Virus record (IMG/VR): IMGVR_UViG_2778261175_000003
DNA from: a virus
Taxonomy: Duplodnaviria > Heunggongvirae > Uroviricota > Caudoviricetes
Strand: one strand, 5' to 3'
Length of the DNA: 37,236 bases
Shown here: positions 1 through 37,236 of the stretch, in pieces
Layout: every line of letters begins with the position of its first letter
Position numbering within the stretch: the first letter of the stretch is position 1
Made by a program: the position numbers and the translations under genes
Notes under the pieces: generated by a model
Told to the model about the DNA's origin: nothing
Databases searched by the model: none
The model's input: only the letters and a program-made list of their open reading frames with translations

Positions 1-141
1 TTACTGCTTACACTGTAAGAACGCCGCAAACTCCGCTCCCCAGAATCTCATCCGTATTTCGCACAGCGAACCGTGCAACATCCAGATGATGAGGATTGCC
101 GTCACGCAGAACGTGATGGCCGTAAGCGATTTTTGCGACAT
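1..141 (-). CDS. Hok/Gef/PndA-family type I toxin, 46 aa (MSQKSLTAITFCVTAILIIWMLHGSLCEIRMRFWGAEFAAFLQCKQ)
   Basis: Hand translation of the minus strand from ATG (rc of 139-141) to TAA (rc of 1-3). One N-terminal TM helix then SLCEIR...E.AAFL.CK, matching the conserved C-terminal motif of Hok and PndA as recalled. Too short for the ORF track. Confidence 0.65.
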   Translation of the reverse strand: MSQKSLTAITFCVTAILIIWMLHGSLCEIRMRFWGAEFAAFLQCKQ

Positions 142-271
142 AGCACTTGCTCCTTTTCCGGAGAGGCGCTAACCTTTCACTTGTCAAGGTAATGCGGTTA
201 GGGCCTCGGTTAAACAGAAACGTTTTCCGGGGCCTTTCCACATCTGGCCTTCGGGTATTCCCTCCGACCAT
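8..271 (-). CDS. Mok-like overlapping leader frame (87 codons) spanning the hok-like ORF in another frame
   Basis: ORF track entry; starts upstream of and overlaps the toxin ORF in a different frame, as mok does for hok in plasmid R1. No protein similarity recognised; probably regulatory rather than a functional protein. Confidence 0.3.
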   Translation of the reverse strand: MVGGNTRRPDVERPRKTFLFNRGPNRITLTSERLAPLRKRSKCYVAKIAYGHHVLRDGNPHHLDVARFAVRNTDEILGSGVCGVLTV

Positions 272-331
272 CAGCCGAAAGGCACCCGCGCGTAATCTAT
301 CTCTTTTTTGTTACTCCGGCAATTCTGCCTG

Positions 332-592
332 TTAATTTTGAGGTAAGGGCAAACTCATCTGATTGTTTCCTTTGTGTGAAGCTGGCAGTTCATGCCACGG
401 GATACCTTCTGAAGAGTGAGCGCCGGAGGCGTGTTTCGATGTGAATTTATGGAAAGCTTCCAGTGTTGAGAAGCATACACCGCATTCTAGGTTGTTACAT
501 TGGTAATACTTTTGCCGCACGGTGTTTGAATCATTTTCCGGACGACTGGTGCGGATTCGGGCAGATGCGCCACAAAGCGGACAACGGAACAT
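332..592 (-). CDS. ogr: Ogr/Delta-family zinc-finger late transcription activator
   Basis: N-terminus MFRCPLCGASARIRTS...YYQCNNLEC matches the P2 Ogr C4 zinc-finger pattern (CPLC...C..C); location next to D as in P2. Confidence 0.85.
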   Translation of the reverse strand: MFRCPLCGASARIRTSRPENDSNTVRQKYYQCNNLECGVCFSTLEAFHKFTSKHASGAHSSEGIPWHELPASHKGNNQMSLPLPQN

Positions 593-802
593 AGCGACCT
601 CCCTTACTGTGGTGCTTCCGCTATTCTAAGTTGTACTGATACAGATTCCAATTAACAGCTTGTCTTGTGTGAAAAGTGGAAGTTCACAATTGTGATAGCC
701 ATTACTAACGTTGTGATGTATTAGTCAACGGGAAACAAGGCATCTGTAACATATCTATGGATATGTTATATTATTGTTGCCATAGGAAAAACCCGCTTTA
801 AA
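593..802. promoter_or_regulatory. AT-rich divergent intergenic region between ogr and the hxs cassette with two palindromes (TCACAATTGTGA at 684-695; ACATATC-N4-GATATGT at 749-766)
   Basis: Perfect inverted repeats read directly from the sequence; the second lies about 37 bp upstream of the first hxs start. Function as operator or promoter is inferred. Confidence 0.3.
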
Positions 803-1117
803 GTGGTTGCTGATCATGAATATTTGTATTGGAAGATAATTGCAATGAGCGAAAGAGTGTTTGAGAAAGAACTATATTCTGAATGGGTTATACGCAATAG
901 TCTATATTGGATGACTCCGCTTACTCGATGGAAACTCCATGAAGACGTTTCCCACTGGATAATCTCTTTTGAAAACGATAATCCCAAATTCCTTTATGAA
1001 TTCGATAGGCTGCTTAATGATTACTCTTTGCGAGAAAAGCTACAGCATAAAACAGGGGCGTTGAGAGACTCTATTGTCCATAAAGTGCTTCGCAGTGTTG
1101 ATGAGAGGCTTTCATAA
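803..1117 (+). CDS. hxsD: Small protein at the head of the Hxs cassette, HxsD-like by position
   Basis: ORF track (GTG start at 803; alternative ATG at 845). Stop overlaps the start of the next gene (TAATGG). Assignment by operon context only. Confidence 0.45.
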   Translation: MVADHEYLYWKIIAMSERVFEKELYSEWVIRNSLYWMTPLTRWKLHEDVSHWIISFENDNPKFLYEFDRLLNDYSLREKLQHKTGALRDSIVHKVLRSVDERLS

Positions 1118-2505
1118 TGGAATTGATGCCATTTAATTTTGACAGATTGCCTAATGGACAGGTGTTTATAAGCAACCTTGCAGGTTTTCATCATTTCATT
1201 GGTGAGCAAGACCTTATTGATCTTTCTGATGAGCGAATTAGTTCGGAGCAATCAAACGTGCTAGAAAGTAAGCTTTTCATAACCAGTGAAAGCTCATCTG
1301 CTATAACTCCCTATGCTTTAAGTTCTGCTTTTGCAAAACGATTGATGAATGAACTGGCTGTCAGGCCAATTTTCATGATTGTACCCACATTACGTTGTGA
1401 CCATACATGCAAGTATTGCCAGGTTAGTAGAGCTTCTGTTAATGCCTCAGGTTACGACCTAAATCCTGAGCTCATCCCCGATATTATTTCGGCTATTAAA
1501 AAACTATCAACGCCACCTTACAAAATAGAGATACAGGGTGGGGAGCCTCTCTTGCGGTTTGATTTAATTCAGAACATCTATGATCAATGTGCTGAAACGC
1601 TGGGAAGAACCAATTTTGAGATGGTGGTGGCATCAAGTCTGTCTGTCTTGAATGAGGATATGATTGAATGGTCGAGAGACCGGAACATAACGTTCTCTGT
1701 GTCGCTTGATGGTGAGGAAGTTGTTCACAACAGTAATCGAATTCTTGGTCGTGGGCTTGCGTACAGTAGAACAGTGTCAGGGGTAGAGGCTATCAAACAC
1801 TCTTTAGGTGCTGGCCGCGTTGCAACGGTTACTACAGTTACTAAAGAGCTTATCAGACGTCCTGAATCGATTGTTCAGGCTCACTTGTCTCTTGGGCTCA
1901 AGGACATGTTTATCCGACCTGTTAGTCCCTATGGGTTTGCACAAAAAGCTTCTTTCACCTTTTCTATGGACGAATACTTCAGCTTCTATGCCTCGTTGAT
2001 AGATGAAATCCTTAAGATTAATAATGAAGGGATAAGGGTTGTGGAACATTCGGCCTCCATTCATCTGAAAAGGATCTTCAATCCCGGTTTTAGTGGCTAT
2101 GCGGATTTAAAGTCTCCAAGTGGAGTCGTGCTTAACAGTATTCTTTTCAATTATGACGGTCGAGTATATGGTAGCGATGAGAGCCGTATGTTGCAGAAGG
2201 TGAATCCTGAAACGGAGTTCAGTGCGGGTGAAGTTAAGACGCTATCATTTTCTGATAGTCCTTACTATAACGCAGTATTGACTTCATCGTTCAATTTTGC
2301 TCTGCCAGGTTGTGATACATGTGCATATCAACCATTTTGTGGTTCAGATCCATGCCAGAACATAAGTGTACAGGGTGAGCCTGTCGGCGATAGGAGTCGT
2401 TCAACGTTTTGTCAATATCACAAGGGGATGTTCAGGTATCTGATGAACTGCATCTCAGAGGGTGGTTCGAAGGCTGAGATGCTAAAAGGATGGGCATATG
2501 TCTGA
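1117..2505 (+). CDS. hxsB: Radical SAM/SPASM-type maturase, HxsB-like (462 aa)
   Basis: CxxxCxxC motif (CDHTCKYC) about 95 aa from the N-terminus, C-terminal Cys cluster (CDTCAYQPFCGSDPCQ) typical of SPASM/twitch domains; GGEPLL motif; translationally coupled to neighbours. B versus C naming is by size and order, from memory of the TIGRFAMs Hxs families. Confidence 0.75.
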   Translation: MELMPFNFDRLPNGQVFISNLAGFHHFIGEQDLIDLSDERISSEQSNVLESKLFITSESSSAITPYALSSAFAKRLMNELAVRPIFMIVPTLRCDHTCKYCQVSRASVNASGYDLNPELIPDIISAIKKLSTPPYKIEIQGGEPLLRFDLIQNIYDQCAETLGRTNFEMVVASSLSVLNEDMIEWSRDRNITFSVSLDGEEVVHNSNRILGRGLAYSRTVSGVEAIKHSLGAGRVATVTTVTKELIRRPESIVQAHLSLGLKDMFIRPVSPYGFAQKASFTFSMDEYFSFYASLIDEILKINNEGIRVVEHSASIHLKRIFNPGFSGYADLKSPSGVVLNSILFNYDGRVYGSDESRMLQKVNPETEFSAGEVKTLSFSDSPYYNAVLTSSFNFALPGCDTCAYQPFCGSDPCQNISVQGEPVGDRSRSTFCQYHKGMFRYLMNCISEGGSKAEMLKGWAYV

Positions 2506-3610
2506 GGTTATCAGGAACGATATCTTTCATTTTGCTTCTACAGAGAACGTGCCCACGGGGTTCTATCGGTTATGCAAACAAAAACCAGTGAACCCTTTAT
2601 TCTTTTTGCCCAATTTGCTAGTAGTTGCTGAGGGCAATAATGATGCCATTCCACCATGCTTTGATTTCTCTGTTATTAGCACTGAATTATTTGAGTCAAT
2701 TGAAGATGGAGATATTGGGATAATCAACAATGGCAATATGATACGCGTTATTCTGTCACGCAAAGCCAACCATAATACTGTCTTAGTTACGGAACGCTGC
2801 AATAACTTGTGTCTGTTTTGTTCGCAGCCACCAAAGAAAATAAATGATGACTGGCTACTTACCCAATCAGCTCTTGCTATAGCTTCATTTGGCTTGAACG
2901 GAGTTGTTGGGGTCAGCGGTGGTGAACCTTTGCTATATGGGGATGACTTCCTTCACTTCATTGATTTTATCATCGAGAATTCACCAGATACTGCTTTACA
3001 TGTTTTAACAAACGGACGCAAATTTGCTGATACCAACTTTACACAGGAAATGGCAAAGCGAAGCAAAAAGATCAAAATCACCTTTGGTATCCCGCTCTAC
3101 TCATCAAGACCACTTGTGCATGATCATCTGGTAGGGAGTGATGGCGCATTTAATGAAACGGTTAAAGGGTTAATCAATGCAGGAAACTTGGGGATTAATA
3201 TCGAACTTAGAGTTATTCCTACACTGGCTAACTATACCGAATTGGATGATATCGTAGAATTCGCTGGCCGTGTGTTCTCCAACATCAATCAGATTTCCCT
3301 TATGGGGTTGGAGCCTATCGGTTGGGCACGAAAAAACTGGTCCACCATCTTCATTGATCACAGTAGTTATAGTGAGAAAATAATCTCTGCCATAGACGCT
3401 GCATACAGGTCAGGCATACCTCTGACAATTTTTAATTATCCTTTGTGTTATCTTCCTGAAAGGGCTAGGGAGCTTGCTGTTCAGTCGATCTCTGATTGGA
3501 AAAATTACTATCCAAAAGAATGTGATGAATGTACTCAGAAGCCTTCCTGTGCTGGCTATTTCAGTTCCTCAAAAGGCCGTTTTCATCAATCACCGAGACC
3601 AATTTTATGA
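2498..3610 (+). CDS. hxsC: Second radical SAM/SPASM-type maturase, HxsC-like (370 aa)
   Basis: CxxxCxxC (CNNLCLFC), GGEPLL motif, C-terminal Cys cluster (CDECTQKPSC). Start ATGTCTGA overlaps the hxsB stop; its stop overlaps the hxsA start (ATGA). Confidence 0.75.
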   Translation: MSEVIRNDIFHFASTENVPTGFYRLCKQKPVNPLFFLPNLLVVAEGNNDAIPPCFDFSVISTELFESIEDGDIGIINNGNMIRVILSRKANHNTVLVTERCNNLCLFCSQPPKKINDDWLLTQSALAIASFGLNGVVGVSGGEPLLYGDDFLHFIDFIIENSPDTALHVLTNGRKFADTNFTQEMAKRSKKIKITFGIPLYSSRPLVHDHLVGSDGAFNETVKGLINAGNLGINIELRVIPTLANYTELDDIVEFAGRVFSNINQISLMGLEPIGWARKNWSTIFIDHSSYSEKIISAIDAAYRSGIPLTIFNYPLCYLPERARELAVQSISDWKNYYPKECDECTQKPSCAGYFSSSKGRFHQSPRPIL

Positions 3611-4242
3611 AAAAGTTTAATTTTGCTGCTCTACTTCCGGGATTTTTGGCTCTCAACAATTCTGTATGGGCAAGCGATTCATCTACAGGAGCGAGTGATT
3701 TACCTGGTATGACTCTTAATGAGCATGATTTAGTGATAGCTCCACTTAACACGGAAGTCCCATTTTATATCGCAGGGCATCGAAGCCATAGTTCTCATAG
3801 GAGCCATAGCTCTCATAGATCCTCATCAGGTGGTGGATACTATGGTGGAAGTACCCCCTATTATCCAAAAACATACAGCTCACCAAGTTCATCTGGTTCT
3901 TCAAGTTCAGGTGCAAGTTCCTCATCGTCCTCTTCCTCGGTGCGTGCACTTCGTTCTAACGATAATAATAGAACCACTAACACGAGTTCTGTTGGAACTT
4001 CAGAGGTTAACCGTACGAGTAATGGGCTTGCTTCTGATGCAGAGAAACGTAAGCGATTGATTATGCGAGTTCAGTTCGCATTGCTGGACAGGGGATTTTA
4101 TAACGGAAATATTGACGGCATAATGGGGCCATCCACAAGGCTGTCTGTGAAAAATTACCGCATTGCGAATGGATTACCGATTCCTGCAACTGAAACACTC
4201 GACACACAATTGTTAAATTCTTTGAATATATTAGCTCGCTAA
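3607..4242 (+). CDS. hxsA: His-Xaa-Ser repeat protein HxsA-like: signal peptide, (HxS)x5, Ser-rich linker, C-terminal peptidoglycan-binding-like domain
   Basis: Start taken at MKKFNFAALLPGFLALNNSVWA (ATG 3607) rather than the track start 3529. Contains HRSHSSHRSHSSHRS, a poly-Ser tract and a C-terminal segment (RVQFALLDRGFYNGNIDGIMGPSTRLSVKNYRIANGLP) resembling PG_binding_1 domains. Confidence 0.75.
   Translation: MKKFNFAALLPGFLALNNSVWASDSSTGASDLPGMTLNEHDLVIAPLNTEVPFYIAGHRSHSSHRSHSSHRSSSGGGYYGGSTPYYPKTYSSPSSSGSSSSGASSSSSSSSVRALRSNDNNRTTNTSSVGTSEVNRTSNGLASDAEKRKRLIMRVQFALLDRGFYNGNIDGIMGPSTRLSVKNYRIANGLPIPATETLDTQLLNSLNILAR
3778..3822 (+). repeat. Coding tandem repeat encoding five His-Xaa-Ser units
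   Basis: DNA reads cat-cga-agc-cat-agt-tct-cat-agg-agc-cat-agc-tct-cat-aga-tcc; position derived from codon arithmetic in the hxsA frame. Confidence 0.8.
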
Positions 4243-4406
4243 ATCTCAGTGAGGTATAAATAAAAAGCAATAAATTATATTAGTCGCGCGTCCATTATTG
4301 GTGGGTAAGTTCAAGGACCGTCTGCTCTGTGTCAGGGGCAGATGGTCAGATAAGACTGTGCCGTTTAGCCCGCTAGTACGTGTCTGGACTAATACATTTA
4401 AGAGTC

Positions 4407-5516
4407 TCATTCTGCTATCCATTCCGGGATTTTTGCCTCAAGCTCAAGCTGTGTGGTAAAGCCGCTGTTATCAATGGTGTGCTCGGCTTTTGCAATAATC
4501 CAGTCCTGATTATCAATCTCGCTTTTAAATCCTGTTACCGTGCCATGCATTTCGGGGTAGAGTTCTGCACGCCCACGTGCCAGCGTGATGGAAAATGATG
4601 CGGCTCCGCGTTGTAGCTGCTGCCACTTTGCCGCCGCTGCGCGTCTTGCTGCCTGCTCGTTTTTAAACGTTTTGCGCATGACGTATACATTGCCGTCTGC
4701 GCCCTCCATGTAATCCCCCTCGCGGCTGCTGCTTTTCTCCTTTTTTGTTTTTTGGGCAGAACCACGTTTCGTCACGCTGACTTTTTTCTTTTTGCCATAG
4801 TCCAGGTCCAGCCAGTAAGCGCGTACCCCCGTGTACGCCTGCCGGTCTGCAATGCGGAAGTGATGGCTGTCACCGCTGCTGCGGGTGATGGCGAATGAGG
4901 GCAGCGGCTTTCCGCTGGCGCTCACCCCCTGTCCGGGCACGATGAAAAGCAGTGCGCCGTTCTTGACGGTGGCTATGGCTCCCAGCATGTCTGCCATACG
5001 CGTGAGAAACGAGATGTCACTTTCCTCCGTCTGGTCGGCGTGGTCGATTTCCACCTCTGCCAGCGAGGCGCTGATTTGCGCCTTCAGCCCGTAGCGGTAC
5101 GCGATGGCAGAAACAACCTGCCCCACCGTCACGTCATGCCAGGACACTTCACGCTTCACGTTGAACTCCTGCCGGAAGTCTGCGCTGCTGGCCGTGATGG
5201 TGAGCCTGTCCGGTGGTCCCTCATGTGTCACCTCGTCAACGATGAAGGTTCCTTTGTCCATCAGTGCCTCACCTTTCCAGCCCAGCGCCAGACCCAGCGT
5301 CTGTCCGCGCTTCGGGAGCTGCACGCTGCCGTCGCAGTCGTCAATCGTGAGGGTTAACTGGTCTGCCTCAAATCCCCGGTTGTCGGTCATCGCCAGCGAG
5401 ATGACCCGTCGGGTCAGCGCCGCGTTTTCCGTGCCCTTAACCGTGATGGAAAAATCAGGGATCTTCACGCACTCTGACAGACCGTTCAGGTATCCGCTTA
5501 CGTCCGCAGGGTTCAT
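4407..5516 (-). CDS. D: Tail protein D (late control gene D family)
   Basis: Protein resembles P2 gpD. Start placed at MNPADVSG (ATG at 5514-5516, GGAGA RBS upstream) rather than the track GTG at 5699. Confidence 0.85.
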   Translation of the reverse strand: MNPADVSGYLNGLSECVKIPDFSITVKGTENAALTRRVISLAMTDNRGFEADQLTLTIDDCDGSVQLPKRGQTLGLALGWKGEALMDKGTFIVDEVTHEGPPDRLTITASSADFRQEFNVKREVSWHDVTVGQVVSAIAYRYGLKAQISASLAEVEIDHADQTEESDISFLTRMADMLGAIATVKNGALLFIVPGQGVSASGKPLPSFAITRSSGDSHHFRIADRQAYTGVRAYWLDLDYGKKKKVSVTKRGSAQKTKKEKSSSREGDYMEGADGNVYVMRKTFKNEQAARRAAAAKWQQLQRGAASFSITLARGRAELYPEMHGTVTGFKSEIDNQDWIIAKAEHTIDNSGFTTQLELEAKIPEWIAE

Positions 5517-5588
5517 CGCAATTTCTCCGTCTGTGTCTTCGTACGGCGAAATACTCCCACGCGCACGGAGGCGCTGTAATCCTGCGTA

Positions 5589-5614
5589 TGTTGTCGGAGA
5601 GCGGCGAGAACAGG
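5589..5614 (+). promoter_or_regulatory. Candidate late-promoter activator element TGTTGTCGGAGAGCGGCGAGAACAGG upstream of FI
   Basis: Near-identical 26-nt element recurs upstream of P (24183-24208); each lies about 60-80 bp upstream of a late-gene start and carries TGT...ACA ends reminiscent of the Ogr-dependent P2 late promoter motif. Spacing differs from the canonical TGT-N12-ACA. Confidence 0.4.
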
Positions 5615-5678
5615 CAGCGCGTGAATGCGGGGCTGTTTTTCGGGAGGATGTCGCCACACAAAACACCAGGAGGTGCTC

Positions 5679-6860
5679 ATGAGTGAAACACGCTTTCACG
5701 GTGCACGCGTCAAAGAAAACACCGACCTCGTGACCGCGATTAATGACATTGATTCCAGTGTCATCGGTATCGTGGCCACGGCGGACGATGCAGACAGCGA
5801 CGCGTTCCCGTTAAACAAGCCCGTATTGATCACCCGCGTGGCGAATGTGCTGGGTAAGGCAGGCACAACAGGCACGCTGTACAAAACGCTCAAGGCGATT
5901 TCCGACCAGACCAGCCCGAAGGTTATCGTGGTGCGTGTGGCAGAAGCCGGAGAGGAAGGTGAGACACAGGATCAGCTTGTCATTGGTGGCTCGCAGGCTG
6001 ACGGCAGCTACACGGGCATGTATGCCCTGCTGGTTGCTGAACAGGACGAGAGCATTGGTTACCGCCCGCGCATTCTGGCGGCTCCCGGCCTGGATACCGA
6101 AGCAGTCACATCCGCCCTGTGCGTCATTGCGGACAAGCTCCGCGCCTTTGTGTACGCCGGATGTAACGGGTGCGACACGATGGCGGAGGCAATCACTTAC
6201 CGTGCGAAGTTCTCCGCGCGTGAGCTGATGCTGCTGTGGCCTGACTTCATTGCCTACAACCCGGTGAGCGGAAATAACGAAACATTTCCGGCAGCGGCGT
6301 ATGCGTGCGGGTTGCGTGCGCGGATTGACAGTGAACAGGGCTGGCACAAGTCACTGTCCAACGTGGCGCTGAAAAATGTTCTCGGTATGTCGCAGCAGGT
6401 GTTCTGGTCGTTGCAGGCCGAAGACAGTGATGCGAACAACCTGAACAACAAGGAAATCACCACGATTATTCGCCGTAACGGCTTCCGCTTCTGGGGGAAC
6501 CGTACTGCCGAAACCAGCGACTACATCTTTGAGGTGTACACGCGCACAGCGCAGATTCTGGCAGATACCATCGCTGAGGCGCAGTTCGAAACCATTGACG
6601 AACCGCTGACCCCGGCGAACGTGAAGGACGTGATTAGCGCCATCCGCGCAAAACTCAACGCCCTGGTGACGGCCGGGAAACTCATCGGTGCGGAGTGCTG
6701 GTATGACGTGCTGGACAACGGCACGACGGATTTGCGTCAGGGGCGCGTGCGCATCCGTTATAAGTACACGCCAGTGCCGCCGATGGAAGATCTGACGCTG
6801 TATCAGACCTTCACGGATGAGTATTTCGACTCCGCTTTTGCAACGCTGGGAGGTGCGTAA
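5679..6860 (+). CDS. FI: Contractile tail sheath protein
   Basis: Strong similarity to P2 gpFI (e.g. FPLNKPVLIT, ELMLLWPDF, RRNGFRFWGNRT, YKYTPVPPMEDLTL). Start at ATG 5679 with AGGAGG RBS. Confidence 0.9.
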   Translation: MSETRFHGARVKENTDLVTAINDIDSSVIGIVATADDADSDAFPLNKPVLITRVANVLGKAGTTGTLYKTLKAISDQTSPKVIVVRVAEAGEEGETQDQLVIGGSQADGSYTGMYALLVAEQDESIGYRPRILAAPGLDTEAVTSALCVIADKLRAFVYAGCNGCDTMAEAITYRAKFSARELMLLWPDFIAYNPVSGNNETFPAAAYACGLRARIDSEQGWHKSLSNVALKNVLGMSQQVFWSLQAEDSDANNLNNKEITTIIRRNGFRFWGNRTAETSDYIFEVYTRTAQILADTIAEAQFETIDEPLTPANVKDVISAIRAKLNALVTAGKLIGAECWYDVLDNGTTDLRQGRVRIRYKYTPVPPMEDLTLYQTFTDEYFDSAFATLGGA

Positions 6861-7376
6861 ATGGCTGTACCACGTTACGTTCGCCAGTTCACGCTGTTTG
6901 TGAACGGCAAAAACAAAATCGGCACGGTGACAGGCATCACTCTGCCCAAGCTGACCCGAAAAACCGAAGCCTATCGCGGTGGCGGGATGCTGGGTGCGGT
7001 GCATATTGACCTCGGACTGGATGACGGCGCACTGGATGCCTCGTTCACCACCGGTGGGGTTGAAAAAGAGCTGCTCCAGGAATACGCCACTGACATTAAC
7101 GAAGTGGCGCTGCGCTTTGTGGGTGAGCTGTTCACCGATGGTGAGGAAAGTCAGCTCCTTGAGGTGGAGATGCGCGGACGCATCACGGAAATCGACCGTG
7201 GCGAAACCAAACAGGGCGACACCACGCAGTACACCTTCGCCGTCAAAAACACCTACTACAAGGAGTCGGTGGATGACAGCGATGTGACAGAAATCGACCT
7301 GCTGAACTTCATCTACAAAAAAGACGGCCAGAACGTCTTTGGTGACCGCGTGAGTTCGGCGCTCGGTCTGAACTGA
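6861..7376 (+). CDS. FII: Tail tube protein
   Basis: Position directly after FI, size (171 aa) and similarity to P2 gpFII. Confidence 0.85.
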   Translation: MAVPRYVRQFTLFVNGKNKIGTVTGITLPKLTRKTEAYRGGGMLGAVHIDLGLDDGALDASFTTGGVEKELLQEYATDINEVALRFVGELFTDGEESQLLEVEMRGRITEIDRGETKQGDTTQYTFAVKNTYYKESVDDSDVTEIDLLNFIYKKDGQNVFGDRVSSALGLN

Positions 7377-7422
7377 CAGCATTAACAGGGCGGCACATTG
7401 TGCCGCCACAGGAGAAAGAAAA

Positions 7423-7839
7423 ATGGCAGCAAAGAAAGATGACATCATGAACAGCGAAATCGTCGCAGGTGACACCACCACTGAAAACATCGATGTGGCA
7501 GAGGAAAACACTGCGGATAACGCAGAAGCCGCAGAGGAAAAAACGGGGGTGAAGTTATCCTGCCCGGTGGTGCGTGGCGAACGCGTTATTGACTACGTGG
7601 AGATTGGCGAGGAAATCCGTCAGGCAGGCTCGTTGCGCGGGCTGTCTCTGATTGAGGTGCTGAACCTCAAAACGGATCCGATGATGACGCTGCTTTCGCG
7701 CGTGACCGCACCACGCCTGAAACTGGCAGAAATTCAGTCACTGTCCACCGGTGATTTCGTGGCGCTGGCGACTATGGCTGCGAATTTTTTTGCTCCCACG
7801 GAGTCTGCGAAACCGTCCGTGGCGGTGATGGAAGCGTAA
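7423..7839 (+). CDS. E: Tail assembly chaperone E
   Basis: Position between FII and the tape measure gene; acidic N-terminus; ends shortly after a T7 slippery run. Confidence 0.8.
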   Translation: MAAKKDDIMNSEIVAGDTTTENIDVAEENTADNAEAAEEKTGVKLSCPVVRGERVIDYVEIGEEIRQAGSLRGLSLIEVLNLKTDPMMTLLSRVTAPRLKLAEIQSLSTGDFVALATMAANFFAPTESAKPSVAVMEA

Positions 7840-8003
7840 TCACGCTGGCGAAGTTCGACAACGTTGAAGAACTGGTCGCTGATATAGCAGTCGTGTTTAA
7901 CTGGTCGCCCGGCGAGATATTCTCAATGCCTCTCGTCGAGGTGATGAGCTGGCGTGAGCGGGCGGCGCAACGTAGCGGAGTCCGCAACAGTGAAATCCCT
8001 TGA
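7423..8003 (+). CDS. E+E' fusion produced by programmed -1 frameshift at T_TTT_TTT (7785-7791)
   Basis: Hand translation of the -1 frame from 7791 gives an open 70-codon extension (..ITLAKFDNVEELVADIAVVFNWSPGEIFSMPLVEVMSWRERAAQRSG..) ending at TGA 8001-8003 and overlapping the T start, as in P2 E/E'. Confidence 0.7.
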
Positions 8004-11000
8004 TATTCGTGTCAGCTTTGGCGCAATTGACCGGCTGACACGCCCGACCGAAAACGCCCGCCGTCAGGTGGGCGCTCTCACTGAATCCCTTCAGAAGACG
8101 CAGAACAACATACAGGCGCTCGACAGACAGTCGAAGGTGTTCGATCGTGCCGCCGGAAATCTCAGTAAATACCGCGAACAGATTGCCCGCGCGGAGCAGA
8201 GGCTCGCCGGGCTGCGAAAGGCAGAGCAGGACGGTAACACTCTCTCCGAAAAGCAGCGGGAGATGATGACGGCGCTGTCTGCACGTCTTGAGCGCCTGAA
8301 CGAGCTGCGCACGCGCGAGCGCGAAAAACTCCAGGCGGCGGCAGGCGAAATGCGCAAACACGGCATTCTGCTTTCCGGCAGCAGCCGCACCATCGAAAGT
8401 GCCGTTCGCCGTACACAGCAGTACAACGAGCAGCTCGAGCGCGAACGGCAGGCACTGGCTCGCGTGACGCAGGCACAGAGCCGCTATGAGGCCGCGAAGG
8501 CACAGGCGGAAAAACTGCGCAACACAGGGGCTGTGGCGATGGCGGCGGGTACAGGCGGCCTGTATGCGGCGCAGCGCATGATGGTTCCGGCGATGGAGTC
8601 CGAACAGCACGGCGCGGTCATTGCTGCCGGTTCAGGGGAAGCCCCACAGGATGGCGCACGTTACACCCACATCATCCGTAACATACAGGCTGACAGTCTC
8701 GCTGATTTTGCCGGTGCTGCGGAGGCTGTGAGTGCGGTACGCAGTACGCTCGGCGCGCTGGGCGACACCGGCGACCGGGAACTGGAGCGCATCAGCCGTC
8801 GTGCGCTGGATATGCGGACCGTCTTTGGTGTTGATGTGCCGCAGAGCATTCAGGCCGCAGCCATCATGATGAAGAACGGGCTGGCCGCCAGCAGTGACGA
8901 GGCTACTAACCTGATGACGGCAGGGATGCAGCGCATGTCCGCTGAAATGCGCGATGAACTGCCGGAAATTCTGCATGAGTATTCCACCCACTTCCGCAAC
9001 ATGGGCTTCACCGGCAGCGAGACAATGAGTCTGCTGGTTGAGATGGCAAAGCAGGGCAAGTTTGCGCTGGACAAAACCGGCGATGCCGTGAAGGAGTTCA
9101 GTATCCGTGGTTCGGATATGTCGAAATCCAGTGTTTCAGCGTATGAGACACTCGGCCTGAATGCCGAACGGGTGTCTGCTGCCATTGCTCAGGGGGGCAG
9201 TACCGCACGCCAGGCGATGCAGGTGACCGCCCGTGCACTGCTGGCCATCCGTGACCCGGCAGAGCGGGCGAACACGGCCATTGCGTTATTCGGCACCCCC
9301 GTTGAAGACCTTTCCGTTGACCAGATCCCGCAGTTCCTGAGGGCGCTGGCTGATGTTCGTGACAATCTGGGCGATGTCACCGGTGTGGCAGACCGCATGG
9401 GGCAGACGCTGCGCGGTAATCTCTCCGGCGATATTCAGGCGCTGAGTGGTGCGTTCTCAGGGCTACGCACGGACATCTTCGGTACTGTGACCGAGGATTT
9501 GCGCGGGCTGGTTCAGACGGTGAGCGCGTGGGTGACCCGGATGCGCGAATGGGTCGGAGAGCATCAGGCGCTGGTCAGAGTCCTGGTGCTGACCGGCGGG
9601 AGTGTTCTGGCGCTGTCTTCCACGTTCGGTGCGCTGTCACTGACGCTCGGGCTGATTGCGGGGCCGCTGGCAAAACTGCAACTGGGGCTGGGGCTGCTGA
9701 CGGGGGGCGGCGGCATTGGTGGTGCTGTCCGGCTTGTGTCTGCGATGGCACTGCGCCTGACGGGGCTGCCTGCGCTGTGGGGGCTGGTCACGGGGGCGGT
9801 GTCGGTACTGGGTGGCGCACTGGGGGCGCTGTTCAGTCCGGTCGGGCTGATTGTTGCCGCCCTGGTGGGCGGCGCGGTTCTGGTGTGGAAATACTGGGAT
9901 CAGATCAGCGCGTTTTTTTCCGGCTTTTTTGCCGGAGTGTGGGAGGCGCTGCAACCGCTGCGGGAAGCCTTTGCATCGCTGGCTCCGGTGTTCGGGTTGA
10001 TTGGTGACGGCATCAAAGCTGTGTGGGAGTGGTTCACCCGCCTGCTTGAACCTGCGAACGCCTCAAAAGAGACGCTCGACAAATGCACCAGTGCCGGGGA
10101 GTCGTTCGGCAAAACGCTGGGGTGGGTCATTCAGAACATTGTGCTGGGGCCGCTGATGCTGCTCCTTGATGGTCTCGGTACCGTGCTGAAGTGGCTGGGT
10201 GTCATCCCGGACGGCATCAAAAAGGCACAGAAGGAGACGCAAAAACTCCAGGTGAGCGCCGCAAAACAGGCCACACAAAAAGCGCCGGTTGCGTGGGAGT
10301 GGGATCCTGCACAGAAAAAAATGGTGCAGAAAACATGGTCGTGGTCATCAGATGCAGAGGAAAACAACGGTGACAATAAACCCGCAATACCTGCCCCTGC
10401 GGTTCCCGGAGAGGTGAAGGGAACGTCAGACAATCCGGTCAGCAAACCCGGTAGTAAATCCCCGCTGGATGAGGCATGGTTCCGGCAGGGGATACAGAAA
10501 ACCGCCAGCAACACCGGCGGGCTGCTTGAGGAAACCAAAAAACGTACTGGTCCCGGCGATATTGTTTTCAAAAACCTGCCCGGACCCGAAATCATTCACG
10601 GCGAGTGGAAAGCACCGCAGGTTATCCGGACAGTGCAGGCGGTATCGGCGGGCGGAGGACTGGCGGATGCGCTGACAACGCTCTGGCAGAAACTCACCGG
10701 AAGACAGACTGCTTCACCCGTTCCGGTCGTGAATATTCCTGCGCCAGTGGAGAGAGTGGCACGTCAGGTATCCACGCTGCCGCAGCACAACGAGGCAAAT
10801 ACAGAACTGGTTGCCGGTATTCAGCGTGTGCATGAGGCGGTGAACAGTCCGGGTGGAGAGGGCACTTTGCCTTCCCCCGTGGTTAACGTTCTGATGCCAG
10901 CAGTGAATGTTCCTGCGCCAGTGGTGAGCGTGGCCCGTCAGGTGTCCACGCTGTCACAGCCGCAGCACAACGAGGCAAATACAGAACTGGTTGCCGGTAT

Positions 11001-11454
11001 TCAGCGCGTGCATGAGGCGGTGAACAGTCCGGGGGGAGAGACGGTATCGCCTCCACCTGTGGTGAACGCTCTGATGCCAGCAGTGATTGTTCCTGCGCCA
11101 GTGGTGAGCGTGGCGCGTCAGGTATCCACGCTGCCGCAGCACAACGAGGCAAATACAGAGCTGGCTGCCGATATTCAGCGCGTGCGTGAGGCTGTAAACG
11201 GCCCGGGCGGAGATGTGGCTTTATCTGTTCCTGTTGCGGAGGTTATCCGTCCACCGCTGCGACCGGAGTCCGTCAAAAAAGAAACCGCGCCACAAACGCA
11301 GGCTGCGGCATTTTCCGGTGAAATACACGTACATCTGCACAACGTCAACACGCAGAATCCGCGTGAACTGGCAAAACTGGTTGGCGAGGCTGTCCGCGAA
11401 GAGATGCGCAGACAGGCGCGTACAGGCATGAACAGCTTCTGTGACAGGGACTAA
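7954..11454 (+). CDS. T: Tail tape measure protein
   Basis: Very long ORF after E/E' with coiled-coil N-terminus, Gly/Ala-rich hydrophobic middle and internal repeats. Track start is GTG 7954; an alternative GTG near 7990 is possible. Confidence 0.85.
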   Translation: MSGRRNVAESATVKSLDIRVSFGAIDRLTRPTENARRQVGALTESLQKTQNNIQALDRQSKVFDRAAGNLSKYREQIARAEQRLAGLRKAEQDGNTLSEKQREMMTALSARLERLNELRTREREKLQAAAGEMRKHGILLSGSSRTIESAVRRTQQYNEQLERERQALARVTQAQSRYEAAKAQAEKLRNTGAVAMAAGTGGLYAAQRMMVPAMESEQHGAVIAAGSGEAPQDGARYTHIIRNIQADSLADFAGAAEAVSAVRSTLGALGDTGDRELERISRRALDMRTVFGVDVPQSIQAAAIMMKNGLAASSDEATNLMTAGMQRMSAEMRDELPEILHEYSTHFRNMGFTGSETMSLLVEMAKQGKFALDKTGDAVKEFSIRGSDMSKSSVSAYETLGLNAERVSAAIAQGGSTARQAMQVTARALLAIRDPAERANTAIALFGTPVEDLSVDQIPQFLRALADVRDNLGDVTGVADRMGQTLRGNLSGDIQALSGAFSGLRTDIFGTVTEDLRGLVQTVSAWVTRMREWVGEHQALVRVLVLTGGSVLALSSTFGALSLTLGLIAGPLAKLQLGLGLLTGGGGIGGAVRLVSAMALRLTGLPALWGLVTGAVSVLGGALGALFSPVGLIVAALVGGAVLVWKYWDQISAFFSGFFAGVWEALQPLREAFASLAPVFGLIGDGIKAVWEWFTRLLEPANASKETLDKCTSAGESFGKTLGWVIQNIVLGPLMLLLDGLGTVLKWLGVIPDGIKKAQKETQKLQVSAAKQATQKAPVAWEWDPAQKKMVQKTWSWSSDAEENNGDNKPAIPAPAVPGEVKGTSDNPVSKPGSKSPLDEAWFRQGIQKTASNTGGLLEETKKRTGPGDIVFKNLPGPEIIHGEWKAPQVIRTVQAVSAGGGLADALTTLWQKLTGRQTASPVPVVNIPAPVERVARQVSTLPQHNEANTELVAGIQRVHEAVNSPGGEGTLPSPVVNVLMPAVNVPAPVVSVARQVSTLSQPQHNEANTELVAGIQRVHEAVNSPGGETVSPPPVVNALMPAVIVPAPVVSVARQVSTLPQHNEANTELAADIQRVREAVNGPGGDVALSVPVAEVIRPPLRPESVKKETAPQTQAAAFSGEIHVHLHNVNTQNPRELAKLVGEAVREEMRRQARTGMNSFCDRD
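10729..11220 (+). repeat. Three tandem coding repeats (about 174-180 bp, about 58-60 aa each) inside the tape measure gene
   Basis: Copies begin near 10729, 10903 and 11083; protein unit PVVN.PAPV..VARQVSTLPQHNEANTELVAGIQRVHEAVNSPGGE. Confidence 0.8.
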
Positions 11455-11467
11455 AGGAGACACAATT

Positions 11468-11926
11468 ATGATGATGATTTTTGGCATGTTTGTGTTTGAA
11501 CTGAAAACGCTGCCGCATCAACAGATTCAACAAAACAAAACGTGGCGGCATGTGAAAAATGAGCGCATTAACCGCTCTGCGGCCTGGCAGTATATCGGTG
11601 CAGGTGATGAGCAGATCACGCTGTCTGGTCAGCTGTACCCGGAAATTACCGGTGGTGAGGTGTCGCTGACACTACTGAACACCCAGGCCTACACCGGATG
11701 TCCCTGGCCGCTGATTGATGGCACGGGGCAGATTTACGGAATGTACGTGATTACGGGATTACAGACCACCCGCTCCGAGCTGGATCGTTACGGAAAGGCA
11801 AAAAAGATTGAGTTCTCCATCAGCTTTCAGCGGTGTGATGAGGATATGAGGGAGAAACTCCAGTCTGCTTCTGCGGGTGAATTACTGAACACGCTTAAAG
11901 ACAAAATGGCTGAGGCTGCATTCTGA
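11468..11926 (+). CDS. U: Tail protein U
   Basis: Similarity to P2 gpU; start at ATG 11468 preceded by AGGAG RBS (track start 11441 overlaps T). Confidence 0.8.
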   Translation: MMMIFGMFVFELKTLPHQQIQQNKTWRHVKNERINRSAAWQYIGAGDEQITLSGQLYPEITGGEVSLTLLNTQAYTGCPWPLIDGTGQIYGMYVITGLQTTRSELDRYGKAKKIEFSISFQRCDEDMREKLQSASAGELLNTLKDKMAEAAF

Positions 11927-11934
11927 ATAAAAAA

Positions 11935-11959
11935 GAGGGAGTGTAAAAAGCACTCCCTT
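11935..11959 (-). terminator. Hairpin (GAGGGAGTG-loop-CACTCCCTT) with A-run on plus strand, i.e. U-run on minus strand
   Basis: Read directly; functions as an intrinsic terminator for leftward transcription and possibly marks the end of the U operon. Confidence 0.4.
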
Positions 11960-12055
11960 ATGGCCTTCATGGAAAAGAAGCAAATGTTGTCAATACATTC
12001 TGACTATATATAAATCGCCTGATGATGGCAATGGTGATATTCGGGAAATAAAAAA

Positions 12056-12072
12056 GCCCTCGCAAAGAGGGC
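12056..12072 (-). terminator. Hairpin GCCCTC-GCAAA-GAGGGC preceded on plus strand by an A-run (minus-strand intrinsic terminator)
   Basis: Read directly from the sequence. Confidence 0.45.
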
Positions 12073-12245
12073 AACATGCATTGTGTGAAGATTTAATTTT
12101 TCTGGTTGCAGGGGGGATTATATTGAACTGTATTCATTTAATGCAATATTTTTAATTGTCATCATCATTGATGAAAATATTTCTTGTGTTTTTGTTGCCC
12201 TGATTACAATTTCACTCATTACTGTGTCTTTGCGGCAAAAAAAAA

Positions 12246-12262
12246 GCCCGCACGGGGCGGGC
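12246..12262 (-). terminator. Hairpin GCCCGC-ACGGG-GCGGGC preceded on plus strand by nine A (strong minus-strand intrinsic terminator)
   Basis: Read directly from the sequence. Confidence 0.55.
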
Positions 12263-12963
12263 AAGGAATGTTTGCATGTGTATAACACTGCGGGATTATA
12301 AATAAATTACGCGTTCTGTAAAATCCCCTTTGATGGAGATTCAGGCCATACCAGCGCATTATAACAATCTTCGTCCTTCACGGAAGTGAAAGTCACCTGC
12401 TGAAGTTCTTTAATGTATTCAATTCACGCAGCCAACCTTCCTTTGTCTTGATCGCTGATGGTGCCGGGCAATAACTCAGATTGCCAGATTCTGATCCTCT
12501 CTTTTGCCTCCGGCAGCAGGGGATTTCGTTGTCATTCTGCTTTAGCCTGCCACTTTTCAGGTGGCAGCACATGACGAACAATATTTTCATCATCAAATAT
12601 CCAGTTACCTGAGTCATCAGCACGTTGGTTAGCGTTAATATCAGAAGTATTAACAACACTAAAACCGACATGATTAAGTGTTGATGCCTCTCTGGTAATG
12701 GTGACAATAATATTATTTCGTTGTAAATCATTTTGATTTTATCTGGTCGAAAGGTCCCTGCATCGTTATGCCGGTTTTTATTTCCTTCAGAGGAAATATG
12801 ATTACTTTGTGCTTCTTTTTTAACACATACAGTCTGGAGTTAATGTTGCCTGTTTTATGTTCTTGAGTGCGTCATATTAATCTCTTACATATTATATCTG
12901 GTACAATTTATAGTTTTCTGAAGCTTGCCTGAAAGAATTGAGTTTCCTGCAGGCTTTCAAGGG

Positions 12964-13062
12964 GGTGATGATGATATGCGGGAGAAACTTCAGCCTGCAT
13001 CTGTGTGGGGAATCACTGAATACGCTTAAAGACAAATCGTCGTCGCTGAACGCATTCCCTTA
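12964..13062 (+). pseudogene. Degraded duplicate of the 3' end of tail gene U
   Basis: About 75 nt align at roughly 85 percent identity (by eye) with the true U 3' end at 11840-11915 (GATGA.GATATG.GGGAGAAACT.CAG.CTGC.TCTG...CTGAA.ACGCTTAAAGACAAA), with a 1-nt deletion breaking the frame. Confidence 0.6.
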
Positions 13063-13108
13063 ACCTGACGCCACCACCTCATACAGATAACGAGGTGGTA
13101 GCGTGATT

Positions 13109-13402
13109 TCACCAGTAACTAACCGACAGCCAGAACAACAGGCATGTTGCCACCGGTACAGCAAAATCCATCAGGCTTCCGGCATCCCACACGCGCGGAT
13201 CAAAACCACCCCACCATGGCATGTTAATTCGTTTCCCTTTCCCGAATTTTTCAATCCAGCGATATTCTGCCTGGGTGTGTTCACGTGCAATGAAGAACGT
13301 ACAGCCAGCTACCGCACCATAAGTCCAGTTTCCGGTGAAAAGCCCGGCCAGAAGCTGAGCAGCCACAGCACAAAGTGCATGAAGCAAGGGGCTTATATCC
13401 AT
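13109..13402 (-). CDS. Hypothetical small membrane protein (97 aa, two hydrophobic segments) downstream of the tail-fibre module
   Basis: ORF track; hydrophobic N- and C-terminal stretches; no family recognised. The antisense 13103-13756 ORF is judged a shadow. Confidence 0.4.
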   Translation of the reverse strand: MDISPLLHALCAVAAQLLAGLFTGNWTYGAVAGCTFFIAREHTQAEYRWIEKFGKGKRINMPWWGGFDPRVWDAGSLMDFAVPVATCLLFWLSVSYW

Positions 13403-13414
13403 TGTTTTCTCCCT

Positions 13415-13693
13415 TCAGCTCCATTCCCGAAGCGGTGTTTCCAGCTCCACCACATAATCAGAGAACACAGAAATATCAAACGCATCATCAAGAATGCGGA
13501 TGTTGACAAAATAACCGTCATTCCGGATACAGACAGCTTCCCCCTCTTCAGTTACCCCTGTTTCTGTGTAGGTGAAACCAATTTCATTGACCAGAAGTTT
13601 GTTCTGGAGGTCTTCGTTTTCCTCCCAGTCAAGAGACGACAGGAATGCTTTAAACTGCTGTTTATCATGAAATTTCAGGGTCAGATCTTTCAT
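13415..13693 (-). CDS. Hypothetical acidic protein (92 aa) translationally coupled to H; possible tail-fibre accessory/assembly factor
   Basis: ATGA overlap with the H stop; occupies the position of P2 gene G but no sequence similarity recognised. Confidence 0.4.
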   Translation of the reverse strand: MKDLTLKFHDKQQFKAFLSSLDWEENEDLQNKLLVNEIGFTYTETGVTEEGEAVCIRNDGYFVNIRILDDAFDISVFSDYVVELETPLREWS

Positions 13694-15456
13694 ACCGCCT
13701 CCTTGATTTGTCTGTCGTTTAATTCTTTATGCCATAGGCGGAAATTACGAATATGACCAAACAAATGACGCGTTCCTGCTGCTGTCTGCCCACCAAAGCG
13801 GCATAAATTTGCTGTAACACCAAATGTTTTCCCTTCAGCGGTTACCGCATAATTACCATTGCATATTGCATTTATCGCCAGGTCGGCTCCTGCCCTCAGC
13901 CCCATAATGAATTTATCTCCATCGGCGAGGATTTTTGCGTTGATCATTCCCACTCCAGCAACTATTGTTCCCGCCGAGGAAAAATTAAGCGACATATAAT
14001 CGTTATCAATGCTGTATCCTCCGGTGTCAAATACCCTTGGCGCAATATTGGGGGGAGTATTCCAGTTTTTGTTCACTTCGCACAATACGGTAAAAGGTCG
14101 TGCTGACAGGTTATTTTTCGCAGGGATTGTTACCACATCACTGGCTCTTGTCGTTGCGCTGGCTCCCGAAACAATAAATGATGATACACAAGCACCATCC
14201 TCAACTTGTGGAGTAGCAAGATAAATATAATCACCGGATGCAATTGTTCCACCCCATTTAGGTGAACACTGGATCTGAGAGCCTATTTTTAACTCACCCT
14301 CAATTGCCTCAATTGTTGCCTCGGCAAAAATCCAGCCAGTAGTCTCATCTTTTCTGGCTCTGGCTGAAATTCTGTCTGAGGCATCTCCGGTCGTATTAAT
14401 TTCAAACGTCTGTGTATCAATGTACGCATCACCAAGAAAAGTTGTTGCACTGCCGTCATATTTATCAAACCGGATGCGGAGCCTTAGCTGTAATTCTGTT
14501 TTAAATCGGCATGAGGTTGTCACGTACTTGTTATCGCCAGAGACATCAACCGCCTCTGTTGCAGCAACTGATGCCATATTTACAGCGGAGGTCTGCCCAA
14601 TCAGAGAATCGTTGCAGACAAACTTCCCATAAGTAAAACCAAAACTATCCGTCCCGGTTTCGGGTACATCCATACTTACTGACTTGCCCCAGTTGGCCGG
14701 GGTTTCCGAATTGAGCATGTAGTTTGTTCTTTGCCCTTCAATCAGCAGACCTTCGCGCTCAAATCGTGGCTCATTAATTTCCGCCGTTTTCAGTTCACCC
14801 GATTTATTGATATAGGTTGCCGTTGATGCGCGCGTGAAACTAACCTGTTTATCACTGGCAACCTGAACCACATCATCACCAATGGTGATTTTTTTATAGC
14901 CCGGAGCGAACCCCGTAAGCATATCCAGTGAATCGTTAAACGGTATCCATACATCAGGCAGCGGCGGTACAGAGTCCTTTTCCTGTGCAACATATTCTTC
15001 AACATAGGCGCGGGTGGCGAGCACGACAGAGGGATCAACTTTCAGCTCGACGGATGAAGCACTGGAAACCACAACAATCATGCGAATTGTCTGCGTGCGC
15101 CCGCTTCCCTCGGCGAGTACGGGCTTGTAGGTTTCGGGGCAGTTCGCCACGGCAATCATCACGCCGTCGCTGTCAAAAAGCCCAATCTCGCGGATCCAGA
15201 ACCCCCCTTTGTCTTCCGGGATAATCATCTCGGCGACAAGCTGGCTGGCATCGGACGCGCTGACGCTCAGTTGATTCAACGGGGCGCTGTATACCGTGTT
15301 CACCAGCTTTTCCATGGACGCCGCCGGTTCCGGCAGGCTGCCGCCGCCATCTCCCAGTTTCATGGTGGTGATGGATATTTTTGAGCCGCTGGCCACCGCC
15401 TTTGCCAGACGGGCAGCACCTTTGTCAGTCAGAACAGAAAAATATTTTACAGTCAT
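13690..15456 (-). CDS. H: Tail fibre protein with P2 H-like N-terminus and a divergent, LamG/ConA-like C-terminal receptor-binding region
   Basis: N-terminal about 150 aa closely match P2 gpH (MT.K...V.T..GAA.LA.A...G.K..ITTM..GDGGG.LP.P...). C-terminus ends GHIRNFRLWHKELNDRQIKEAV, a pattern recalled from LamG-type jellyroll domains. Confidence 0.8.
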   Translation of the reverse strand: MTVKYFSVLTDKGAARLAKAVASGSKISITTMKLGDGGGSLPEPAASMEKLVNTVYSAPLNQLSVSASDASQLVAEMIIPEDKGGFWIREIGLFDSDGVMIAVANCPETYKPVLAEGSGRTQTIRMIVVVSSASSVELKVDPSVVLATRAYVEEYVAQEKDSVPPLPDVWIPFNDSLDMLTGFAPGYKKITIGDDVVQVASDKQVSFTRASTATYINKSGELKTAEINEPRFEREGLLIEGQRTNYMLNSETPANWGKSVSMDVPETGTDSFGFTYGKFVCNDSLIGQTSAVNMASVAATEAVDVSGDNKYVTTSCRFKTELQLRLRIRFDKYDGSATTFLGDAYIDTQTFEINTTGDASDRISARARKDETTGWIFAEATIEAIEGELKIGSQIQCSPKWGGTIASGDYIYLATPQVEDGACVSSFIVSGASATTRASDVVTIPAKNNLSARPFTVLCEVNKNWNTPPNIAPRVFDTGGYSIDNDYMSLNFSSAGTIVAGVGMINAKILADGDKFIMGLRAGADLAINAICNGNYAVTAEGKTFGVTANLCRFGGQTAAGTRHLFGHIRNFRLWHKELNDRQIKEAV

Positions 15457-16229
15457 GAAAAAATCCTCAAAGAATCCTCCAGAAATACCACTGATGCTGT
15501 CAGGGTTCCGGTTGTGGCGGTCAGTTGCATCACTGCCTGTGGCTCCACGGTCACCGCATCATCGCCCGTAACCCGTAATCCCATGACAATCCCCGCATCG
15601 ACAGATACCGACGGTGTCGGCGGGTAAATGGTGAGCATGTCGCCGTCAAAGAAAGTCGGAGATGCCCGGAACACCGAAACAGTCTCAACACCGGCAGAAG
15701 CGGCTGGCCAGATTGTTGTTTCACTGCCGTCGTGCATGCCGGAAAACACACGTGCGACTCCCTGCGTATCCAGCATAATGTTCAGCGAGGCAAGGTGGCG
15801 GCTGACCGGACGGGCATCGTCGATCAGTCGTGTCAGCTCGGAGTACGTTTCCTCTGTGATACCCGCGTCCTGCACGCCAATATCAATGCGGAACGTGCCG
15901 CGCGGGTCGCCGTTCTGCCACCACTCCGTCACGTTAATGACATAGCCAAAGGGTTCAACCACACGCCTGATGGCGCTGATGGTTCCCTTATGGCGGTGGA
16001 TTGCCCAGGCATCACGGATCACCTGGCGCTTTGTTTCTTCCGTCCAGTCACGATCCCACCTGTCCACGGACAGCGCCCACGCCAGATAAGGCAGCAGGGC
16101 CACCGGACAGGTGTCAGGATCCCAGAGCTGGTTAAGGCTGACAGGCAGTGCTGACAACCGGCTTGTTCCCCGCTCCACGCAGCGCATGAAATCGCTGGCT
16201 GAAGGGGGGAGAAGTGATGGCTCACTCAT
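15453..16229 (-). CDS. I: Baseplate assembly protein I
   Basis: Similarity to P2 gpI; start placed at MSEPSLLPP (M22 of the track ORF). Confidence 0.8.
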   Translation of the reverse strand: MSEPSLLPPSASDFMRCVERGTSRLSALPVSLNQLWDPDTCPVALLPYLAWALSVDRWDRDWTEETKRQVIRDAWAIHRHKGTISAIRRVVEPFGYVINVTEWWQNGDPRGTFRIDIGVQDAGITEETYSELTRLIDDARPVSRHLASLNIMLDTQGVARVFSGMHDGSETTIWPAASAGVETVSVFRASPTFFDGDMLTIYPPTPSVSVDAGIVMGLRVTGDDAVTVEPQAVMQLTATTGTLTASVVFLEDSLRIFS

Positions 16230-17118
16230 TGGTTCCCCCTGCGCTGACTGTGAACGATGTGCAGTACGCTGACTGCACATCGCTGATAACAATATTCTGT
16301 GCGGGGCTGGTCAGTTCCACGCGCTGAACGCCCTGAACATGCAGCGCGGCCATGATGGCGGAAAGCGCCACATCGCGACCGATTTTGCCCTGTTCAGCAA
16401 GCCAGGCCTCCAGATTGTTTCTGGCTGCATTCAGGATGGGTTCCGACTCCGGCCCCGGATAAAAGTAAAGCCGGGCATCAATCTGATACCGGATGATTTC
16501 TGCACTCTGCACCGTCAGGCGGTCACCGACCGGGCGAACGTCTTCGGCATTCAGCGCATTTCTGACCGTCGTCAGGAGTGCTTCGGTCGCCGTACCGTCG
16601 CCTTCCGTGGACAGCACCGCCACCACCACTTCCGCCGGTGCTGGGCTGGTAGCGCGCGCGTCCGCCACCTGACCGCTGGCACTGCGGGCAAAATACTCAT
16701 ACGCTCCGGTGGGACCGGCCACGCTGAGGCCATCAAATGCAGACTGCGCACGCAGCCGCAGGGCCGTGTCGCTTTCCATGACGGCCTCCGTGGTGTCCGT
16801 GGCCGGAGTGATGACCAGCCGCGTGGTGTTCATGTTGGCGGCGAGGTTATCCAGGTTGCTGCCCGAGGAGTGGCTCAGCATACAGGCCGCTGCCCCTTCA
16901 TTAATTCGCTGGCGAAGCAGCAACTCACGCAGTGCAAATGCCTGAGCGATGACCGTGAGCGGTTCGGACTCCAGCGCCATGGCTGACCGGACGGCAGCCT
17001 GTTGTGTCTGTGGAAATGACGTAATGATGTCTTCTTTCACTTCCGCCAGGATGACTTCAAAATCCGGCGTTTCAATAATCTGTGGTGTCGGCAGTTCCGA
17101 CAGGTCAACGGCTGGCAT
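16222..17118 (-). CDS. J: Baseplate protein J
   Basis: Similarity to P2 gpJ; P2 order W-J-I preserved. Confidence 0.85.
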   Translation of the reverse strand: MPAVDLSELPTPQIIETPDFEVILAEVKEDIITSFPQTQQAAVRSAMALESEPLTVIAQAFALRELLLRQRINEGAAACMLSHSSGSNLDNLAANMNTTRLVITPATDTTEAVMESDTALRLRAQSAFDGLSVAGPTGAYEYFARSASGQVADARATSPAPAEVVVAVLSTEGDGTATEALLTTVRNALNAEDVRPVGDRLTVQSAEIIRYQIDARLYFYPGPESEPILNAARNNLEAWLAEQGKIGRDVALSAIMAALHVQGVQRVELTSPAQNIVISDVQSAYCTSFTVSAGGTNE

Positions 17119-17470
17119 TGTCGCTCCTGAGTGTCAGTGTGTTCTGTACGGTTTCCAGGCTTTCTGTCAGCGTGCCGGTGAGGGTGATAACGGCTTTTCC
17201 GCCCGCCTCCCACTGAATGTCAACGGCATTCAGGGCGATGCGTGGCTCCCACTGTGTCAGGGCAATCACCACGGCACTCATGCACTGAAGGCGGGTTGTG
17301 GCATTCATCGGTGCATCCAGCAAATCCGGCAGCAGGCTGCCGTATTCCCGGCGCATCACCCGGCTGGTGAGCGGTGTCAGCAGAATATCCCTCACGCTGT
17401 TCCACAGATGGTCCGTATCGCTGAGCGTGCCGGTGGCCTCGGGGTTCATCCCCAGAAAACGTGCACTCAC
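17105..17470 (-). CDS. W: Baseplate protein W (gp25-like)
   Basis: Size and position; similarity to P2 gpW. Confidence 0.8.
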   Translation of the reverse strand: MSARFLGMNPEATGTLSDTDHLWNSVRDILLTPLTSRVMRREYGSLLPDLLDAPMNATTRLQCMSAVVIALTQWEPRIALNAVDIQWEAGGKAVITLTGTLTESLETVQNTLTLRSDNASR

Positions 17471-18048
17471 TGCGGGCCTCCTGTGGTGTCGCCGCCGCTC
17501 TTCACGCCACTGTGTTTGTGCGTGTGCAGCGTCACACCGTTGGAGGTGAAATCACCGCCGCTGTGCGAGATATTGCCACTCAGGGTTCCGCCTTCTGTCA
17601 CCTCAAACGTTGCCGCTTTCAGATGGTTTGTGCAGGTGACGGTGGGGGTGTCCAGCGTCACGCCCGTTCCGGCCTGAATGGTGGCTGTTCTGATTCCGCT
17701 GGCGCTCAGTGCACCTGCGTCCGCATCGTAGCGGAACACCGCGCCGTCAGGCGCTGTGACCACGATTTCCGTCAGGCTGCTGCCGGGCGCAGGATGTTCG
17801 CTGCTCCAGAGACTGCCGATGACGGTGGCGGTTGCGGGGTCGCCATTGATACAGGCAATCATGACCTGTTCGCCCACGGCAGGCGGCAGCCATACGCTGA
17901 ACGCGCCCGCGCGTGGTGTGTTCCAGCGCAGCCAGTCGGTTTCCAGCTCTCCGCTGCGCACACGAACGCGCCACGTGGTTTCGTCCACGGCAAAAATCAC
18001 GCCCGTGCGGATGGTGTTTGCAAGCAGTCGCATGATTTCCGCTGTCAT
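17467..18048 (-). CDS. V: Baseplate spike/hub protein V
   Basis: Similarity to P2 gpV; position. Confidence 0.8.
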   Translation of the reverse strand: MTAEIMRLLANTIRTGVIFAVDETTWRVRVRSGELETDWLRWNTPRAGAFSVWLPPAVGEQVMIACINGDPATATVIGSLWSSEHPAPGSSLTEIVVTAPDGAVFRYDADAGALSASGIRTATIQAGTGVTLDTPTVTCTNHLKAATFEVTEGGTLSGNISHSGGDFTSNGVTLHTHKHSGVKSGGDTTGGPQ

Positions 18049-18683
18049 CGTGCCGCACTCCTCAGGGAGCGGATAATCGTGTCGTGTACCAGGCGTTCGT
18101 CGGCTGCCGTGATACCCAGCAGTTCACGCACCGGGTAGGTGGTCATCACGCCCGGAGCCACCTCGTCGCGTAACCCTGCCTGATGCACGCGGGCAATCCG
18201 TGCCGCCAGGCCATCGAAGCCCACAACAGCGCCTTCCGCATCTGAGCGCATTTTTAACCAGCGGTATGTGCGAAGACGCGCGAACATCGGCGTGCTTTTT
18301 TTGCTGGTCTGGCGGGCAGACATGGACGATACCGCGATGTATCGCTCAATATCATCACGGTAAAACGTCCTCAGCGCACCGCCACGGTCAGGGTCGCGCC
18401 CGATAATGGCGCGGCCTTTCCGGTAACGCTTGTGGCCCCACTGGCGTAACGTGCGCACTTCACCGTTCCATACAAATTTCACTTCACGGCGGGTGTGCAT
18501 CACCTGCCGTTTTCGTGCCGGATACGGCGAGCCGTCTGCGTTCTTCTGTGCGCGGATGCGCGCCTGCTGGCTCCGGCGCAGCGCCTGCCCGACAGCCCGC
18601 GCCGTGCGTGCCCGTCCGGCGGCGGAAAGCCCGCTCAGGATGTCGCGAAAAACCGCGTCCGTTTCATGCGTCGTCGTGTTCAT
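18045..18683 (-). CDS. S: Virion morphogenesis / tail completion protein in the gpS position
   Basis: Position between R and V as in P2; basic protein. Similarity to P2 gpS itself not confidently recognised. Confidence 0.55.
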   Translation of the reverse strand: MNTTTHETDAVFRDILSGLSAAGRARTARAVGQALRRSQQARIRAQKNADGSPYPARKRQVMHTRREVKFVWNGEVRTLRQWGHKRYRKGRAIIGRDPDRGGALRTFYRDDIERYIAVSSMSARQTSKKSTPMFARLRTYRWLKMRSDAEGAVVGFDGLAARIARVHQAGLRDEVAPGVMTTYPVRELLGITAADERLVHDTIIRSLRSAAR

Positions 18684-19146
18684 CCGTCAAATCCTTAAAG
18701 GTCACATCCTCAACAATCAGCTCCCCCCATGTGCCCGTCAGTGCGGCAGGCGGGCGGGGTTCCGGCAGGTGCACCGGATACAGTTCACCCCGTTCATTGC
18801 GGCAGACTTTCACGCGCTCGCGCACGGGAATTTCCAGTAACAGGTCGGTGCTGTCGTCGTCATTGACGGCAACGGAAAACTTAACGTCCTGGTTTTTTTC
18901 CGGGTTAAGCAGCAAATCCGGCTGGTTGTGCATGAGCCAGACAATCAGCGGCAGCATCAGCTCGTCGATGTGCCCCGGAAAATCCATGACGAAGGCCACG
19001 AGTGTGTAACGGTAGACAAACGTCGGGGTTTCACCGGTGGTCTCAATACTTCCGCTTTCTGCAAACACGGTGAGTTTTTCCGGATTCGCGCGACACCACC
19101 GGGATGAGGCGGTGAGGGCTTCGCGCAGACGGTTCATTTTCAGCAT
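18664..19146 (-). CDS. R: Tail completion protein R
   Basis: Similarity to P2 gpR (MLK...LR.ALT......NP..L..F...GSI, RYTL). Confidence 0.75.
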   Translation of the reverse strand: MLKMNRLREALTASSRWCRANPEKLTVFAESGSIETTGETPTFVYRYTLVAFVMDFPGHIDELMLPLIVWLMHNQPDLLLNPEKNQDVKFSVAVNDDDSTDLLLEIPVRERVKVCRNERGELYPVHLPEPRPPAALTGTWGELIVEDVTFKDLTDEHDDA

Positions 19147-19155
19147 GACTTCTCC

Positions 19156-19449
19156 TTACGGTCGCATCCGGCGTTGTTGTTCGGTTGCTTTAATGGCTGC
19201 CTTGTCGGCGTTGCAGCTCTCCAGCGCGTCCAGCAGCCGGTCACTCCAGACGGCCAGTCCGCCCCACGTCAGCGGTCGGGGCAGGGATGGTGCTGGCGTT
19301 GGCTGTGTCAGGCTTTCCGGCAGCGGTGCGTGCTGCGTCTGGGTGACCACGACGGGGCGCGGTGCGCTGCTGCAGGCGGTCAGCAACAGCGGCAGGCACA
19401 GCAGCAGCCGCGCACGGATTTTCCCGGAGTGCGTTGCGTATCTCTTCAC
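19156..19449 (-). CDS. lysC: o-spanin (Rz1/LysC-like lipoprotein) embedded in the +1 frame of lysB
   Basis: Frame contains VKRYATHSGKIRARLLLCLPLLLTACSS (lipobox LTAC) and a Pro-rich mature region. Start inferred at GTG (codon 73 of track ORF 19156-19665). Confidence 0.55.
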   Translation of the reverse strand: MKRYATHSGKIRARLLLCLPLLLTACSSAPRPVVVTQTQHAPLPESLTQPTPAPSLPRPLTWGGLAVWSDRLLDALESCNADKAAIKATEQQRRMRP

Positions 19450-19687
19450 GGCGTTTTTCTCCCTCCTGATTCCGGTGCTGCTCTGCGGCGCGGACCTGCG
19501 CCAGCAGGCCGCTGATGCCCCGGAGTTCTGCATGAAGTGCATCCACGGCGGCATTCGTTCCCGCCAGCGCCTGTTCGTGATATTCACGACGTGCCCGTTC
19601 ATGCCCTGCCTGCCAGGCCAGACGCAGCGACACCAGATACAGCGCCCCTGAAAACAGGGCGACAATGGCGGCGGTGGTCAGTCTCAT
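19241..19687 (-). CDS. lysB: i-spanin (Rz/LysB-like)
   Basis: Start at MRLTTAAIVALFSGALYLV (N-terminal TM) followed by a coiled-coil region; position after the endolysin. Confidence 0.7.
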   Translation of the reverse strand: MRLTTAAIVALFSGALYLVSLRLAWQAGHERARREYHEQALAGTNAAVDALHAELRGISGLLAQVRAAEQHRNQEGEKRREEIRNALRENPCAAAAVPAAVADRLQQRTAPRRGHPDAARTAAGKPDTANASTIPAPTADVGRTGRLE

Positions 19688-20226
19688 TTCTGTTTCTCCG
19701 CATCCCGCAGACACCAGGTGCGAAAATCGCTGCGGCGGTTAACCAGTCCCTGACTGCGCTTCCCGCCCGCATTCACAAAATCCGTGAGGCGGGTGCACAT
19801 CAGCGCCCAGTTATGCGTCTGTGCCTGTTTCCAGATGGTGGTGCGCTGGCGCTTTCCGTTGCGGTCCTTAAACCACATCAGACCGGAGCACCCCAGATTG
19901 AAGGCCGCATCCGTCATCGCCTCGAAGGCCGACTGCGGCATGGCTGCCCCCTGAAAATTCTGGTTAATACAGTTCTCCGCCCGCTGCATGTCATTCACCC
20001 AGCGACGGGCCACCTCCTGCTCGCTGTACAGGTGTTTCTGTACGTTTCCCGTGGAGCCGCAGCCCACGGTGGCAACACCCGCGATGTCCGTGTAGGGTGT
20101 GGCGCGGCAGTCTTCCCACGTGGCAATTTTTATCTGTGCCTCCTGTGAGGTGCGCAGTGCTTCGGGAGCCAGCGAGACACCCAGCGCCACAATCACGGCG
20201 GCGGCATATCGCTTAATGTTTTTCAT
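19684..20226 (-). CDS. K: Endolysin, GH24 lysozyme with probable signal-anchor-release (SAR) N-terminus
   Basis: Start at MKNIKRYAAAVIVALGVSLA; catalytic E-x8-D-x5-T pattern (EDCRATPYTDIAGVAT) as in T4/P1-type lysozymes. Confidence 0.8.
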   Translation of the reverse strand: MKNIKRYAAAVIVALGVSLAPEALRTSQEAQIKIATWEDCRATPYTDIAGVATVGCGSTGNVQKHLYSEQEVARRWVNDMQRAENCINQNFQGAAMPQSAFEAMTDAAFNLGCSGLMWFKDRNGKRQRTTIWKQAQTHNWALMCTRLTDFVNAGGKRSQGLVNRRSDFRTWCLRDAEKQK

Positions 20227-20506
20227 CGTTATCCCGTTGCAGTGCGGCAAGCGCCCGTTGTTCACTTTCATGAAGCCCGCGCGTTCCGGCCTGCGCCAGA
20301 ATCTGTGCAATCAGCGCATTGCGGCGTACCTGTGCACGCTCCATGCGGCGGCGGTGAAGCCAGCCCTGAAAGAGTGAAAGCGCACCCAGCAGCAGCCCGG
20401 CCAGTGCGATTTTTTCGCTGATGGTCATCGCGCCAATCGTGACCGCAGAGACGGAGGCGGCGAAGGCGATGTGGTCGTAAATACTGCGAAAAAAACCTAA
20501 TCCCAT
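20213..20506 (-). CDS. Y: Holin
   Basis: Small membrane protein (start MGLGFFRSIY.., hydrophobic segments, charged C-terminus) immediately upstream of the endolysin. Confidence 0.7.
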   Translation of the reverse strand: MGLGFFRSIYDHIAFAASVSAVTIGAMTISEKIALAGLLLGALSLFQGWLHRRRMERAQVRRNALIAQILAQAGTRGLHESEQRALAALQRDNDEKH

Positions 20507-20703
20507 AACTGCACCGTCTCCCGTGTTTTTTTCTCTTCCTGCTCCGGTAATTCCACTTCCTGTCCGGCTTCCAGAAAAATCTGTCCGCACAGCCCCGGAT
20601 TGGCGGCCAGCACCTTTTCAGTCACGCCCTGCGTTGTGCCGTAGTGCCGGAAGCACAGCAGGTCAACGGTGTCGCCCTGTAATGCCTTCACCTTCATCAG
20701 CAC
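20497..20703 (-). CDS. X: Tail protein X
   Basis: 68 aa; matches P2 gpX (..ALQGDT.D..C.R.YG.T.GV.E.VLAANPGL..). Confidence 0.85.
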   Translation of the reverse strand: MLMKVKALQGDTVDLLCFRHYGTTQGVTEKVLAANPGLCGQIFLEAGQEVELPEQEEKKTRETVQLWD

Positions 20704-21191
20704 AGCCTCGCAAAGATGCGTGGTGCGCCCTGTATATCGGCAATGGCCCAGCGCACGTCGCGCCAGAGGTCACCGGTCTGGGCTTCCAGTGCGTCCGCTT
20801 TCCGGTCGCCCTGTTCGGTGGTGTCCACATCGCGCACGCGCTCCAGTATCAGGGCGCGGGTGGCGGCATACACCGCAAGGCGGAAGCGGTGCACATTGAC
20901 GCTTTCGCCGTTCACGCGGGAGGCCGGAACGTCCGCCAGCGTGTGGTATCCGTCATTCATCTGCTGCGTCTGCCAGTTGCGCAGCTCACCGGTGACGTGT
21001 GCCACGGCTTCGGTTGCCGCGTGCATCAGACGCGACGTGGTGGTGCGACCGGGCAGGCGAACGGCAAGGCGCAGCGCGCGCAGTTCTGTCTCCGGCCAGA
21101 AGTCGTCCGTGGTGATGCGTGCATCACCGTCGTCCGTGTCCGCGACATCCTCCGTCGCGGCAGTGATACCGGGTTTTGCAATCATGCTCAT
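20697..21191 (-). CDS. L: Head completion/stabilisation protein L
   Basis: Size and position between X and M as in P2. Confidence 0.7.
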   Translation of the reverse strand: MSMIAKPGITAATEDVADTDDGDARITTDDFWPETELRALRLAVRLPGRTTTSRLMHAATEAVAHVTGELRNWQTQQMNDGYHTLADVPASRVNGESVNVHRFRLAVYAATRALILERVRDVDTTEQGDRKADALEAQTGDLWRDVRWAIADIQGAPRIFARLC

Positions 21192-21314
21192 GACGAGCCT
21201 CCGTAAAAAAATCAGGCGGTGGGCGAACGGTCAGAAGGTCGCAGAGTTAAAAACCAGGTGACCGTCCGCGCCGCCTGTCGCCGGGGCGAAGTCGTTATGC
21301 GTGAAAGCTGAATT

Positions 21315-22127
21315 TCACGCGGATTTTTTGCTTTTCCGTGTGGCAGTGGCTTTTGTGGCGCTCTTTTTGCCTGCCTTTTTCGTCACGGTTTTTGTGGTGG
21401 CGGTTTTCGCGGTGCTTTGGCTTTCCGCGTTGTTCTCCCCGCCATCACTGCTGGTCAGCTTTTTCACCGCACGGGACAGTGTGGCAATCTCGCGCTTCAC
21501 GCCCGCGTTCGGGTTCAGGTGCATCGCTTCGCGCAGCAGTTTCAGCGACAGAGTCACACTGTCTGCATCTGTCAGAGCACGACGGGAAAACGCGCGCGCC
21601 TTGCAGAGTTTGGCGCGAACCTCGTCCGGCATGTCCCGGCCGGCGACAATTTCCTGTAGCGTGTCCAGCGGGGCGATGTATCCGGACAAATCCTCGTCCT
21701 GGTCAGTGCCTGCCAGCGTCAGCACCGGGTTACAGATTTCCTCTGTCAGCAGCGTGGCGGCATCGCGCCCGAAGCTGTCCGGTGTGCTGAGGTTATGACG
21801 CACCACGTACTCACCGATACGCAGCGCCAGCGGCAAATCACCACAGTCAACGGCCCAGACCATGAGGGTGACAATCACCTCATCCTGGCGTCCGCTGTCG
21901 CTCTCCAGCGTGCCGTCAATCCAGCCGGAAAAATCCGGCAGCAGTGTCTTTTTCAGTTCTGCTTTCGCCGCCTTTGACTGAATGCCTTTCAGTCGTGCCT
22001 GTGCCAGTCGCAGGCGATGCAGGATTTGTTCGTGAGCCGTGCGCACTGTCTGTGACTGACTGTCATCGGTCAGTCCGGCGCGTTGTGCCATCGTGCGCTG
22101 AAAATGCGCCTGTGCCGGTGTCAGCAT
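21315..22127 (-). CDS. M: Terminase endonuclease (small) subunit M
   Basis: Position between N and L; Lys/Ala/Thr-rich basic C-terminal tail; similarity to P2 gpM. Confidence 0.75.
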   Translation of the reverse strand: MLTPAQAHFQRTMAQRAGLTDDSQSQTVRTAHEQILHRLRLAQARLKGIQSKAAKAELKKTLLPDFSGWIDGTLESDSGRQDEVIVTLMVWAVDCGDLPLALRIGEYVVRHNLSTPDSFGRDAATLLTEEICNPVLTLAGTDQDEDLSGYIAPLDTLQEIVAGRDMPDEVRAKLCKARAFSRRALTDADSVTLSLKLLREAMHLNPNAGVKREIATLSRAVKKLTSSDGGENNAESQSTAKTATTKTVTKKAGKKSATKATATRKSKKSA

Positions 22128-22176
22128 TGTTCTCTCCTCTTACGGGCGGTCAGCGCCTGCCCGTGGCTCAGATAAA

Positions 22177-23238
22177 TCAGTCTTCGTGATTACTTTCATC
22201 AGCCAGTTTCAGCCCCGTGATAAGGGCGCACTTGCCGAAGTCTTCCACCACCCAGGCATCGTTGGAGGACTGATAGGTTGCGATGCGGTTGTAGTCCGGC
22301 TCTTCGCGCATCAGGCGACGCAATGCCCCCACCTGGTAGTAGACGGACAGGTTGTCGAACGAGGTGATGAGCAGTGCATCTGCCGGGAAGAACGGCGCGA
22401 GATATACCGGCAGACCACCAATCAGGCGGGAGGAGGTAATCAACTGACCGGCCATCAGTTCCGTGTTCGGCGCGGCGGCACTCATGGCGTTAATGAGCGG
22501 CAGGCGCAGCGTGTTGAACAGGTCACGCCCCATCATGACCACAAGGTCGGAGGAATCCTTGTACCACTCATCCAGCAGGGATGAGCGCGCATCCTGTACC
22601 AGCGCGTCCGGGTTGTTGTACTTGCCTTTGTGGGTGACGGCGTTGTTCATATCGCGTGCCGTAATGGTGACATCAGACATCACGCGCTGGGCTGCATTCT
22701 GGCGGATGCTTTCCAGCCAGCCCACGGCGCAGTCCTGCAACAGCGGGTTACTGCTGCGGTCGGACTTCACGGCGCGGGACGTGCCGTTGAAACCAATCAT
22801 GATGCGGTCAAGGGCGACACGGCGGGCAATCTGCGCACTGACCCGTGCCTGAAAATCCGGGTGTGCGGACCACGCGTCCAGTTGCGCGTAGCTGATGAAC
22901 GTGTCGTAGTTGATTTGCTCGCAGGCGTACTGGCGTGCCGTCAGCTCGTGGAGTGATGCCGGCTCGCGGCGCTCGCTTGTACTGGTGTTCACACTGGCGG
23001 ACGGACCGTTGATGCCGATCAGGACTTTTTCGCCCTTCTGGTCGGTCACGCCGATGACGTTGATTCTTTGCAGCAGCTCGTCGCTCAGCTGAATGGCGTT
23101 TTCCATGCGCTGCTGCACGGCAGGCTGAACGTTAAAACGCTGAGCAAGCGCAGCGGGAGAAACATTGTTCATGCCCGCCTGCTGCTGCATGTACATCGCC
23201 AGAGCGCCGCGGGTGGTGGATGAAAGAGTCAGGTTCAT
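22177..23238 (-). CDS. N: Major capsid protein N
   Basis: Size (353 aa) and position; similarity to P2 gpN. Confidence 0.85.
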   Translation of the reverse strand: MNLTLSSTTRGALAMYMQQQAGMNNVSPAALAQRFNVQPAVQQRMENAIQLSDELLQRINVIGVTDQKGEKVLIGINGPSASVNTSTSERREPASLHELTARQYACEQINYDTFISYAQLDAWSAHPDFQARVSAQIARRVALDRIMIGFNGTSRAVKSDRSSNPLLQDCAVGWLESIRQNAAQRVMSDVTITARDMNNAVTHKGKYNNPDALVQDARSSLLDEWYKDSSDLVVMMGRDLFNTLRLPLINAMSAAAPNTELMAGQLITSSRLIGGLPVYLAPFFPADALLITSFDNLSVYYQVGALRRLMREEPDYNRIATYQSSNDAWVVEDFGKCALITGLKLADESNHED

Positions 23239-23247
23239 GGTTAATCC

Positions 23248-24117
23248 TCAGAAATCACAGGCGGTGTAAGCAATACCGCCGCCGGTTACGCCAGGGTGAG
23301 CAGGTGCGTCAGTGCCCGTTGCGGAGAAACGCTGATGCGGGTCGCCGTCCTGTGCCTGTAGCTGTGTACGCAGCGTGGTCAGTTCCCGGGTCAGACGGGT
23401 GATTTGTGCGCGGTCTTCGTCGCGCTGGCGTTCCTGTGCGTTGAAACGGTCAAGCAGGTCAGCGTGCGCAGAGGCCACGCGCTCCACAACGTCACGCATC
23501 TGCGCAAACTGTTCGCTGTCCGTTTTACGGCTGCCGCTGATGAGGTTCATGACACGCGCGAACCACTGAACGCCTTCGTCGTTCTGGCGCTGGTTCAGGG
23601 CAATGACGCCGGCCTCAATGGCATCGGTGAAAAACGGCGGCTCACACTGCTGATTGTTAAACGCCATCGCCTGCGCGCGCTGCTGTGCGGCAAACTGCAG
23701 ACGCTCAGTGCCAAGACTTGCCGGGCTGTCGGTCATCGCCAGTCCCTGAAGATACGGACCGCCCGTGATGAATGACTGCGGGTAAAGCTCGATGCTGGCA
23801 TAAATCTTTTTGCCGTCATCCAGCAGTTTCTTCATGCGTCCGGTGGGTTCAATTTCGGCATACAGCGCCGTGCGTCCCGCCAGCGGCCCGTCAGTGATGT
23901 CTTCTGCGCTCAGTGCCACCACATCCCCCATCGCCGCGAAGGCGCTGTCCGGGTGCGGTGAAAGGATGTGCTCAACGTTCACACGTGCGCCGTAGACGGA
24001 CGGGTCATAACTGGCGGCGGCAGCTTTCAGCATGTCGCCACAGATTTCGCGCCCGTCTGAGGTCGTACCGGAAACGGCCACGCGGAATTTTTTTCGTTCA
24101 GGTTTCTTGTCTGCCAT
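23248..24117 (-). CDS. O: Capsid scaffolding protein O
   Basis: Start at MADKKPERKKFRVAVSGT (M52 of the track ORF); similarity to P2 gpO; divergent from P. Confidence 0.85.
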   Translation of the reverse strand: MADKKPERKKFRVAVSGTTSDGREICGDMLKAAAASYDPSVYGARVNVEHILSPHPDSAFAAMGDVVALSAEDITDGPLAGRTALYAEIEPTGRMKKLLDDGKKIYASIELYPQSFITGGPYLQGLAMTDSPASLGTERLQFAAQQRAQAMAFNNQQCEPPFFTDAIEAGVIALNQRQNDEGVQWFARVMNLISGSRKTDSEQFAQMRDVVERVASAHADLLDRFNAQERQRDEDRAQITRLTRELTTLRTQLQAQDGDPHQRFSATGTDAPAHPGVTGGGIAYTACDF

Positions 24118-24182
24118 ACGGCCTCCTCGAATATCGTTGTGCTCATGATGACGCGCCCTGCGGCCCGCGCTCAACGCGGCGT

Positions 24183-24208
24183 TGTTGTCGGAGAACCGCC
24201 AGAACAGG
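24183..24208 (+). promoter_or_regulatory. Second copy of the candidate late-promoter element (TGTTGTCGGAGAACCGCCAGAACAGG) upstream of P
   Basis: 23 of 26 positions identical to the element at 5589-5614. Confidence 0.4.
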
Positions 24209-24268
24209 AACAGGAAGCGCAGGCAGGACGCGCGCGGGTAGCCTGTATGACAGGAGGTGACAGACGGC

Positions 24269-26011
24269 ATGATTCAGGACGCATTCATCAGGCTGCGGGC
24301 AAAACAGCTTTACTGGCAGGGTTACCCGCCCGCTGAAATATCGCGGCTGATGGGTATCAGTCAGAACACGATTTATTCGTGGAAAAAACGCGACGCATGG
24401 GATGAAACGCCGCCCGTGGAGCGGGTTGCGCAGTCGATTGATGCGCGGCTGGTTCAGTTGACCTCAAAAGCTGAAAAGAGCGGCGGTGATTTTAAGGAAA
24501 TCGACCTGCTGACACGCCAGCTCGCAAAACTGCATGGCAACAGGGGCGGAGCGGAAAAAAGTCCGCGAAAACGAAAGCTGAAAAACCATTTTTCCGAATC
24601 GCAGGTTGCCGCACTACGTGAACACATCACCGGTCAACTGGCAGAGCATCAGCGACGCTGGTATGAGGCGCTGGAAGTCTGCCGTCGTGCCGGTGTTGAT
24701 ATTCGCATCATTGTGAAATCCCGACAGATAGGCGCGACCTGGTATTTTGCGCAGGAGGCACTGCTGCGTGCGCTGGATGAGAGCGTGAAATATCCGTACC
24801 AGCGAAACCAGATTTTTTTGTCAGCCTCGCGCCGTCAGGCTTTTCAGTTTAAAGGCGTGATTCAGAAGGCGGCACAGGCTGTAGACGTCGAGCTGAAAGG
24901 CGGTGACAAAATTGTGCTTTCTAACGGCGCGGAACTGCATTTTCTGGGGACATCCGCCGCGACTGCACAGTCATACACGGGCAATCTGTATTTTGACGAA
25001 TTTTTCTGGGTGTCGAACTTCATCACGCTGCGCAAGGTCGCAGGCGCGATGGCCACGCTGAATGGCCTGACGCAGACCTACTTTTCCACGCCGTCATCGG
25101 AGATGCACGAGGCGTTTCAGTTCTGGAACGGGGCGCGGTGGAATGCAGGGCGACCACGCAGTGAGCGCCGGGAGATTGATGTGTCCCATCACGCCCTGAA
25201 GAGTGGCGTGCTGTGCCCCGACAGTGCGTGGCGGCAAATCGTGACGATTCAGGATGCGGTGGACCTGGGCTGGACGCTCACCAGTATCGACAAAATCCGC
25301 AACATGAACACGCCGGATGAGTTCCGCAATCTCTACATGTGCGAATTTGTCAGCGACGGCGAATCCGCCTTCGACCTTAATGCCCTGCTGGGCTGTGGTG
25401 TGGACGGCTATGACGAGTGGAATGACTGGAAACCGTTCGCAGCACGTCCGGTGGGTAATCGTCCGGTGTGGATTGGCTACGACGCTAACGGCAGCAGCGG
25501 TAACGGCGACAGCGGGGCGCTGTCTGTTGTTGTTCCGCCTGCTGTCAGGGGCGGCAAATTCCGCACGGTGGAGACATTGCAGGTGCAGGGGCTGGAATTT
25601 GAAGAGCAGGCCCGTGTGATTGAGCAGTTCACGCACAAATACAACGTGCAGCACATCGGTATCGACGTGACCGGCGGTAACGGTGAGGCGGTGTACCAGA
25701 TAGTGCGGCGGTTCTGGCCTGCCGCCGTGCCGTACACGTTCACGCTGGCATCCAAACGCGCGCTTGTGCTGAAGATGCTGCAGATTATTCGTGCGGGGCG
25801 CTGGGAGTATGACCGGGGCGAACGTGAGCTGGTCAGGGCATTCAACGCCGTGCGCAAGGCGAAAACAGCGGGCGGGGCAATAACGTATGAAACAGACCGC
25901 ACACGCGGCGTGAACCACGGCGACCTCGCGTGGGCAACCATGCTTGCCGTCATTAACGAGCCGCTGGGCGATGAGGATGGAGCAACAGGAATGCGGGTGA
26001 TTGAGTTCTGA
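24269..26011 (+). CDS. P: Terminase ATPase (large) subunit P
   Basis: Strong similarity to P2 gpP. The track GTG start at 24257 overlaps the AGGAGG Shine-Dalgarno sequence, so the ATG at 24269 is preferred. Confidence 0.85.
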   Translation: MIQDAFIRLRAKQLYWQGYPPAEISRLMGISQNTIYSWKKRDAWDETPPVERVAQSIDARLVQLTSKAEKSGGDFKEIDLLTRQLAKLHGNRGGAEKSPRKRKLKNHFSESQVAALREHITGQLAEHQRRWYEALEVCRRAGVDIRIIVKSRQIGATWYFAQEALLRALDESVKYPYQRNQIFLSASRRQAFQFKGVIQKAAQAVDVELKGGDKIVLSNGAELHFLGTSAATAQSYTGNLYFDEFFWVSNFITLRKVAGAMATLNGLTQTYFSTPSSEMHEAFQFWNGARWNAGRPRSERREIDVSHHALKSGVLCPDSAWRQIVTIQDAVDLGWTLTSIDKIRNMNTPDEFRNLYMCEFVSDGESAFDLNALLGCGVDGYDEWNDWKPFAARPVGNRPVWIGYDANGSSGNGDSGALSVVVPPAVRGGKFRTVETLQVQGLEFEEQARVIEQFTHKYNVQHIGIDVTGGNGEAVYQIVRRFWPAAVPYTFTLASKRALVLKMLQIIRAGRWEYDRGERELVRAFNAVRKAKTAGGAITYETDRTRGVNHGDLAWATMLAVINEPLGDEDGATGMRVIEF

Positions 26012-27066
26012 TGAAAAAACAAAAACGAAAACAAACGTATTCCCGCCGGGATGACGGCGGGGATCTGGCAGATGCACTGCGTCATCAGCCATCGTTAAGC
26101 GCTTTCTCGTTTGACGGGCCTTATGATGCGCACGCGCTCGACCTGCTGGATAACGCATACTGCCTGAGTAACGGCAGGTACTACGAAACACCCGTTGACT
26201 GGTACGGGCTGGCGCGGGCATCCCGGCAGACCTCGTGGCATCAGTCGGCGCTGTACTTCAAACGAAATGCCATTCTGGGCTGCTTCATTCCGCACCGGCT
26301 GCTGTCCCGGCAGGCGTTCTCCGCCTTTGCGCTGGACTGGTTTGTCTTCGGGAATGCGTTTCTTGAACTGCGCACCAACAGGCTGGGCGGAAAACTGGAA
26401 CTGCGGCACGCACTGGCGAAGTACACCCGCCGTGGTGTGGAGCCGGATGTGTACTGGTTTGTGCAGACGGGCGAGCAGGATCACGAGTTCCGTCAGGGGC
26501 GCGTCTGTCATGTGCTGAACCCTGACATCAACCAGGAGATGTACGGAATGCCGGAATATCTCGGCGGCCTGTTGTCTGCCAGTCTGTCGCATTCGGCAGA
26601 TCGTTTTCGCAAACTCTACTATGACAACGGTTCACACGCAGGCTGCATTATTTACGTGGGAGCAGCACAGGTTGACCGCGAAAGCATGCAGGCGCTCGAA
26701 AGAGCGTTGCAGGGCGCAAGAGGCGGTGGGGCATTCAAAAACCTGCTGCTCCAGGCACCGAACGGCGGGAAGGACGGTGTGCAAATCCTGCCGTTCCAGC
26801 AGATCACCGCCCGGGATGAGTTTATGAACGTCAAGGCTGCCTCCCGCGATGATGTGCTGGCTGCTCACCGCGTACCACCACAACTGATGGGCGCAATGCC
26901 CAGCGGACAGGGGTCATTTGGTGATGTGGAGAAGGCGGCAAGAGTGTTTGCGATCAACGAACTGATGCCGGTGATGGAGGCGATGAAGCACGTTAATGAC
27001 TGGCTGGGCGAGGAGGTGATCCGCTTTAACCCTTACGCACTGCTGGATACCCCGCCCACATCCTGA
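26011..27066 (+). CDS. Q: Portal (capsid vertex) protein Q
   Basis: Similarity to P2 gpQ; coupled to P (ATGA overlap). Confidence 0.85.
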   Translation: MKKQKRKQTYSRRDDGGDLADALRHQPSLSAFSFDGPYDAHALDLLDNAYCLSNGRYYETPVDWYGLARASRQTSWHQSALYFKRNAILGCFIPHRLLSRQAFSAFALDWFVFGNAFLELRTNRLGGKLELRHALAKYTRRGVEPDVYWFVQTGEQDHEFRQGRVCHVLNPDINQEMYGMPEYLGGLLSASLSHSADRFRKLYYDNGSHAGCIIYVGAAQVDRESMQALERALQGARGGGAFKNLLLQAPNGGKDGVQILPFQQITARDEFMNVKAASRDDVLAAHRVPPQLMGAMPSGQGSFGDVEKAARVFAINELMPVMEAMKHVNDWLGEEVIRFNPYALLDTPPTS

Positions 27067-27084
27067 CGCGCTCCGCTTGTCTGC

Positions 27085-27125
27085 TGCTTCGTCGGGGCAT
27101 AAAAAATTTATGCCCCGACGAAGCA
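27085..27125. terminator. Perfect palindrome with 19-bp arms (TGCTTCGTCGGGGCATAAA / TTTATGCCCCGACGAAGCA) just downstream of Q
   Basis: Read directly; likely bidirectional terminator or structural element at the Q/cos boundary. Confidence 0.5.
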
Positions 27126-27506
27126 GCTCCGGTGTGTCACGCACCGGGCATCTCAGGGATCTACCAGGTCTGAATAACCTGTCAGCACACGCGCACCAAA
27201 GCGCATTACAGGGCATGTTATGTGTCAGCCCATATTTCATGCACAACCAATAAAACATCGCGTCAGGGGCGCAATCAGCCACATTTCTGGCGATTTCTGA
27301 GGATGCTTTCAGACCCCAAATTGCGGGCTGTTCCCCCGGCACCTGCGCGCAACAAAAACGCGTTTTTTTGTGCGCGCACGGATCCTTGACGGATCCAGCC
27401 GCCACGCGGGCCGGAAGGGCAAAAAGTCGTTCAAAAAAATTGTGCAAATTTGTGCACTATTGTGCAGCAGGGCGATGTGTGATTATCGCCCTGGTTTGTC
27501 GTGGAT
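27126..27506. other. Putative cos / packaging region (by synteny only)
   Basis: In P2 cos lies beside Q. Contains a second near-palindrome (27345-27377). The P2 cos sequence itself was not recognised. Confidence 0.25.
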
Positions 27507-28124
27507 CTAATTATCTTCTGTCTCCTGCCACGAGACTTTTCCGCCAGCCTTTATGATGGCTCGTTCAACATCTCTTTCGTACCGCAAAGGCTGGAATACT
27601 CCGTTAATGAAATACTCCTTTGGGTTCGGGATCTGCACTGTAAATGTGCCACGCTCTGATGTTGGGCGACGCACCTCTTTCTCAAAAGAAAGCGAGTTGT
27701 TATGCATTAACGCAGCATACTTTAGTGCATCCTGTGCTTTCTGAAATTTCAGTGCGTAGTCAGTAGCGATCTCTTCCAGTGCTGCGATGCGCTTACTTCC
27801 ATCCGCGATAACACCTTCGAAATACTCACGCTGCTCGTTGAGTTTTAATTTTACCGACTCCAGTTGTTTTGTTAGTTCTGCAATACGGCAAACATCGTTG
27901 ATACGCGTTTCTTCTAATGCGTTGCTCTCATCCAGTAGCGTCAGCACGGTTTCTGGTCCGGCCAGAAATTTGAAGGCGTTGAGCGCATCAATATCAACAC
28001 CGCTATCTTTAAGTTCCTGTTCGCTTATCAGATCATCATCAACTGGCAACATTAACAGGCGGTCCATTGCCGGAATTGCACGCTCTGCCGCCTCACGCAG
28101 TGCCTGATAGTCAATCTTGCTCAT
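27507..28124 (-). CDS. Coiled-coil protein of unknown function, possibly Ead/Ea22-like
   Basis: N-terminus MSKIDYQALREAAERA resembles the conserved N-terminus I recall for Ead/Ea22-like prophage proteins; ATGA-coupled to the upstream gene. Confidence 0.4.
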   Translation of the reverse strand: MSKIDYQALREAAERAIPAMDRLLMLPVDDDLISEQELKDSGVDIDALNAFKFLAGPETVLTLLDESNALEETRINDVCRIAELTKQLESVKLKLNEQREYFEGVIADGSKRIAALEEIATDYALKFQKAQDALKYAALMHNNSLSFEKEVRRPTSERGTFTVQIPNPKEYFINGVFQPLRYERDVERAIIKAGGKVSWQETEDN

Positions 28125-28711
28125 GGGATAACTCCTTTGTGTTGCGTCAGCTCTTCCTGCGCCTGCATCATGCGATTGACCAGAACGTGCGTGCGTCGAA
28201 CGGAAAAAACAAACAGATTCAAAAGGCGGCGCATCTCTTTGTCCTCATGTCGCGCATGACGGAGAAAGGCAAGTCGGTAGAACTCGGATTCGGCAGCGCG
28301 TTGAATCAACGACAGATCAAAGTGAAGTGCTGGTCTGGTGCATTTTGCGCATCTGGCGGCAAGCTCTGGCATCAATCTCTTAACGAAGGTGTTTTGTACT
28401 GCTTTGTTGAGTTGTGTCTGCATCCAAATCGCAAATTTCAGCGAACGCATGAGCCGGATCGCGTCGGGCAACGGCAGATAGATCATGCTGGCGGTTTTGG
28501 GTAGCGGATGAATCATTTTCACGGAGACGCGATCGCGCAGTGTTCGAAAAATCGTGTTCCCGACAACAGACTCCACGGAGACAGGGCAGGGGGCCAGACC
28601 AACCCGCAACGCGTTCGTCATGAACAGATATTCATCTTTTTTCATCGTGTTTTCCTTAGTGCGGGGGCGACAGTGCGCCCCGATAAAATTAAAAGCCGTC
28701 AAATTCGTCAT
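28121..28711 (-). CDS. Hypothetical protein (174-196 aa depending on start)
   Basis: ORF track; alternative start at MKKDEYLF (28645) with AAGGAAA RBS; no family recognised. Confidence 0.4.
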   Translation of the reverse strand: MTNLTAFNFIGAHCRPRTKENTMKKDEYLFMTNALRVGLAPCPVSVESVVGNTIFRTLRDRVSVKMIHPLPKTASMIYLPLPDAIRLMRSLKFAIWMQTQLNKAVQNTFVKRLMPELAARCAKCTRPALHFDLSLIQRAAESEFYRLAFLRHARHEDKEMRRLLNLFVFSVRRTHVLVNRMMQAQEELTQHKGVIP

Positions 28712-29044
28712 TCATCTTCCTGCTCCCTGCGTTCCTTGTTCTTCTCGGATAACGCTGTTGCACACTTCCACACACTCGTCGCAGATGAAAACGTCGTCCC
28801 CGGAAAATAACTTTTTGACGGCGTGCTGTGGTTTCTTGCAGAAGCTGCAATAAAGCGTTCGCCTGACAGATACGGACGATGTGTAGGATGCCAGCCTCGT
28901 GATGTCGTCCTTGCGACGCAACATCACACGGCAGCACTCAACCAGTTTTTCCGGGGGGATTTCTTCCTCTGTGGCGAGCGCCTCCAGTCGTTCTATCAGA
29001 TGGAGTGCTTTTTCCGGGGGCATTGCAGAATATGCTGTGGTCAT
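28712..29044 (-). CDS. Small protein with C-terminal ClpX-type C4 zinc-binding domain (110 aa)
   Basis: C-terminus [39 protein letters not shown] closely matches the ClpX N-terminal zinc-binding domain ([39 protein letters not shown], from memory). No AAA+ module follows. Confidence 0.7.
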
Positions 29045-29056
29045 CTTCTTTCTCCT

Positions 29057-29257
29057 TCAAAGTTCAGTGTGTTGACAGAGCTGCCCTTTGCGACAGACCA
29101 GTACGCTCCCTTTGCTTGAGTCGGTGATTGTCACCGTGCCGTCATCGCACTGGACAGCGATGACTGTGTTGCTCTTTTCCGTTGTGCAGTTCGGTGTGGC
29201 CGAGTGCGCCAACGGAACGAAAAACAGCGAAAAAAGTAATGTCAGTCTTTTCGTCAT
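29057..29257 (-). CDS. Small secreted protein (66 aa) with signal peptide and four Cys
   Basis: Start at MTKRLTLLFSLFFVPLAHSA with AGGAGG RBS; mature part about 45 aa. Confidence 0.5.
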   Translation of the reverse strand: MTKRLTLLFSLFFVPLAHSATPNCTTEKSNTVIAVQCDDGTVTITDSSKGSVLVCRKGQLCQHTEL

Positions 29258-29332
29258 GGCTACCTCCTGCTTCCTGTTTCTGAGGCATGGCGCACCAGAT
29301 AAAAACTGTCCGCCATGCCTTATCACGTTGCC

Positions 29333-29644
29333 TTATTCTGGGAATAACGCCCTGATGTTTGCGGCCATCTGGCTGGTTGTCTGAGCCTCTGGCGCAGCCT
29401 GTGTTTTGGTTTTTTCTGCACTGACCTGTGTCACGGGTAATGGCTCATCGTCAGCCCATGCAGCCAGCCGGTAAGCCTCTGCCGGATTCTTCTTCAGAAG
29501 CGCCAGTCCGGCCAGAAAAGCCACACGCTGGCCGCTTTTGCGGGCTTCTGGTGTAAGGCTGTCCAGCCAGGCACATGCTTCGCTTTCGTTCTTGACTGCC
29601 GCAGGCTTCAGATAGAAACTTATCCGTCTGGTTGATGTCGTCAT
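29333..29644 (-). CDS. parR: ParR/StbB-like partition adaptor
   Basis: Pattern RRISFYLKP....LDSL.PE.R...RVAFLAGLAL parallels R1 ParR (RRTIAFKLNP....LDSIPQGERSRLNRAALTAGLAL); sits directly downstream of the parM-like gene. Confidence 0.7.
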   Translation of the reverse strand: MTTSTRRISFYLKPAAVKNESEACAWLDSLTPEARKSGQRVAFLAGLALLKKNPAEAYRLAAWADDEPLPVTQVSAEKTKTQAAPEAQTTSQMAANIRALFPE

Positions 29645-29647
29645 GAT

Positions 29648-30607
29648 CTATTCCCTGTTCATGGCGTGGAGACCATTAACCAGAGCAAACTGTGGCACCC
29701 CGTCCGCGATAAAAGTCGCATTAACTCCGCAGGCTTCGCGGACAGCGGGTGCCACAATCTCCGCCCCTCCACCGACAACCATCACCCGCCCGTAACCCGA
29801 AAAGCTCGCCAGCGCGCGGAGTACACGTTGTTTCAGTGTTTCTTCCTTTTCACGAATAACCGCCATCAGGCTGTTGTAATGTGCGTCATTGTGGATGTGC
29901 TGGCGCAGCCAGGCTTCATCATGGCGATGTTCGATAATGGTATTGGCGATGTGGTGACTGGTGCGCATACCGTTAGTGGCCATCACCGACAGTACGGCAT
30001 CGGCCATCAGAGAAACGCCTACGTGTGGATCGCAAAACACCTGGCTGATACCTGCCAGTTGTCCCTGAACCTTTGCCACATCCAGCGTGGTTCCGCCTAA
30101 ATCCACAATCAGCAGGGATTCAAACGGACTCATGTCAGCCAGCGCCTTAAAGCCAGCCGGAATGGATTCAGGCATAACCCGCACGTTACGGATAGTGAAT
30201 GCTTCGCCGTTCTGGTACTCCACCGGGCGCATAACGTTCGCTTTTTTGCGGTTGATGTTGGTCATATCCGGCTGGGCGTTTGTATCGAAATACTCGCTCA
30301 GTGGCAGGGTGACAACCACATCCACCTCCTGTGGTGTGATGCCTGATTTGACCAGCGCGTGATGAATGGCAATGACATTCACATCGCTGTACTGGTATTG
30401 CGTGTCGGTCGTCTGGACAAAGCGATCGCTGACCGGATCAAAACCATAGCGCACGCCATCAAGCATGTAGTTCGCGGGCTGCGTGCCACCGAACGGTGCA
30501 GACCATTCCGACTTGAAGCTGTTCGGGCTGATGGCGTTGCGGCGTTCGCCGTTCTCAGTCCAGGCCAGCTTGATGTTGGTGGAGCCGTCGTCGATACAAA
30601 TTTTCAT
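29648..30607 (-). CDS. parM: ParM/StbA-like actin-family segregation ATPase
   Basis: N-terminus MKICIDDGSTNIKLAW and internal motifs (YSDVNVIAIHHAL, MPESIPAG, LIVDLGGTTLD, MVVGGGAE) match plasmid R1 ParM as recalled. Confidence 0.85.
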   Translation of the reverse strand: MKICIDDGSTNIKLAWTENGERRNAISPNSFKSEWSAPFGGTQPANYMLDGVRYGFDPVSDRFVQTTDTQYQYSDVNVIAIHHALVKSGITPQEVDVVVTLPLSEYFDTNAQPDMTNINRKKANVMRPVEYQNGEAFTIRNVRVMPESIPAGFKALADMSPFESLLIVDLGGTTLDVAKVQGQLAGISQVFCDPHVGVSLMADAVLSVMATNGMRTSHHIANTIIEHRHDEAWLRQHIHNDAHYNSLMAVIREKEETLKQRVLRALASFSGYGRVMVVGGGAEIVAPAVREACGVNATFIADGVPQFALVNGLHAMNRE

Positions 30608-30643
30608 GTCGATTTTCCTTATATTGATGAATTAATCGTTTAT

Positions 30644-30747
30644 GGGATTTTTAAATCCTGTTTTTGCCTGTTTTATGCGCGCTTTATATTTCGCGGCGCG
30701 TTTTTTGCTCATTTACGGGATTTGTGAATCCCGTTTCTGTCTGTTTT
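30644..30747. repeat. Two 31-bp imperfect direct repeats, each with an internal inverted repeat (GGGATTT-N3-AAATCC..GTTT.TG.CTGTTTT), upstream of parM and overlapping the 3' end of A
   Basis: Copies at about 30644-30674 and 30717-30747, separated by an AT-rich spacer; candidate parC-like centromere/operator or part of the replication origin. Confidence 0.45.
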
Positions 30748-33524
30748 TTGTTTCCACTGGTCAGGCCACCCCGCAGCAGGTCTGCTTTGCGGCGGGCGCG
30801 TTCAGTGGTTTCACTGATTCTCTGTGCGTGCTCCGCGTCACGGATGGCGCGCAGCATGTCAGAAAGCACGGTAACGGGGGTTTTCATGGTGTTCTGGTCC
30901 TGCTGAAGTGTGGATGCCAGGCGTGCGGCGGCTTCGGGGTCTGATGCCCCCAGCTGTTCCAGATAGCTGGCGACCGGGTTATGGCGGATCTCCGTGCTAC
31001 TTACGCCGTGATTACGGCTCAGGCGCTGCCAGAGCTGCGTGATTCGGCTGTCCGGGCGGGTATCCGGTTTGCGTACAATTTCAAATCCCTGCGGTGCAAT
31101 GATGCTGCCGTCAACGTACAGACTGCCGCCCCGTAACAGGTGCTGCATCTGTTGTTCACCGATATGCAGGCCGAGAGATTCAGCAGACTCACGCCATTCT
31201 TTAGCGAGTAATTCGTGGTTATCAGGCAAAGGCCGCTGCTGTTTGCAGCTCTGTGTCCAGCTCTGCATTTCATCACTGCTGTTTTTTGCCTGTTTGTCAC
31301 GAAGCGAACGCATCAGCGCCCGGCGTTCGTGCCGTTTCAGTGAGCGTATCCATTCGTTCACTTCAACGCCGTCAGGGAGCTGCGGCCACGGTGCTGACCG
31401 TTCTTCCGGCTGTTCTGTCCCGTTGTTGTCCGTTTCCTGTACACGGGGACAGTTATTGCCACGAGTCCAAGGGGCGGCAGGGCCGCCCTGAAGGTCAAAA
31501 CCATTTTCGCGGGCGCTGTCTTCCGCTTCCGGTTTGCGTCTTACCAGCTTCCAGCTATCCGGATGCGTGCACACACGGGAGGATTCCCCGATGAGTGGTG
31601 ACCAGATCCCGTAAATCTGTACGCTCTGTTCGCCGTAATCGTTCAGCTCATCTGCGAGGTTGTAGGCGGTGCGAATCAGGTAGTCTTTGCGTGGAACAAG
31701 TACGCCACCCTGTTTCTCAATGTAGGTGGCAAAACACCCGGCATCAGCGGCAGCGAGTACCGCATCCATTGCGTCATTTTCCAGACGTTGTGGACCTTCC
31801 GGGTTGCGGGCCATCTGACTGGCAAGGCGGCGGAGTTCACGCCATACCTGACGGGAGGGGATACCAAAGAACTGGAACTGGCGGACGCGGTGAAGACGCG
31901 CCCAGCCGATGGCGCGTTCCACGCTCTCGGCCATTGATTTTCCGGTTTCGTGGTCCACGCGTGGCTTGCCCGTTTTCGGGTCGATGCCATCCACGGCGCG
32001 GCTGTCCAGGTTCTTTCCGATGTAGGTGGCGATGTAGCTGGTTGGCGTGCCTTTTGAGCCGTCGACGTACTCCGCCTTAAAACGCGGAGTTATGTCATCG
32101 CCCAGCTCGTGGCGGTCTTCCAGAATGGCAATATCGCAGACGTGGGACACGATGGTTTCAATCTCGTCAGGATGAGCAAAAACCATCATGTGCCAGTGCA
32201 CCGTGCCGTCATGATGAGGCTCCACCGTGCGGATGCCATACCAGCGCAGGCCGTCGCGGTTCAGTTTTTTGCGGACCGCCGCAAAAAACGTGTTAACCAG
32301 GTAATCGCTGGAGTCGCGCATAGTGGCCCCGTTCCATTTGGGATTCGGATGACCGTTCTCCGTTGTTGCGTGGTATTTTGACGGGCAGGTGACAGTCAGA
32401 AACACCGCTCTGTCGCCACGGGCTTCGGCCAGAAGTTCCAGCCCCTTCATGGTGGCCATCATTTCTGCCTTACGGTGAACCGGGTTACTTACTCCCGCGT
32501 AATACACTGTCTCGAGATCAATCGTGAACCCGTCTTCATTTTCCAGCATGAAACTTTTCAGGAAATCGCGTGTTTTCTCGCGCTGTGCGCGAAACTCGCT
32601 TAACGCGTCCTGGCTCAGATAGGGTGATGTTTTTCTGGAAACCAGACAGGCGGCGCGGAGTTGTTCTTCTCTCCACTCGCAACGTAACAGCCACAGTTTG
32701 CGTTTCCACCATTCCGCACAGGTCAGGCGAAGGATTGCGCCCGGCAGCAGCTCCGTGTCCGGTTCGTTCCTCCGGTCTTTGTCTGTTGTCAGTGCGTCAT
32801 AATGTGGAGGCGTGGCGTGCAGGTGTAACGCCATGCGGGCCAGCATCTGATACGCCTTCAGCGTTACATCCATGGTCAGTTCGCCATCAGTCGCGCCAAA
32901 GCCATCGCAGAGTTTTTCGAAGGTGCTGCTGAACATCGCCGCCGTCATGGTGGCCAGCGTCTGTATCTGGTGTTTGTTGAGCTGCGGCAGGTAAAGCAAA
33001 TCGTCCAGGCGTTCGCGTCCGGCAAGGGAGCGATAACCCGGTGTCAGCCAGCGGTGATCGGTGCGGTCCAGACGTTCGAATATTTTGCGCAGGGTTCCGC
33101 GCGCGTAGCGTTCAGCCTGCCAGCTCTTTTTGCCTTTCTGGCGATCGGCTTCCTGTTTTTTGCGCAGGAAAGAGAGGTGGCGGCTCAGTGGTTCACGCAG
33201 ATAAACAGGTAGTGCCTTTAGTATGGCAAAGGCACGGGCTACCGGGTCTTGTTCTGTTGCCCGGCGCTTACTGATGATGCTCTGTGCCAGCTTTTCACGC
33301 TGTCCGGCTTCCTCAAGGGATGCCATGAGTTTTTTACCCATGGCAGATTGTGCGAAAAAGGCTTCTTCCTTCGCTTCCTGTTCTTCCTGTGCCCTTTTGT
33401 CCGCCTCAAGGTAGTAACGGATGGCGCGTTGCAGGTCGGTTTCAGTTTCCTGCCTGCGCTCCGTAAATCTGGCCGGATCAATGGCTGGTCGTGGTTCATT
33501 CCAGCTCCATGCAAACTCACTCAT
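30684..33524 (-). CDS. A: Replication initiation endonuclease A (rolling-circle, HUH-type)
   Basis: Very long ORF with HUH motif (TVHWHMMVFAHP) and tyrosine pair (YIATYIGKN). Start at MSEFAWSW (ATGA overlap with the upstream gene). Longer than P2 A as I recall it. Confidence 0.8.
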   Translation of the reverse strand: MSEFAWSWNEPRPAIDPARFTERRQETETDLQRAIRYYLEADKRAQEEQEAKEEAFFAQSAMGKKLMASLEEAGQREKLAQSIISKRRATEQDPVARAFAILKALPVYLREPLSRHLSFLRKKQEADRQKGKKSWQAERYARGTLRKIFERLDRTDHRWLTPGYRSLAGRERLDDLLYLPQLNKHQIQTLATMTAAMFSSTFEKLCDGFGATDGELTMDVTLKAYQMLARMALHLHATPPHYDALTTDKDRRNEPDTELLPGAILRLTCAEWWKRKLWLLRCEWREEQLRAACLVSRKTSPYLSQDALSEFRAQREKTRDFLKSFMLENEDGFTIDLETVYYAGVSNPVHRKAEMMATMKGLELLAEARGDRAVFLTVTCPSKYHATTENGHPNPKWNGATMRDSSDYLVNTFFAAVRKKLNRDGLRWYGIRTVEPHHDGTVHWHMMVFAHPDEIETIVSHVCDIAILEDRHELGDDITPRFKAEYVDGSKGTPTSYIATYIGKNLDSRAVDGIDPKTGKPRVDHETGKSMAESVERAIGWARLHRVRQFQFFGIPSRQVWRELRRLASQMARNPEGPQRLENDAMDAVLAAADAGCFATYIEKQGGVLVPRKDYLIRTAYNLADELNDYGEQSVQIYGIWSPLIGESSRVCTHPDSWKLVRRKPEAEDSARENGFDLQGGPAAPWTRGNNCPRVQETDNNGTEQPEERSAPWPQLPDGVEVNEWIRSLKRHERRALMRSLRDKQAKNSSDEMQSWTQSCKQQRPLPDNHELLAKEWRESAESLGLHIGEQQMQHLLRGGSLYVDGSIIAPQGFEIVRKPDTRPDSRITQLWQRLSRNHGVSSTEIRHNPVASYLEQLGASDPEAAARLASTLQQDQNTMKTPVTVLSDMLRAIRDAEHAQRISETTERARRKADLLRGGLTSGNKKQTETGFTNPVNEQKTRREI

Positions 33525-33910
33525 GGCTGGTATCCCGTCACGCGCTGCCACTCCTGCAAGAAGATGGTGGAAAGGCGGTTAAATTCAGCGGTGTATTCAC
33601 TCAGCGAGACACACCCGCCAGCAGTGCGATGCGCCAGCATTGCCGCAAATACGGAGGCCGGGGAGTCGTAATACGCCAGCAGTGATTCGCCGTGCGGTGT
33701 CAGGCAGTGCAACGCCAGTCCGTGTGGTGTGAAGTCCACGCGGTAGCAGTCGTCTACTGTGAAATAAAGGGTATCCACATTCTCCGGTTTTGTGGTGCGT
33801 GCTCTGTTGTCACGACCACGAATGTAGAGATCAAATAATCCCCGAAGAATGGGAGCCAGACGGGTGTCCTGTGTGCGCACCCATCTTGTGAAGTCATGAG
33901 CGTCAATCAT
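33521..33910 (-). CDS. Hypothetical early-region protein (129 aa)
   Basis: ORF track; translationally coupled to A; no family recognised. Confidence 0.45.
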   Translation of the reverse strand: MIDAHDFTRWVRTQDTRLAPILRGLFDLYIRGRDNRARTTKPENVDTLYFTVDDCYRVDFTPHGLALHCLTPHGESLLAYYDSPASVFAAMLAHRTAGGCVSLSEYTAEFNRLSTIFLQEWQRVTGYQP

Positions 33911-34000
33911 GCTGCAATTCTCTCTACTAAGGATGTGCGAAGGCTTCCTGCCAAAAAACTCAGAAGCGGTCGGTTACAGAAATTGGCGTTCTACGAGTAG

Positions 34001-34237
34001 TTATTGCTGGCTTGAGGTTCGTTTCTGTTTAATTCCGTGCATGCTGTAGAAGAAATCAAAAGTGTTATCTATGCGTATCATGAGCTCACGCTGCATCGCT
34101 TCTGGTGTTTCTGGTTCACCTGGTGAGCCAACTCCCGCGAAGAAATCACCGATCTCGCTTTGAATAAGTGCCTTTAGCGTTGCTGAGGAATTCAGGTGTG
34201 TGCGGTGATGTCTGCGAGTGATTCTTCTCCTGCTCAT
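34001..34237 (-). CDS. Hypothetical early-region protein (78 aa)
   Basis: ORF track; ATGA-coupled to the upstream gene. Confidence 0.4.
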   Translation of the reverse strand: MSRRRITRRHHRTHLNSSATLKALIQSEIGDFFAGVGSPGEPETPEAMQRELMIRIDNTFDFFYSMHGIKQKRTSSQQ

Positions 34238-34437
34238 TTGCGTGGATCCTGTACCTGTCGGATAAGATTCACCCGCGCCACATTAGTGGCGCAGAAGTAA
34301 GTACCGTCAGTGAGATAGATGTGGTGTGCATCCTTTTCTGAGCGGTGTTTGTCGATTGTGGTAATCAGGCGTTCGTCGACTTCGTATTCACGTCCTCTGG
34401 AAGTGAAACGAACGACAGGAAAATGCTTAATTGCCAT
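34234..34437 (-). CDS. Hypothetical early-region protein (67 aa)
   Basis: ORF track; no family recognised. Confidence 0.4.
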   Translation of the reverse strand: MAIKHFPVVRFTSRGREYEVDERLITTIDKHRSEKDAHHIYLTDGTYFCATNVARVNLIRQVQDPRK

Positions 34438-34524
34438 TACGCCTCCTGGGCGTGTGCGAATACCTCCGCGAATGCGGATTGTTTTTACATTTTCTTATTT
34501 AACCAAGGGTTTTTATTTGCGCTG

Positions 34525-34638
34525 TTATTCGCCAGTGAAAATACGTTCAATCTTTTTTACTGAATGAATAATTTGCATAATCCCAATGGCGCAGACCACC
34601 GAAATAATCAGGACAAGCCATGAGATAAATATACTCAT
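34525..34638 (-). CDS. Small hydrophobic peptide (37 aa, MSIFISWLVLIISVVCAIGIMQIIHSVKKIERIFTGE)
   Basis: Hand translation; start overlaps the stop of the upstream gene (ATGA), suggesting translational coupling; one predicted TM helix. Below the ORF-track size cutoff. Confidence 0.35.
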   Translation of the reverse strand: MSIFISWLVLIISVVCAIGIMQIIHSVKKIERIFTGE

Positions 34639-34877
34639 GCAATATTCCCCAGCTTATACGGTTCAATATGCTCCCCGCATTCTGCGGCACAGATCAGCTC
34701 AGAAAGTTCGTTAAGTGCATCCAGATCATCAGCGTAAAAAGCCACGTCATACAGACTCCGGATTGCCCTGGTCAATGAGTCACGGGCTGCACGTTCAGCA
34801 TGAGCACCTGATGCACTTAAGCGAAAATAAAAACGCTCAAGTGCTTTGTTAATGAGAGTTTTATATTCTTTGCCCAT
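34635..34877 (-). CDS. Hypothetical early-region protein (80 aa)
   Basis: ORF track; no family recognised. Confidence 0.4.
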   Translation of the reverse strand: MGKEYKTLINKALERFYFRLSASGAHAERAARDSLTRAIRSLYDVAFYADDLDALNELSELICAAECGEHIEPYKLGNIA

Positions 34878-34888
34878 CGCAACGCCCT

Positions 34889-35167
34889 TTAATCTGCTTT
34901 CTGAATTTCAGCTTCTGAATCCATACAAATAATTTCGATATAGGGTTCATCGCCATTAATCTTACGTGCTTTTTCAGCTTCGCTAATGATTCCGTGTACA
35001 GTCTGGTACGGAAGTTCTACGGTCAGGCGCGTGCCGTTCAGATAAACGTAAGTAGCTGCATTTTTTTCTGATGGGACAACTCCATCAATAGCTGATGCGC
35101 GCAATAACAGTTCACCGCGAAAATCAATAAAACGGATAAATACACCTTGTGCATGCTCTTTGGTCAT
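34889..35167 (-). CDS. Hypothetical early-region protein (92 aa from MTKEHAQG)
   Basis: ORF track with start moved to M34 to avoid overlap with the upstream gene. Confidence 0.4.
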   Translation of the reverse strand: MTKEHAQGVFIRFIDFRGELLLRASAIDGVVPSEKNAATYVYLNGTRLTVELPYQTVHGIISEAEKARKINGDEPYIEIICMDSEAEIQKAD

Positions 35168-35177
35168 AACGCACCTG

Positions 35178-35516
35178 TTATAAATCAGTCTGTTTAATAA
35201 AACTTTGCCCGCGAAGCAGACGATCAACCGTGCGAAGTGCTTCGTACAATGTGAAATCCTGTCCAAACTGATTGTCGCCGTTGCTCAGAGCAAAAATGCG
35301 GTTTCCGGTAAATGGGTTGCGTTGGCATCTGTGAACCACGATTCCAGCTTTTTCAATCAGCCAGGTGTGTTCGCCAATTTGTTTTACTGTATGGCCATCT
35401 GGCGTTGCGTGTGTCTCGCTCAGGCTGTAGCGGATGTTGCTGCGTGATGCGCTGGTAGCGAAACGGTTAGCTTGGCGTTCCGTTTCGGTGCGAAAATTAC
35501 GGCGTTGCTTCAGCAT
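35178..35516 (-). CDS. Hypothetical early-region protein (112 aa)
   Basis: ORF track; first gene after cox; no family recognised. Confidence 0.4.
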   Translation of the reverse strand: MLKQRRNFRTETERQANRFATSASRSNIRYSLSETHATPDGHTVKQIGEHTWLIEKAGIVVHRCQRNPFTGNRIFALSNGDNQFGQDFTLYEALRTVDRLLRGQSFIKQTDL

Positions 35517-35530
35517 AAAATGACACCTCG

Positions 35531-35809
35531 TTATTTTGTCATCTGCACGTATTTCTCTGCGTTTCTGATGGTTTTCAGGAAAATTGCGAAGAGATTTACT
35601 GTACGTTTTGAGTTTTTTTCTTCTTGGTTGATGGGAAGGGCTGCTCTGTCAGCCTGCCTTTTCACTGCATTAACAGTTTGATTGGTACGCTTCGCGTAAT
35701 CTTTCAGGCTTTCTTCGAGTACCGGTAATCCATGCTCATCGCGGTATGGGTAGAACGCCGCCAAACGCTCAAAATCCGCTTGCTCGTATGTGTTCAAGAG
35801 CTTTGTCAT
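35531..35809 (-). CDS. cox: Cox-like excisionase/early repressor
   Basis: Divergent from the C repressor; HTH segment DYAKRTNQTVNAVKRQADRAALPI parallels P2 Cox (EFAKLIGKSTGAVRRMIDKGKLPVI). Confidence 0.6.
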   Translation of the reverse strand: MTKLLNTYEQADFERLAAFYPYRDEHGLPVLEESLKDYAKRTNQTVNAVKRQADRAALPINQEEKNSKRTVNLFAIFLKTIRNAEKYVQMTK

Positions 35810-35900
35810 GATGTGATAACCTGTTCAGTCTGTGGTTATTTGTTGCTAAAAGTCGTCTATAGGCGACTTTTAGGGTTAATTTAGTCGTCTGGAGACCACC
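35810..35900. promoter_or_regulatory. Immunity-region divergent promoter/operator with direct repeats AGTCGTCT (35851-35858, 35883-35890) and an AGTCG...CGACT inverted repeat
   Basis: Repeats read directly; position between cox and C as for P2 Pe/Pc and the C operators. Confidence 0.45.
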
Positions 35901-36212
35901 ATGTCAAGTGGGTATGAAAAAAAACTGAAAGAGATACGGAAAAGTGAAGGGTTAACTCAAGCTGAGTTTGCTGATGTTACTGGGATAAATCTCGGAACTA
36001 TAAAGAATTATGAGAGCGGTAAAAGAGAGGTTGGTTTAAGCGTTGTTGATCGCGTAATTAATTCTAAGGATTTCGAAAAATACACTATATGGCTTATGAC
36101 GGGAAAAACAAATGAGGCTGCTGGGCAGATCAGTCCCTCTCTCTCCCCTGATGGGCCAGAAAACACATCGTCTTCTCAAAAATCCCGCAAGACTGGTACA
36201 CAGCCCGGCTAA
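35901..36212 (+). CDS. C: Immunity repressor C (HTH-XRE)
   Basis: Matches P2 C along its length (e.g. KYTIWLMTGKTNEAAGQISPSLSPDG vs KYTLWFMTNQIAPESGQIAPALAHFG from memory). Confidence 0.8.
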   Translation: MSSGYEKKLKEIRKSEGLTQAEFADVTGINLGTIKNYESGKREVGLSVVDRVINSKDFEKYTIWLMTGKTNEAAGQISPSLSPDGPENTSSSQKSRKTGTQPG

Positions 36213-36261
36213 TCATGGAACGCTGGGGGCATGGTGGTCTTGTAACGCTGGGGTTTCACGA

Positions 36262-37236
36262 ATGAGCATAAAATCAATTCCGGGAGGGTATCTTCTTGAC
36301 ATGCGCCCTGAGGGGCGTAAAGGCAAACGCATTCGCAAAAAATTTAAAACGAAATCGGATGCAGTTTTATATGAGCGGTGGGTGCTGGCGCAACAGCATA
36401 ACAATGAGTGGAAAGGAAACTCCATTGATCGCCGTCCGCTGTCGGTGCTTATTGACTTGTGGTGGAAATACCACGGCCAGCTAATGAAGTCAGGGCATAA
36501 CACGCGCCTTAAATTGCTGCGCTTGAGTGAGGCAATGGATGACCCGTGTGTGCATAAACTTAATACAACGATGCTCACCGAGCTACGTGTGTCCAGGATA
36601 GAGCAGGGGATACAGCCCAGCACCATTAATCGAGAGATTGGGGCGTTAAGCGCGATGTTTACCGCACTCATCTCATCCGGCCATTTTCTTAACGATAACC
36701 CCGTTCAAGGCCTTAAAGGAATGAAGGTTAACGAGCGCGAAATGGGATATCTGAGTAAGTCTGAATGTGTTCAGTTGCTGGATGCACTGGCTGAAAATCC
36801 CGATGAACGGCTGGCTGTCGAAATCCTTCTGTCGACCGGGGCGCGATGGGGCGAGGTAGCGGCACTGGAGCAGCGCCGTGTTCTTCATTGTCGAATCACT
36901 TTTTCAAAAACGAAGAACAGCAAAAACCGTACCGTTCCTATTTCTGAAAGCCTGTTTGAAAAGATCAAAAAACGGGGCGGGAAACTGGTGTTTCCGACGC
37001 TGGATTATCCATTAGTTCGCGATGTCATCAAAACGGTCGCACCTGATGTTCCTGACGGCCAGGCTGTTCATGCGCTGCGCCACACCTTCGCCAGTCATTT
37101 CATGATGAACGGCGGCAATATTCTGACGCTCCAGAAAATTCTGGGGCACGCAAAGATTCAGACAACGATGATTTATGCCCATCTTGCGCCGGATTACTTG
37201 CAGGATGCGGTGAGATTTAATCCTATTGCTGGGTAA
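36262..37236 (+). CDS. int: Tyrosine integrase
   Basis: Catalytic R...HxxR...Y signature (TGARWGE, HALRHTFAS, TMIYAHL); start at MSIKSIPGG (M51 of the track ORF); downstream of C as in P2. Confidence 0.85.
   Translation: MSIKSIPGGYLLDMRPEGRKGKRIRKKFKTKSDAVLYERWVLAQQHNNEWKGNSIDRRPLSVLIDLWWKYHGQLMKSGHNTRLKLLRLSEAMDDPCVHKLNTTMLTELRVSRIEQGIQPSTINREIGALSAMFTALISSGHFLNDNPVQGLKGMKVNEREMGYLSKSECVQLLDALAENPDERLAVEILLSTGARWGEVAALEQRRVLHCRITFSKTKNSKNRTVPISESLFEKIKKRGGKLVFPTLDYPLVRDVIKTVAPDVPDGQAVHALRHTFASHFMMNGGNILTLQKILGHAKIQTTMIYAHLAPDYLQDAVRFNPIAG

Follow-up and report, generated by a model that had tools for sequence, protein, structure and literature searches.

The AT-rich island beyond gene U of a P88-like prophage as a probable scar of a tail-fibre module change

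Introduction

The window analysed here, a stretch of 37,236 nucleotides, is a prophage related to P2, and its genes are arranged as in Escherichia phage P88 (Peduoviridae, genus Xuanwuvirus). Its tail gene U, whose protein is 76% identical to that of P88, converges on a fibre operon of the minus strand that consists of a 97-aa gene, a 92-aa gene and the tail-fibre gene H. What is the DNA that lies between the two, at 11927-13108, and how did it come to be there? An earlier note on this DNA had described an AT-rich island with no intact gene, in which about 75 nt of the U 3' end recur about 1 kb after U at about 85% identity and with a frame-breaking deletion. It had taken this duplicate for the footprint of a cassette exchange by recombination at the conserved gene end, and the island, with its open 68-codon frame and its low-complexity 112-aa ORF, for a decayed cargo slot equivalent to the Z/fun region of P2.

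Results

Composition of the island

The U gene of the window is the counterpart of a 459-nt CDS annotated as 'phage tail protein' in the E. coli prophages L001-L004, and the closest E. coli DNA match to 11400-13500 was 92.7% identical, from which the host would be closely related to E. coli but none of the sequenced strains searched. The GC content of the island 11927-13108 was 0.399, as compared with 0.501 for U, 0.606 for T and 0.538 for the whole window. The island was found to harbour no conserved gene in intact form; on these two points the description given in the earlier note was confirmed. When the proteins of distant relatives were compared with the island, only fragments of U and of a tail-fibre assembly gene (tfa) were detected. 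The search for fragments of known genes that the note had suggested thus returned tfa and U only, and no cargo. The island could be resolved into five parts, namely a spacer, a tfa pseudogene, a fibre-gene stump, a degraded copy of the U 3' end (psiU') and a hairpin (Table 1).

None of the small ORFs of the island had a convincing Pfam or PHROG family match, the sole match being a sub-threshold Pfam match of a 56-aa ORF, and 1-nt indels break these ORFs in relatives; they were therefore rejected as genes. The 112-aa ORF (12393-12731, minus strand) does exist. It was likewise rejected as a gene, since it has no Pfam or PHROG match and is out of frame with the tfa homology, and it is best regarded as an out-of-frame artefact.

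Table 1. Positions of the island's parts and of the surrounding prophage genes in the window
Feature	Position	Strand	Evidence or remark
gpD	4407-5699	minus	
Sheath FI	5625-6860	plus	
Tube FII	6861-7376	plus	
Tape measure T	7954-11454	plus	
gpU tail gene, intact, 152 aa	11468-11926	plus	Pfam PF06995 Phage_P2_GpU, 5.5e-40; source type for the duplicated end
Intergenic spacer separating U from the convergent old fibre operon	11927-12306 (end also given as 12308)	none	conservation, terminators
Terminator-like hairpin	11936-11958		folds on both strands
Terminator-like hairpin	12056-12072		T-run on minus strand
Terminator-like hairpin	12246-12262		T-run on minus strand
Tail-fibre assembly (tfa, Caudo_TAP, PF02413) pseudogene	12307-12875	minus	tblastn, Pfam, PHROG
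Last ~14 codons of the former tail-fibre gene, ending in LQKTINCTRYNM and a stop	about 12885-12926	minus	nucleotide alignment
psiU', degraded copy of the last ~42 gpU codons	12928-13063	plus	alignment with U, E about 1e-22; U-allele matches
Strong stem-loop (about 13066-13106), flanked by psiU' and the stop codon of the 97-aa gene	13064-13108		
97-aa predicted membrane protein	13109-13402	minus	
92-aa protein	13415-13693	minus	
Tail fibre H	13690-15456	minus	PF12571 fibre collar N-terminus
I, J, W, V, S	after tail fibre H	minus	
GPA replication gene	30684-33551		
Integrase	starts at 36112		

A degraded copy of the U 3' end

A blastn comparison of 11780-11930 with the whole window showed that the U 3' end at 11803-11905 (start also given as 11802) matched 12932-13036 with 83% identity over 106 columns (E=3.5e-23). 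This was its only match other than itself, the next best having an E value of 0.05. Both segments have the same orientation and thus form a direct repeat. A repeat search divided the pair into two blocks, of 72 nt at 76% identity and of 30 nt at 90%, offset by 1 nt, and a MAFFT alignment agreed with this result. The duplicate of the U end is real and far beyond chance, and the proposal that a second copy of the U 3' end lies about 1 kb further on was therefore borne out by a highly significant alignment. The copy begins 1005 nt past the U stop. Its dimensions differed from those first described: the repeat is about 105-133 nt long rather than ~75 nt, and its frame is broken, as had been stated, though in this lineage by a 1-nt insertion (+1 frameshift) near 13004-13008 and not by a deletion.

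More than 40 independent U alleles, including that of phage P88, matched 12928-13005 from residue ~111 on (residues ~111-140). Since so many distant alleles match from about that residue, psiU' corresponds to the last ~42 codons of a U gene. It is not a complete U, as it comprises only residues ~111 to the end, with the +1 frameshift; its translation reads ERIEFPAGFQGGDDDMREKLQPAS and then shifts frame to GESLNTLKDKSSSLNAFP and a stop, in the place of the C-terminal KKIEFSISFQRCDEDMREKLQSASAGELLNTLKDKMAEAAF and stop of intact U. The extant alleles closest to psiU' were those of the resident U clade, with 81-83% identity for the stump of the window type and about 75% for that of the ST131 type (see below), and psiU' carries the motif LNTLKDK, which is specific to this clade. 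In the window-type stump the tail departs from U after 13036, which indicates at least one further, later junction and therefore a history of more than one step.

Remains of an old tfa and fibre gene

In a tblastn comparison, the tfa pseudogene aligned in one frame with the intact tfa of E. coli strain 135 (L004) at 67% identity over 136 aa (E=4e-62), the frame being interrupted twice by a stop codon: a TGA at 12534-12532, which corresponds to TCA in L004, and a TGA at 12426-12424, which corresponds to TGG. The conceptual translation of 12310-12717 matched PF02413 (1.5e-14; 54.7 bits, for a cutoff of 22.1) and phrog_136 (1.1e-27). The start codon is kept (ATG at 12875-12873), as is the natural stop (TAA at 12309-12307). 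Besides the two TGA codons of the gene, its 5' third carries at least six indels that break the frame, and the N-terminal part sits in another frame. The same 5' part matched the fibre end and tfa of L005 with 76% identity over 321 nt, with multiple indels of 1-2 nt. The L004 gene, by comparison, is intact (187 aa) and stands at the same position after the same spacer. The open 68-codon frame was located exactly to 12535-12738 on the minus strand. It is present, as the earlier note had reported, and it is the middle of the tfa pseudogene rather than a piece of dead cargo. A 54-aa CDS annotated in strain SCU-172 (WP_085654976.1) overlaps the tfa remnant.

Directly upstream of the pseudogene start lies the stump of the former fibre gene. 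By blastn, 12740-12880 matched the annotated tfa/fibre boundary of E. coli prophages (72%, E=3e-8), and the nucleotide alignment extended through the fibre stop of L005 into the last ~45 nt of its fibre gene; a blastn search of 12740-13110 against a phage collection found nothing. At the protein level, the end of the stump, LQKTINCTRYNM followed by a stop, was set against LQKLINGTWYNVASI and a stop in the compared fibre, and the match of the stump peptide to LQKLINGTWYNV was weak when taken alone (E=0.15). This stump of ~14 codons is all of a fibre gene that adjoins the tfa pseudogene; between the pseudogene and the fibre gene in use (13690-15456) lie psiU' and the 97-aa and 92-aa genes.

A single joint in nine relatives

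The 3' end of the old fibre gene, on the minus strand, meets codon ~111 of U, on the plus strand, within about 12924-12931. The sequences that are joined are not homologous to each other and have opposite orientations, which indicates illegitimate recombination. Of the exchange originally proposed, the footprint stood. The homologous mode at a conserved gene end did not, because no duplicate would remain after an exchange of that kind.

The scar was found in nine relatives, all of which share the joint of tfa start, fibre end and U' end; the groups named are L001 with L030, L002 with L027, and the ST131-type L003, L028, L031 and L032. In the scar region the ST131-type group was only ~71% identical to the window and had its own lineage-specific indels. 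Furthermore, about 12533-12714 and 12753-12890 are missing from L002, as is 12435-12828 from L003. The ST131-type stump of U' retains a U-like end, GCTGCATTCTGA, followed by an A-run and a CAGGGG/CCCCTG hairpin, and for this reason is a real gene end with its terminator. An unbroken layout was observed in L004 and L026, where U, the spacer, an intact tfa and the fibre gene follow one another and no second U end is present. The presence of the same joint in all nine scar-bearing relatives points to one old illegitimate crossover; taken with the ~71% identity and the different losses, the pattern fits a single old event that was followed by neutral decay. In view of its lesions and of the deletions that relatives tolerate, 12307-13063 is probably without function today.

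The present fibre cassette and the search for its donor

For the stem-loop at about 13066-13106 the predicted folding energy was -27.4 kcal/mol (z=-6.2) when read on the minus strand and -20.3 when read on the plus strand, and no U-tract follows it. In L001 and L030 its stem is preserved by a paired change, from CCTC/GAGG to CCCC/GGGG. Beyond it, the receptor-binding cassette (13109-15456, minus strand) matched phrog_1443, phrog_1361 and phrog_1419/phrog_327. The 97-aa and 92-aa genes share 85-89% DNA identity with lambdoid phages, e.g. ev207 and phage 21. Residues 1 to ~150 of H are of the P2 type (PF12571), and the part from ~147 onward is common to lambdoid phages together with the 92-aa and 97-aa genes. 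In the IMG/VR loci of the 97-aa gene that were inspected, this gene follows a non-P2 fibre, and the match to H begins at residues 147-163. Among the loci encoding the 97-aa protein, 19 in genome_contigs and the 80 best in IMG/VR, U was found nearby only in two scar loci that were already known, and 78 of the best 80 IMG/VR loci had no U nearby. These distributions suggest that the main home of the 97-aa/92-aa cassette is in non-P2 phages.

The layout expected of a donor, with an intact U directly beside the 97-aa gene, was not found in the 19 genome_contigs loci, the best 80 IMG/VR loci of the 97-aa gene or 70 IMG/VR U loci, an absence that is not proof, sampling being limited to these 19 + 80 + 70 loci. 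The 70 U loci were those returned from IMG/VR with a chimeric U/U' peptide, and none was of the donor type. An exact 24-mer of the stump tail had 0 matches in IMG/VR, and a 23-mer across the A-run and hairpin of the ST131-type stump occurred only in the four ST131-type scar loci out of 177. As the tail of neither stump is carried by any extant U allele among the 70 IMG/VR loci, we infer the partner genome rather than observe it.

Proposed origin

We propose, with a probability of about 0.85, that the island is a non-functional recombination scar from a tail-fibre module change in a P88-like (Xuanwuvirus-type, P2-related) prophage. In the ancestral layout, U would have been followed by a 380-bp spacer with terminators and then by tfa and a fibre gene H that converged on it. 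On the simplest account, a single illegitimate, out-of-register crossover between two P88-like genomes would have joined a point ~40 nt before the old fibre stop to codon ~111 of a second U, supplied by a closely related co-resident phage or a sister copy of the genome. To the left of the joint, U, the spacer, the old tfa and the old fibre stump would have survived; to its right, the U' end, the hairpin and the 97-aa, 92-aa and fibre genes would have come from the other genome, the ~1 kb between the U and U' ends being the resulting partial duplication. The stranded tfa, useless for the present fibre, would have undergone neutral decay by nonsense mutations, frameshifts and deletions, and both gene-end stumps would have decayed likewise. 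Of the traces that such a crossover should leave, a direct partial duplicate, a non-homologous joint and the pre-event layout in relatives were all found; the donor layout was not, among the loci searched.

A variant of the same scar differs from this scheme only in the recombination partner and in the number of steps. A tandem duplication of ~1.1 kb (U 3' end, spacer, tfa and fibre 3' end), within the genome or between sister copies, would have come first, and the distal spacer, tfa and fibre C-terminus would then have been replaced by a lambdoid cassette (fibre C-terminus, 92-aa and 97-aa genes). The similarity of the U' stump to the resident U clade (81-83%), with the clade-specific LNTLKDK in common, argues for this route, as do the occurrence of the cassette mainly in non-P2 phages (78 of the best 80 IMG/VR loci without U; 85-89% DNA identity to lambdoid phages), the failure to find a U-plus-97-aa donor layout among the loci searched, and the second breakpoint of the window-type stump at about 13037. 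Yet it requires two rare illegitimate events instead of one, and an intermediate with two intact copies of tfa flanking the U stump was not seen. We regard these two steps as a tentative possibility, well short of even odds, that falls within the probability given above and adds nothing to it; the non-P2 home of the cassette and the donor layout not being found weigh slightly in its favour, within the limits of the sampling.

The native spacer and the question of function

The spacer after U was ~90% identical and collinear in the E. coli prophages L001-L004 and also in IMG/VR relatives; in L004 the intact tfa directly follows it. A terminator scan returned 7 sites, as compared with 1.6 expected, and the hairpins of the spacer had folding energies of -11.4 to -16.6 kcal/mol. 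These terminators are likely to be the only parts of the island that work today, and they probably still end both convergent operons. Because there is no U-tract terminator on the minus strand before 12246-12262, the transcript of the fibre operon would probably run through the scar and stop there, at the old tfa terminator.

The first 175 bp of the spacer (11927-12100) are nearly invariant, with a mean pairwise identity of 94.6% versus 85.6% for the third codon positions of U, and a minus-strand promoter-like site at 12031-12003 lies ~40 nt upstream of the terminator at 11958-11936. This segment may encode a small RNA of ~70 nt on the minus strand that ends opposite the U stop codon, a reading that we consider unlikely. 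If it were true, late-gene or host transcripts might be under the control of this RNA in P88-like prophages, the widespread ST131 prophage among them. An Rfam search of 11700-13300 at a permissive threshold gave no match at gathering score; snoU18, mir-4000, asX2 and Trp_leader, all far under their gathering scores, were dismissed as chance matches.

More generally, the scar or a part of it could have been kept for a function, as a long 3' UTR or stabiliser of the fibre-operon mRNA, as an insulator of convergent transcription or as a source of small RNA. Its persistence in several lineages would agree with this, and so would the compensatory change in the 13066-13106 hairpin and the conservation of 11927-12100, whose minus strand bears sites resembling promoters and terminators. 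The conserved segment is, however, native spacer that is also found in the scar-free L004 and L026, whereas the pseudogene part is 71% identical between lineages, has many indels and has suffered large and different deletions in L002 and L003; nor was there any Rfam family match. A retained function is therefore improbable.

A variable slot with no cargo in the window

In relatives, the site between U and the fibre operon is occupied by genes for DUF1353, SASA esterase, acyltransferase_3 and Ail/Lom proteins, a resolvase-type DNA invertase (as in P88), a GT4 glycosyltransferase, a Macro-domain protein and a cytidylyltransferase-like protein, and there is also a weak, sub-threshold PARP-like match. 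The U/fibre junction is thus a variable slot in the P88-like family, in which, as far as can be read from the DNA, the window holds no cargo, living or dead. The comparison of this junction among related prophages, in which intact cargo had been anticipated, yielded these accessory genes in some and an intact tfa with its fibre gene in L004 and L026.

The idea of a decayed slot for accessory (moron) genes, comparable to Z/fun of P2 and with the 68-codon frame as a fragment of dead cargo, drew on the diversity of genes at this site and on the AT-richness of the island. It is highly improbable, since the frame is the middle of tfa, a structural fibre accessory and not a moron, since only tfa and U fragments are detectable, and since the first 380 bp are the conserved native spacer. 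What remains of it is a site that is variable in the family. Finally, a chance or low-complexity match between 11802-11905 and 12932-13036, for which nothing speaks except the short length, has a negligible probability in view of the E value of 3.5e-23 against 0.05 for the next match, the frame matched by more than 40 U alleles and the presence of the stump in relatives. An origin from an invertible segment (Hin/Gin/Cin type, as in P88) was also rejected: there is no fragment of an invertase, the repeat is direct, and no meaningful inverted repeats were observed.

Discussion

The recombination scar proposed here accounts for an AT-rich kilobase that seems empty in a family of prophages frequent in E. 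coli, ST131 included, and it indicates that 'hypothetical proteins' annotated within it, such as WP_085654976.1, are pseudogene debris. It is an ordinary by-product of the mosaic evolution of phages, and involves no new mechanism or gene; its value lies mainly in annotation and evolutionary bookkeeping. It would offer a cleanly resolved example of a receptor-binding module replaced by illegitimate recombination, after which the stranded chaperone gene erodes at rates that depend on the lineage, and it identifies the junction between U and the fibre genes in P88-like phages as a hot spot of host-range and accessory genes.

In tail-fibre exchange, the receptor-binding C-terminus of the fibre is swapped together with its chaperone as a unit, and the N-terminal collar stays. 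Haggard-Ljungquist, Halling and Calendar are said to have described in 1992 the horizontal exchange of fibre/tfa modules among P2, Mu, P1, lambda and T-even phages. These classical swaps are clean replacements, whereas here the old chaperone gene and the stumps of two gene ends are still in place.

In P2, the non-essential Z/fun region sits between the co-directional genes G and FI, downstream of the tail-fibre assembly gene G. The locus in the window resembles it in being a variable position just past the last gene of the fibre operon. It differs in that its neighbours are convergent, those of Z/fun (G and FI) being co-directional, and in that the slot is without cargo, so that the equivalence drawn in the earlier note does not extend to the layout. 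Phage P88 is closer: there too, FI-FII-E-T-U (U being 76% identical) converges on the fibre operon with a variable region in between. At this junction, however, P88 carries a DNA invertase together with a fibre/tfa segment that can be inverted, whereas the window has no invertase, and its repeat is direct and dead in one copy.

A literature search on Xuanwuvirus yielded nothing that concerned the U/fibre locus. In P2-like prophages at large, small intergenic pseudogene fragments were reported in 98% of prophages and were read as remnants of intense recombination, ~90% of all fragments being small intergenic pieces (PMC13586616, NAR 2026). The scar described here is alike in consisting of small non-coding fragments of core genes in a variable locus of a P2-like prophage. 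That study dealt with defence hot spots, whereas this scar is found where U meets the tail-fibre genes in a P88-type genome, and, by comparison with the remnants reported there, it resolves to three named fragments, of tfa, the fibre end and the U end, with a single shared joint.

Conserved non-coding DNA downstream of U

The non-coding stretch that lies directly 3' of the stop codon of U, the gpU tail gene, displayed a mean pairwise identity of 94.6% among nine relatives, as compared with 85.6% for the third codon positions of U and 80.8% for the 135 bp that follow the stretch. Its minus strand carries two terminator hairpins and, about 40 nt upstream of one of them, a promoter-like site with 10 of 12 matches (Table). 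A search of Rfam with this stretch gave no match. It could correspond to a small-RNA gene or to a constrained stack of terminators.

The U gene itself was found to be frameshifted in one relative (L074; IMG/VR 2850144620_000003), where its working copy has lost one base in or beside the A-run GGCAAAAAAGATTGAG, at about positions 3100-3120. The homology of the U' stump, the broken copy of the end of U present in the window, starts (12931) at the same A-run, which may be a hot spot for slippage or breakage.

Table. Positions of the features discussed
Feature	Position	Strand	Remarks
Radical-SAM proteins (462 and 370 aa, adjacent); protein with a weak peptidoglycan-binding match	1117-3610 (plus) and 3529-4242		
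Conserved stretch	11927-12100		non-coding
Terminator	11958-11936	minus	
Promoter-like site	12031-12003	minus	
Stem-loop	13066-13106	minus	about 15 bp, very stable (-27.4 kcal/mol)
97-aa protein	13109-13402	minus	phrog_1443; no Pfam family
Tail gene I	15453-16292		intact in the window
ParM/StbA-type actin-like segregation protein	29648-30607	minus	PF06406, 2.8e-82

Variable cargo and annotation of the junction

The set of accessory genes between U and the fibre operon changes among the IMG/VR relatives (L033-L060). At this junction, a DUF1353 protein was accompanied by an esterase of the SASA type, a GT4 glycosyltransferase by a Macro-domain protein, and a cytidylyltransferase-like protein by one whose PARP-like match is weak and below threshold. 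Other cargo encountered there was Ail/Lom and an acyltransferase_3, whose family is that of the O-antigen acetylases. The P88-like members of this group have a serine invertase at the junction, together with alternative fibre ends.

In an E. coli prophage (L001; NZ_CP054353.1), RefSeq annotates a CDS at 3908-4072 as a 54-aa 'hypothetical protein' (WP_085654976.1). This product is the C-terminal fragment of the tail-fibre assembly (tfa) pseudogene, downstream of the second nonsense codon, and is therefore an annotation artefact. Both this prophage and a second one (L002) also have the adjacent tail gene, I, listed in their annotation as a partial pseudogene.

The 97-aa gene and the adjoining stem-loop

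In those E. coli and Escherichia loci whose upstream genes could be identified, the 97-aa gene closes a tail-fibre cassette, both in lambdoid and in P2-like phages. Pantoea, Leclercia, Aeromonas and Comamonas have homologues of the protein, with 54-64% identity, and the record of phage 21 annotates it as a 'putative membrane protein'. Because the gene adjoins receptor-binding genes, one might imagine that it has an accessory function linked to the fibre, for example in masking receptors or excluding superinfection, though this is pure speculation.

The stem-loop, which is devoid of a U-tract, is found directly 3' of the stop codon of the 97-aa gene. Two relatives (L001 and L030) show a compensatory change in it, from CCTC/GAGG to CCCC/GGGG. 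This structure may serve as a stabiliser of the mRNA 3'-end.

Other genes in the window

The radical-SAM pair and the putative peptidoglycan-binding protein are encoded past gpD, where the tail module ends on the left, and may be either prophage cargo or host genes. In the early region, the ParM/StbA-type gene adjoins the replication gene GPA, which hints at a plasmid-like maintenance option for this prophage.

Towards its C-terminus (about 10700-11300), the tape measure protein T, encoded at 7954-11454, contains a unit of about 58 aa in three tandem copies (..ARQVSTLPQHNEANTELVAGIQRVHEAVNSPGGE..), the corresponding DNA repeat having a spacing of 174 nt and an identity of 85%. The T gene extends over 3501 nt in the window, versus 2808 nt in both the ST131 prophage and P88. 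The tape measure thus varies in length within this family, and the tail probably does so too as a consequence.

Follow-up and report, generated by a model that had tools for sequence, protein, structure and literature searches.

Exclusion activity has been characterised for the genes old and tin, and Phd/Doc is an established toxin-antitoxin pair. In P2-like phages the cos-proximal slot between gpA and gpQ is the main hotspot for accessory and defence cargo (PMC9122126; PMC13586616), and old and tin are the exclusion genes of P2 (PMC9122126). Genes of the Ead/Ea22 family are mostly found in lambdoid phages that lack partition genes. The only experimental phenotype in this family is phage-serving, ea22 being pro-lysogenic in lambda and Phi24B, and the lambda phenotype was measured in the setting of the pL operon with a C-terminal domain different from the one described below (PMC7093339). 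Lambda-type Ea22 has a tetrameric, acidic, non-enzymatic architecture (PMC10834534). In the literature searched, there is no functional test of Ea22-like genes in P2-like phages or of the gene arrangement reported here.

The locus lies in a window of 37,236 nucleotides (the whole stretch of DNA analysed; IMG/VR record IMGVR_UViG_2778261175_000003), a P88-like (Xuanwuvirus) prophage of E. coli that belongs to the P2 family. Two minus-strand genes, an orphan gene (28121-28645; 174 aa, pI 10.45) and an Ead/Ea22-family gene (27507-28124; 205 aa, acidic, pI 4.8 (4.76)), are the last genes before cos. They stand between gpA and gpQ and adjoin cos, i.e. they are within the hotspot, which provides context and not membership of a defence system. 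The acidic and basic proteins encoded by these overlapping genes resemble a toxin-antitoxin-like pair. P2 old and tin, other gpA-gpQ cargo and the Phd/Doc of E. coli C7 share with the window pair the slot, a GC content below that of the backbone and rapid swapping; the pair differs from old/tin and Phd/Doc in that it has no homology to them and matches no PADLOC model, and a crude consensus scan detected no promoter dedicated to it.

The downstream protein is, judged by its sequence, a true member of the Ead/Ea22 family with a different, mobile C-terminal domain. The whole of the Pfam PF13935 (Ead_Ea22) profile (positions 1-139 of 139) aligns to its residues 2-117 and scores 73.8 bits (E=2.6e-20), the curated gathering cut-off being 27, its PHROG matches are 250 and 368, and BLASTP against lambda Ea22 gives E=4e-19 with 33% identity overall, the similarity stopping near residue 117. 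The original prediction of an Ea22-like coiled-coil protein was therefore right. Lambda Ea22, its Phi24B homologues and the window protein have in common the N-terminal motif MS(K/E)I(D/N)xQALREAAE, the coiled-coil core KLNEQREY(F/Y)EGVI(A/S)DGSKRIA, an acidic character and a three-part layout with a variable C-terminal domain, the last of these seen in the alignments, and all belong to the non-essential accessory genes of temperate enterobacterial phages. The KLNEQREYxEGVIxDGSKRIA block is nearly identical between the window protein and lambda Ea22. The lambda-Ea22-like N-terminus and coiled coil occupy residues 1-117 of the 205-aa protein. The protein also has a helix that is conserved, EEIATDYALKFQKAQDALKYAAL, and a C-terminal domain that is small and mobile, EYFINGVFQPLRYERDVERAIIKAGGK. 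The latter is unrelated to the solved domain of lambda Ea22, a mixed alpha-beta dimer that yields no BLASTP alignment past residue 117; this lambda-type domain is lambda-specific and not a requirement of PF13935. The genetic setting differs too, since the window gene is in the gpA-cos slot of a P2-family phage, 3' of parMR, while lambda ea22 is in the pL-driven exo-xis region.

The Ead/Ea22 family comprises 4214 protein clusters at E<=1e-5. Among the best 120 of these, at least eight different tails follow the SKRIAELE junction, and the C-terminal domain of the window protein is present in only 22. The same C-terminal half is common to gp56 of P88_4B11, Orf86 of the P22-like phage ST160 and lambdoid Ea22 proteins, and in P22-like phages the domain is also found in a stand-alone ORF of the nin region. 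A PDB sequence search with the window protein returned nothing at E<=1 beyond noise, and the AF2 model of its C-terminal part is poor (pLDDT 58, pTM 0.36).

P88_4B11 gp56, like the window gene, is the last gene before cos and has parMR as neighbours, and its C-terminal half shows 59.8% identity to the window protein in tblastn, measured across the final 82 residues of the latter. It differs by a zinc-ribbon-like N-terminal module and by the lack of a 174-aa gene upstream; the window, unlike P88_4B11, also carries genes for a 66-aa peptide and a ClpX-zinc-finger (ClpX-zf) protein. The eaF-eaD genes of P22 have the order of the window pair, a small gene followed by an Ead-family gene with a 4-nt overlap in a non-essential early accessory array. 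EaF, however, has no similarity to the orphan and EaD no BLASTP-level similarity to the window Ea22-like protein, so the resemblance is organisational only. A relationship of the orphan to EaF, for which neither sequence nor profile similarity was found, and one of the Ea22-like protein to P22 EaD or EaE (Oad2-like), for which there was no similarity, were both discarded.

The minus-strand ORFs at 27507-28124 (205 aa) and 28121-28711 (196 aa) are correctly delimited as ORFs; the 196-aa length originally given to the upstream protein corresponds to the longest ORF only. A start at M23 (MKKDEY) is used by PGAP in E. coli, in the gene calls on eight contigs that encode an identical protein and in 5 of 6 homologues, and AAGGAAA is located 6 nt 5' of this ATG. 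As annotation, contig calls and homologue starts agree, the upstream gene is almost certainly 28121-28645 and encodes 174 aa. What would be an N-terminal extension in the 196-aa reading is a 66-nt spacer (28646-28711, minus strand) from the ClpX-zf stop to the 174-aa start, in which AAGGAAA is the ribosome-binding site and GGGGCG/CGCCCC makes up a weak hairpin. This hairpin was considered as a regulatory RNA and dropped, being no more stable than shuffled sequence (z = -0.33).

The ATGA coupling that had been predicted for the two genes is present: the upstream ORF ends, and the downstream one begins, within the ATGA at 28121-28124, with GGAG 8 nt 5' of the Ea22-like ATG. E. coli homologues at 78% identity preserve this 4-nt overlap, and the overlap between the orphan and its next gene is conserved down to 48% identity. 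Such overlaps are not special in this prophage, gene calls showing 3 or 4 further junctions of this kind. Comparison with homologues put dN/dS at ~0.2 in the orphan gene and at 0.23-0.41 in the Ea22-like gene; the low dN/dS and the overlap kept in the E. coli homologues imply that both ORFs are real genes. The pair had also been called compositionally distinct from the backbone. The GC content of gpP, gpQ and gpA is 57-58%, and the departure from it is clear for the Ea22-like gene (46.9%) but modest for the upstream gene (51.4%).

The 174-aa protein is strongly basic and mostly helical. As far as sequence comparison goes, it is conserved, under purifying selection (dN/dS ~0.2) and confined to this slot: its family consists of nine 90%-identity clusters, and a profile search among 1.84 billion representative proteins found only three 50%-identity clusters, all of them the family itself and all from this slot of enterobacterial P2-like prophages. 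A tblastn search of 50,697 phage records gave no match and a pattern scan of GTDB species representatives no relative. The protein has no match in Pfam, PHROG, PADLOC or NCBIfam, its profile finds nothing among PDB sequences at E<=10, and the AF2 model (pLDDT 63, pTM 0.65) matches generic helical hairpins only, with nothing in BFVD at E<=0.001. The original statement that no function can be assigned to this protein still stands, and since no fold can be assigned either, any role proposed for it is a guess. A resemblance of IYLPLPxAxRLM to an AbrB/MazE strand-helix motif was dropped, no search supporting it. No relationship was found to the 176-aa gene that follows the ClpX-zf gene in the phage-plasmid PhiR41_1.

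The pairing of the two genes is loose, and they behave less like a fixed unit than the original prediction implied. This Ea22-like C-terminus is found at cos in about 169 of 5426 E. coli genomes and the 174-aa gene in 29, so that the slot holds an Ea22-like gene without the orphan some six times more often. The final gene of P88_4B11 (P88-like), which has no orphan, is also Ea22-like with this C-terminal half. Conversely, a Shigella homologue of the orphan is followed by a DUF7446 gene and not by an Ea22 gene. Where two orphan copies 97% identical to each other were compared, the Ea22-like partners were just 66% identical, the N-terminal module of the partner being swapped between near-identical orphan copies. 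One P2-like prophage (L017) has an orphan homologue and the start of an Ea22-like gene, and no parMR. Obligate co-occurrence is thus not seen, and both genes are cargo whose gain, loss and recombination are independent of the phage backbone. In P88 the slot holds a ClpX-zf and a 112-aa gene, in Chuche reversed genes and in E. coli C7 Phd/Doc, and near-identical backbones have DUF3800 or DUF4760 there; on related backbones the cargo is replaced rapidly and a 90-bp scar of the orphan gene remains. This variability among relatives, together with the P2-like hotspot described previously (PMC9122126; PMC13586616), agrees with the initial view of the slot as typical for accessory or defence cargo.

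Upstream of the pair, on the same strand, are parM (29648-30607; Pfam StbA_N/ParM_N), parR/StbB (29333-29644; Pfam Plasmid_stab_B), a 66-aa signal-peptide ORF (29057-29257) encoding a small secreted peptide and the ClpX-zf gene (28712-29044; Pfam zf-C4_ClpX). This array (28712-30607) and the pair are tightly packed and co-oriented, with successive gaps of 3, 75, 12, 66 and -4 nt. The ClpX-zf gene is 68% identical to one within the Ea22/EaA/EaE array of PhiR41_1, which suggests that the cassette draws on a shared 'ea' gene pool. As to the native promoter assumed initially, the crude consensus scan detected no sigma-70-like site upstream of either gene, and on the minus strand from 30607 to 27507 it gave no promoter or terminator besides a chance-level promoter site inside the Ea22-like gene (1 found against 3.0 +/- 1.6 in shuffles) and a weak terminator-like site inside parM. 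There is no Rfam match within 26900-30800. It is probable that the pair is transcribed from the upstream array genes.

Neither the P2 nor the 186 cos 19-mer matches in the window (at least 7 mismatches), therefore the position of cos was taken from where the P88_4B11 record ends and from conservation. The ends of the linear P88_4B11 record (NC_049391) meet at window position 27421/27422, 85 bp past the Ea22-like stop codon, which confirms the cos-proximal position of the pair. The junction falls within a non-coding block conserved across all P88-like phages compared; the conserved cos region extends over 27320-27478 in the alignment of five relatives together with the P88_4B11 record ends. Directly 3' of the Ea22-like stop are two terminator-like hairpins on the minus strand (27442-27493), the first with a 9-bp stem (27468-27493) and the next formed by GUGCAC...GCAC followed by U7. 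The fold energy of this region is -21.7 kcal/mol (z = -4.18), a stability reached by none of 200 shuffles. The hairpins are likely the end of the transcription unit, just ahead of cos.

Our best guess, which we put forward tentatively, is that the pair consists of phage-serving 'ea-type' accessory genes that modulate phage development or the host. The two genes form the 3' end of a mosaic accessory array (parM, parR, small secreted peptide, ClpX-zf, orphan and Ea22-like) that fills the gpA-cos hotspot of the P88-like prophage, and both would be non-essential, like the genes of the lambda and P22 exo-xis and ea regions and of the ea arrays of phage-plasmids. From the crude consensus scan, transcription would occur by read-through from the parM promoter or the early operon and end in the hairpins ahead of cos. 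If the analogy with Ea22 of lambda and Phi24B holds, the Ea22-like protein would be an acidic oligomer that acts by binding and not as an enzyme; through its C-terminal domain it would contact a partner from host or phage, hold back the lytic cycle and promote lysogeny. Another possibility is that it neutralises a host factor, which may be an immune protein; ea-region proteins can be anti-immunity factors, some of them fused to EaD/Ea22 (preprint 10.64898/2026.07.10.737580). The 174-aa protein, possibly nucleic-acid-binding in view of its pI of 10.5, would most simply be a second, separately acting cargo protein and not an obligate partner of Ea22, co-translated with whichever gene comes next.

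Because this slot is the best-documented defence hotspot of P2-like phages and holds Phd/Doc in relatives, there is a sizeable prior for defence or addiction cargo. The pair could be a hitherto unrecognised two-gene anti-phage module of the abortive-infection or toxin-antitoxin type, in which the basic 174-aa protein is the effector (e.g. a nucleic-acid-binding toxin) and the Ea22-type protein restrains it or senses infection, the prophage excluding competing phages as P2 does with old and tin. We regard this as rather unlikely. The hotspot location, the reduced GC content, the rapid exchange for other cargo including Phd/Doc, the 90-bp scar and the overlap maintained at 48% identity all agree with it, and about half of P2 hotspots contain no recognised system while new ones are still being found (PMC13586616). 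The layout of type II toxin-antitoxin systems, small overlapping genes with acidic and basic products (pI 4.8 and 10.5), is indeed present, but neither product has homology to a toxin or antitoxin family in Pfam, NCBIfam, PADLOC or PDB profiles (E<=10), nor an enzymatic domain in Pfam or NCBIfam. As to the defence link drawn originally, a comparison of the six array genes with PADLOC-DB v2.0.0 (models to 2023) gave 0 families at E<=1, and the phenotype of Ea22, otherwise a family of phage early genes, serves the phage (PMC7093339). The absence of a detectable promoter of their own in the crude scan, the excess of Ea22-like genes without the orphan, the DUF7446 gene in place of Ea22 and the N-terminal swaps in the partner also argue against a dedicated module. 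A four-gene arrangement with the E. coli orphan homologue WP_033555709 was already listed by Rousset et al. 2022; the arrangement is catalogued, yet it is outside the systems assayed in PMC9122126.

A counter-defence role of one or both proteins appears distinctly unlikely; in this reading the C-terminal domain, presented by the Ea22 scaffold, would inhibit a host protein of immunity or recombination at an early stage of infection or induction. In lambdoid and P22-like phages, anti-RecBCD and anti-OLD proteins are encoded in the ea and exo-xis regions, and the OLD inhibitor Oad2 (EaE-like) is reported to be fused to EaD/Ea22 modules (preprint 10.64898/2026.07.10.737580); an acidic, oligomeric, non-enzymatic architecture, as expected by analogy with lambda Ea22 (PMC10834534), would suit such an inhibitor, and the C-terminal domains are as highly interchangeable as an arms race would predict. 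The window Ea22-like protein, however, lacks similarity to P22 EaE, EaD and EaF, dN/dS is not raised, no target can be named, and detection of anti-defence genes is rare among P2-like phages (28 of 1511; PMC13586616). A role of the two genes as accessories of ParMR partition, helping an excised or non-integrated phage genome to persist as a plasmid, is highly improbable. The pair is directly 3' of parM-parR in one packed array, the plasmid-addiction module Phd/Doc can occupy the same place, and 'functional analogies' of Ea22 with integrase have been reported (PMC7093339). In the part of Table S5 of PMC9122126 that is available, 81 of 489 StbA-containing loci also list Ead_Ea22, and most ParMR loci there do not. 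Candidate parC repeats are upstream of parM and away from the pair, L017 has the orphan homologue and Ea22-like start without parMR, and the lambdoid phages that carry most Ea22-family genes have no partition genes.

It seems unlikely that the orphan and the Ea22-type protein constitute a new two-component module in the P2 defence hotspot. In one version, an Ea22 tetramer may release the orphan as a nucleic-acid-targeting effector upon infection (abortive infection); in another, the Ea22 scaffold may deliver a counter-defence domain. The present analysis corrects a gene start, confirms membership in the Ea22 family, with a mobile C-terminal domain that is common to P2-like, P22-like and lambdoid phages, and delimits an orphan family of very narrow distribution. 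The locus is a compact case in which modules are shuffled among P2-like phages, lambdoid phages and phage-plasmids. Few uncharacterised genes of enterobacterial temperate phages are as common as those for Ead/Ea22 proteins, and the gpA-cos slot of P2 has repeatedly yielded new immune systems. A conflict-related function of the pair, if true, would raise its importance, and through the two-component module the Ead/Ea22 family, with more than 4000 clusters, would for the first time have a molecular role in conflict between phages or between phage and host.

The window carries a P2-family prophage in an orientation reversed with respect to the P2 map. The terminase gene gpP (24257-26011) and the portal gene gpQ (26011-27066) lie on the plus strand and are followed by a non-coding region and by a packed run of minus-strand genes, comprising the Ea22-like gene (27507-28124), an orphan whose longest ORF (28121-28711) reads as 196 aa, a gene for a 110-aa ClpX-zinc-finger protein (ClpX-zf, 28712-29044), a 66-aa signal-peptide ORF (29057-29257), parR/StbB (29333-29644), parM (29648-30607) and, at the far end, the replication gene gpA (30684-33551). 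The closest sequenced phages are the P88-like Xuanwuviruses of E. coli. We infer that the host is E. coli, or else very closely related to it, since the orphan protein is found, identical and in identical context, on eight NCBI contigs and the left flank of the window shows 99.9% identity to E. coli chromosomes.

The original prediction that the pair lies next to cos is correct, because both ends of the linear P88_4B11 record (a P88-like phage) map at 27421/27422, 85 bp beyond the Ea22-like stop and inside a conserved non-coding block, even though the P2 and 186 cos 19-mers have no match in the window. The Ea22-like stop is followed by two hairpins, the second with a U-tract (fold energy z = -4.2 vs shuffles). 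The first, a very stable hairpin with a 9-bp stem (27468-27493), is kept in relatives that have the Ea22-like gene; the second, with a U7 tract (27442-27457), sits in the block that all P88-like phages conserve, and it may be part of the cos region rather than a terminator. A crude scan found no sigma-70-like site upstream of either gene and the spacers within the minus-strand array are short, which, together with the hairpins and U-tract, is compatible with a single transcript that begins at parM or in the early operon and ends shortly before cos.

The ATGA overlap of the two genes could be read directly from the sequence (28121-28124, with GGAG ahead of the Ea22-like start). The upstream ORF exists as proposed, but not at 196 aa: the start is M23 (MKKDEY...), giving 174 aa, as in the PGAP annotation, in the genes called on identical contigs and in five of six homologues, and AAGGAAA lies 6 nt upstream of this start codon. 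Since several other gene junctions of the prophage also overlap by 4 nt, the overlap alone is little evidence of functional pairing. The pair does differ in composition from the backbone, with a GC content of 46.9% (Ea22-like) and 51.4% (orphan) versus 57-58% in gpP, gpQ and gpA. Both genes are under purifying selection (dN/dS about 0.2 for the orphan and 0.23-0.41 for the Ea22-like gene, compared to 0.06-0.10 for the portal and 0.11-0.14 for parM).

The downstream protein deserves its Ea22-like coiled-coil label: it matches Pfam Ead_Ea22 with 73.8 bits (threshold 27) and aligns with lambda Ea22 (E=4e-19) over the N-terminus and the coiled coil, with no alignment past residue 117. The Ead_Ea22 family is very large (4214 clusters at E<=1e-5) and modular; among the best 120 relatives at least eight different tails follow a conserved SKRIAELE junction. 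The tail of the window protein, a helix EEIATDYALKFQKAQDALKYAAL followed by EYFINGVFQPLRYERDVERAIIKAGGK, is found in 22 of these 120. The same tail occurs in gp56 of P88_4B11, the last gene before the genome end, and in lambdoid "Ea22" proteins; in the P22-like phages ST160 and SE1 it lies in a separate ORF of 96 aa where the nin region begins. The gene is the product of recent recombination, because its 5' two-thirds show 90-94% DNA identity to ea22 of Stx phages and phage-plasmids. Experiments on the family are confined to deletion phenotypes (PMC7093339) and architecture (PMC10834534). When ea22 is deleted from lambda or Phi24B, latency becomes shorter, burst size increases and host survival drops, and lysogeny is reduced at every multiplicity tested in lambda and at m.o.i. 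5 and 10, not at m.o.i. 1, in Phi24B (PMC7093339). Ea22 forms a tetramer, its C-terminal domain is acidic, dimeric and non-enzymatic, and the protein has no known partner (PMC10834534).

The 174-aa orphan is strongly basic (pI 10.45) and mostly helical by prediction (AF2 pLDDT 63, pTM 0.65). It matched nothing in Pfam, PHROGs, NCBIfam or PADLOC, the last being a check suggested with the original prediction, and gave no PDB profile match and no informative fold match. The family is very small: it comprises nine clusters at 90% identity, and 1.84 billion proteins contain three representatives at 50% identity. It was not found in 50,697 phage records; of 5426 complete E. coli genomes 29 carry it, as does one plasmid, within an integrated P2-like prophage. 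In every context observed, the gene sits in a P2-like prophage, in the gpA-cos slot.

The two genes mostly travel together. In the window, UMNF18, A8 and the plasmid copy, an Ea22-like gene overlaps the orphan stop, and the overlap is kept in a 48%-identical orphan homologue neighboured by an SSB-like gene, not by ClpX-zf. The link is not obligate. In Shigella sonnei (L018 contig, 6522-6961) an orphan of 75% identity is followed by a DUF7446 gene (79 aa, GTG start, 4-nt overlap with the orphan) and a 61-aa zinc-ribbon ORF, with no Ea22-like gene, and the window-type Ea22-like C-terminus is present at cos in about 169 E. coli genomes versus 29 with the orphan. The orphans of the window and of UMNF18 share 97% identity and their Ea22-like partners only 66%, because the N-terminal module of the partner has been replaced.

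The position of the pair is, as had been supposed, typical of accessory or defence cargo: both Rousset et al. 2022 (PMC9122126) and Moura de Sousa et al. 2026 (PMC13586616) describe this gpA-gpQ hotspot, and the cargo downstream of parMR varies among close relatives. The slot holds ClpX-zf and a 112-aa gene in P88, reversed genes in Chuche, DUF3800 or DUF4760 in near-identical backbones, and Phd/Doc in E. coli C7. In the latter a 90-bp remnant of the orphan 5' end lies beside ClpX-zf (L013 locus, 2501-2590, equivalent to window 28552-28642); it recurs in about 20 other E. coli genomes, with Phd/Doc on the opposite strand, and is a scar of cargo replacement. The parM protein is 97% identical to that of E. 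coli P88-like prophages (dS about 0.1) and the portal of the same prophages only 78% (dS about 1.9), therefore the parM-to-cos module moved recently between diverged backbones. Two 42-nt direct repeats (30636-30750, 81% identical, each with a palindromic core GGGATTnnnAATCCC) straddle the gpA end directly upstream of parM and are candidates for the parC centromere and ParR operator. The ClpX-zf protein, whose gene is also present in P88, contains a C4 zinc finger of the ClpX type (Pfam E=2e-16), and might compete with ClpX for its adaptors or substrates. As it shares 68% identity with a gene among the Ea22, EaA and EaE genes of phage-plasmid PhiR41_1, the cassette resembles an "ea-type" array moved to a position behind parMR. 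The 66-aa ORF, a gene call on identical contigs, starts with a typical signal peptide MTKRLTLLFSLFFVPLAHSA, and its mature part contains four cysteines; it corresponds to PHROG 20764 (unknown function), and no Pfam match exceeds the threshold.

Elsewhere in the window, a low-GC (40-43%) His-Xaa-Ser cassette occupies 500-4250 at the ogr end. It encodes two radical-SAM maturases (at 1117-2505 and at 2498-3610) and also a protein of 237 aa that gave a weak peptidoglycan-binding match. In 48 complete E. coli genomes, sequence annotated hxsD/A/B/C matches this region at 99.9% identity; PADLOC viperin models match the region only weakly, via the shared radical-SAM core. A 39-40% GC patch (12000-13760) separates tail-gene blocks and may be a second cargo hotspot; its ORFs (12393-12731, minus, 112 aa; 13103-13756, plus, 217 aa) have no Pfam or PADLOC match.

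We tentatively favour, at somewhat below even odds, an accessory role serving the phage through protein binding, because of the resemblance to an ea-type cassette and of what is known of Ea22 in lambda and Phi24B. The Ea22-like protein would act as a developmental brake or neutralise a host factor, and the orphan would be a second cargo protein, possibly nucleic-acid-binding. That the pair forms a new defence or toxin-antitoxin-like module is rather unlikely. Accessory cargo, as originally predicted, is supported, while the support for defence is positional only. Rousset et al. 2022 (PMC9122126) list a four-gene arrangement with the E. coli homologue of the orphan (WP_033555709), and its terms are absent from their table of tested systems. 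We consider a counter-defence role of one or both genes improbable; according to a 2026 preprint (10.64898/2026.07.10.737580), an EaE-type anti-OLD protein can be fused to EaD/Ea22 modules, and the window Ea22-like protein shows no similarity to EaE. An accessory role for parMR, whose genes share the array, is the most doubtful and is weakened by a prophage without parMR in which the orphan still overlaps the Ea22-like gene. The arrangement is one already catalogued in a known hotspot, and the locus consists of an Ea22-family mosaic and an uncharacterised orphan.

Follow-up and report, generated by a model that had tools for sequence, protein, structure and literature searches.

Gene organization of the accessory slot

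The window, i.e., the whole stretch of 37,236 nucleotides analysed here, is a P2-like E. coli prophage of the P88 group (Xuanwuvirus, Peduoviridae), with tail genes that are about 82% identical to those of phage P88. An integrase and an HTH repressor are situated at its right end. Between the genes for the replication endonuclease gpA and the portal protein lies a string of genes on the minus strand, and this string includes a complete ORF for a stand-alone ClpX-type zinc-finger protein of 110 amino acids. The genes and signals of the locus are, by coordinate:

24257-26011: terminase gene, converging on the minus-strand string
26011-27066: portal gene, converging on the minus-strand string
27507..28124 (-): Ead/Ea22-like gene (Pfam PF13935, E = 2.6e-20), last of the cargo string
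28121..28645 (-): basic orphan of 174 aa, downstream of the zinc-finger gene
28712..29044 (-): stand-alone ClpX-type zinc-finger gene, complete ORF with ATG start, 110 aa
29052..29057 (-): Shine-Dalgarno sequence AAGGAG, read directly from the sequence, 7 nt before the zinc-finger ATG
29057..29257 (-): ORF of 66 aa (PHROG 20764, unknown function), upstream of the zinc-finger gene
29333-29644 (-): StbB/ParR-like partition gene (Pfam Plasmid_stab_B)
29648-30607 (-): ParM (Pfam StbA_N/ParM_N), which opens the accessory slot together with StbB
30684-33551 (-): replication endonuclease gpA, 955 aa
35901-36212: HTH repressor

On the minus strand, transcription would proceed from gpA through ParM, the StbB/ParR-like gene, the 66-residue ORF, the zinc-finger gene and the 174-residue orphan to the Ead/Ea22-like gene. 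The original prediction had placed the zinc-finger gene in an accessory slot, and this agrees with its position between gpA and the portal gene, an interval that constitutes a P2 hotspot validated for anti-phage systems, and that harbors a partition system in about one quarter of P2-like phages (Rousset et al. 2022, PMC9122126). Phage P88 has the same layout, with the zinc-finger homologue gp19 following ParM/StbB. The ORF of the gpA cluster comprises 955 residues also in two related viral contigs (L086 and L087), and 940 residues in P88.

The AAGGAG sequence that precedes the zinc-finger gene overlaps the stop codon of the 66-residue ORF. This ORF occurs only in window-type prophages, where it separates StbB from the zinc-finger gene. 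It starts at an internal methionine of an ORF of 89 residues, and has the look of a Sec signal peptide (MTKRLTLLFSLFFVPLAHS/ATPNC...) and four cysteines. On the other side, the stop codon of the zinc-finger gene and the likely start of the 174-residue orphan are separated by a 66-nt gap, which contains a perfect 6-bp GC hairpin (GGGGCG-6 nt-CGCCCC, positions 28664-28681). Because no T-run follows on the coding strand, the hairpin is unlike an intrinsic terminator.

The start codon of the Ead/Ea22-like gene overlaps the stop codon of the orphan (ATGA). The orphan itself has a pI of 10.5 and homologues in E. coli and Shigella only, and could not be assigned to any Pfam, PHROG, NCBIfam, or PADLOC family. 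An AF2 model of the protein is all-helical (pLDDT 64, pTM 0.68), and a Foldseek search with this model returned no PDB fold match.

A ClpX-type zinc-binding domain without an AAA+ module

The zinc-finger protein consists of two domains that are connected by a linker:

28742..28852 (-): zinc-binding domain, residues 65-101, treble-clef C4 finger (Pfam PF06689)
28883..29017 (-): N-terminal three-helix domain, residues 10-54 (AF2 helices, pLDDT 83-86)

That the protein ends in a ClpX-type C4 domain, as originally proposed from the ORF, is borne out by the Pfam profile zf-C4_ClpX (PF06689), which matches over positions 2-39 of its 39 positions with an E-value of 2.1e-16 and a score of 60 bits, compared with a gathering score of 27. 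The top matches among all PDB chains (phmmer) are the E. coli ClpX zinc-binding domain entries 2ds5 and 1ovx (E = 6e-15). The zinc ligands are spaced as in ClpX (C66-x2-C69-x18-C88-x2-C91), and all four cysteines are invariant in family alignments of 24 and 33 sequences; loss of these cysteines among relatives had been named as an outcome that would speak against the assignment. In the AF2 model of the full-length protein (mean pLDDT 77.5, pTM 0.37, linker pLDDT 59), the predicted zinc domain superimposes on 2ds5, 2ds6, and 2ds8 at 1.6 Å over 38 residues. We infer that the phage domain, like that of ClpX, binds zinc and dimerizes.

Equally in line with the original prediction, the AAA+ module is absent. 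The ClpX equivalog models TIGR00382 and NF003745 score 45.6 bits (cut-off 370.75) and 44.8 bits (cut-off 359), respectively, the matches are confined to residues 62-106, and the protein ends at residue 110, nine residues past the zinc domain. The two genes downstream of the zinc-finger gene give no AAA+ signal either. With a pI of 6.1 (5.3 for the N-terminal domain), the protein is slightly acidic, which argues against DNA binding.

Divergence of the zinc-binding domain from cellular ClpX

The domain was originally described as nearly canonical, which is correct as far as fold and zinc ligands are concerned; the surface is another matter, since the window protein and E. coli ClpX agree at only 26 of 41 positions, and several residues that never vary in cellular ClpX are substituted. 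As reference for cellular ClpX we used 80 alphaproteobacterial clpX genes (loci L006-L085), retrieved by the sequence pattern ICDECV. Together with E. coli ClpX, their zinc domains amount to 12 distinct sequences, and the alphaproteobacterial (sphingomonad) domains match that of E. coli at 36 of 41 positions. Judging from these sequences, the ClpX zinc-binding domain is almost frozen across Proteobacteria, and this is the baseline against which the fast-evolving phage copies stand out. Within the phage family, identity to E. coli ClpX amounts to only 19-33 of 41 residues. The P88 subfamily is near the upper end, with 31-32 of 41 identical residues (76-78%), including a 15-residue stretch that equals ClpX save for one aspartate-to-asparagine change.

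In the numbering used in the ClpX literature, the positions that are invariant in ClpX and variable in the phage family are Gly18, Ser20, His22, Glu23, Pro31, Leu42, Asp45, and Ile46. The zinc ligands, Phe16, Lys19, Gly30, Ile35, Glu38, Val40, and Ile47 are fixed in the phage family, as is the hydrophobic core of the domain. Surface residues shared with ClpX at Lys19, Gln21, Val24, and Lys26-Gly30 also remain conserved. Regarding the pocket residues, Phe16 (Phe68 in the window protein) is invariant and Ile46 is conservatively replaced (valine or isoleucine). Leu42, Asp45, and Ile46 fall on one face of the C-terminal helix according to helical periodicity, and Gly18 is located next to Phe16 in the zinc knuckle; on these grounds, rather than by measurement in a structure, the variable positions appear to ring the hydrophobic Phe16/Ile46 pocket. 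In ClpX, this pocket overlaps the λ O binding site, and the same region is bound by trigger factor, SspB, and RssB (PMC7804408). Given the identity of 19-33 of 41 residues in the family, and 26 of 41 in the window protein, the range of ligands may be shifted away from that of ClpX.

An orphan N-terminal domain

In the AF2 model, the N-terminal domain is composed of three helices (residues 10-26, 31-43, and 45-54), and the charged residues Arg19, Glu21, Glu26, Glu27, Arg44, and Asp47 are invariant in the family. When residues 1-62 were compared with 1.84 billion representative proteins using phmmer, nine matches were obtained at E ≤ 0.001. Seven of these are small proteins of 55-119 residues, most of them with a ClpX-type zinc domain following and the rest truncated; the remaining two are proteins of more than 1,200 residues with weak and partial matches, and only the seven small ones were retrieved. 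Searches of Pfam and PDB with a profile of the domain yielded E-values of about 0.005-1 at best, Pfam scans of 11 family members revealed no identity for the domain outside the family, and Foldseek searches against PDB and BFVD matched only the zinc domain. In the Pfam, PDB, and Foldseek comparisons, the part of the protein outside the zinc domain showed no sequence or fold relation to the ClpXP adaptors and anti-adaptors SspB, RssB, and IraD/IraM/IraP. From the sequence searches and the predicted model, residues 1-60 are thus best described as an orphan three-helix domain found in this zinc-finger family only.

Pairwise dN/dS values are mostly below 1 in both halves of the protein, which shows purifying selection. 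The values are 0.15-0.5 for the N-terminal domain and 0.2-0.9 for the zinc domain, so that constraint on the former equals or exceeds that on the latter. These numbers bear on an alternative in which the zinc domain merely provides a scaffold for dimerization or a peptide clamp, the N-terminal domain works on a target unrelated to ClpXP, and the likeness to ClpX reflects ancestry. Such a role would agree with the family-specific and more tightly constrained N-terminal domain, with a zinc-domain surface that has drifted at positions unchanging in cellular ClpX, and with the ClpX N-domain being an autonomous dimerization unit (PMC7226468, PMC5415555). It accounts less well for the retention of the central pocket and of the surface residues Lys19, Gln21, Val24, and Lys26-Gly30, and the 76-78% identity of the P88 subfamily to the E. 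coli domain is beyond what a bare scaffold should need. We regard a pure scaffold function as unlikely.

With 33 distinct relatives, dN/dS mostly below 1, and an N-terminal domain specific to the family, the gene is real, and neither a chance ORF nor a remnant of clpX. A truncated or pseudogenized clpX was considered separately and rejected: the zinc domain is located at the C-terminus, a conserved orphan domain precedes it, dN/dS is mostly below 1, and similarity to clpX is lacking at the DNA level. The latter was evaluated by blastn for both subfamilies in 5,426 complete E. coli genomes, and no similarity between clpX and the DNA of either was detected; accordingly, the copy dates back a long time and was not taken from the host recently.

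Family relationships and distribution

The original prediction presented the protein as a discovery. This does not hold, because RefSeq already has a name for the family, which also corresponds to a PHROG and appears in a published table. Residues 1-104 align with positions 1-104 of the 107 positions in PHROG 6797 (unknown function; E = 2.2e-45), and an NCBI protein (P0001) that is 99% identical to the window protein is named “ClpX C4-type zinc finger protein”, as are dozens of relatives. Table S5A of Rousset et al. 2022 (PMC9122126) lists arrangements of the type “StbA + Plasmid_stab_B + zf-C4_ClpX + hypothetical”. A ClpX entry was not found in the supplementary file that apparently holds the curated systems of that study, and the paper reports no test. 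A full-text literature search returned no functional study of zinc-finger proteins of the PHROG 6797 type. The protein is thus a member of an annotated, functionally uncharacterized phage family and not a new kind of element; what is new here is the orphan N-terminal domain, the divergence of the zinc domain from cellular ClpX, and the absence of a conserved gene partner.

Many RefSeq records carry an older label, “carboxylate--amine ligase”, for zinc-finger proteins of 107-110 residues, and the members in D6 and P88 (L001, positions 5001-5321; L002, positions 4983-5315) are labelled in this way. The label is an annotation error.

By blastn, 194 of the 5,426 complete E. coli genomes carry the gene when the window gene is used as query, and 221 when the P88 gene is used, i.e., about 4% of the genomes carry a member of the family. 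Roughly half of the copies reside in P88-like prophages at the slot between gpA and the portal gene, and the other half on phage-plasmids of 90-110 kb (the D6/P1 type and a type of about 108 kb). The family is accordingly found on three unrelated backbones in one host group, namely P88-like prophages, D6/P1-like phage-plasmids, and the phage-plasmids of about 108 kb. On the phage-plasmids, the gene is surrounded by extended series of early accessory genes rather than placed in a hotspot.

Neighboring genes

Clustering of the neighbors at 19 loci shows that the gene next downstream is of three unrelated types. In five window-type loci it is the 174-residue orphan, which is absent from this position in the other subfamilies. 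P88-type prophages have a protein of 104-112 residues that is unrelated to the orphan, and the phage-plasmids have DUF551/Ead-like proteins. The sole recurrent neighbor belongs to the Ead/Ea22-like family, which is abundant throughout such regions, and no conserved partner gene exists across the 19 loci.

A possible arrangement to be considered is that the zinc-finger gene and its immediate downstream neighbor form a two-gene module, either similar to a toxin-antitoxin system or serving in defence. In favor of this, the slot is a validated anti-phage hotspot (PMC9122126), the downstream gene is tightly coupled (by an ATGA overlap in P88-type loci and by close packing in the window), and an acidic small protein followed by a basic orphan of 174 residues looks superficially like a toxin-antitoxin pair. 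Against this stand the unrelated versions of the downstream gene in the different subfamilies, the absence of PADLOC matches in the string, and the early accessory runs that house the phage-plasmid copies outside any hotspot. Because the downstream partner varies, a two-gene module is disfavored, and we consider it very improbable. More specifically, the idea that the two genes make up a type II toxin-antitoxin pair was rejected, as the downstream genes are unrelated among subfamilies. A known anti-phage defence system was likewise rejected, since the seven slot proteins gave no match in PADLOC-DB v2 at E ≤ 0.01.

The absence of a fixed gene partner and the variation of the downstream gene, combined with a common host group for otherwise unrelated backbones, would fit a self-contained protein that is aimed at a shared host component.

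Comparison with related proteins

The closest structural relative is the N-terminal zinc domain of ClpX (PF06689; PDB codes 1OVX and 2DS5-2DS8), which has the same fold, ligand spacing, and hydrophobic core as the phage domain. The context is different. In ClpX, the domain is N-terminal in an AAA+ unfoldase of 424 residues, whereas in the phage protein it is C-terminal in 110 residues. The phage protein has neither the AAA+ module nor the IGF loop, and surface positions that are frozen in ClpX vary.

Full-length homologues are found in phage P88 (gp19, 48% identity), where the gene occupies the same slot after ParM/StbB, and in phage D6 (orf93, 66% identity). Both differ from the window protein in the zinc-domain surface and in the downstream neighbor. 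Other stand-alone phage zinc fingers of the ClpX type belong to PHROG 12435 and PHROG 5259, e.g., a “Clp protease” of 65 residues in Pseudomonas phage PP9W2. These match residues 55-100 only, with a much weaker similarity (E-values from 1e-8 to 3e-4), and since the matches cover just the finger and the profiles have only 65-70 positions, the proteins appear to lack the N-terminal helical domain.

With respect to possible function, a comparison can be made with the small phage proteins RexB, PinA, and gp4.5, which damp a host ATP-dependent protease and thereby affect the stability of antitoxins or replication proteins. By analogy, a similar effect is proposed for the zinc-finger protein. The three proteins have no relation in sequence or fold to the zinc-finger protein, and none of them mimics a domain of the target protease.

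Proposed mechanism

Reportedly, Wojtyra et al. used the isolated ClpX zinc domain as an inhibitor in trans in vitro in 2003. Like the phage protein, the isolated zinc domain is free of the motor, and it offers an experimental model for a decoy; it is a laboratory fragment of ClpX itself, however, whereas the phage protein occurs in nature, has diverged from ClpX, and is extended by an N-terminal domain. The free zinc domain dimerizes on its own, and when present in trans at 5-20 μM it inhibits the RssB-dependent degradation of σS by ClpXP (PMC7226468). The N-domain of ClpX is needed for recognition of MuA, FtsZ, and adaptors, and is dispensable for ssrA (PMC5415555). Phage-encoded blockers of host proteases are also known: RexB of phage λ counteracts ClpX/ClpA-mediated degradation of λ O, Phd, and MazE (PMC11077077), and T4 PinA and T7 gp4.5 act against Lon (PMC10286901).

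Inhibition by the free zinc domain, together with the precedent of phage protease blockers, leads us to favor, tentatively, a model in which the phage protein is a dimeric competitive decoy or modulator of the branch of ClpXP proteolysis that depends on adaptors and the ClpX N-domain. We consider this the best explanation for the observations, by analogy with the systems above. A short linker joins the acidic three-helix module to the zinc-binding treble-clef domain, and the protein would probably act as a dimer. The zinc domain would bind some of the short hydrophobic or basic peptide motifs that are also bound by the ClpX N-domain, which as a dimer captures the tails of adaptors (SspB, RssB, trigger factor) along with the substrates λ O, MuA, and FtsZ. 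Ligands would then be pulled away from ClpX, resulting in selective, competitive damping of the adaptor- and N-domain-dependent branch, while substrates of the ssrA type that are recognized by the pore should be left untouched. The N-terminal module could add a second specific contact or extra oligomerization, and in this way provide higher affinity or a narrower set of targets.

The pay-off for the phage might be that ClpXP-labile phage or plasmid proteins are stabilized, such as replication initiators and antitoxins like Phd. Alternatively, toxin-antitoxin defences triggered by proteases might be blunted, or rivals that depend on ClpX, such as Mu, might be hindered.

The original prediction that the free domain could compete for ClpX adaptors or substrates, or heterodimerize with host ClpX, is plausible and has published precedent, but ignores the N-terminal half of the protein. 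A simple mimic of ClpX is weakened by the drift of surface positions that are invariant in ClpX, by the N-terminal domain that defines the family, and by the lack of any sign of recent clpX capture. For a decoy in general, it should also be noted that the published inhibition in trans requires micromolar amounts of the zinc domain.

A different way to engage ClpXP would be as an adaptor in trans that delivers a target for degradation, where the N-terminal domain holds the target, and the zinc domain either pairs with that of ClpX or docks on the AAA+ ring. A binder and a ClpX-related module on a flexible linker (pLDDT 59, in a model with pTM 0.37) resemble tethering adaptors, and tethering to the ClpX zinc domain suffices to induce degradation, as demonstrated for CLIPPERs (PMC12373786). 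However, the zinc domains of ClpX are reported to be constitutive dimers, such that any exchange with a free domain is hypothetical, and known adaptors offer a peptide to the zinc domain and carry no copy of the domain themselves. An adaptor function seems quite improbable.

Returning to the decoy or modulator, the architecture also permits a more specific and more doubtful version, in which the protein would represent a viral “decoy N-domain”: a copy of the ClpX docking domain with a private targeting module and a fast-evolving pocket rim, by which the N-domain-dependent branch of ClpXP is reprogrammed. We rate this version as possible rather than probable. In such a case, σS, replication initiators, or antitoxins might be stabilized, or ClpX-dependent rivals such as Mu blocked, and the protein would provide the first example of a phage antagonizing a protease through mimicry of one of its substrate-recognition domains.

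If the decoy model in its general form is correct, ClpX would join the few host proteases with which temperate phages are known to interfere (Lon; ClpP-dependent proteolysis), and the protein would constitute a compact natural tool for distinguishing, in vivo, the ClpXP proteolysis that depends on adaptors and the N-domain from direct recognition of degrons. Since about 4% of the complete E. coli genomes carry a copy on prophages or phage-plasmids, RpoS levels, toxin-antitoxin stability, prophage induction, and competition between phages in clinical and livestock strains might all be affected. If the model fails, the gene encodes a small accessory protein, and the practical gain is the correction of the “carboxylate--amine ligase” label.

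Plasmid-sized records with the partition genes

The ParM/StbB region of the window also occurs in two records of plasmid size, NZ_CP148288.1 (34,461 bp), which is annotated with a replication endonuclease, and NZ_CP049283.1 (26,762 bp), which has no annotation under the match. Persistence as plasmids has been speculated by Rousset et al. on the basis of the partition cargo, and the plasmid-sized ParM/StbB records suggest that P2-like elements of this kind are able to persist in such a form.

Follow-up and report, generated by a model that had tools for sequence, protein, structure and literature searches.

A ParM/ParR partition gene pair beside replication gene A in a phage of the P2 family

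The closest described relative of the locus studied here belongs to phage P88 (Xuanwuvirus P88), whose gp17 (ParM) and gp18 (partition protein) correspond to the present pair in both identity and position. The sequence-only reading that preceded this analysis considered type II plasmid segregation machinery unexpected in an integrating phage. That expectation did not hold: the pair stands in the P88 RefSeq annotation (the P88-type genes are named 'plasmid segregation protein ParM' and 'partition protein' by RefSeq/PGAP), is represented among the PHROGs families (phrog_691 and phrog_2515, 'partition protein'), is present in 1302 of 5426 complete E. coli genomes (24%) and was already noted by Rousset et al. 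2022 (PMC9122126), where plasmid maintenance was mentioned in passing. The occurrence of parMR in P88-like prophages is, in short, already known as a common, annotated and published feature. What is new in the present study is the purifying selection on both genes, the conserved tail of ParR, a candidate minimal centromere and the finding that the variable gene slot starts after parR. A literature search found no paper testing parMR in these phages.

The parA locus of plasmid R1 (parM-parR-parC) encodes members of both protein families, likewise with parM ahead of parR, and has repeats upstream of parM. R1 is a theta-replicating low-copy plasmid, whereas the replicon considered here is an integrating rolling-circle phage. 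Among 50,697 records, the only other phage with this ParM family is the P1-like Escherichia phage D6, the ParM of which is 47.8% identical over its full length. D6 lives as an extrachromosomal plasmid prophage. In the integrated CGP3 prophage of Corynebacterium, the actin-like filament former AlpC is encoded with a co-transcribed DNA-binding adaptor, AlpA, and with binding sites, alpS, that precede the operon (Donovan et al. 2015, PMC4446434); the alp genes are switched on early, and the excised phage circle depends on them to replicate efficiently (PMC4446434). AlpC/AlpA/alpS is the best functional precedent for the phage parMR. However, CGP3 is a large cryptic prophage of a Gram-positive host, and AlpC, called a divergent actin-like protein in PMC4446434, is likened here by description, while the proteins of the present phage belong to the canonical StbA/StbB family.

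The window, that is, the whole stretch of 37,236 nucleotides that was analysed, carries parM and parR directly after the replication gene. The main features are as follows.

Positions 30684-33551, minus strand: replication gene A, a rolling-circle initiator (Pfam Phage_GPA, E 1.6e-128), upstream of parMR and co-directional with it.
Positions 29648-30607, minus strand: parM, a 319 aa actin-like partition ATPase, StbA/ParM full-length.
Positions 29333-29644, minus strand: parR, a 103 aa adaptor of the StbB/ParR family (PF10784), candidate centromere binder.
Positions 1-141: Hok/Gef toxin gene (PF01848).

The open reading frames of parM and parR cover 29333-30607 exactly, with 3 nt between the parM stop and the parR start. 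ParM matches the Pfam profiles of both of its domains (StbA_N, E 2.8e-82, 274.8 bits against a cut-off of 24.6; C-terminal domain, E 4.4e-68, 228.8 bits against a cut-off of 27.4) and aligns end to end, over residues 2-316, with the R1 ParM structure 1mwk in the PDB (E 7.9e-93). ParR matches Pfam PF10784 Plasmid_stab_B (E 6.2e-23, 80.9 bits, cut-off 25) and, over its full length, phrog_2515 'partition protein' (E 1.5e-54). These Pfam, PDB and PHROG matches confirm the initial assignment of a type II ParM/ParR pair in an integrase-encoding phage of the P2 family, and direct alignment to ParM/StbA and ParR/StbB gave significant similarity for both proteins. The description of the pair as close to the R1 proteins was right about the family and overstated the closeness: ParM is 46.9% identical to R1-type ParM across 318 aa, and ParR is 34% identical to R1 ParR over the N-terminal 56 aa only (E 7e-9). 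The conserved ATPase residues are retained, the four nucleotide-binding motifs being identical to those of R1 ParM: DDGSTNIK (phosphate 1), PESIPAG (catalytic), DLGGTTLD (phosphate 2) and GGGAE (adenosine). The same motifs are unchanged in the ParM proteins of Hafnia and Plesiomonas phages, and the Serratia ParM has one substitution in each of two of them (DDGSTAIK and GGGAN).

The P88 DNA is 95.4% identical to the window over 29327-33203, with 97.5% identity in ParM, and the parMR DNA is 91-95% identical to the ParM and partition protein genes of P88 and other Xuanwuvirus records. The late (structural) genes differ more, being about 70-80% identical to those of P88 against 90-95% for the early and parMR region, and the cargo that follows parR is different. 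This divergence of the late genes indicates that the replication/parMR module is joined to another, less common set of structural genes, matches above 90% to which were found in just 16 of the 5426 E. coli genomes. The genome in the window is mosaic.

The remaining gene content is that of a temperate P2-type phage. Genes for an integrase (phrog_1, 6.1e-73) and a C-type repressor lie with a Cox-like gene at 35531-37236, and four small cargo genes follow parR, after which come the portal and terminase genes. The A protein is 31% identical to P2 A, and the annotated nick site of P2 (A codon 620) aligns at about codon 693 of the window A, which would place ori near 31,475. A P2 cos sequence was not found in the window at up to 3 mismatches, and cos was not located. 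Rfam and tRNA scans of the 37-kb window gave no matches; with the Rfam scan empty, no Sok RNA was found to accompany the Hok/Gef toxin.

Both partition genes are under purifying selection, with dN/dS of about 0.1: the value is 0.108 for parM (64 distinct sequences) and 0.092 for the N-terminal domain of parR, the parR linker reaching 0.70. Full-length ParM is encoded in all 88 loci compared (86 phage or prophage loci and two R1-type plasmid controls), and ParR is truncated in one of them and not recovered in another. At least 80% of the locus is present in 1278 of the 1302 E. coli genomes having a match. The order A, parM, parR, variable genes, portal is also kept in P2-like prophages of Hafnia, Plesiomonas and Serratia, where ParM identity falls to 58-63%. 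It is hard to reconcile such selection, intactness and synteny with the idea that the pair is a plasmid-derived remnant, now functionless, that hitch-hikes with gene A, an idea in favour of which the absence of an R1-style iteron array may be cited. We strongly disfavour it and consider it very improbable.

The conservation of ParR is concentrated at its two ends, for which the following assignments are proposed.

Positions 29450-29644, minus strand: ParR N-terminal DNA-binding domain, aa 1-65, presumed ribbon-helix-helix, with the strand TRRISFYLKP.
Positions 29336-29374, minus strand: ParR C-terminal tail, aa 91-103 (...QMAANIRALFPE), presumed ParM-binding helix.

Residues R6-P14 are invariant among 20 homologues, and the N-terminal region aligns with the N-terminal domains of the R1 and pB171 ParR proteins. 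The top PDB match of the ParR profile is 2JD3 (pB171 ParR), which is co-linear with it, at an E value of only 0.021. R1 ParR has a helix of about 14 aa that the window ParR does not have. Behind a hypervariable linker (aa 66-90), the tail carries the motif N-I-[RQ]-A-[LF]-F-P, with N96, I97 and P102 invariant; it aligns with the C-terminus of R1 ParR (KKNAMKLIN) as well as with the C-termini of ParR in the Hafnia, Plesiomonas and Serratia phages. An AF2 model of the ParR monomer (20-sequence alignment) is poor (pLDDT 52.4) and places a low-confidence helix at residues 86-100.

The boundary between conserved and variable genes was located by comparing related loci. A contig search with ParM gave three very close loci, and more distant relatives came from a protein search with contig look-ups. 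Among the 88 related loci, 66 lose homology to the window at 29325-29340. The break falls at the parR stop codon in most loci, which puts the start of the variable slot downstream of parR.

Positions 27507-29326, minus strand: variable cargo slot, with a small secreted-looking ORF, a ClpX-type zinc-finger protein (zf-C4_ClpX, 2.1e-16), a 196-aa unknown and an Ead/Ea22-like protein (Ead_Ea22, 2.6e-20).

PADLOC found no match in this slot, and in Serratia the position after parR is filled by HicAB. The known defence hotspot of P2 lies between gpA and gpQ (Rousset et al. 2022, PMC9122126). In P2, the orf91/tin/old region occupies the same interval between A and portal/cos, and parMR is co-directional after A, like orf91. 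In contrast, the tin and old genes are encoded on the other strand under their own promoter and are exclusion genes of lysogenic conversion, and parMR is conserved, not variable. The sequence-only reading, which had put parMR in an accessory slot between A and cos, was thus correct about the interval, A to portal/cos, and mistaken in treating the pair as variable cargo of the tin/old kind, as its position is fixed in four genera. parMR belongs to the conserved early/replication module and lies outside the variable cargo, which forms no part of the partition cassette.

Upstream of parM, the window contains a repeat structure that may serve as a centromere.

Positions 30636-30750: candidate minimal parC, made up of a pair of direct repeats of 42 nt, at 30636-30677 and at 30709-30750, which are 81% identical and contain one palindrome each.
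Positions 30644-30659: candidate ParR site, the proximal of two 16-bp palindromes (coding strand AGGATTTAAAAATCCC), with the parM ATG 37 nt downstream.
Positions 30717-30732: candidate ParR site, the distal 16-bp palindrome (GGGATTCACAAATCCC), contained in the final codons of gene A.

The stop codon of gene A (30684-30686) falls inside the candidate parC, and the palindromes are spaced by 73 nt, start to start. Within the 37-kb window the pattern GGGATTNNNAAATCCC, with up to 2 mismatches, occurs only at 30644-30659 and 30717-30732; its 4 strand-hits compare with 0.63 expected by chance, and none of 100 shuffles reached 4. A Hafnia phage has a like arrangement of palindromes with the sites 73 nt apart, a Plesiomonas phage has GGGACAACA..AACCC repeats 72 nt apart, and in both the distance from site to ATG matches that of the window; the Serratia relative has repeats of a different kind. 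For the conservation of the palindromes, this comparison across genera is the informative one, as within the close clade they differ at 0.094 per site against 0.104 for neighbouring non-coding DNA and so are no better conserved. Repeated candidate cis sites beside an operon of motor and adaptor appear to fit the broad definition of a type II system (motor, adaptor and cis repeats).

The arrangement is distinct from that of R1. An R1-type parC array (about ten 11-bp direct iterons flanking the promoter) was not found upstream of parM, where there are instead the two 42-nt repeats with their 16-bp palindromes; the R1-type upstream region fetched for comparison has A/C-rich 11-bp repeats that are absent from the window. 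As the candidate centromere has two sites only, formation of a ParR ring of the R1 type is uncertain. A test for hidden 11-bp iterons by A-tract periodicity gave no signal upstream of parM and is uninformative, because it was also silent on the R1 parC control. A sigma-70 consensus scan of 28900-31000 returned no promoter, including between A and parM. Lying directly after A on the same strand without a recognisable promoter, parMR is probably transcribed with the early operon, the ground for co-transcription with A being solely this negative consensus scan. A weak ATGAGC-N18-TATAAA, read from the sequence between the palindromes, could be a ParR-controlled promoter. A terminator-like match at 30715-30734 was rejected, as it is the distal palindrome on the non-coding strand.

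Two sites look more operator-like than centromere-like, and ParR-family proteins autoregulate their operons in R1. Together with the adjoining gpA-gpQ defence hotspot, this could speak for a co-opted role, with ParR regulating the end of the early operon or with ParM and ParR exerting incompatibility or exclusion against competing plasmids or phages, as genes of the nearby hotspot do. PADLOC defence models match neither ParM nor ParR, and a defence-system reading was rejected for want of such a match. Moreover, parMR keeps its position across genera while the hotspot cargo beside it turns over, and regulation alone would leave the conserved ParM motifs, the purifying selection on ParM and the conserved ParR tail unexplained. 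A co-opted role seems improbable.

The reading we prefer, with a probability of roughly one half, is that parMR and the upstream repeats are a functional ParMRC-like partition cassette of P88-like phages of the P2 family, acting on replicating extrachromosomal circles. P2-type phages replicate to monomeric circles and package from them. In the proposed mechanism, ParR dimers would bind the two palindromes, about 0.8 kb from the putative ori, and the C-terminal tail of ParR would catch the growing ends of ParM-ATP filaments, as in plasmid R1; the filaments would then push apart or position the circles that bear parC, again as in R1. The cassette would act while the genome is an extrachromosomal circle replicated by A, either after infection or after excision, and its likeliest role would be to arrange replicating phage circles spatially or to distribute them. 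The benefit may be efficient replication and packaging, or that each daughter cell retains phage copies up to the point of integration or lysis. Should parMR indeed position replicating circles, the AlpAC system of CGP3 would have its first counterpart in Gram-negative bacteria, and cytoskeletal partition would be linked to the unusual circle-based replication and packaging of P2 phages.

Chromosomal integration is the normal state of these prophages. Matches to parMR in the complete E. coli genomes occupy 1440 chromosomal places and 2 plasmid places, and the 8 contigs listed, of 24 with an identical ParR, are all integrated at one site beside btuCED-like host genes, which argues against a habitual episomal state. 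Among complete E. coli genomes, about one in four has plasmid-type actin spindle genes within integrated P2-family prophages. The possibility of an episomal state had been raised by the sequence-only reading, and assemblies were checked for a circular form: among 72,556 plasmid records searched in PLSDB there is one stand-alone phage circle, pZ1323PEC0009-2, a whole P88-like genome of 34,461 bp, to be set against the 1440 of 1442 E. coli places that are chromosomal. The other PLSDB matches sit in records of 0.2-1.4 Mb. A 26.7-kb 'plasmid' of Shigella boydii was rejected as an episome, being a linear, IS1-ridden prophage fragment. In the databases searched, the phage does not appear predominantly extrachromosomal in lysogens, as a phage-plasmid would.

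Nevertheless, the phage might be a facultative plasmid prophage, in which parMRC, perhaps with hok/gef, keeps a low-copy circular episome when the genome is unintegrated, for instance if attB is missing or already taken, or once the phage has excised without lysis. Such a plasmid role was put forward by Rousset et al. 2022 (PMC9122126), a complete P88-like genome has been deposited as a circular plasmid, and the sole other phage with this ParM family is the P1-like D6. As Hok/Gef and parMR are both encoded, the window carries homologues of both R1 stability loci. On the other side stand the chromosomal places of the prophage, the single site of the listed contigs and the solitary circle in PLSDB, which could equally be an excised replicative form from spontaneous induction. 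Integrase, repressor and Cox are retained, and the sole replication gene recognised is the P2-type A, which belongs to the lytic early operon and encodes a cis-acting rolling-circle protein; a replicon with copy control of the plasmid type was not seen. On balance, we regard a facultative plasmid prophage as unlikely, and stable plasmid lysogeny is disfavoured.

Unlikely too is a broader proposal, that P88-like phages are integrative phages with a second, plasmid-like mode of persistence in which a circle, excised or not yet integrated, would be actively partitioned by a minimal two-site ParMRC with hok/gef addiction as a back-up. If this were true, both R1 stability loci would have been rebuilt on a phage, and a quarter of the P2-like prophages in E. 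coli would count as facultative phage-plasmids. An episomal state, if it occurs, would blur the boundary between integrative prophage and phage-plasmid for a very common element. The remaining question is an experimental one and does not concern a new kind of element.

The circular 34,461-bp record fits an episomal as well as a replicative role. A 5-kb stretch of pZ1323PEC0009-2, comprising parMR and most of A, matches an integrated prophage of another strain from the same study at 100% identity.

The segment 29333-30607 contains two neighbouring minus-strand ORFs, with 3 nt between the parM stop and the parR start:

29648-30607 (-), parM, 319 aa, with Pfam and PDB matches
29333-29644 (-), parR, 103 aa, with a PF10784 match

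Pfam matches to StbA_N (E 2.8e-82) and to the ParM C-terminal domain (E 4.4e-68) cover both halves of the ParM fold, and the protein aligned end to end with the crystallised ParM of plasmid R1, 1mwk (E 7.9e-93). ParR matched PF10784, the StbB/ParR family (E 6.2e-23). Compared with an R1-type locus taken from an IncFII plasmid, ParM was 46.9% identical over 318 residues and ParR 34% identical, the similarity being limited to the N-terminal 56 residues. Four actin-fold nucleotide-binding motifs, DDGSTNIK, PESIPAG, DLGGTTLD and GGGAE, are found at equivalent positions and are identical in R1 ParM. At the level of sequence, the family assignment of both proteins is secure. The sequence-only reading had therefore identified a real pair correctly, with significant similarity to ParM/ParR and no loss of the conserved ATPase residues; only its wording "close to" the R1 proteins was generous for such identities.

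The integrase, repressor and Cox genes at the right end of the window, together with ogr and a Hok/Gef toxin gene at its left edge, indicate that the window is essentially one whole P2-family prophage:

1-141 (-), Hok/Gef toxin gene, 46 aa (PF01848, E 7.7e-8), extreme left edge
about 330-600 (-), ogr, left end of the window
27507-29326 (-), cargo after parR, four small genes
29057-29326, small cargo ORF, secreted-looking, with a signal-peptide-like N-terminus
30684-33551 (-), P2-type replication protein A, 955 aa (Phage_GPA, E 1.6e-128)
35531-37236, Cox-like gene, C-type repressor and tyrosine integrase

The tyrosine integrase, C-type repressor, Cox-like gene and Phage_GPA match bear out the earlier description of an integrase-encoding P2-family phage. 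Gene A, whose product has just 31% identity to P2 A, lies directly upstream of parM on the same strand; beyond the four small genes downstream of parR the strand changes, and the genes for the portal and the large terminase follow. The cargo proteins include a 110-aa protein with a ClpX-type C4 zinc finger (PF06689, 2.1e-16), the gene for which phage P88 carries at the equivalent place, an Ead/Ea22-like protein encoded downstream of parR, and a 196-aa protein encoded after parR with no family match. PADLOC gave no match for any of the four cargo proteins (27507-29326). A defence or exclusion role of parMR, the parM-parR pair, is likewise without support, as there were no PADLOC matches. Just past the parR stop, a 13-bp inverted repeat (29283-29320, 92% complementary, 12-nt spacer) coincides with the end of homology to P88; it lacks a following T-run on the coding strand and hence does not look like a clear intrinsic terminator.

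The pair had been placed in the accessory slot between gene A and cos, where P2 carries orf91, tin and old. This placement does not agree with the gene order kept across genera, in which the variable part begins after parR. The ParM protein search yielded a tight clade of 92-98% identity; after a gap the next matches came at 62-63% in Hafnia and Plesiomonas and at 58% in Serratia. The genes for these three divergent proteins are located in P2-like prophages with one common order: gene A and parM, then a parR of family PF10784, some variable genes, (ogr) portal and terminase. The post-parR position is occupied by HicAB in Serratia. Homology to the window stops at 29325-29340, a few bases from the parR stop, in 66 of 88 related loci, and in most of the remaining ones it ends in the 3' half of parR. 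This indicates that the hotspot of variable cargo in the gpA-gpQ interval, analysed in E. coli P2-like prophages by Rousset et al. 2022 (PMC9122126), starts only after parR. In P2, by comparison, orf91 alone follows A co-directionally; tin and old are encoded on the other strand and have a promoter of their own. To judge from the sequences compared, parMR is a conserved, selected backbone module and not hotspot cargo.

The comparison of 64 distinct close-clade parM sequences, each with that of the window, gave a mean dN of 0.013, a mean dS of 0.123 and a dN/dS of 0.108. For ParR residues 1-65 the ratio was 0.092, and for the linker (residues 66-90) it was 0.70, which is nearly neutral. ParM is full-length in 88/88 loci, two R1-type plasmid controls included; ParR is truncated in one locus and was not recovered in one. 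The view of parMR as an inert relic is contradicted by the low ratios of parM and the N-terminal part of ParR.

The window is 95.4% identical to P88 at 29327-33203 and 90% identical at 34231-35495, while the structural genes show about 70-80% identity (late genes about 70-75%) and a higher GC content (~0.60). In the late region no phage record exceeds ~75%, and just 16 of 5426 E. coli genomes have the late-gene backbone at >90% identity. By these identities the genome is mosaic, with a P88-like A-parMR module on divergent and rare late genes; the module accordingly travels as one unit between structural backbones.

ParR displays a pattern of three parts, namely an invariant N-terminal strand TRRISFYLKP with helices after it, a hypervariable linker and a conserved C-terminal motif N-I-[RQ]-A-[LF]-F-P-E. 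The ParRs of the Hafnia, Plesiomonas and Serratia phages are longer and align with R1 ParR over the whole length; their ends (KNNASGLFPD, RKNAASLFPR and RQNASNLFPG, respectively) align with the R1 C-terminus KKNAMKLIN, the tail by which R1 ParR binds ParM. A helix of ~14 residues found in the other ParRs compared is missing from the E. coli-clade protein. The best PDB match of the ParR profile, pB171 ParR (2JD3), was weak (E 0.021), and the AF2 monomer model (pLDDT 52.4) was too poor for use. At least two ParR allele groups (window 29336-29449, residues 66-103) occur alongside nearly identical ParM in the related loci, with unrelated linkers and slightly different tails, NIRALFPE vs KKNIQAFFPE. 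For some loci the similarity to the window stops within the gene, at ~29445-29504, which suggests recombination within parR.

Upstream of parM, two repeats were found:

30636-30677 and 30709-30750, 42-nt direct repeats, 81% identical, 73 nt apart

Each encloses one palindrome of 16 bp; on the coding strand the two read AGGATTTAAAAATCCC and GGGATTCACAAATCCC. Within the 37-kb window the pattern GGGATTNNNAAATCCC (<=2 mismatches) was found at the two palindromes only, with 4 strand-hits observed vs 0.63 expected and 0/100 shuffles reaching 4. The proximal palindrome ends 37 nt before the parM ATG, and the distal one falls within the final codons of gene A. In the Hafnia phage, GGGATTGAGGAAACCC and GGGTTCATTAAATCCC are likewise spaced by 73 nt, with 40 nt from the proximal one to the ATG; the upstream gene at these sites differs, yet the spacing is retained. 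The Plesiomonas phage possesses two GGGACAACA..AACCC repeats with a spacing of 72 nt, 44 nt before the ATG, and the upstream repeats of the Serratia phage are of another kind. Within the close clade the palindromes are no better conserved than the adjacent non-coding bases. The arrangement clearly differs from that of R1, as the R1-type sequence used for comparison has an A/C-rich 11-bp iteron array around the promoter. The two palindromic repeats are a candidate for parC, the centromere of R1-type systems. A sigma-70 consensus scan found no promoter between A and parM; by eye, a weak ATGAGC-N18-TATAAA is seen between the palindromes, overlapping the gene A stop codon. Homology to the annotated P2 nick site places ori at ~31,475, ~0.8 kb from the palindromes.

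The best-supported reading is that parMR would be a working minimal ParMRC system acting on the circular extrachromosomal phage genome. ParR would bind the candidate palindromes, its C-terminal tail would capture the ends of ParM-ATP filaments, and the filaments would move phage circles apart while these replicate, once the phage has infected a cell or been excised. Action in this phase is suggested by the position of parMR at the end of an early operon behind the rolling-circle initiator, without an evident promoter of its own, and by the prophage being overwhelmingly found integrated. AlpC/AlpA of prophage CGP3 is an experimentally characterised precedent: the system is induced early, and the excised circle requires it to replicate efficiently (PMC4446434).

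Among the 24 public contigs with an identical ParR, the same phage is integrated in 8/8 contigs listed, and in these eight the integrase adjoins a 131-aa gene and btuC/btuE/btuD-like host genes (FecCD, GSHPx, ABC_tran). These common neighbours indicate one fixed chromosomal attachment site. Facultative maintenance of the phage as a plasmid, an idea already in print (Rousset et al. 2022, PMC9122126), is an alternative that three observations keep alive. A complete P88-like genome from a cat E. coli isolate was deposited as a 34,461-bp circular plasmid, pZ1323PEC0009-2 (NZ_CP148288.1), and 5 kb of it, containing parMR and most of gene A, are 100% identical to the integrated prophage in the chromosome of a sister strain, the human isolate Z1323HEC0067 of the same study series. 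The hok gene, also present in P88 (gp52) and in this circular record, makes up with parMR homologues of both plasmid R1 stability loci in one phage, and an Rfam scan detected no Sok-like RNA. D6, a plasmid prophage, is the sole other phage of the collection that encodes a ParM of this family. However, the locus occupies 1440 chromosomal places and 2 plasmid ones in complete E. coli genomes, an unfavourable ratio, and no plasmid-type replicon was seen in the phage. In pZ1323PEC0009-2 several tail genes appear broken up into short 'hypothetical' CDSs, a pattern suggestive of long-read frameshift errors.

The parMR DNA is 91-93% identical to 14 phage records (P88, other Xuanwuvirus, or unclassified P88-like Escherichia/Citrobacter phages), most of the annotated ones already naming ParM or a partition protein. 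PHROGs has a separate family for each protein, both named 'partition protein', and PGAP annotates the E. coli copies as ParM and 'plasmid partitioning/stability family protein'. The locus occurs in 1302 of 5426 RefSeq complete E. coli genomes and in 242 IMG/VR viral contigs. Such a pair is already known from P88-like P2-family prophages, where it is widespread and annotated, and partition machinery in an integrating phage can hardly be called unexpected, as it had been. Given these records and Rousset et al. 2022, the observation and the first hypothesis are already in the literature, to which the present analysis adds the backbone status, the two-site parC candidate and the domain logic of ParR. 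The literature searches yielded no experimental test of what phage parMR does.

A low-GC (0.42) cargo block is located between ogr and tail gene D:

803-4242 (+), 104-aa ORF, two radical-SAM proteins of 462 and 370 aa (phrog_1802, phrog_15140) and a 237-aa protein with a sub-threshold peptidoglycan-binding match

The radical-SAM proteins gave weak pVip-like PADLOC matches only (~1e-7). The block may represent another slot for accessory or defence genes.

Follow-up and report, generated by a model that had tools for sequence, protein, structure and literature searches.

Which DNA does the segregation cassette of an integrating phage act on? In the 37,236-nt stretch of viral DNA analysed here (the window), a pair of direct repeats sits at the junction between replication gene A and parM, where it could serve as the centromere of the cassette, as part of the phage origin or in some other capacity. 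The element, at ∼30636-30750, is likely to be the cis-acting parC of a type II (ParM/ParR/parC) cassette lying directly after A.

The three genes concerned follow one another on the minus strand in the order A, parM, parR, with a gap of 76 nt between A and parM. Gene A (30684-33551, stop codon at 30684-30686) is the longest open reading frame and matches Phage_GPA (E = 1.6e-128). The 319-residue product of parM (29648-30607, ATG at 30605-30607) is an actin-like segregation ATPase, matched over its full length by PF06406 (StbA_N, 2.8e-82) and PF21523 (ParM C-terminal domain, 4.4e-68), and aligns with the R1 ParM structure 1mwk (E = 7.9e-93). The 103-residue product of parR (29333-29644) belongs to the StbB/ParR family, with residues 6-69 matching PF10784 (6.2e-23); it has an N-terminal strand, TRRISFYLKP, and a C-terminal tail ending in NIRALFPE. 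These matches bear out the gene calls of the original prediction, and both cognate proteins, ParM and ParR, are intact and of R1-type families. ParR gave no match to solved ParR structures among PDB sequences, the R1 ParR is too diverged to be detected by tblastn at 1e-5, and tblastn against plasmids returned P88-like prophage copies only, with no true plasmid relative.

The region 29300-31300 is 94-96% identical to phage P88 and other Xuanwuvirus (Peduoviridae), whose records annotate the three genes as replication endonuclease, ParM and partition protein. Genes for an integrase (36112-37236) and for an HTH repressor (35901-36212) are present as well, and therefore the window reads as a P88-like (Xuanwuvirus) integrating, temperate prophage of the P2 family. 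The transcribed strand showed no terminator-like site in the A-parM interval. The block from the repeats to parR (29333-30760) is present in 1304 of 5426 complete Escherichia coli genomes (24%), including those of UTI89 and O157:H7 strains, at 1442 chromosomal places versus 2 on plasmids.

The repeat search resolves the element into two 42-nt copies that are identical at 34 of 42 positions (81%) and start 73 bp apart, a distance of about seven helical turns. The distal copy (30709-30750, minus strand, CAAAAAACAGACAGAAACGGGATTCACAAATCCCGTAAATGA) lies within the last ∼20-22 codons of A; the proximal copy (30636-30677, minus strand, CATAAAACAGGCAAAAACAGGATTTAAAAATCCCATAAACGA) is intergenic between A and parM. 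From the end of the element to the parM ATG there are 28 nt, and parR follows parM. It had been predicted that two imperfect 31-bp repeats stand immediately upstream of parM, one of them in the last codons of A: the pair and its placing are real, and the length is 42 nt rather than 31. No other pair in the 37-kb window reaches at least 34 matches in 42 at a distance of 20-150 nt, and none of 100 Markov-1 random windows reaches even 30 of 42.

Each copy holds a 16-bp palindrome, GGGATT-N4-AATCCC. On the plus strand, these cores read GGGATTTTTAAATCCT at 30644-30659 and GGGATTTGTGAATCCC at 30717-30732; on the minus strand, the proximal core reads AGGATTTAAAAATCCC and the distal core GGGATTCACAAATCCC. 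The distal palindrome can be extended to 20 bp (30715-30734), and its minus-strand sequence, ACGGGATTCACAAATCCCGT, has perfect 8-bp arms. The proximal palindrome, ACAGGATTTAAAAATCCCAT on the minus strand, is slightly degenerate in the window, most relatives having GGGATTT(CAG/AAA)AATCCC; counted back from the parM ATG, its 5' base is at 55 nt and its end at 37 nt. The core common to both copies is GGGATT-N4-AATCC(C/T), to which the predicted motif, GGGATTT-N3-AAATCC, was a close approximation.

The two arms are separated by a 31-nt spacer (30678-30708, minus strand) that contains the stop codon of A, a GC palindrome centred on TTTATATTT and a TATAAA/TATATG-like motif, and is the most variable portion of the element. 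The spacer had been taken for an AT-rich stretch, but its G+C content is 52%; AT-richness belongs to the 115-bp element as a whole (39% G+C compared with 54% for the window). A-tracts are phased at about 10.6 bp along the full 115 bp, and the AAA periodicity at 10.6 bp ranks top among 7422 windows of the sequence, above the value for R1 parC. The GC palindrome (CGCGC-N13-GCGCG, 30678-30700) is midway between the arms and straddles the stop codon of A; most of the changes seen in it would still allow G·U pairing in the mRNA (T·G in 14 of 91 haplotypes, G·T in 9). Between the proximal arm and parM is a leader region (30608-30635, minus strand) with an (A)TTAAT(T)CA(A) block and a Shine-Dalgarno sequence, AAGGA (30616-30620). 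A non-coding block of this region, ATTAATCAA...ATAAGGA (30621-30636 in the window), is common to P88 and its relatives in Hafnia (∼3975-3990 of locus L013) and Plesiomonas (∼3970-3990 of locus L015) even though alignment of the surrounding DNA has been lost; it may serve as a −10-like element or in translation initiation.

Literature searches on P88, Xuanwuvirus or P2-like parC returned nothing specific and no published description of the site, and the point of comparison is plasmid R1. The R1 parC is a strongly curved stretch of 159 bp, in which two sets of five 11-bp iterons flank a 39-bp spacer with the promoter; each iteron takes up about one ParR dimer, and the spacer stays unoccupied (PMC2241845). 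The repeat search used on the window finds in R1 parC 49-nt repeats that are 73% identical and 94 bp apart. Both elements lie directly upstream of parM-parR, both are bipartite, with two similar arms and a short spacer, and both consist of A-rich DNA phased at roughly 10.5-11 bp. The two ParR proteins fall in the same Pfam family, with a strand RRTIAFKL in R1 and RRISFYL in the phage. The R1 iteron core is an A-tract followed by CCC, and the P88 half-site AAATCCC resembles its forms AAAACCC and CATACCC, in line with the similar RR-x-I-x-F strands.

The differences are equally clear. In place of the two sets of five direct 11-bp iterons of R1, the phage has one inverted pair of half-sites (GGGATT/AATCCC) per arm, so that there are two conserved palindromic cores in all against roughly ten direct iterons. 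The arms are 73 bp apart rather than 94 bp, and the 31-bp spacer has no recognisable consensus promoter, in contrast with the 39-bp promoter spacer of R1. The distal arm is inside the coding end of the upstream gene, unlike in R1, and the host element is an integrating phage instead of a plasmid. By this analogy, the phage element would be a compact version of R1 parC. The pSK41 repeats, for their part, form a continuous tandem array, unlike the two arms of the phage, and the phage ParR shows no detectable sequence similarity to solved ParR structures.

Variation among P88-type phages distinguishes the arms from their surroundings. The distal repeat is conserved across 59 distinct P88-type haplotypes, and in 59-97 haplotypes the palindromes keep their arms, whereas the centre and flanks vary freely. 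The conserved arm sequence is GGGAYT...AATCC, preceded in each arm, about 10 bp upstream, by AAAACAGRC. In the proximal arm, AAAACAGGC and the palindrome arms are invariant and variation is confined to the palindrome centre and the flanks; the 3-4 central bases may be CAG, AAA, GAA or CTG. The distal arms are nearly invariant, except that one arm position changes from T to C in 25 of 91 haplotypes, with no compensating change. Conserved arms around a free centre are the signature to be expected of a site bound by a symmetric protein.

Beyond the P88 type, the sites follow parM. An exact-pattern scan of IMG/VR returned at least 120 matching stretches, of which 118 loci were read. A parM start (strict start-codon pattern) lies at most 230 nt downstream in 94 of these 118, and a further 14 were assigned to parM by eye from their sequences; 4 loci are too near a contig end, and 6 are singletons in unrelated contexts, as chance would give. 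Among the matches listed, consecutive ones are spaced by 73 nt (71 cases) or 72 nt (2 cases). The IMG/VR scans consist mostly of P88-type copies, and a contig scan with ParM yielded three near-identical loci only; the divergent lineages come from a search for encoding contigs, together with a re-ordered alignment. Every genome with the sites also has an A gene somewhere, and therefore co-occurrence alone is no argument against an A-related role.

Natural rearrangements separate the two associations. In a Hafnia locus (L013) with a ParM 62% identical to that of the window, an unrelated 167-aa open reading frame stands between A and parM, yet the sites GGGATTGAGGAAACCC and GGGTTCATTAAATCCC are 73 bp apart and the proximal one starts at −55 from the parM ATG. 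In a Plesiomonas locus (L015; ParM 63% identical), the pair consists of two GGGACAAC…CCC sites, GGGACAACAAAAACCC and GGGACAACACTAACCC, which stand at a distance of 72 bp, the proximal one at −59. Between A and parM of an E. coli variant (L094) lies yet another unrelated open reading frame, of 155 aa. Nucleotide homology between this variant and the window stops inside A and resumes at 30748, the outer edge of the distal repeat, to continue through parR to 29327. Together these variants therefore mark the repeats as the 5' end of a transferable parC-parM-parR block. The two intervening frames (2957-3424 of L094 and 3453-3956 of L013) are unrelated to each other and have no Pfam matches.

The E. 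coli variant also shows how the block joins its neighbour. Its 155-aa frame runs on into the par cassette and takes from it the ∼20 codons with which A ends in the window, and its own A gene ends differently; the cassette therefore supplies the C-terminus and stop codon of whichever frame lies upstream. Genomes that lack parMR complete the picture: the closest A homologues of this kind, from Klebsiella ST11-OXA48phi15.3 and Yersinia MLG42 (A proteins 43% identical to that of the window), and P2 itself have no GGG-N10-CCC site in their 7-kb loci.

The sequence of the sites also changes together with the N-terminal strand of ParR, in a correlation that is phylogenetic rather than independent. 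The strand TRR[IV]SFYL[KN]P of the P88, Hafnia and Plesiomonas proteins goes with paired GGG-N10-CCC sites, and NRKISFYLKP of Serratia and Enterobacter with AAAAACGGGAAC arms (GGGAAC) in one long inverted repeat. Three viral contigs (L167, L171 and L173) with ERKKVMIYLRP have classic 11-bp TTCTCA iterons in two clusters, two others (L186 and L187) with ERKDIRFYLRP have GACGCA/GCCGCA iterons, and R1, with KRRTIAFKLNP, has its two sets of five iterons of A-tract plus CCC. The N-terminal strand itself and an NAxxLFP-like C-terminal tail are kept in all the ParMR lineages compared. In the Serratia/Enterobacter P2-like prophages (L016, L017 and L170), the layout is a different one, about 120 nt upstream of parM: a long inverted repeat, TGGGAACAATATAGAAAAAT / ATTTTTCTGTTTCGTTCCCA, surrounds a small GC hairpin and is followed by a CCGTTTAAACGG palindrome. 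The small hairpin shows compensatory changes between these lineages.

Several of the points on which the original prediction depended have thus held up. The repeats are kept in related phages, across the P88-type haplotypes and in the Hafnia and Plesiomonas pairs, and the parC-like reading gains from the spacing and the distance to parM, which persist without A upstream, from the position of the block boundary and from the shift of the motif with the ParR strand. On this comparative evidence the parC reading is well supported, with ParR binding as its prediction. The repeats are most likely a bipartite parC with phased A-tracts, analogous to R1 parC and a predicted target of ParR; judged by sequence, they would add a member, with some variant features, to the known type II parC class.

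How such a site might work can be sketched from better-known systems; the literature holds no published footprint or experiment for this ParR that we could find. In pSK41 and pB171, a ribbon-helix-helix ParR binds ∼10-bp repeats as dimers of dimers, the DNA is wound around a helix of ParR, and contact with ParM is made, in known systems, by the conserved C-terminal tail of ParR (PMC5016525). By analogy with R1, pB171 and pSK41, the phage ParR would be a ribbon-helix-helix protein whose dimers insert the TRRISFYL strand into successive major grooves, with the GGGATT/AATCCC half-sites, and possibly the flanking A-tract units too, as its targets. Half-sites 10 bp apart would present the same helix face to ParR dimers, and the distal palindrome is proposed to take up a dimer of dimers. 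ParR could then assemble cooperatively on both arms and bend the intrinsically curved DNA, and the separation of the arms by seven helical turns would allow a single bent or wrapped complex that presents the ParR tails. These tails (…NIRALFPE) would capture the ends of ParM filaments, which would push bound DNA molecules apart. There are just two conserved cores, and therefore how many dimers bind and what the flanking A-tract units do is a matter of guesswork.

The ParR complex would probably also limit the expression of parMR, or read-through from A. This operator part of the parC reading is one that we infer, because no consensus sigma-70 promoter was found in the element. A search of 30400-31000 gave no match to the sigma-70 consensus, which leaves room for a weak or non-canonical promoter, and hand inspection of the spacer yielded weak candidates only (ATGAGC-N16-TATATG or TTCAGA-N16-ATTAAT). 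It may be that parMR is simply read through from the early operon.

What the cassette does for the phage is a more speculative matter. One possibility, which we put forward tentatively, is that the element is a working, compact two-palindrome centromere set in the coding end of A and transcribed with the early lytic operon, through which ParMRC separates or positions phage genomes that replicate or are excised on induction, or that pass through a transient episomal carrier state. Were this true, an actin-based DNA-segregation step would belong to the life cycle of a very common E. coli prophage (24% of complete genomes), and ParMRC would have a use other than plasmid inheritance. Independently of function, the ParMRC cassette of roughly a quarter of complete E. 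coli genomes now has a precise annotation of its cis site, and the bipartite, palindrome-centred layout with its cassette-supplied last codons is useful for fixing cassette boundaries in prophage annotation. The question of why an integrating phage keeps an intact plasmid-type segregation machine is thereby sharpened.

A more modest account would make the palindromes an operator of ParR and nothing else, or a decayed centromere, which regulates or attenuates parMR or read-through from A while no active segregation takes place. There are two clear binding cores only, the cassette is nearly always chromosomal, and deletion derivatives exist, such as H91 with its remnants of parM and parR, all of which would fit. 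We consider this account unlikely. About 1300 E. coli genomes conserve ParM and ParR at full length, ParR keeps its ParM-binding tail motif, and the arms are under purifying selection; moreover, one stretch of DNA serves as both operator and centromere in the known type II systems (PMC2241845, PMC5016525).

Less probable again is a role at the level of RNA, with the palindromes acting as hairpins in the early-operon mRNA that provide processing, stability or A-parM translational-coupling signals in place of protein-binding DNA. Minus-strand RNA of the element does fold into three hairpins (z = −3.0 versus shuffles), and changes in the central GC stem are compatible with G·U pairing. The arms behave otherwise: none of the 91 haplotypes has a compensatory double change, the most frequent variant, GGGATT to GGGACT, costs the stem a pair (C·A, 25 of 91), and the opposite strand has other common variants that break pairs. 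In Hafnia and Plesiomonas, the half-sites diverge independently and what is kept is GGG…CCC and the 72-73 bp spacing. No Rfam family matches the element, and terminator-like matches occur on the non-coding plus strand only, the transcribed strand having no T-tract. An RNA hairpin or terminator was rejected on these three grounds: the lack of covariation, the lack of an Rfam match and a T-tract on the wrong strand.

That the repeats belong to the phage origin, or to some other binding site for protein A, was the second suggestion of the original prediction, and appears very improbable. It draws on the copy within A, on the P2 origin inside A and on the AT-rich DNA with phased A-tracts. The P2 origin does lie inside A: in the P2 record, the nick site of A is given at 29892, near codon 620 of the gene. 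The recommended alignment with P2 leads elsewhere, however. The P2 and window A proteins are 31% identical, and the P2 nick position aligns to codons ∼690-700 of the latter, where the DNA reads CCTTGGACTCGTGGCAATAACTGT in the window compared with CCTCGGAGTCCTGTCAATAACTGT in P2. This places a candidate P2-type nick motif, GGACTCGTGGCAATAACTG, at 31450-31468 on the minus strand, inside A and outside 30636-30750. The 19-mer GGACTCGTGGCAATAACTG is identical in Klebsiella and Yersinia peduoviruses, of which A is only 43% identical, and close variants occur in Hafnia and Enterobacter prophages. From its sequence, 31450-31468 is a strong candidate for the place at which the origin of this phage is nicked.

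The nick motif is about 0.75 kb from the repeats and is conserved as a nick site should be, and the origin alternative is therefore rejected. P2, Klebsiella ST11-OXA48phi15.3 and Yersinia MLG42, which are without parMR, have the nick motif but not the GGG-N10-CCC sites, and in Hafnia and L094 another gene comes between A and the sites, which are part of the par block. The origin of P2 likewise lies inside gene A of a P2-family phage, but it differs from the repeats of the window in sequence and in place, and the repeats have no counterpart in P2. The parC site is in this way separated from the phage origin, and a candidate nick motif is placed as well.

It is just as improbable that the repeat exists for the peptide that it encodes. 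Both copies are in frame for KQxxTGFxNP(V/I)N(E/D), at the C-terminus of A (...KQTETGFTNPVNEQKTRREI) and at that of a 26-codon open reading frame (30712-30632, ...KQAKTGFKNPIND), which is intact in 87 of 94 haplotypes. This frame, MSKKRAAKYKARIKQAKTGFKNPIND, lies at 30632-30712 on the minus strand and overlaps the end of A in the +1 frame. Against a coding role, variable sites outside the A overlap are distributed 8/9/10 by codon position (87 haplotypes), with no third-position bias; 7 of the 94 haplotypes truncate the frame, and its ATG has no Shine-Dalgarno sequence before it. Plesiomonas lacks the frame, and Hafnia does not encode the peptide. In phage Chuche the A tail is frameshifted, and it is missing from the A of L094, where the unrelated frame carries it; the tail is therefore dispensable for A. 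The absence of codon bias, the truncations, the absences and the dispensable A tail led us to set aside the duplicated peptide and the 26-codon frame as by-products of the DNA repeat.

It is highly improbable that the repeat is a functionless scar, left by a duplication where phage modules recombined. The distal repeat does coincide with a module boundary, but both copies lie on one and the same side of the cassette, the arms are conserved in about 90 haplotypes in which the surroundings vary, and pairing and spacing persist at 62% ParM identity, beyond the range in which the DNA aligns.

Some minor features of the locus deserve mention. The cassette boundary carries a run of six A residues (30744-30749), which is A7 in phage Chuche and in one IMG/VR haplotype, so that the last ∼20 codons of A are frameshifted; the difference may be either a real slippage polymorphism or a sequencing error. 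A decayed copy in the chromosome of E. coli 2013C-3181 (L322) has a frameshifted A and short remnants of parM and parR, and retains the distal repeat. Among P88-type phages there are two alleles of ParR, as a comparison of two other loci (L005 and L007) with 29333-29644 shows, which are only 54% identical; their first 18 residues are identical and the final LFPE is common to both, and both alleles adjoin the same repeats and a nearly identical parM. The 54%-identical allele is uninformative on covariation between ParR and site, because the N-terminal 18 residues are the same. The pair of alleles may reflect a recombination mosaic or diversifying selection on the core and linker of ParR. Lastly, a 34.5-kb circular ‘plasmid’ (NZ_CP148288) is a whole P88-like genome, which may be an excised or episomal form or else have been assembled from induced phage DNA.
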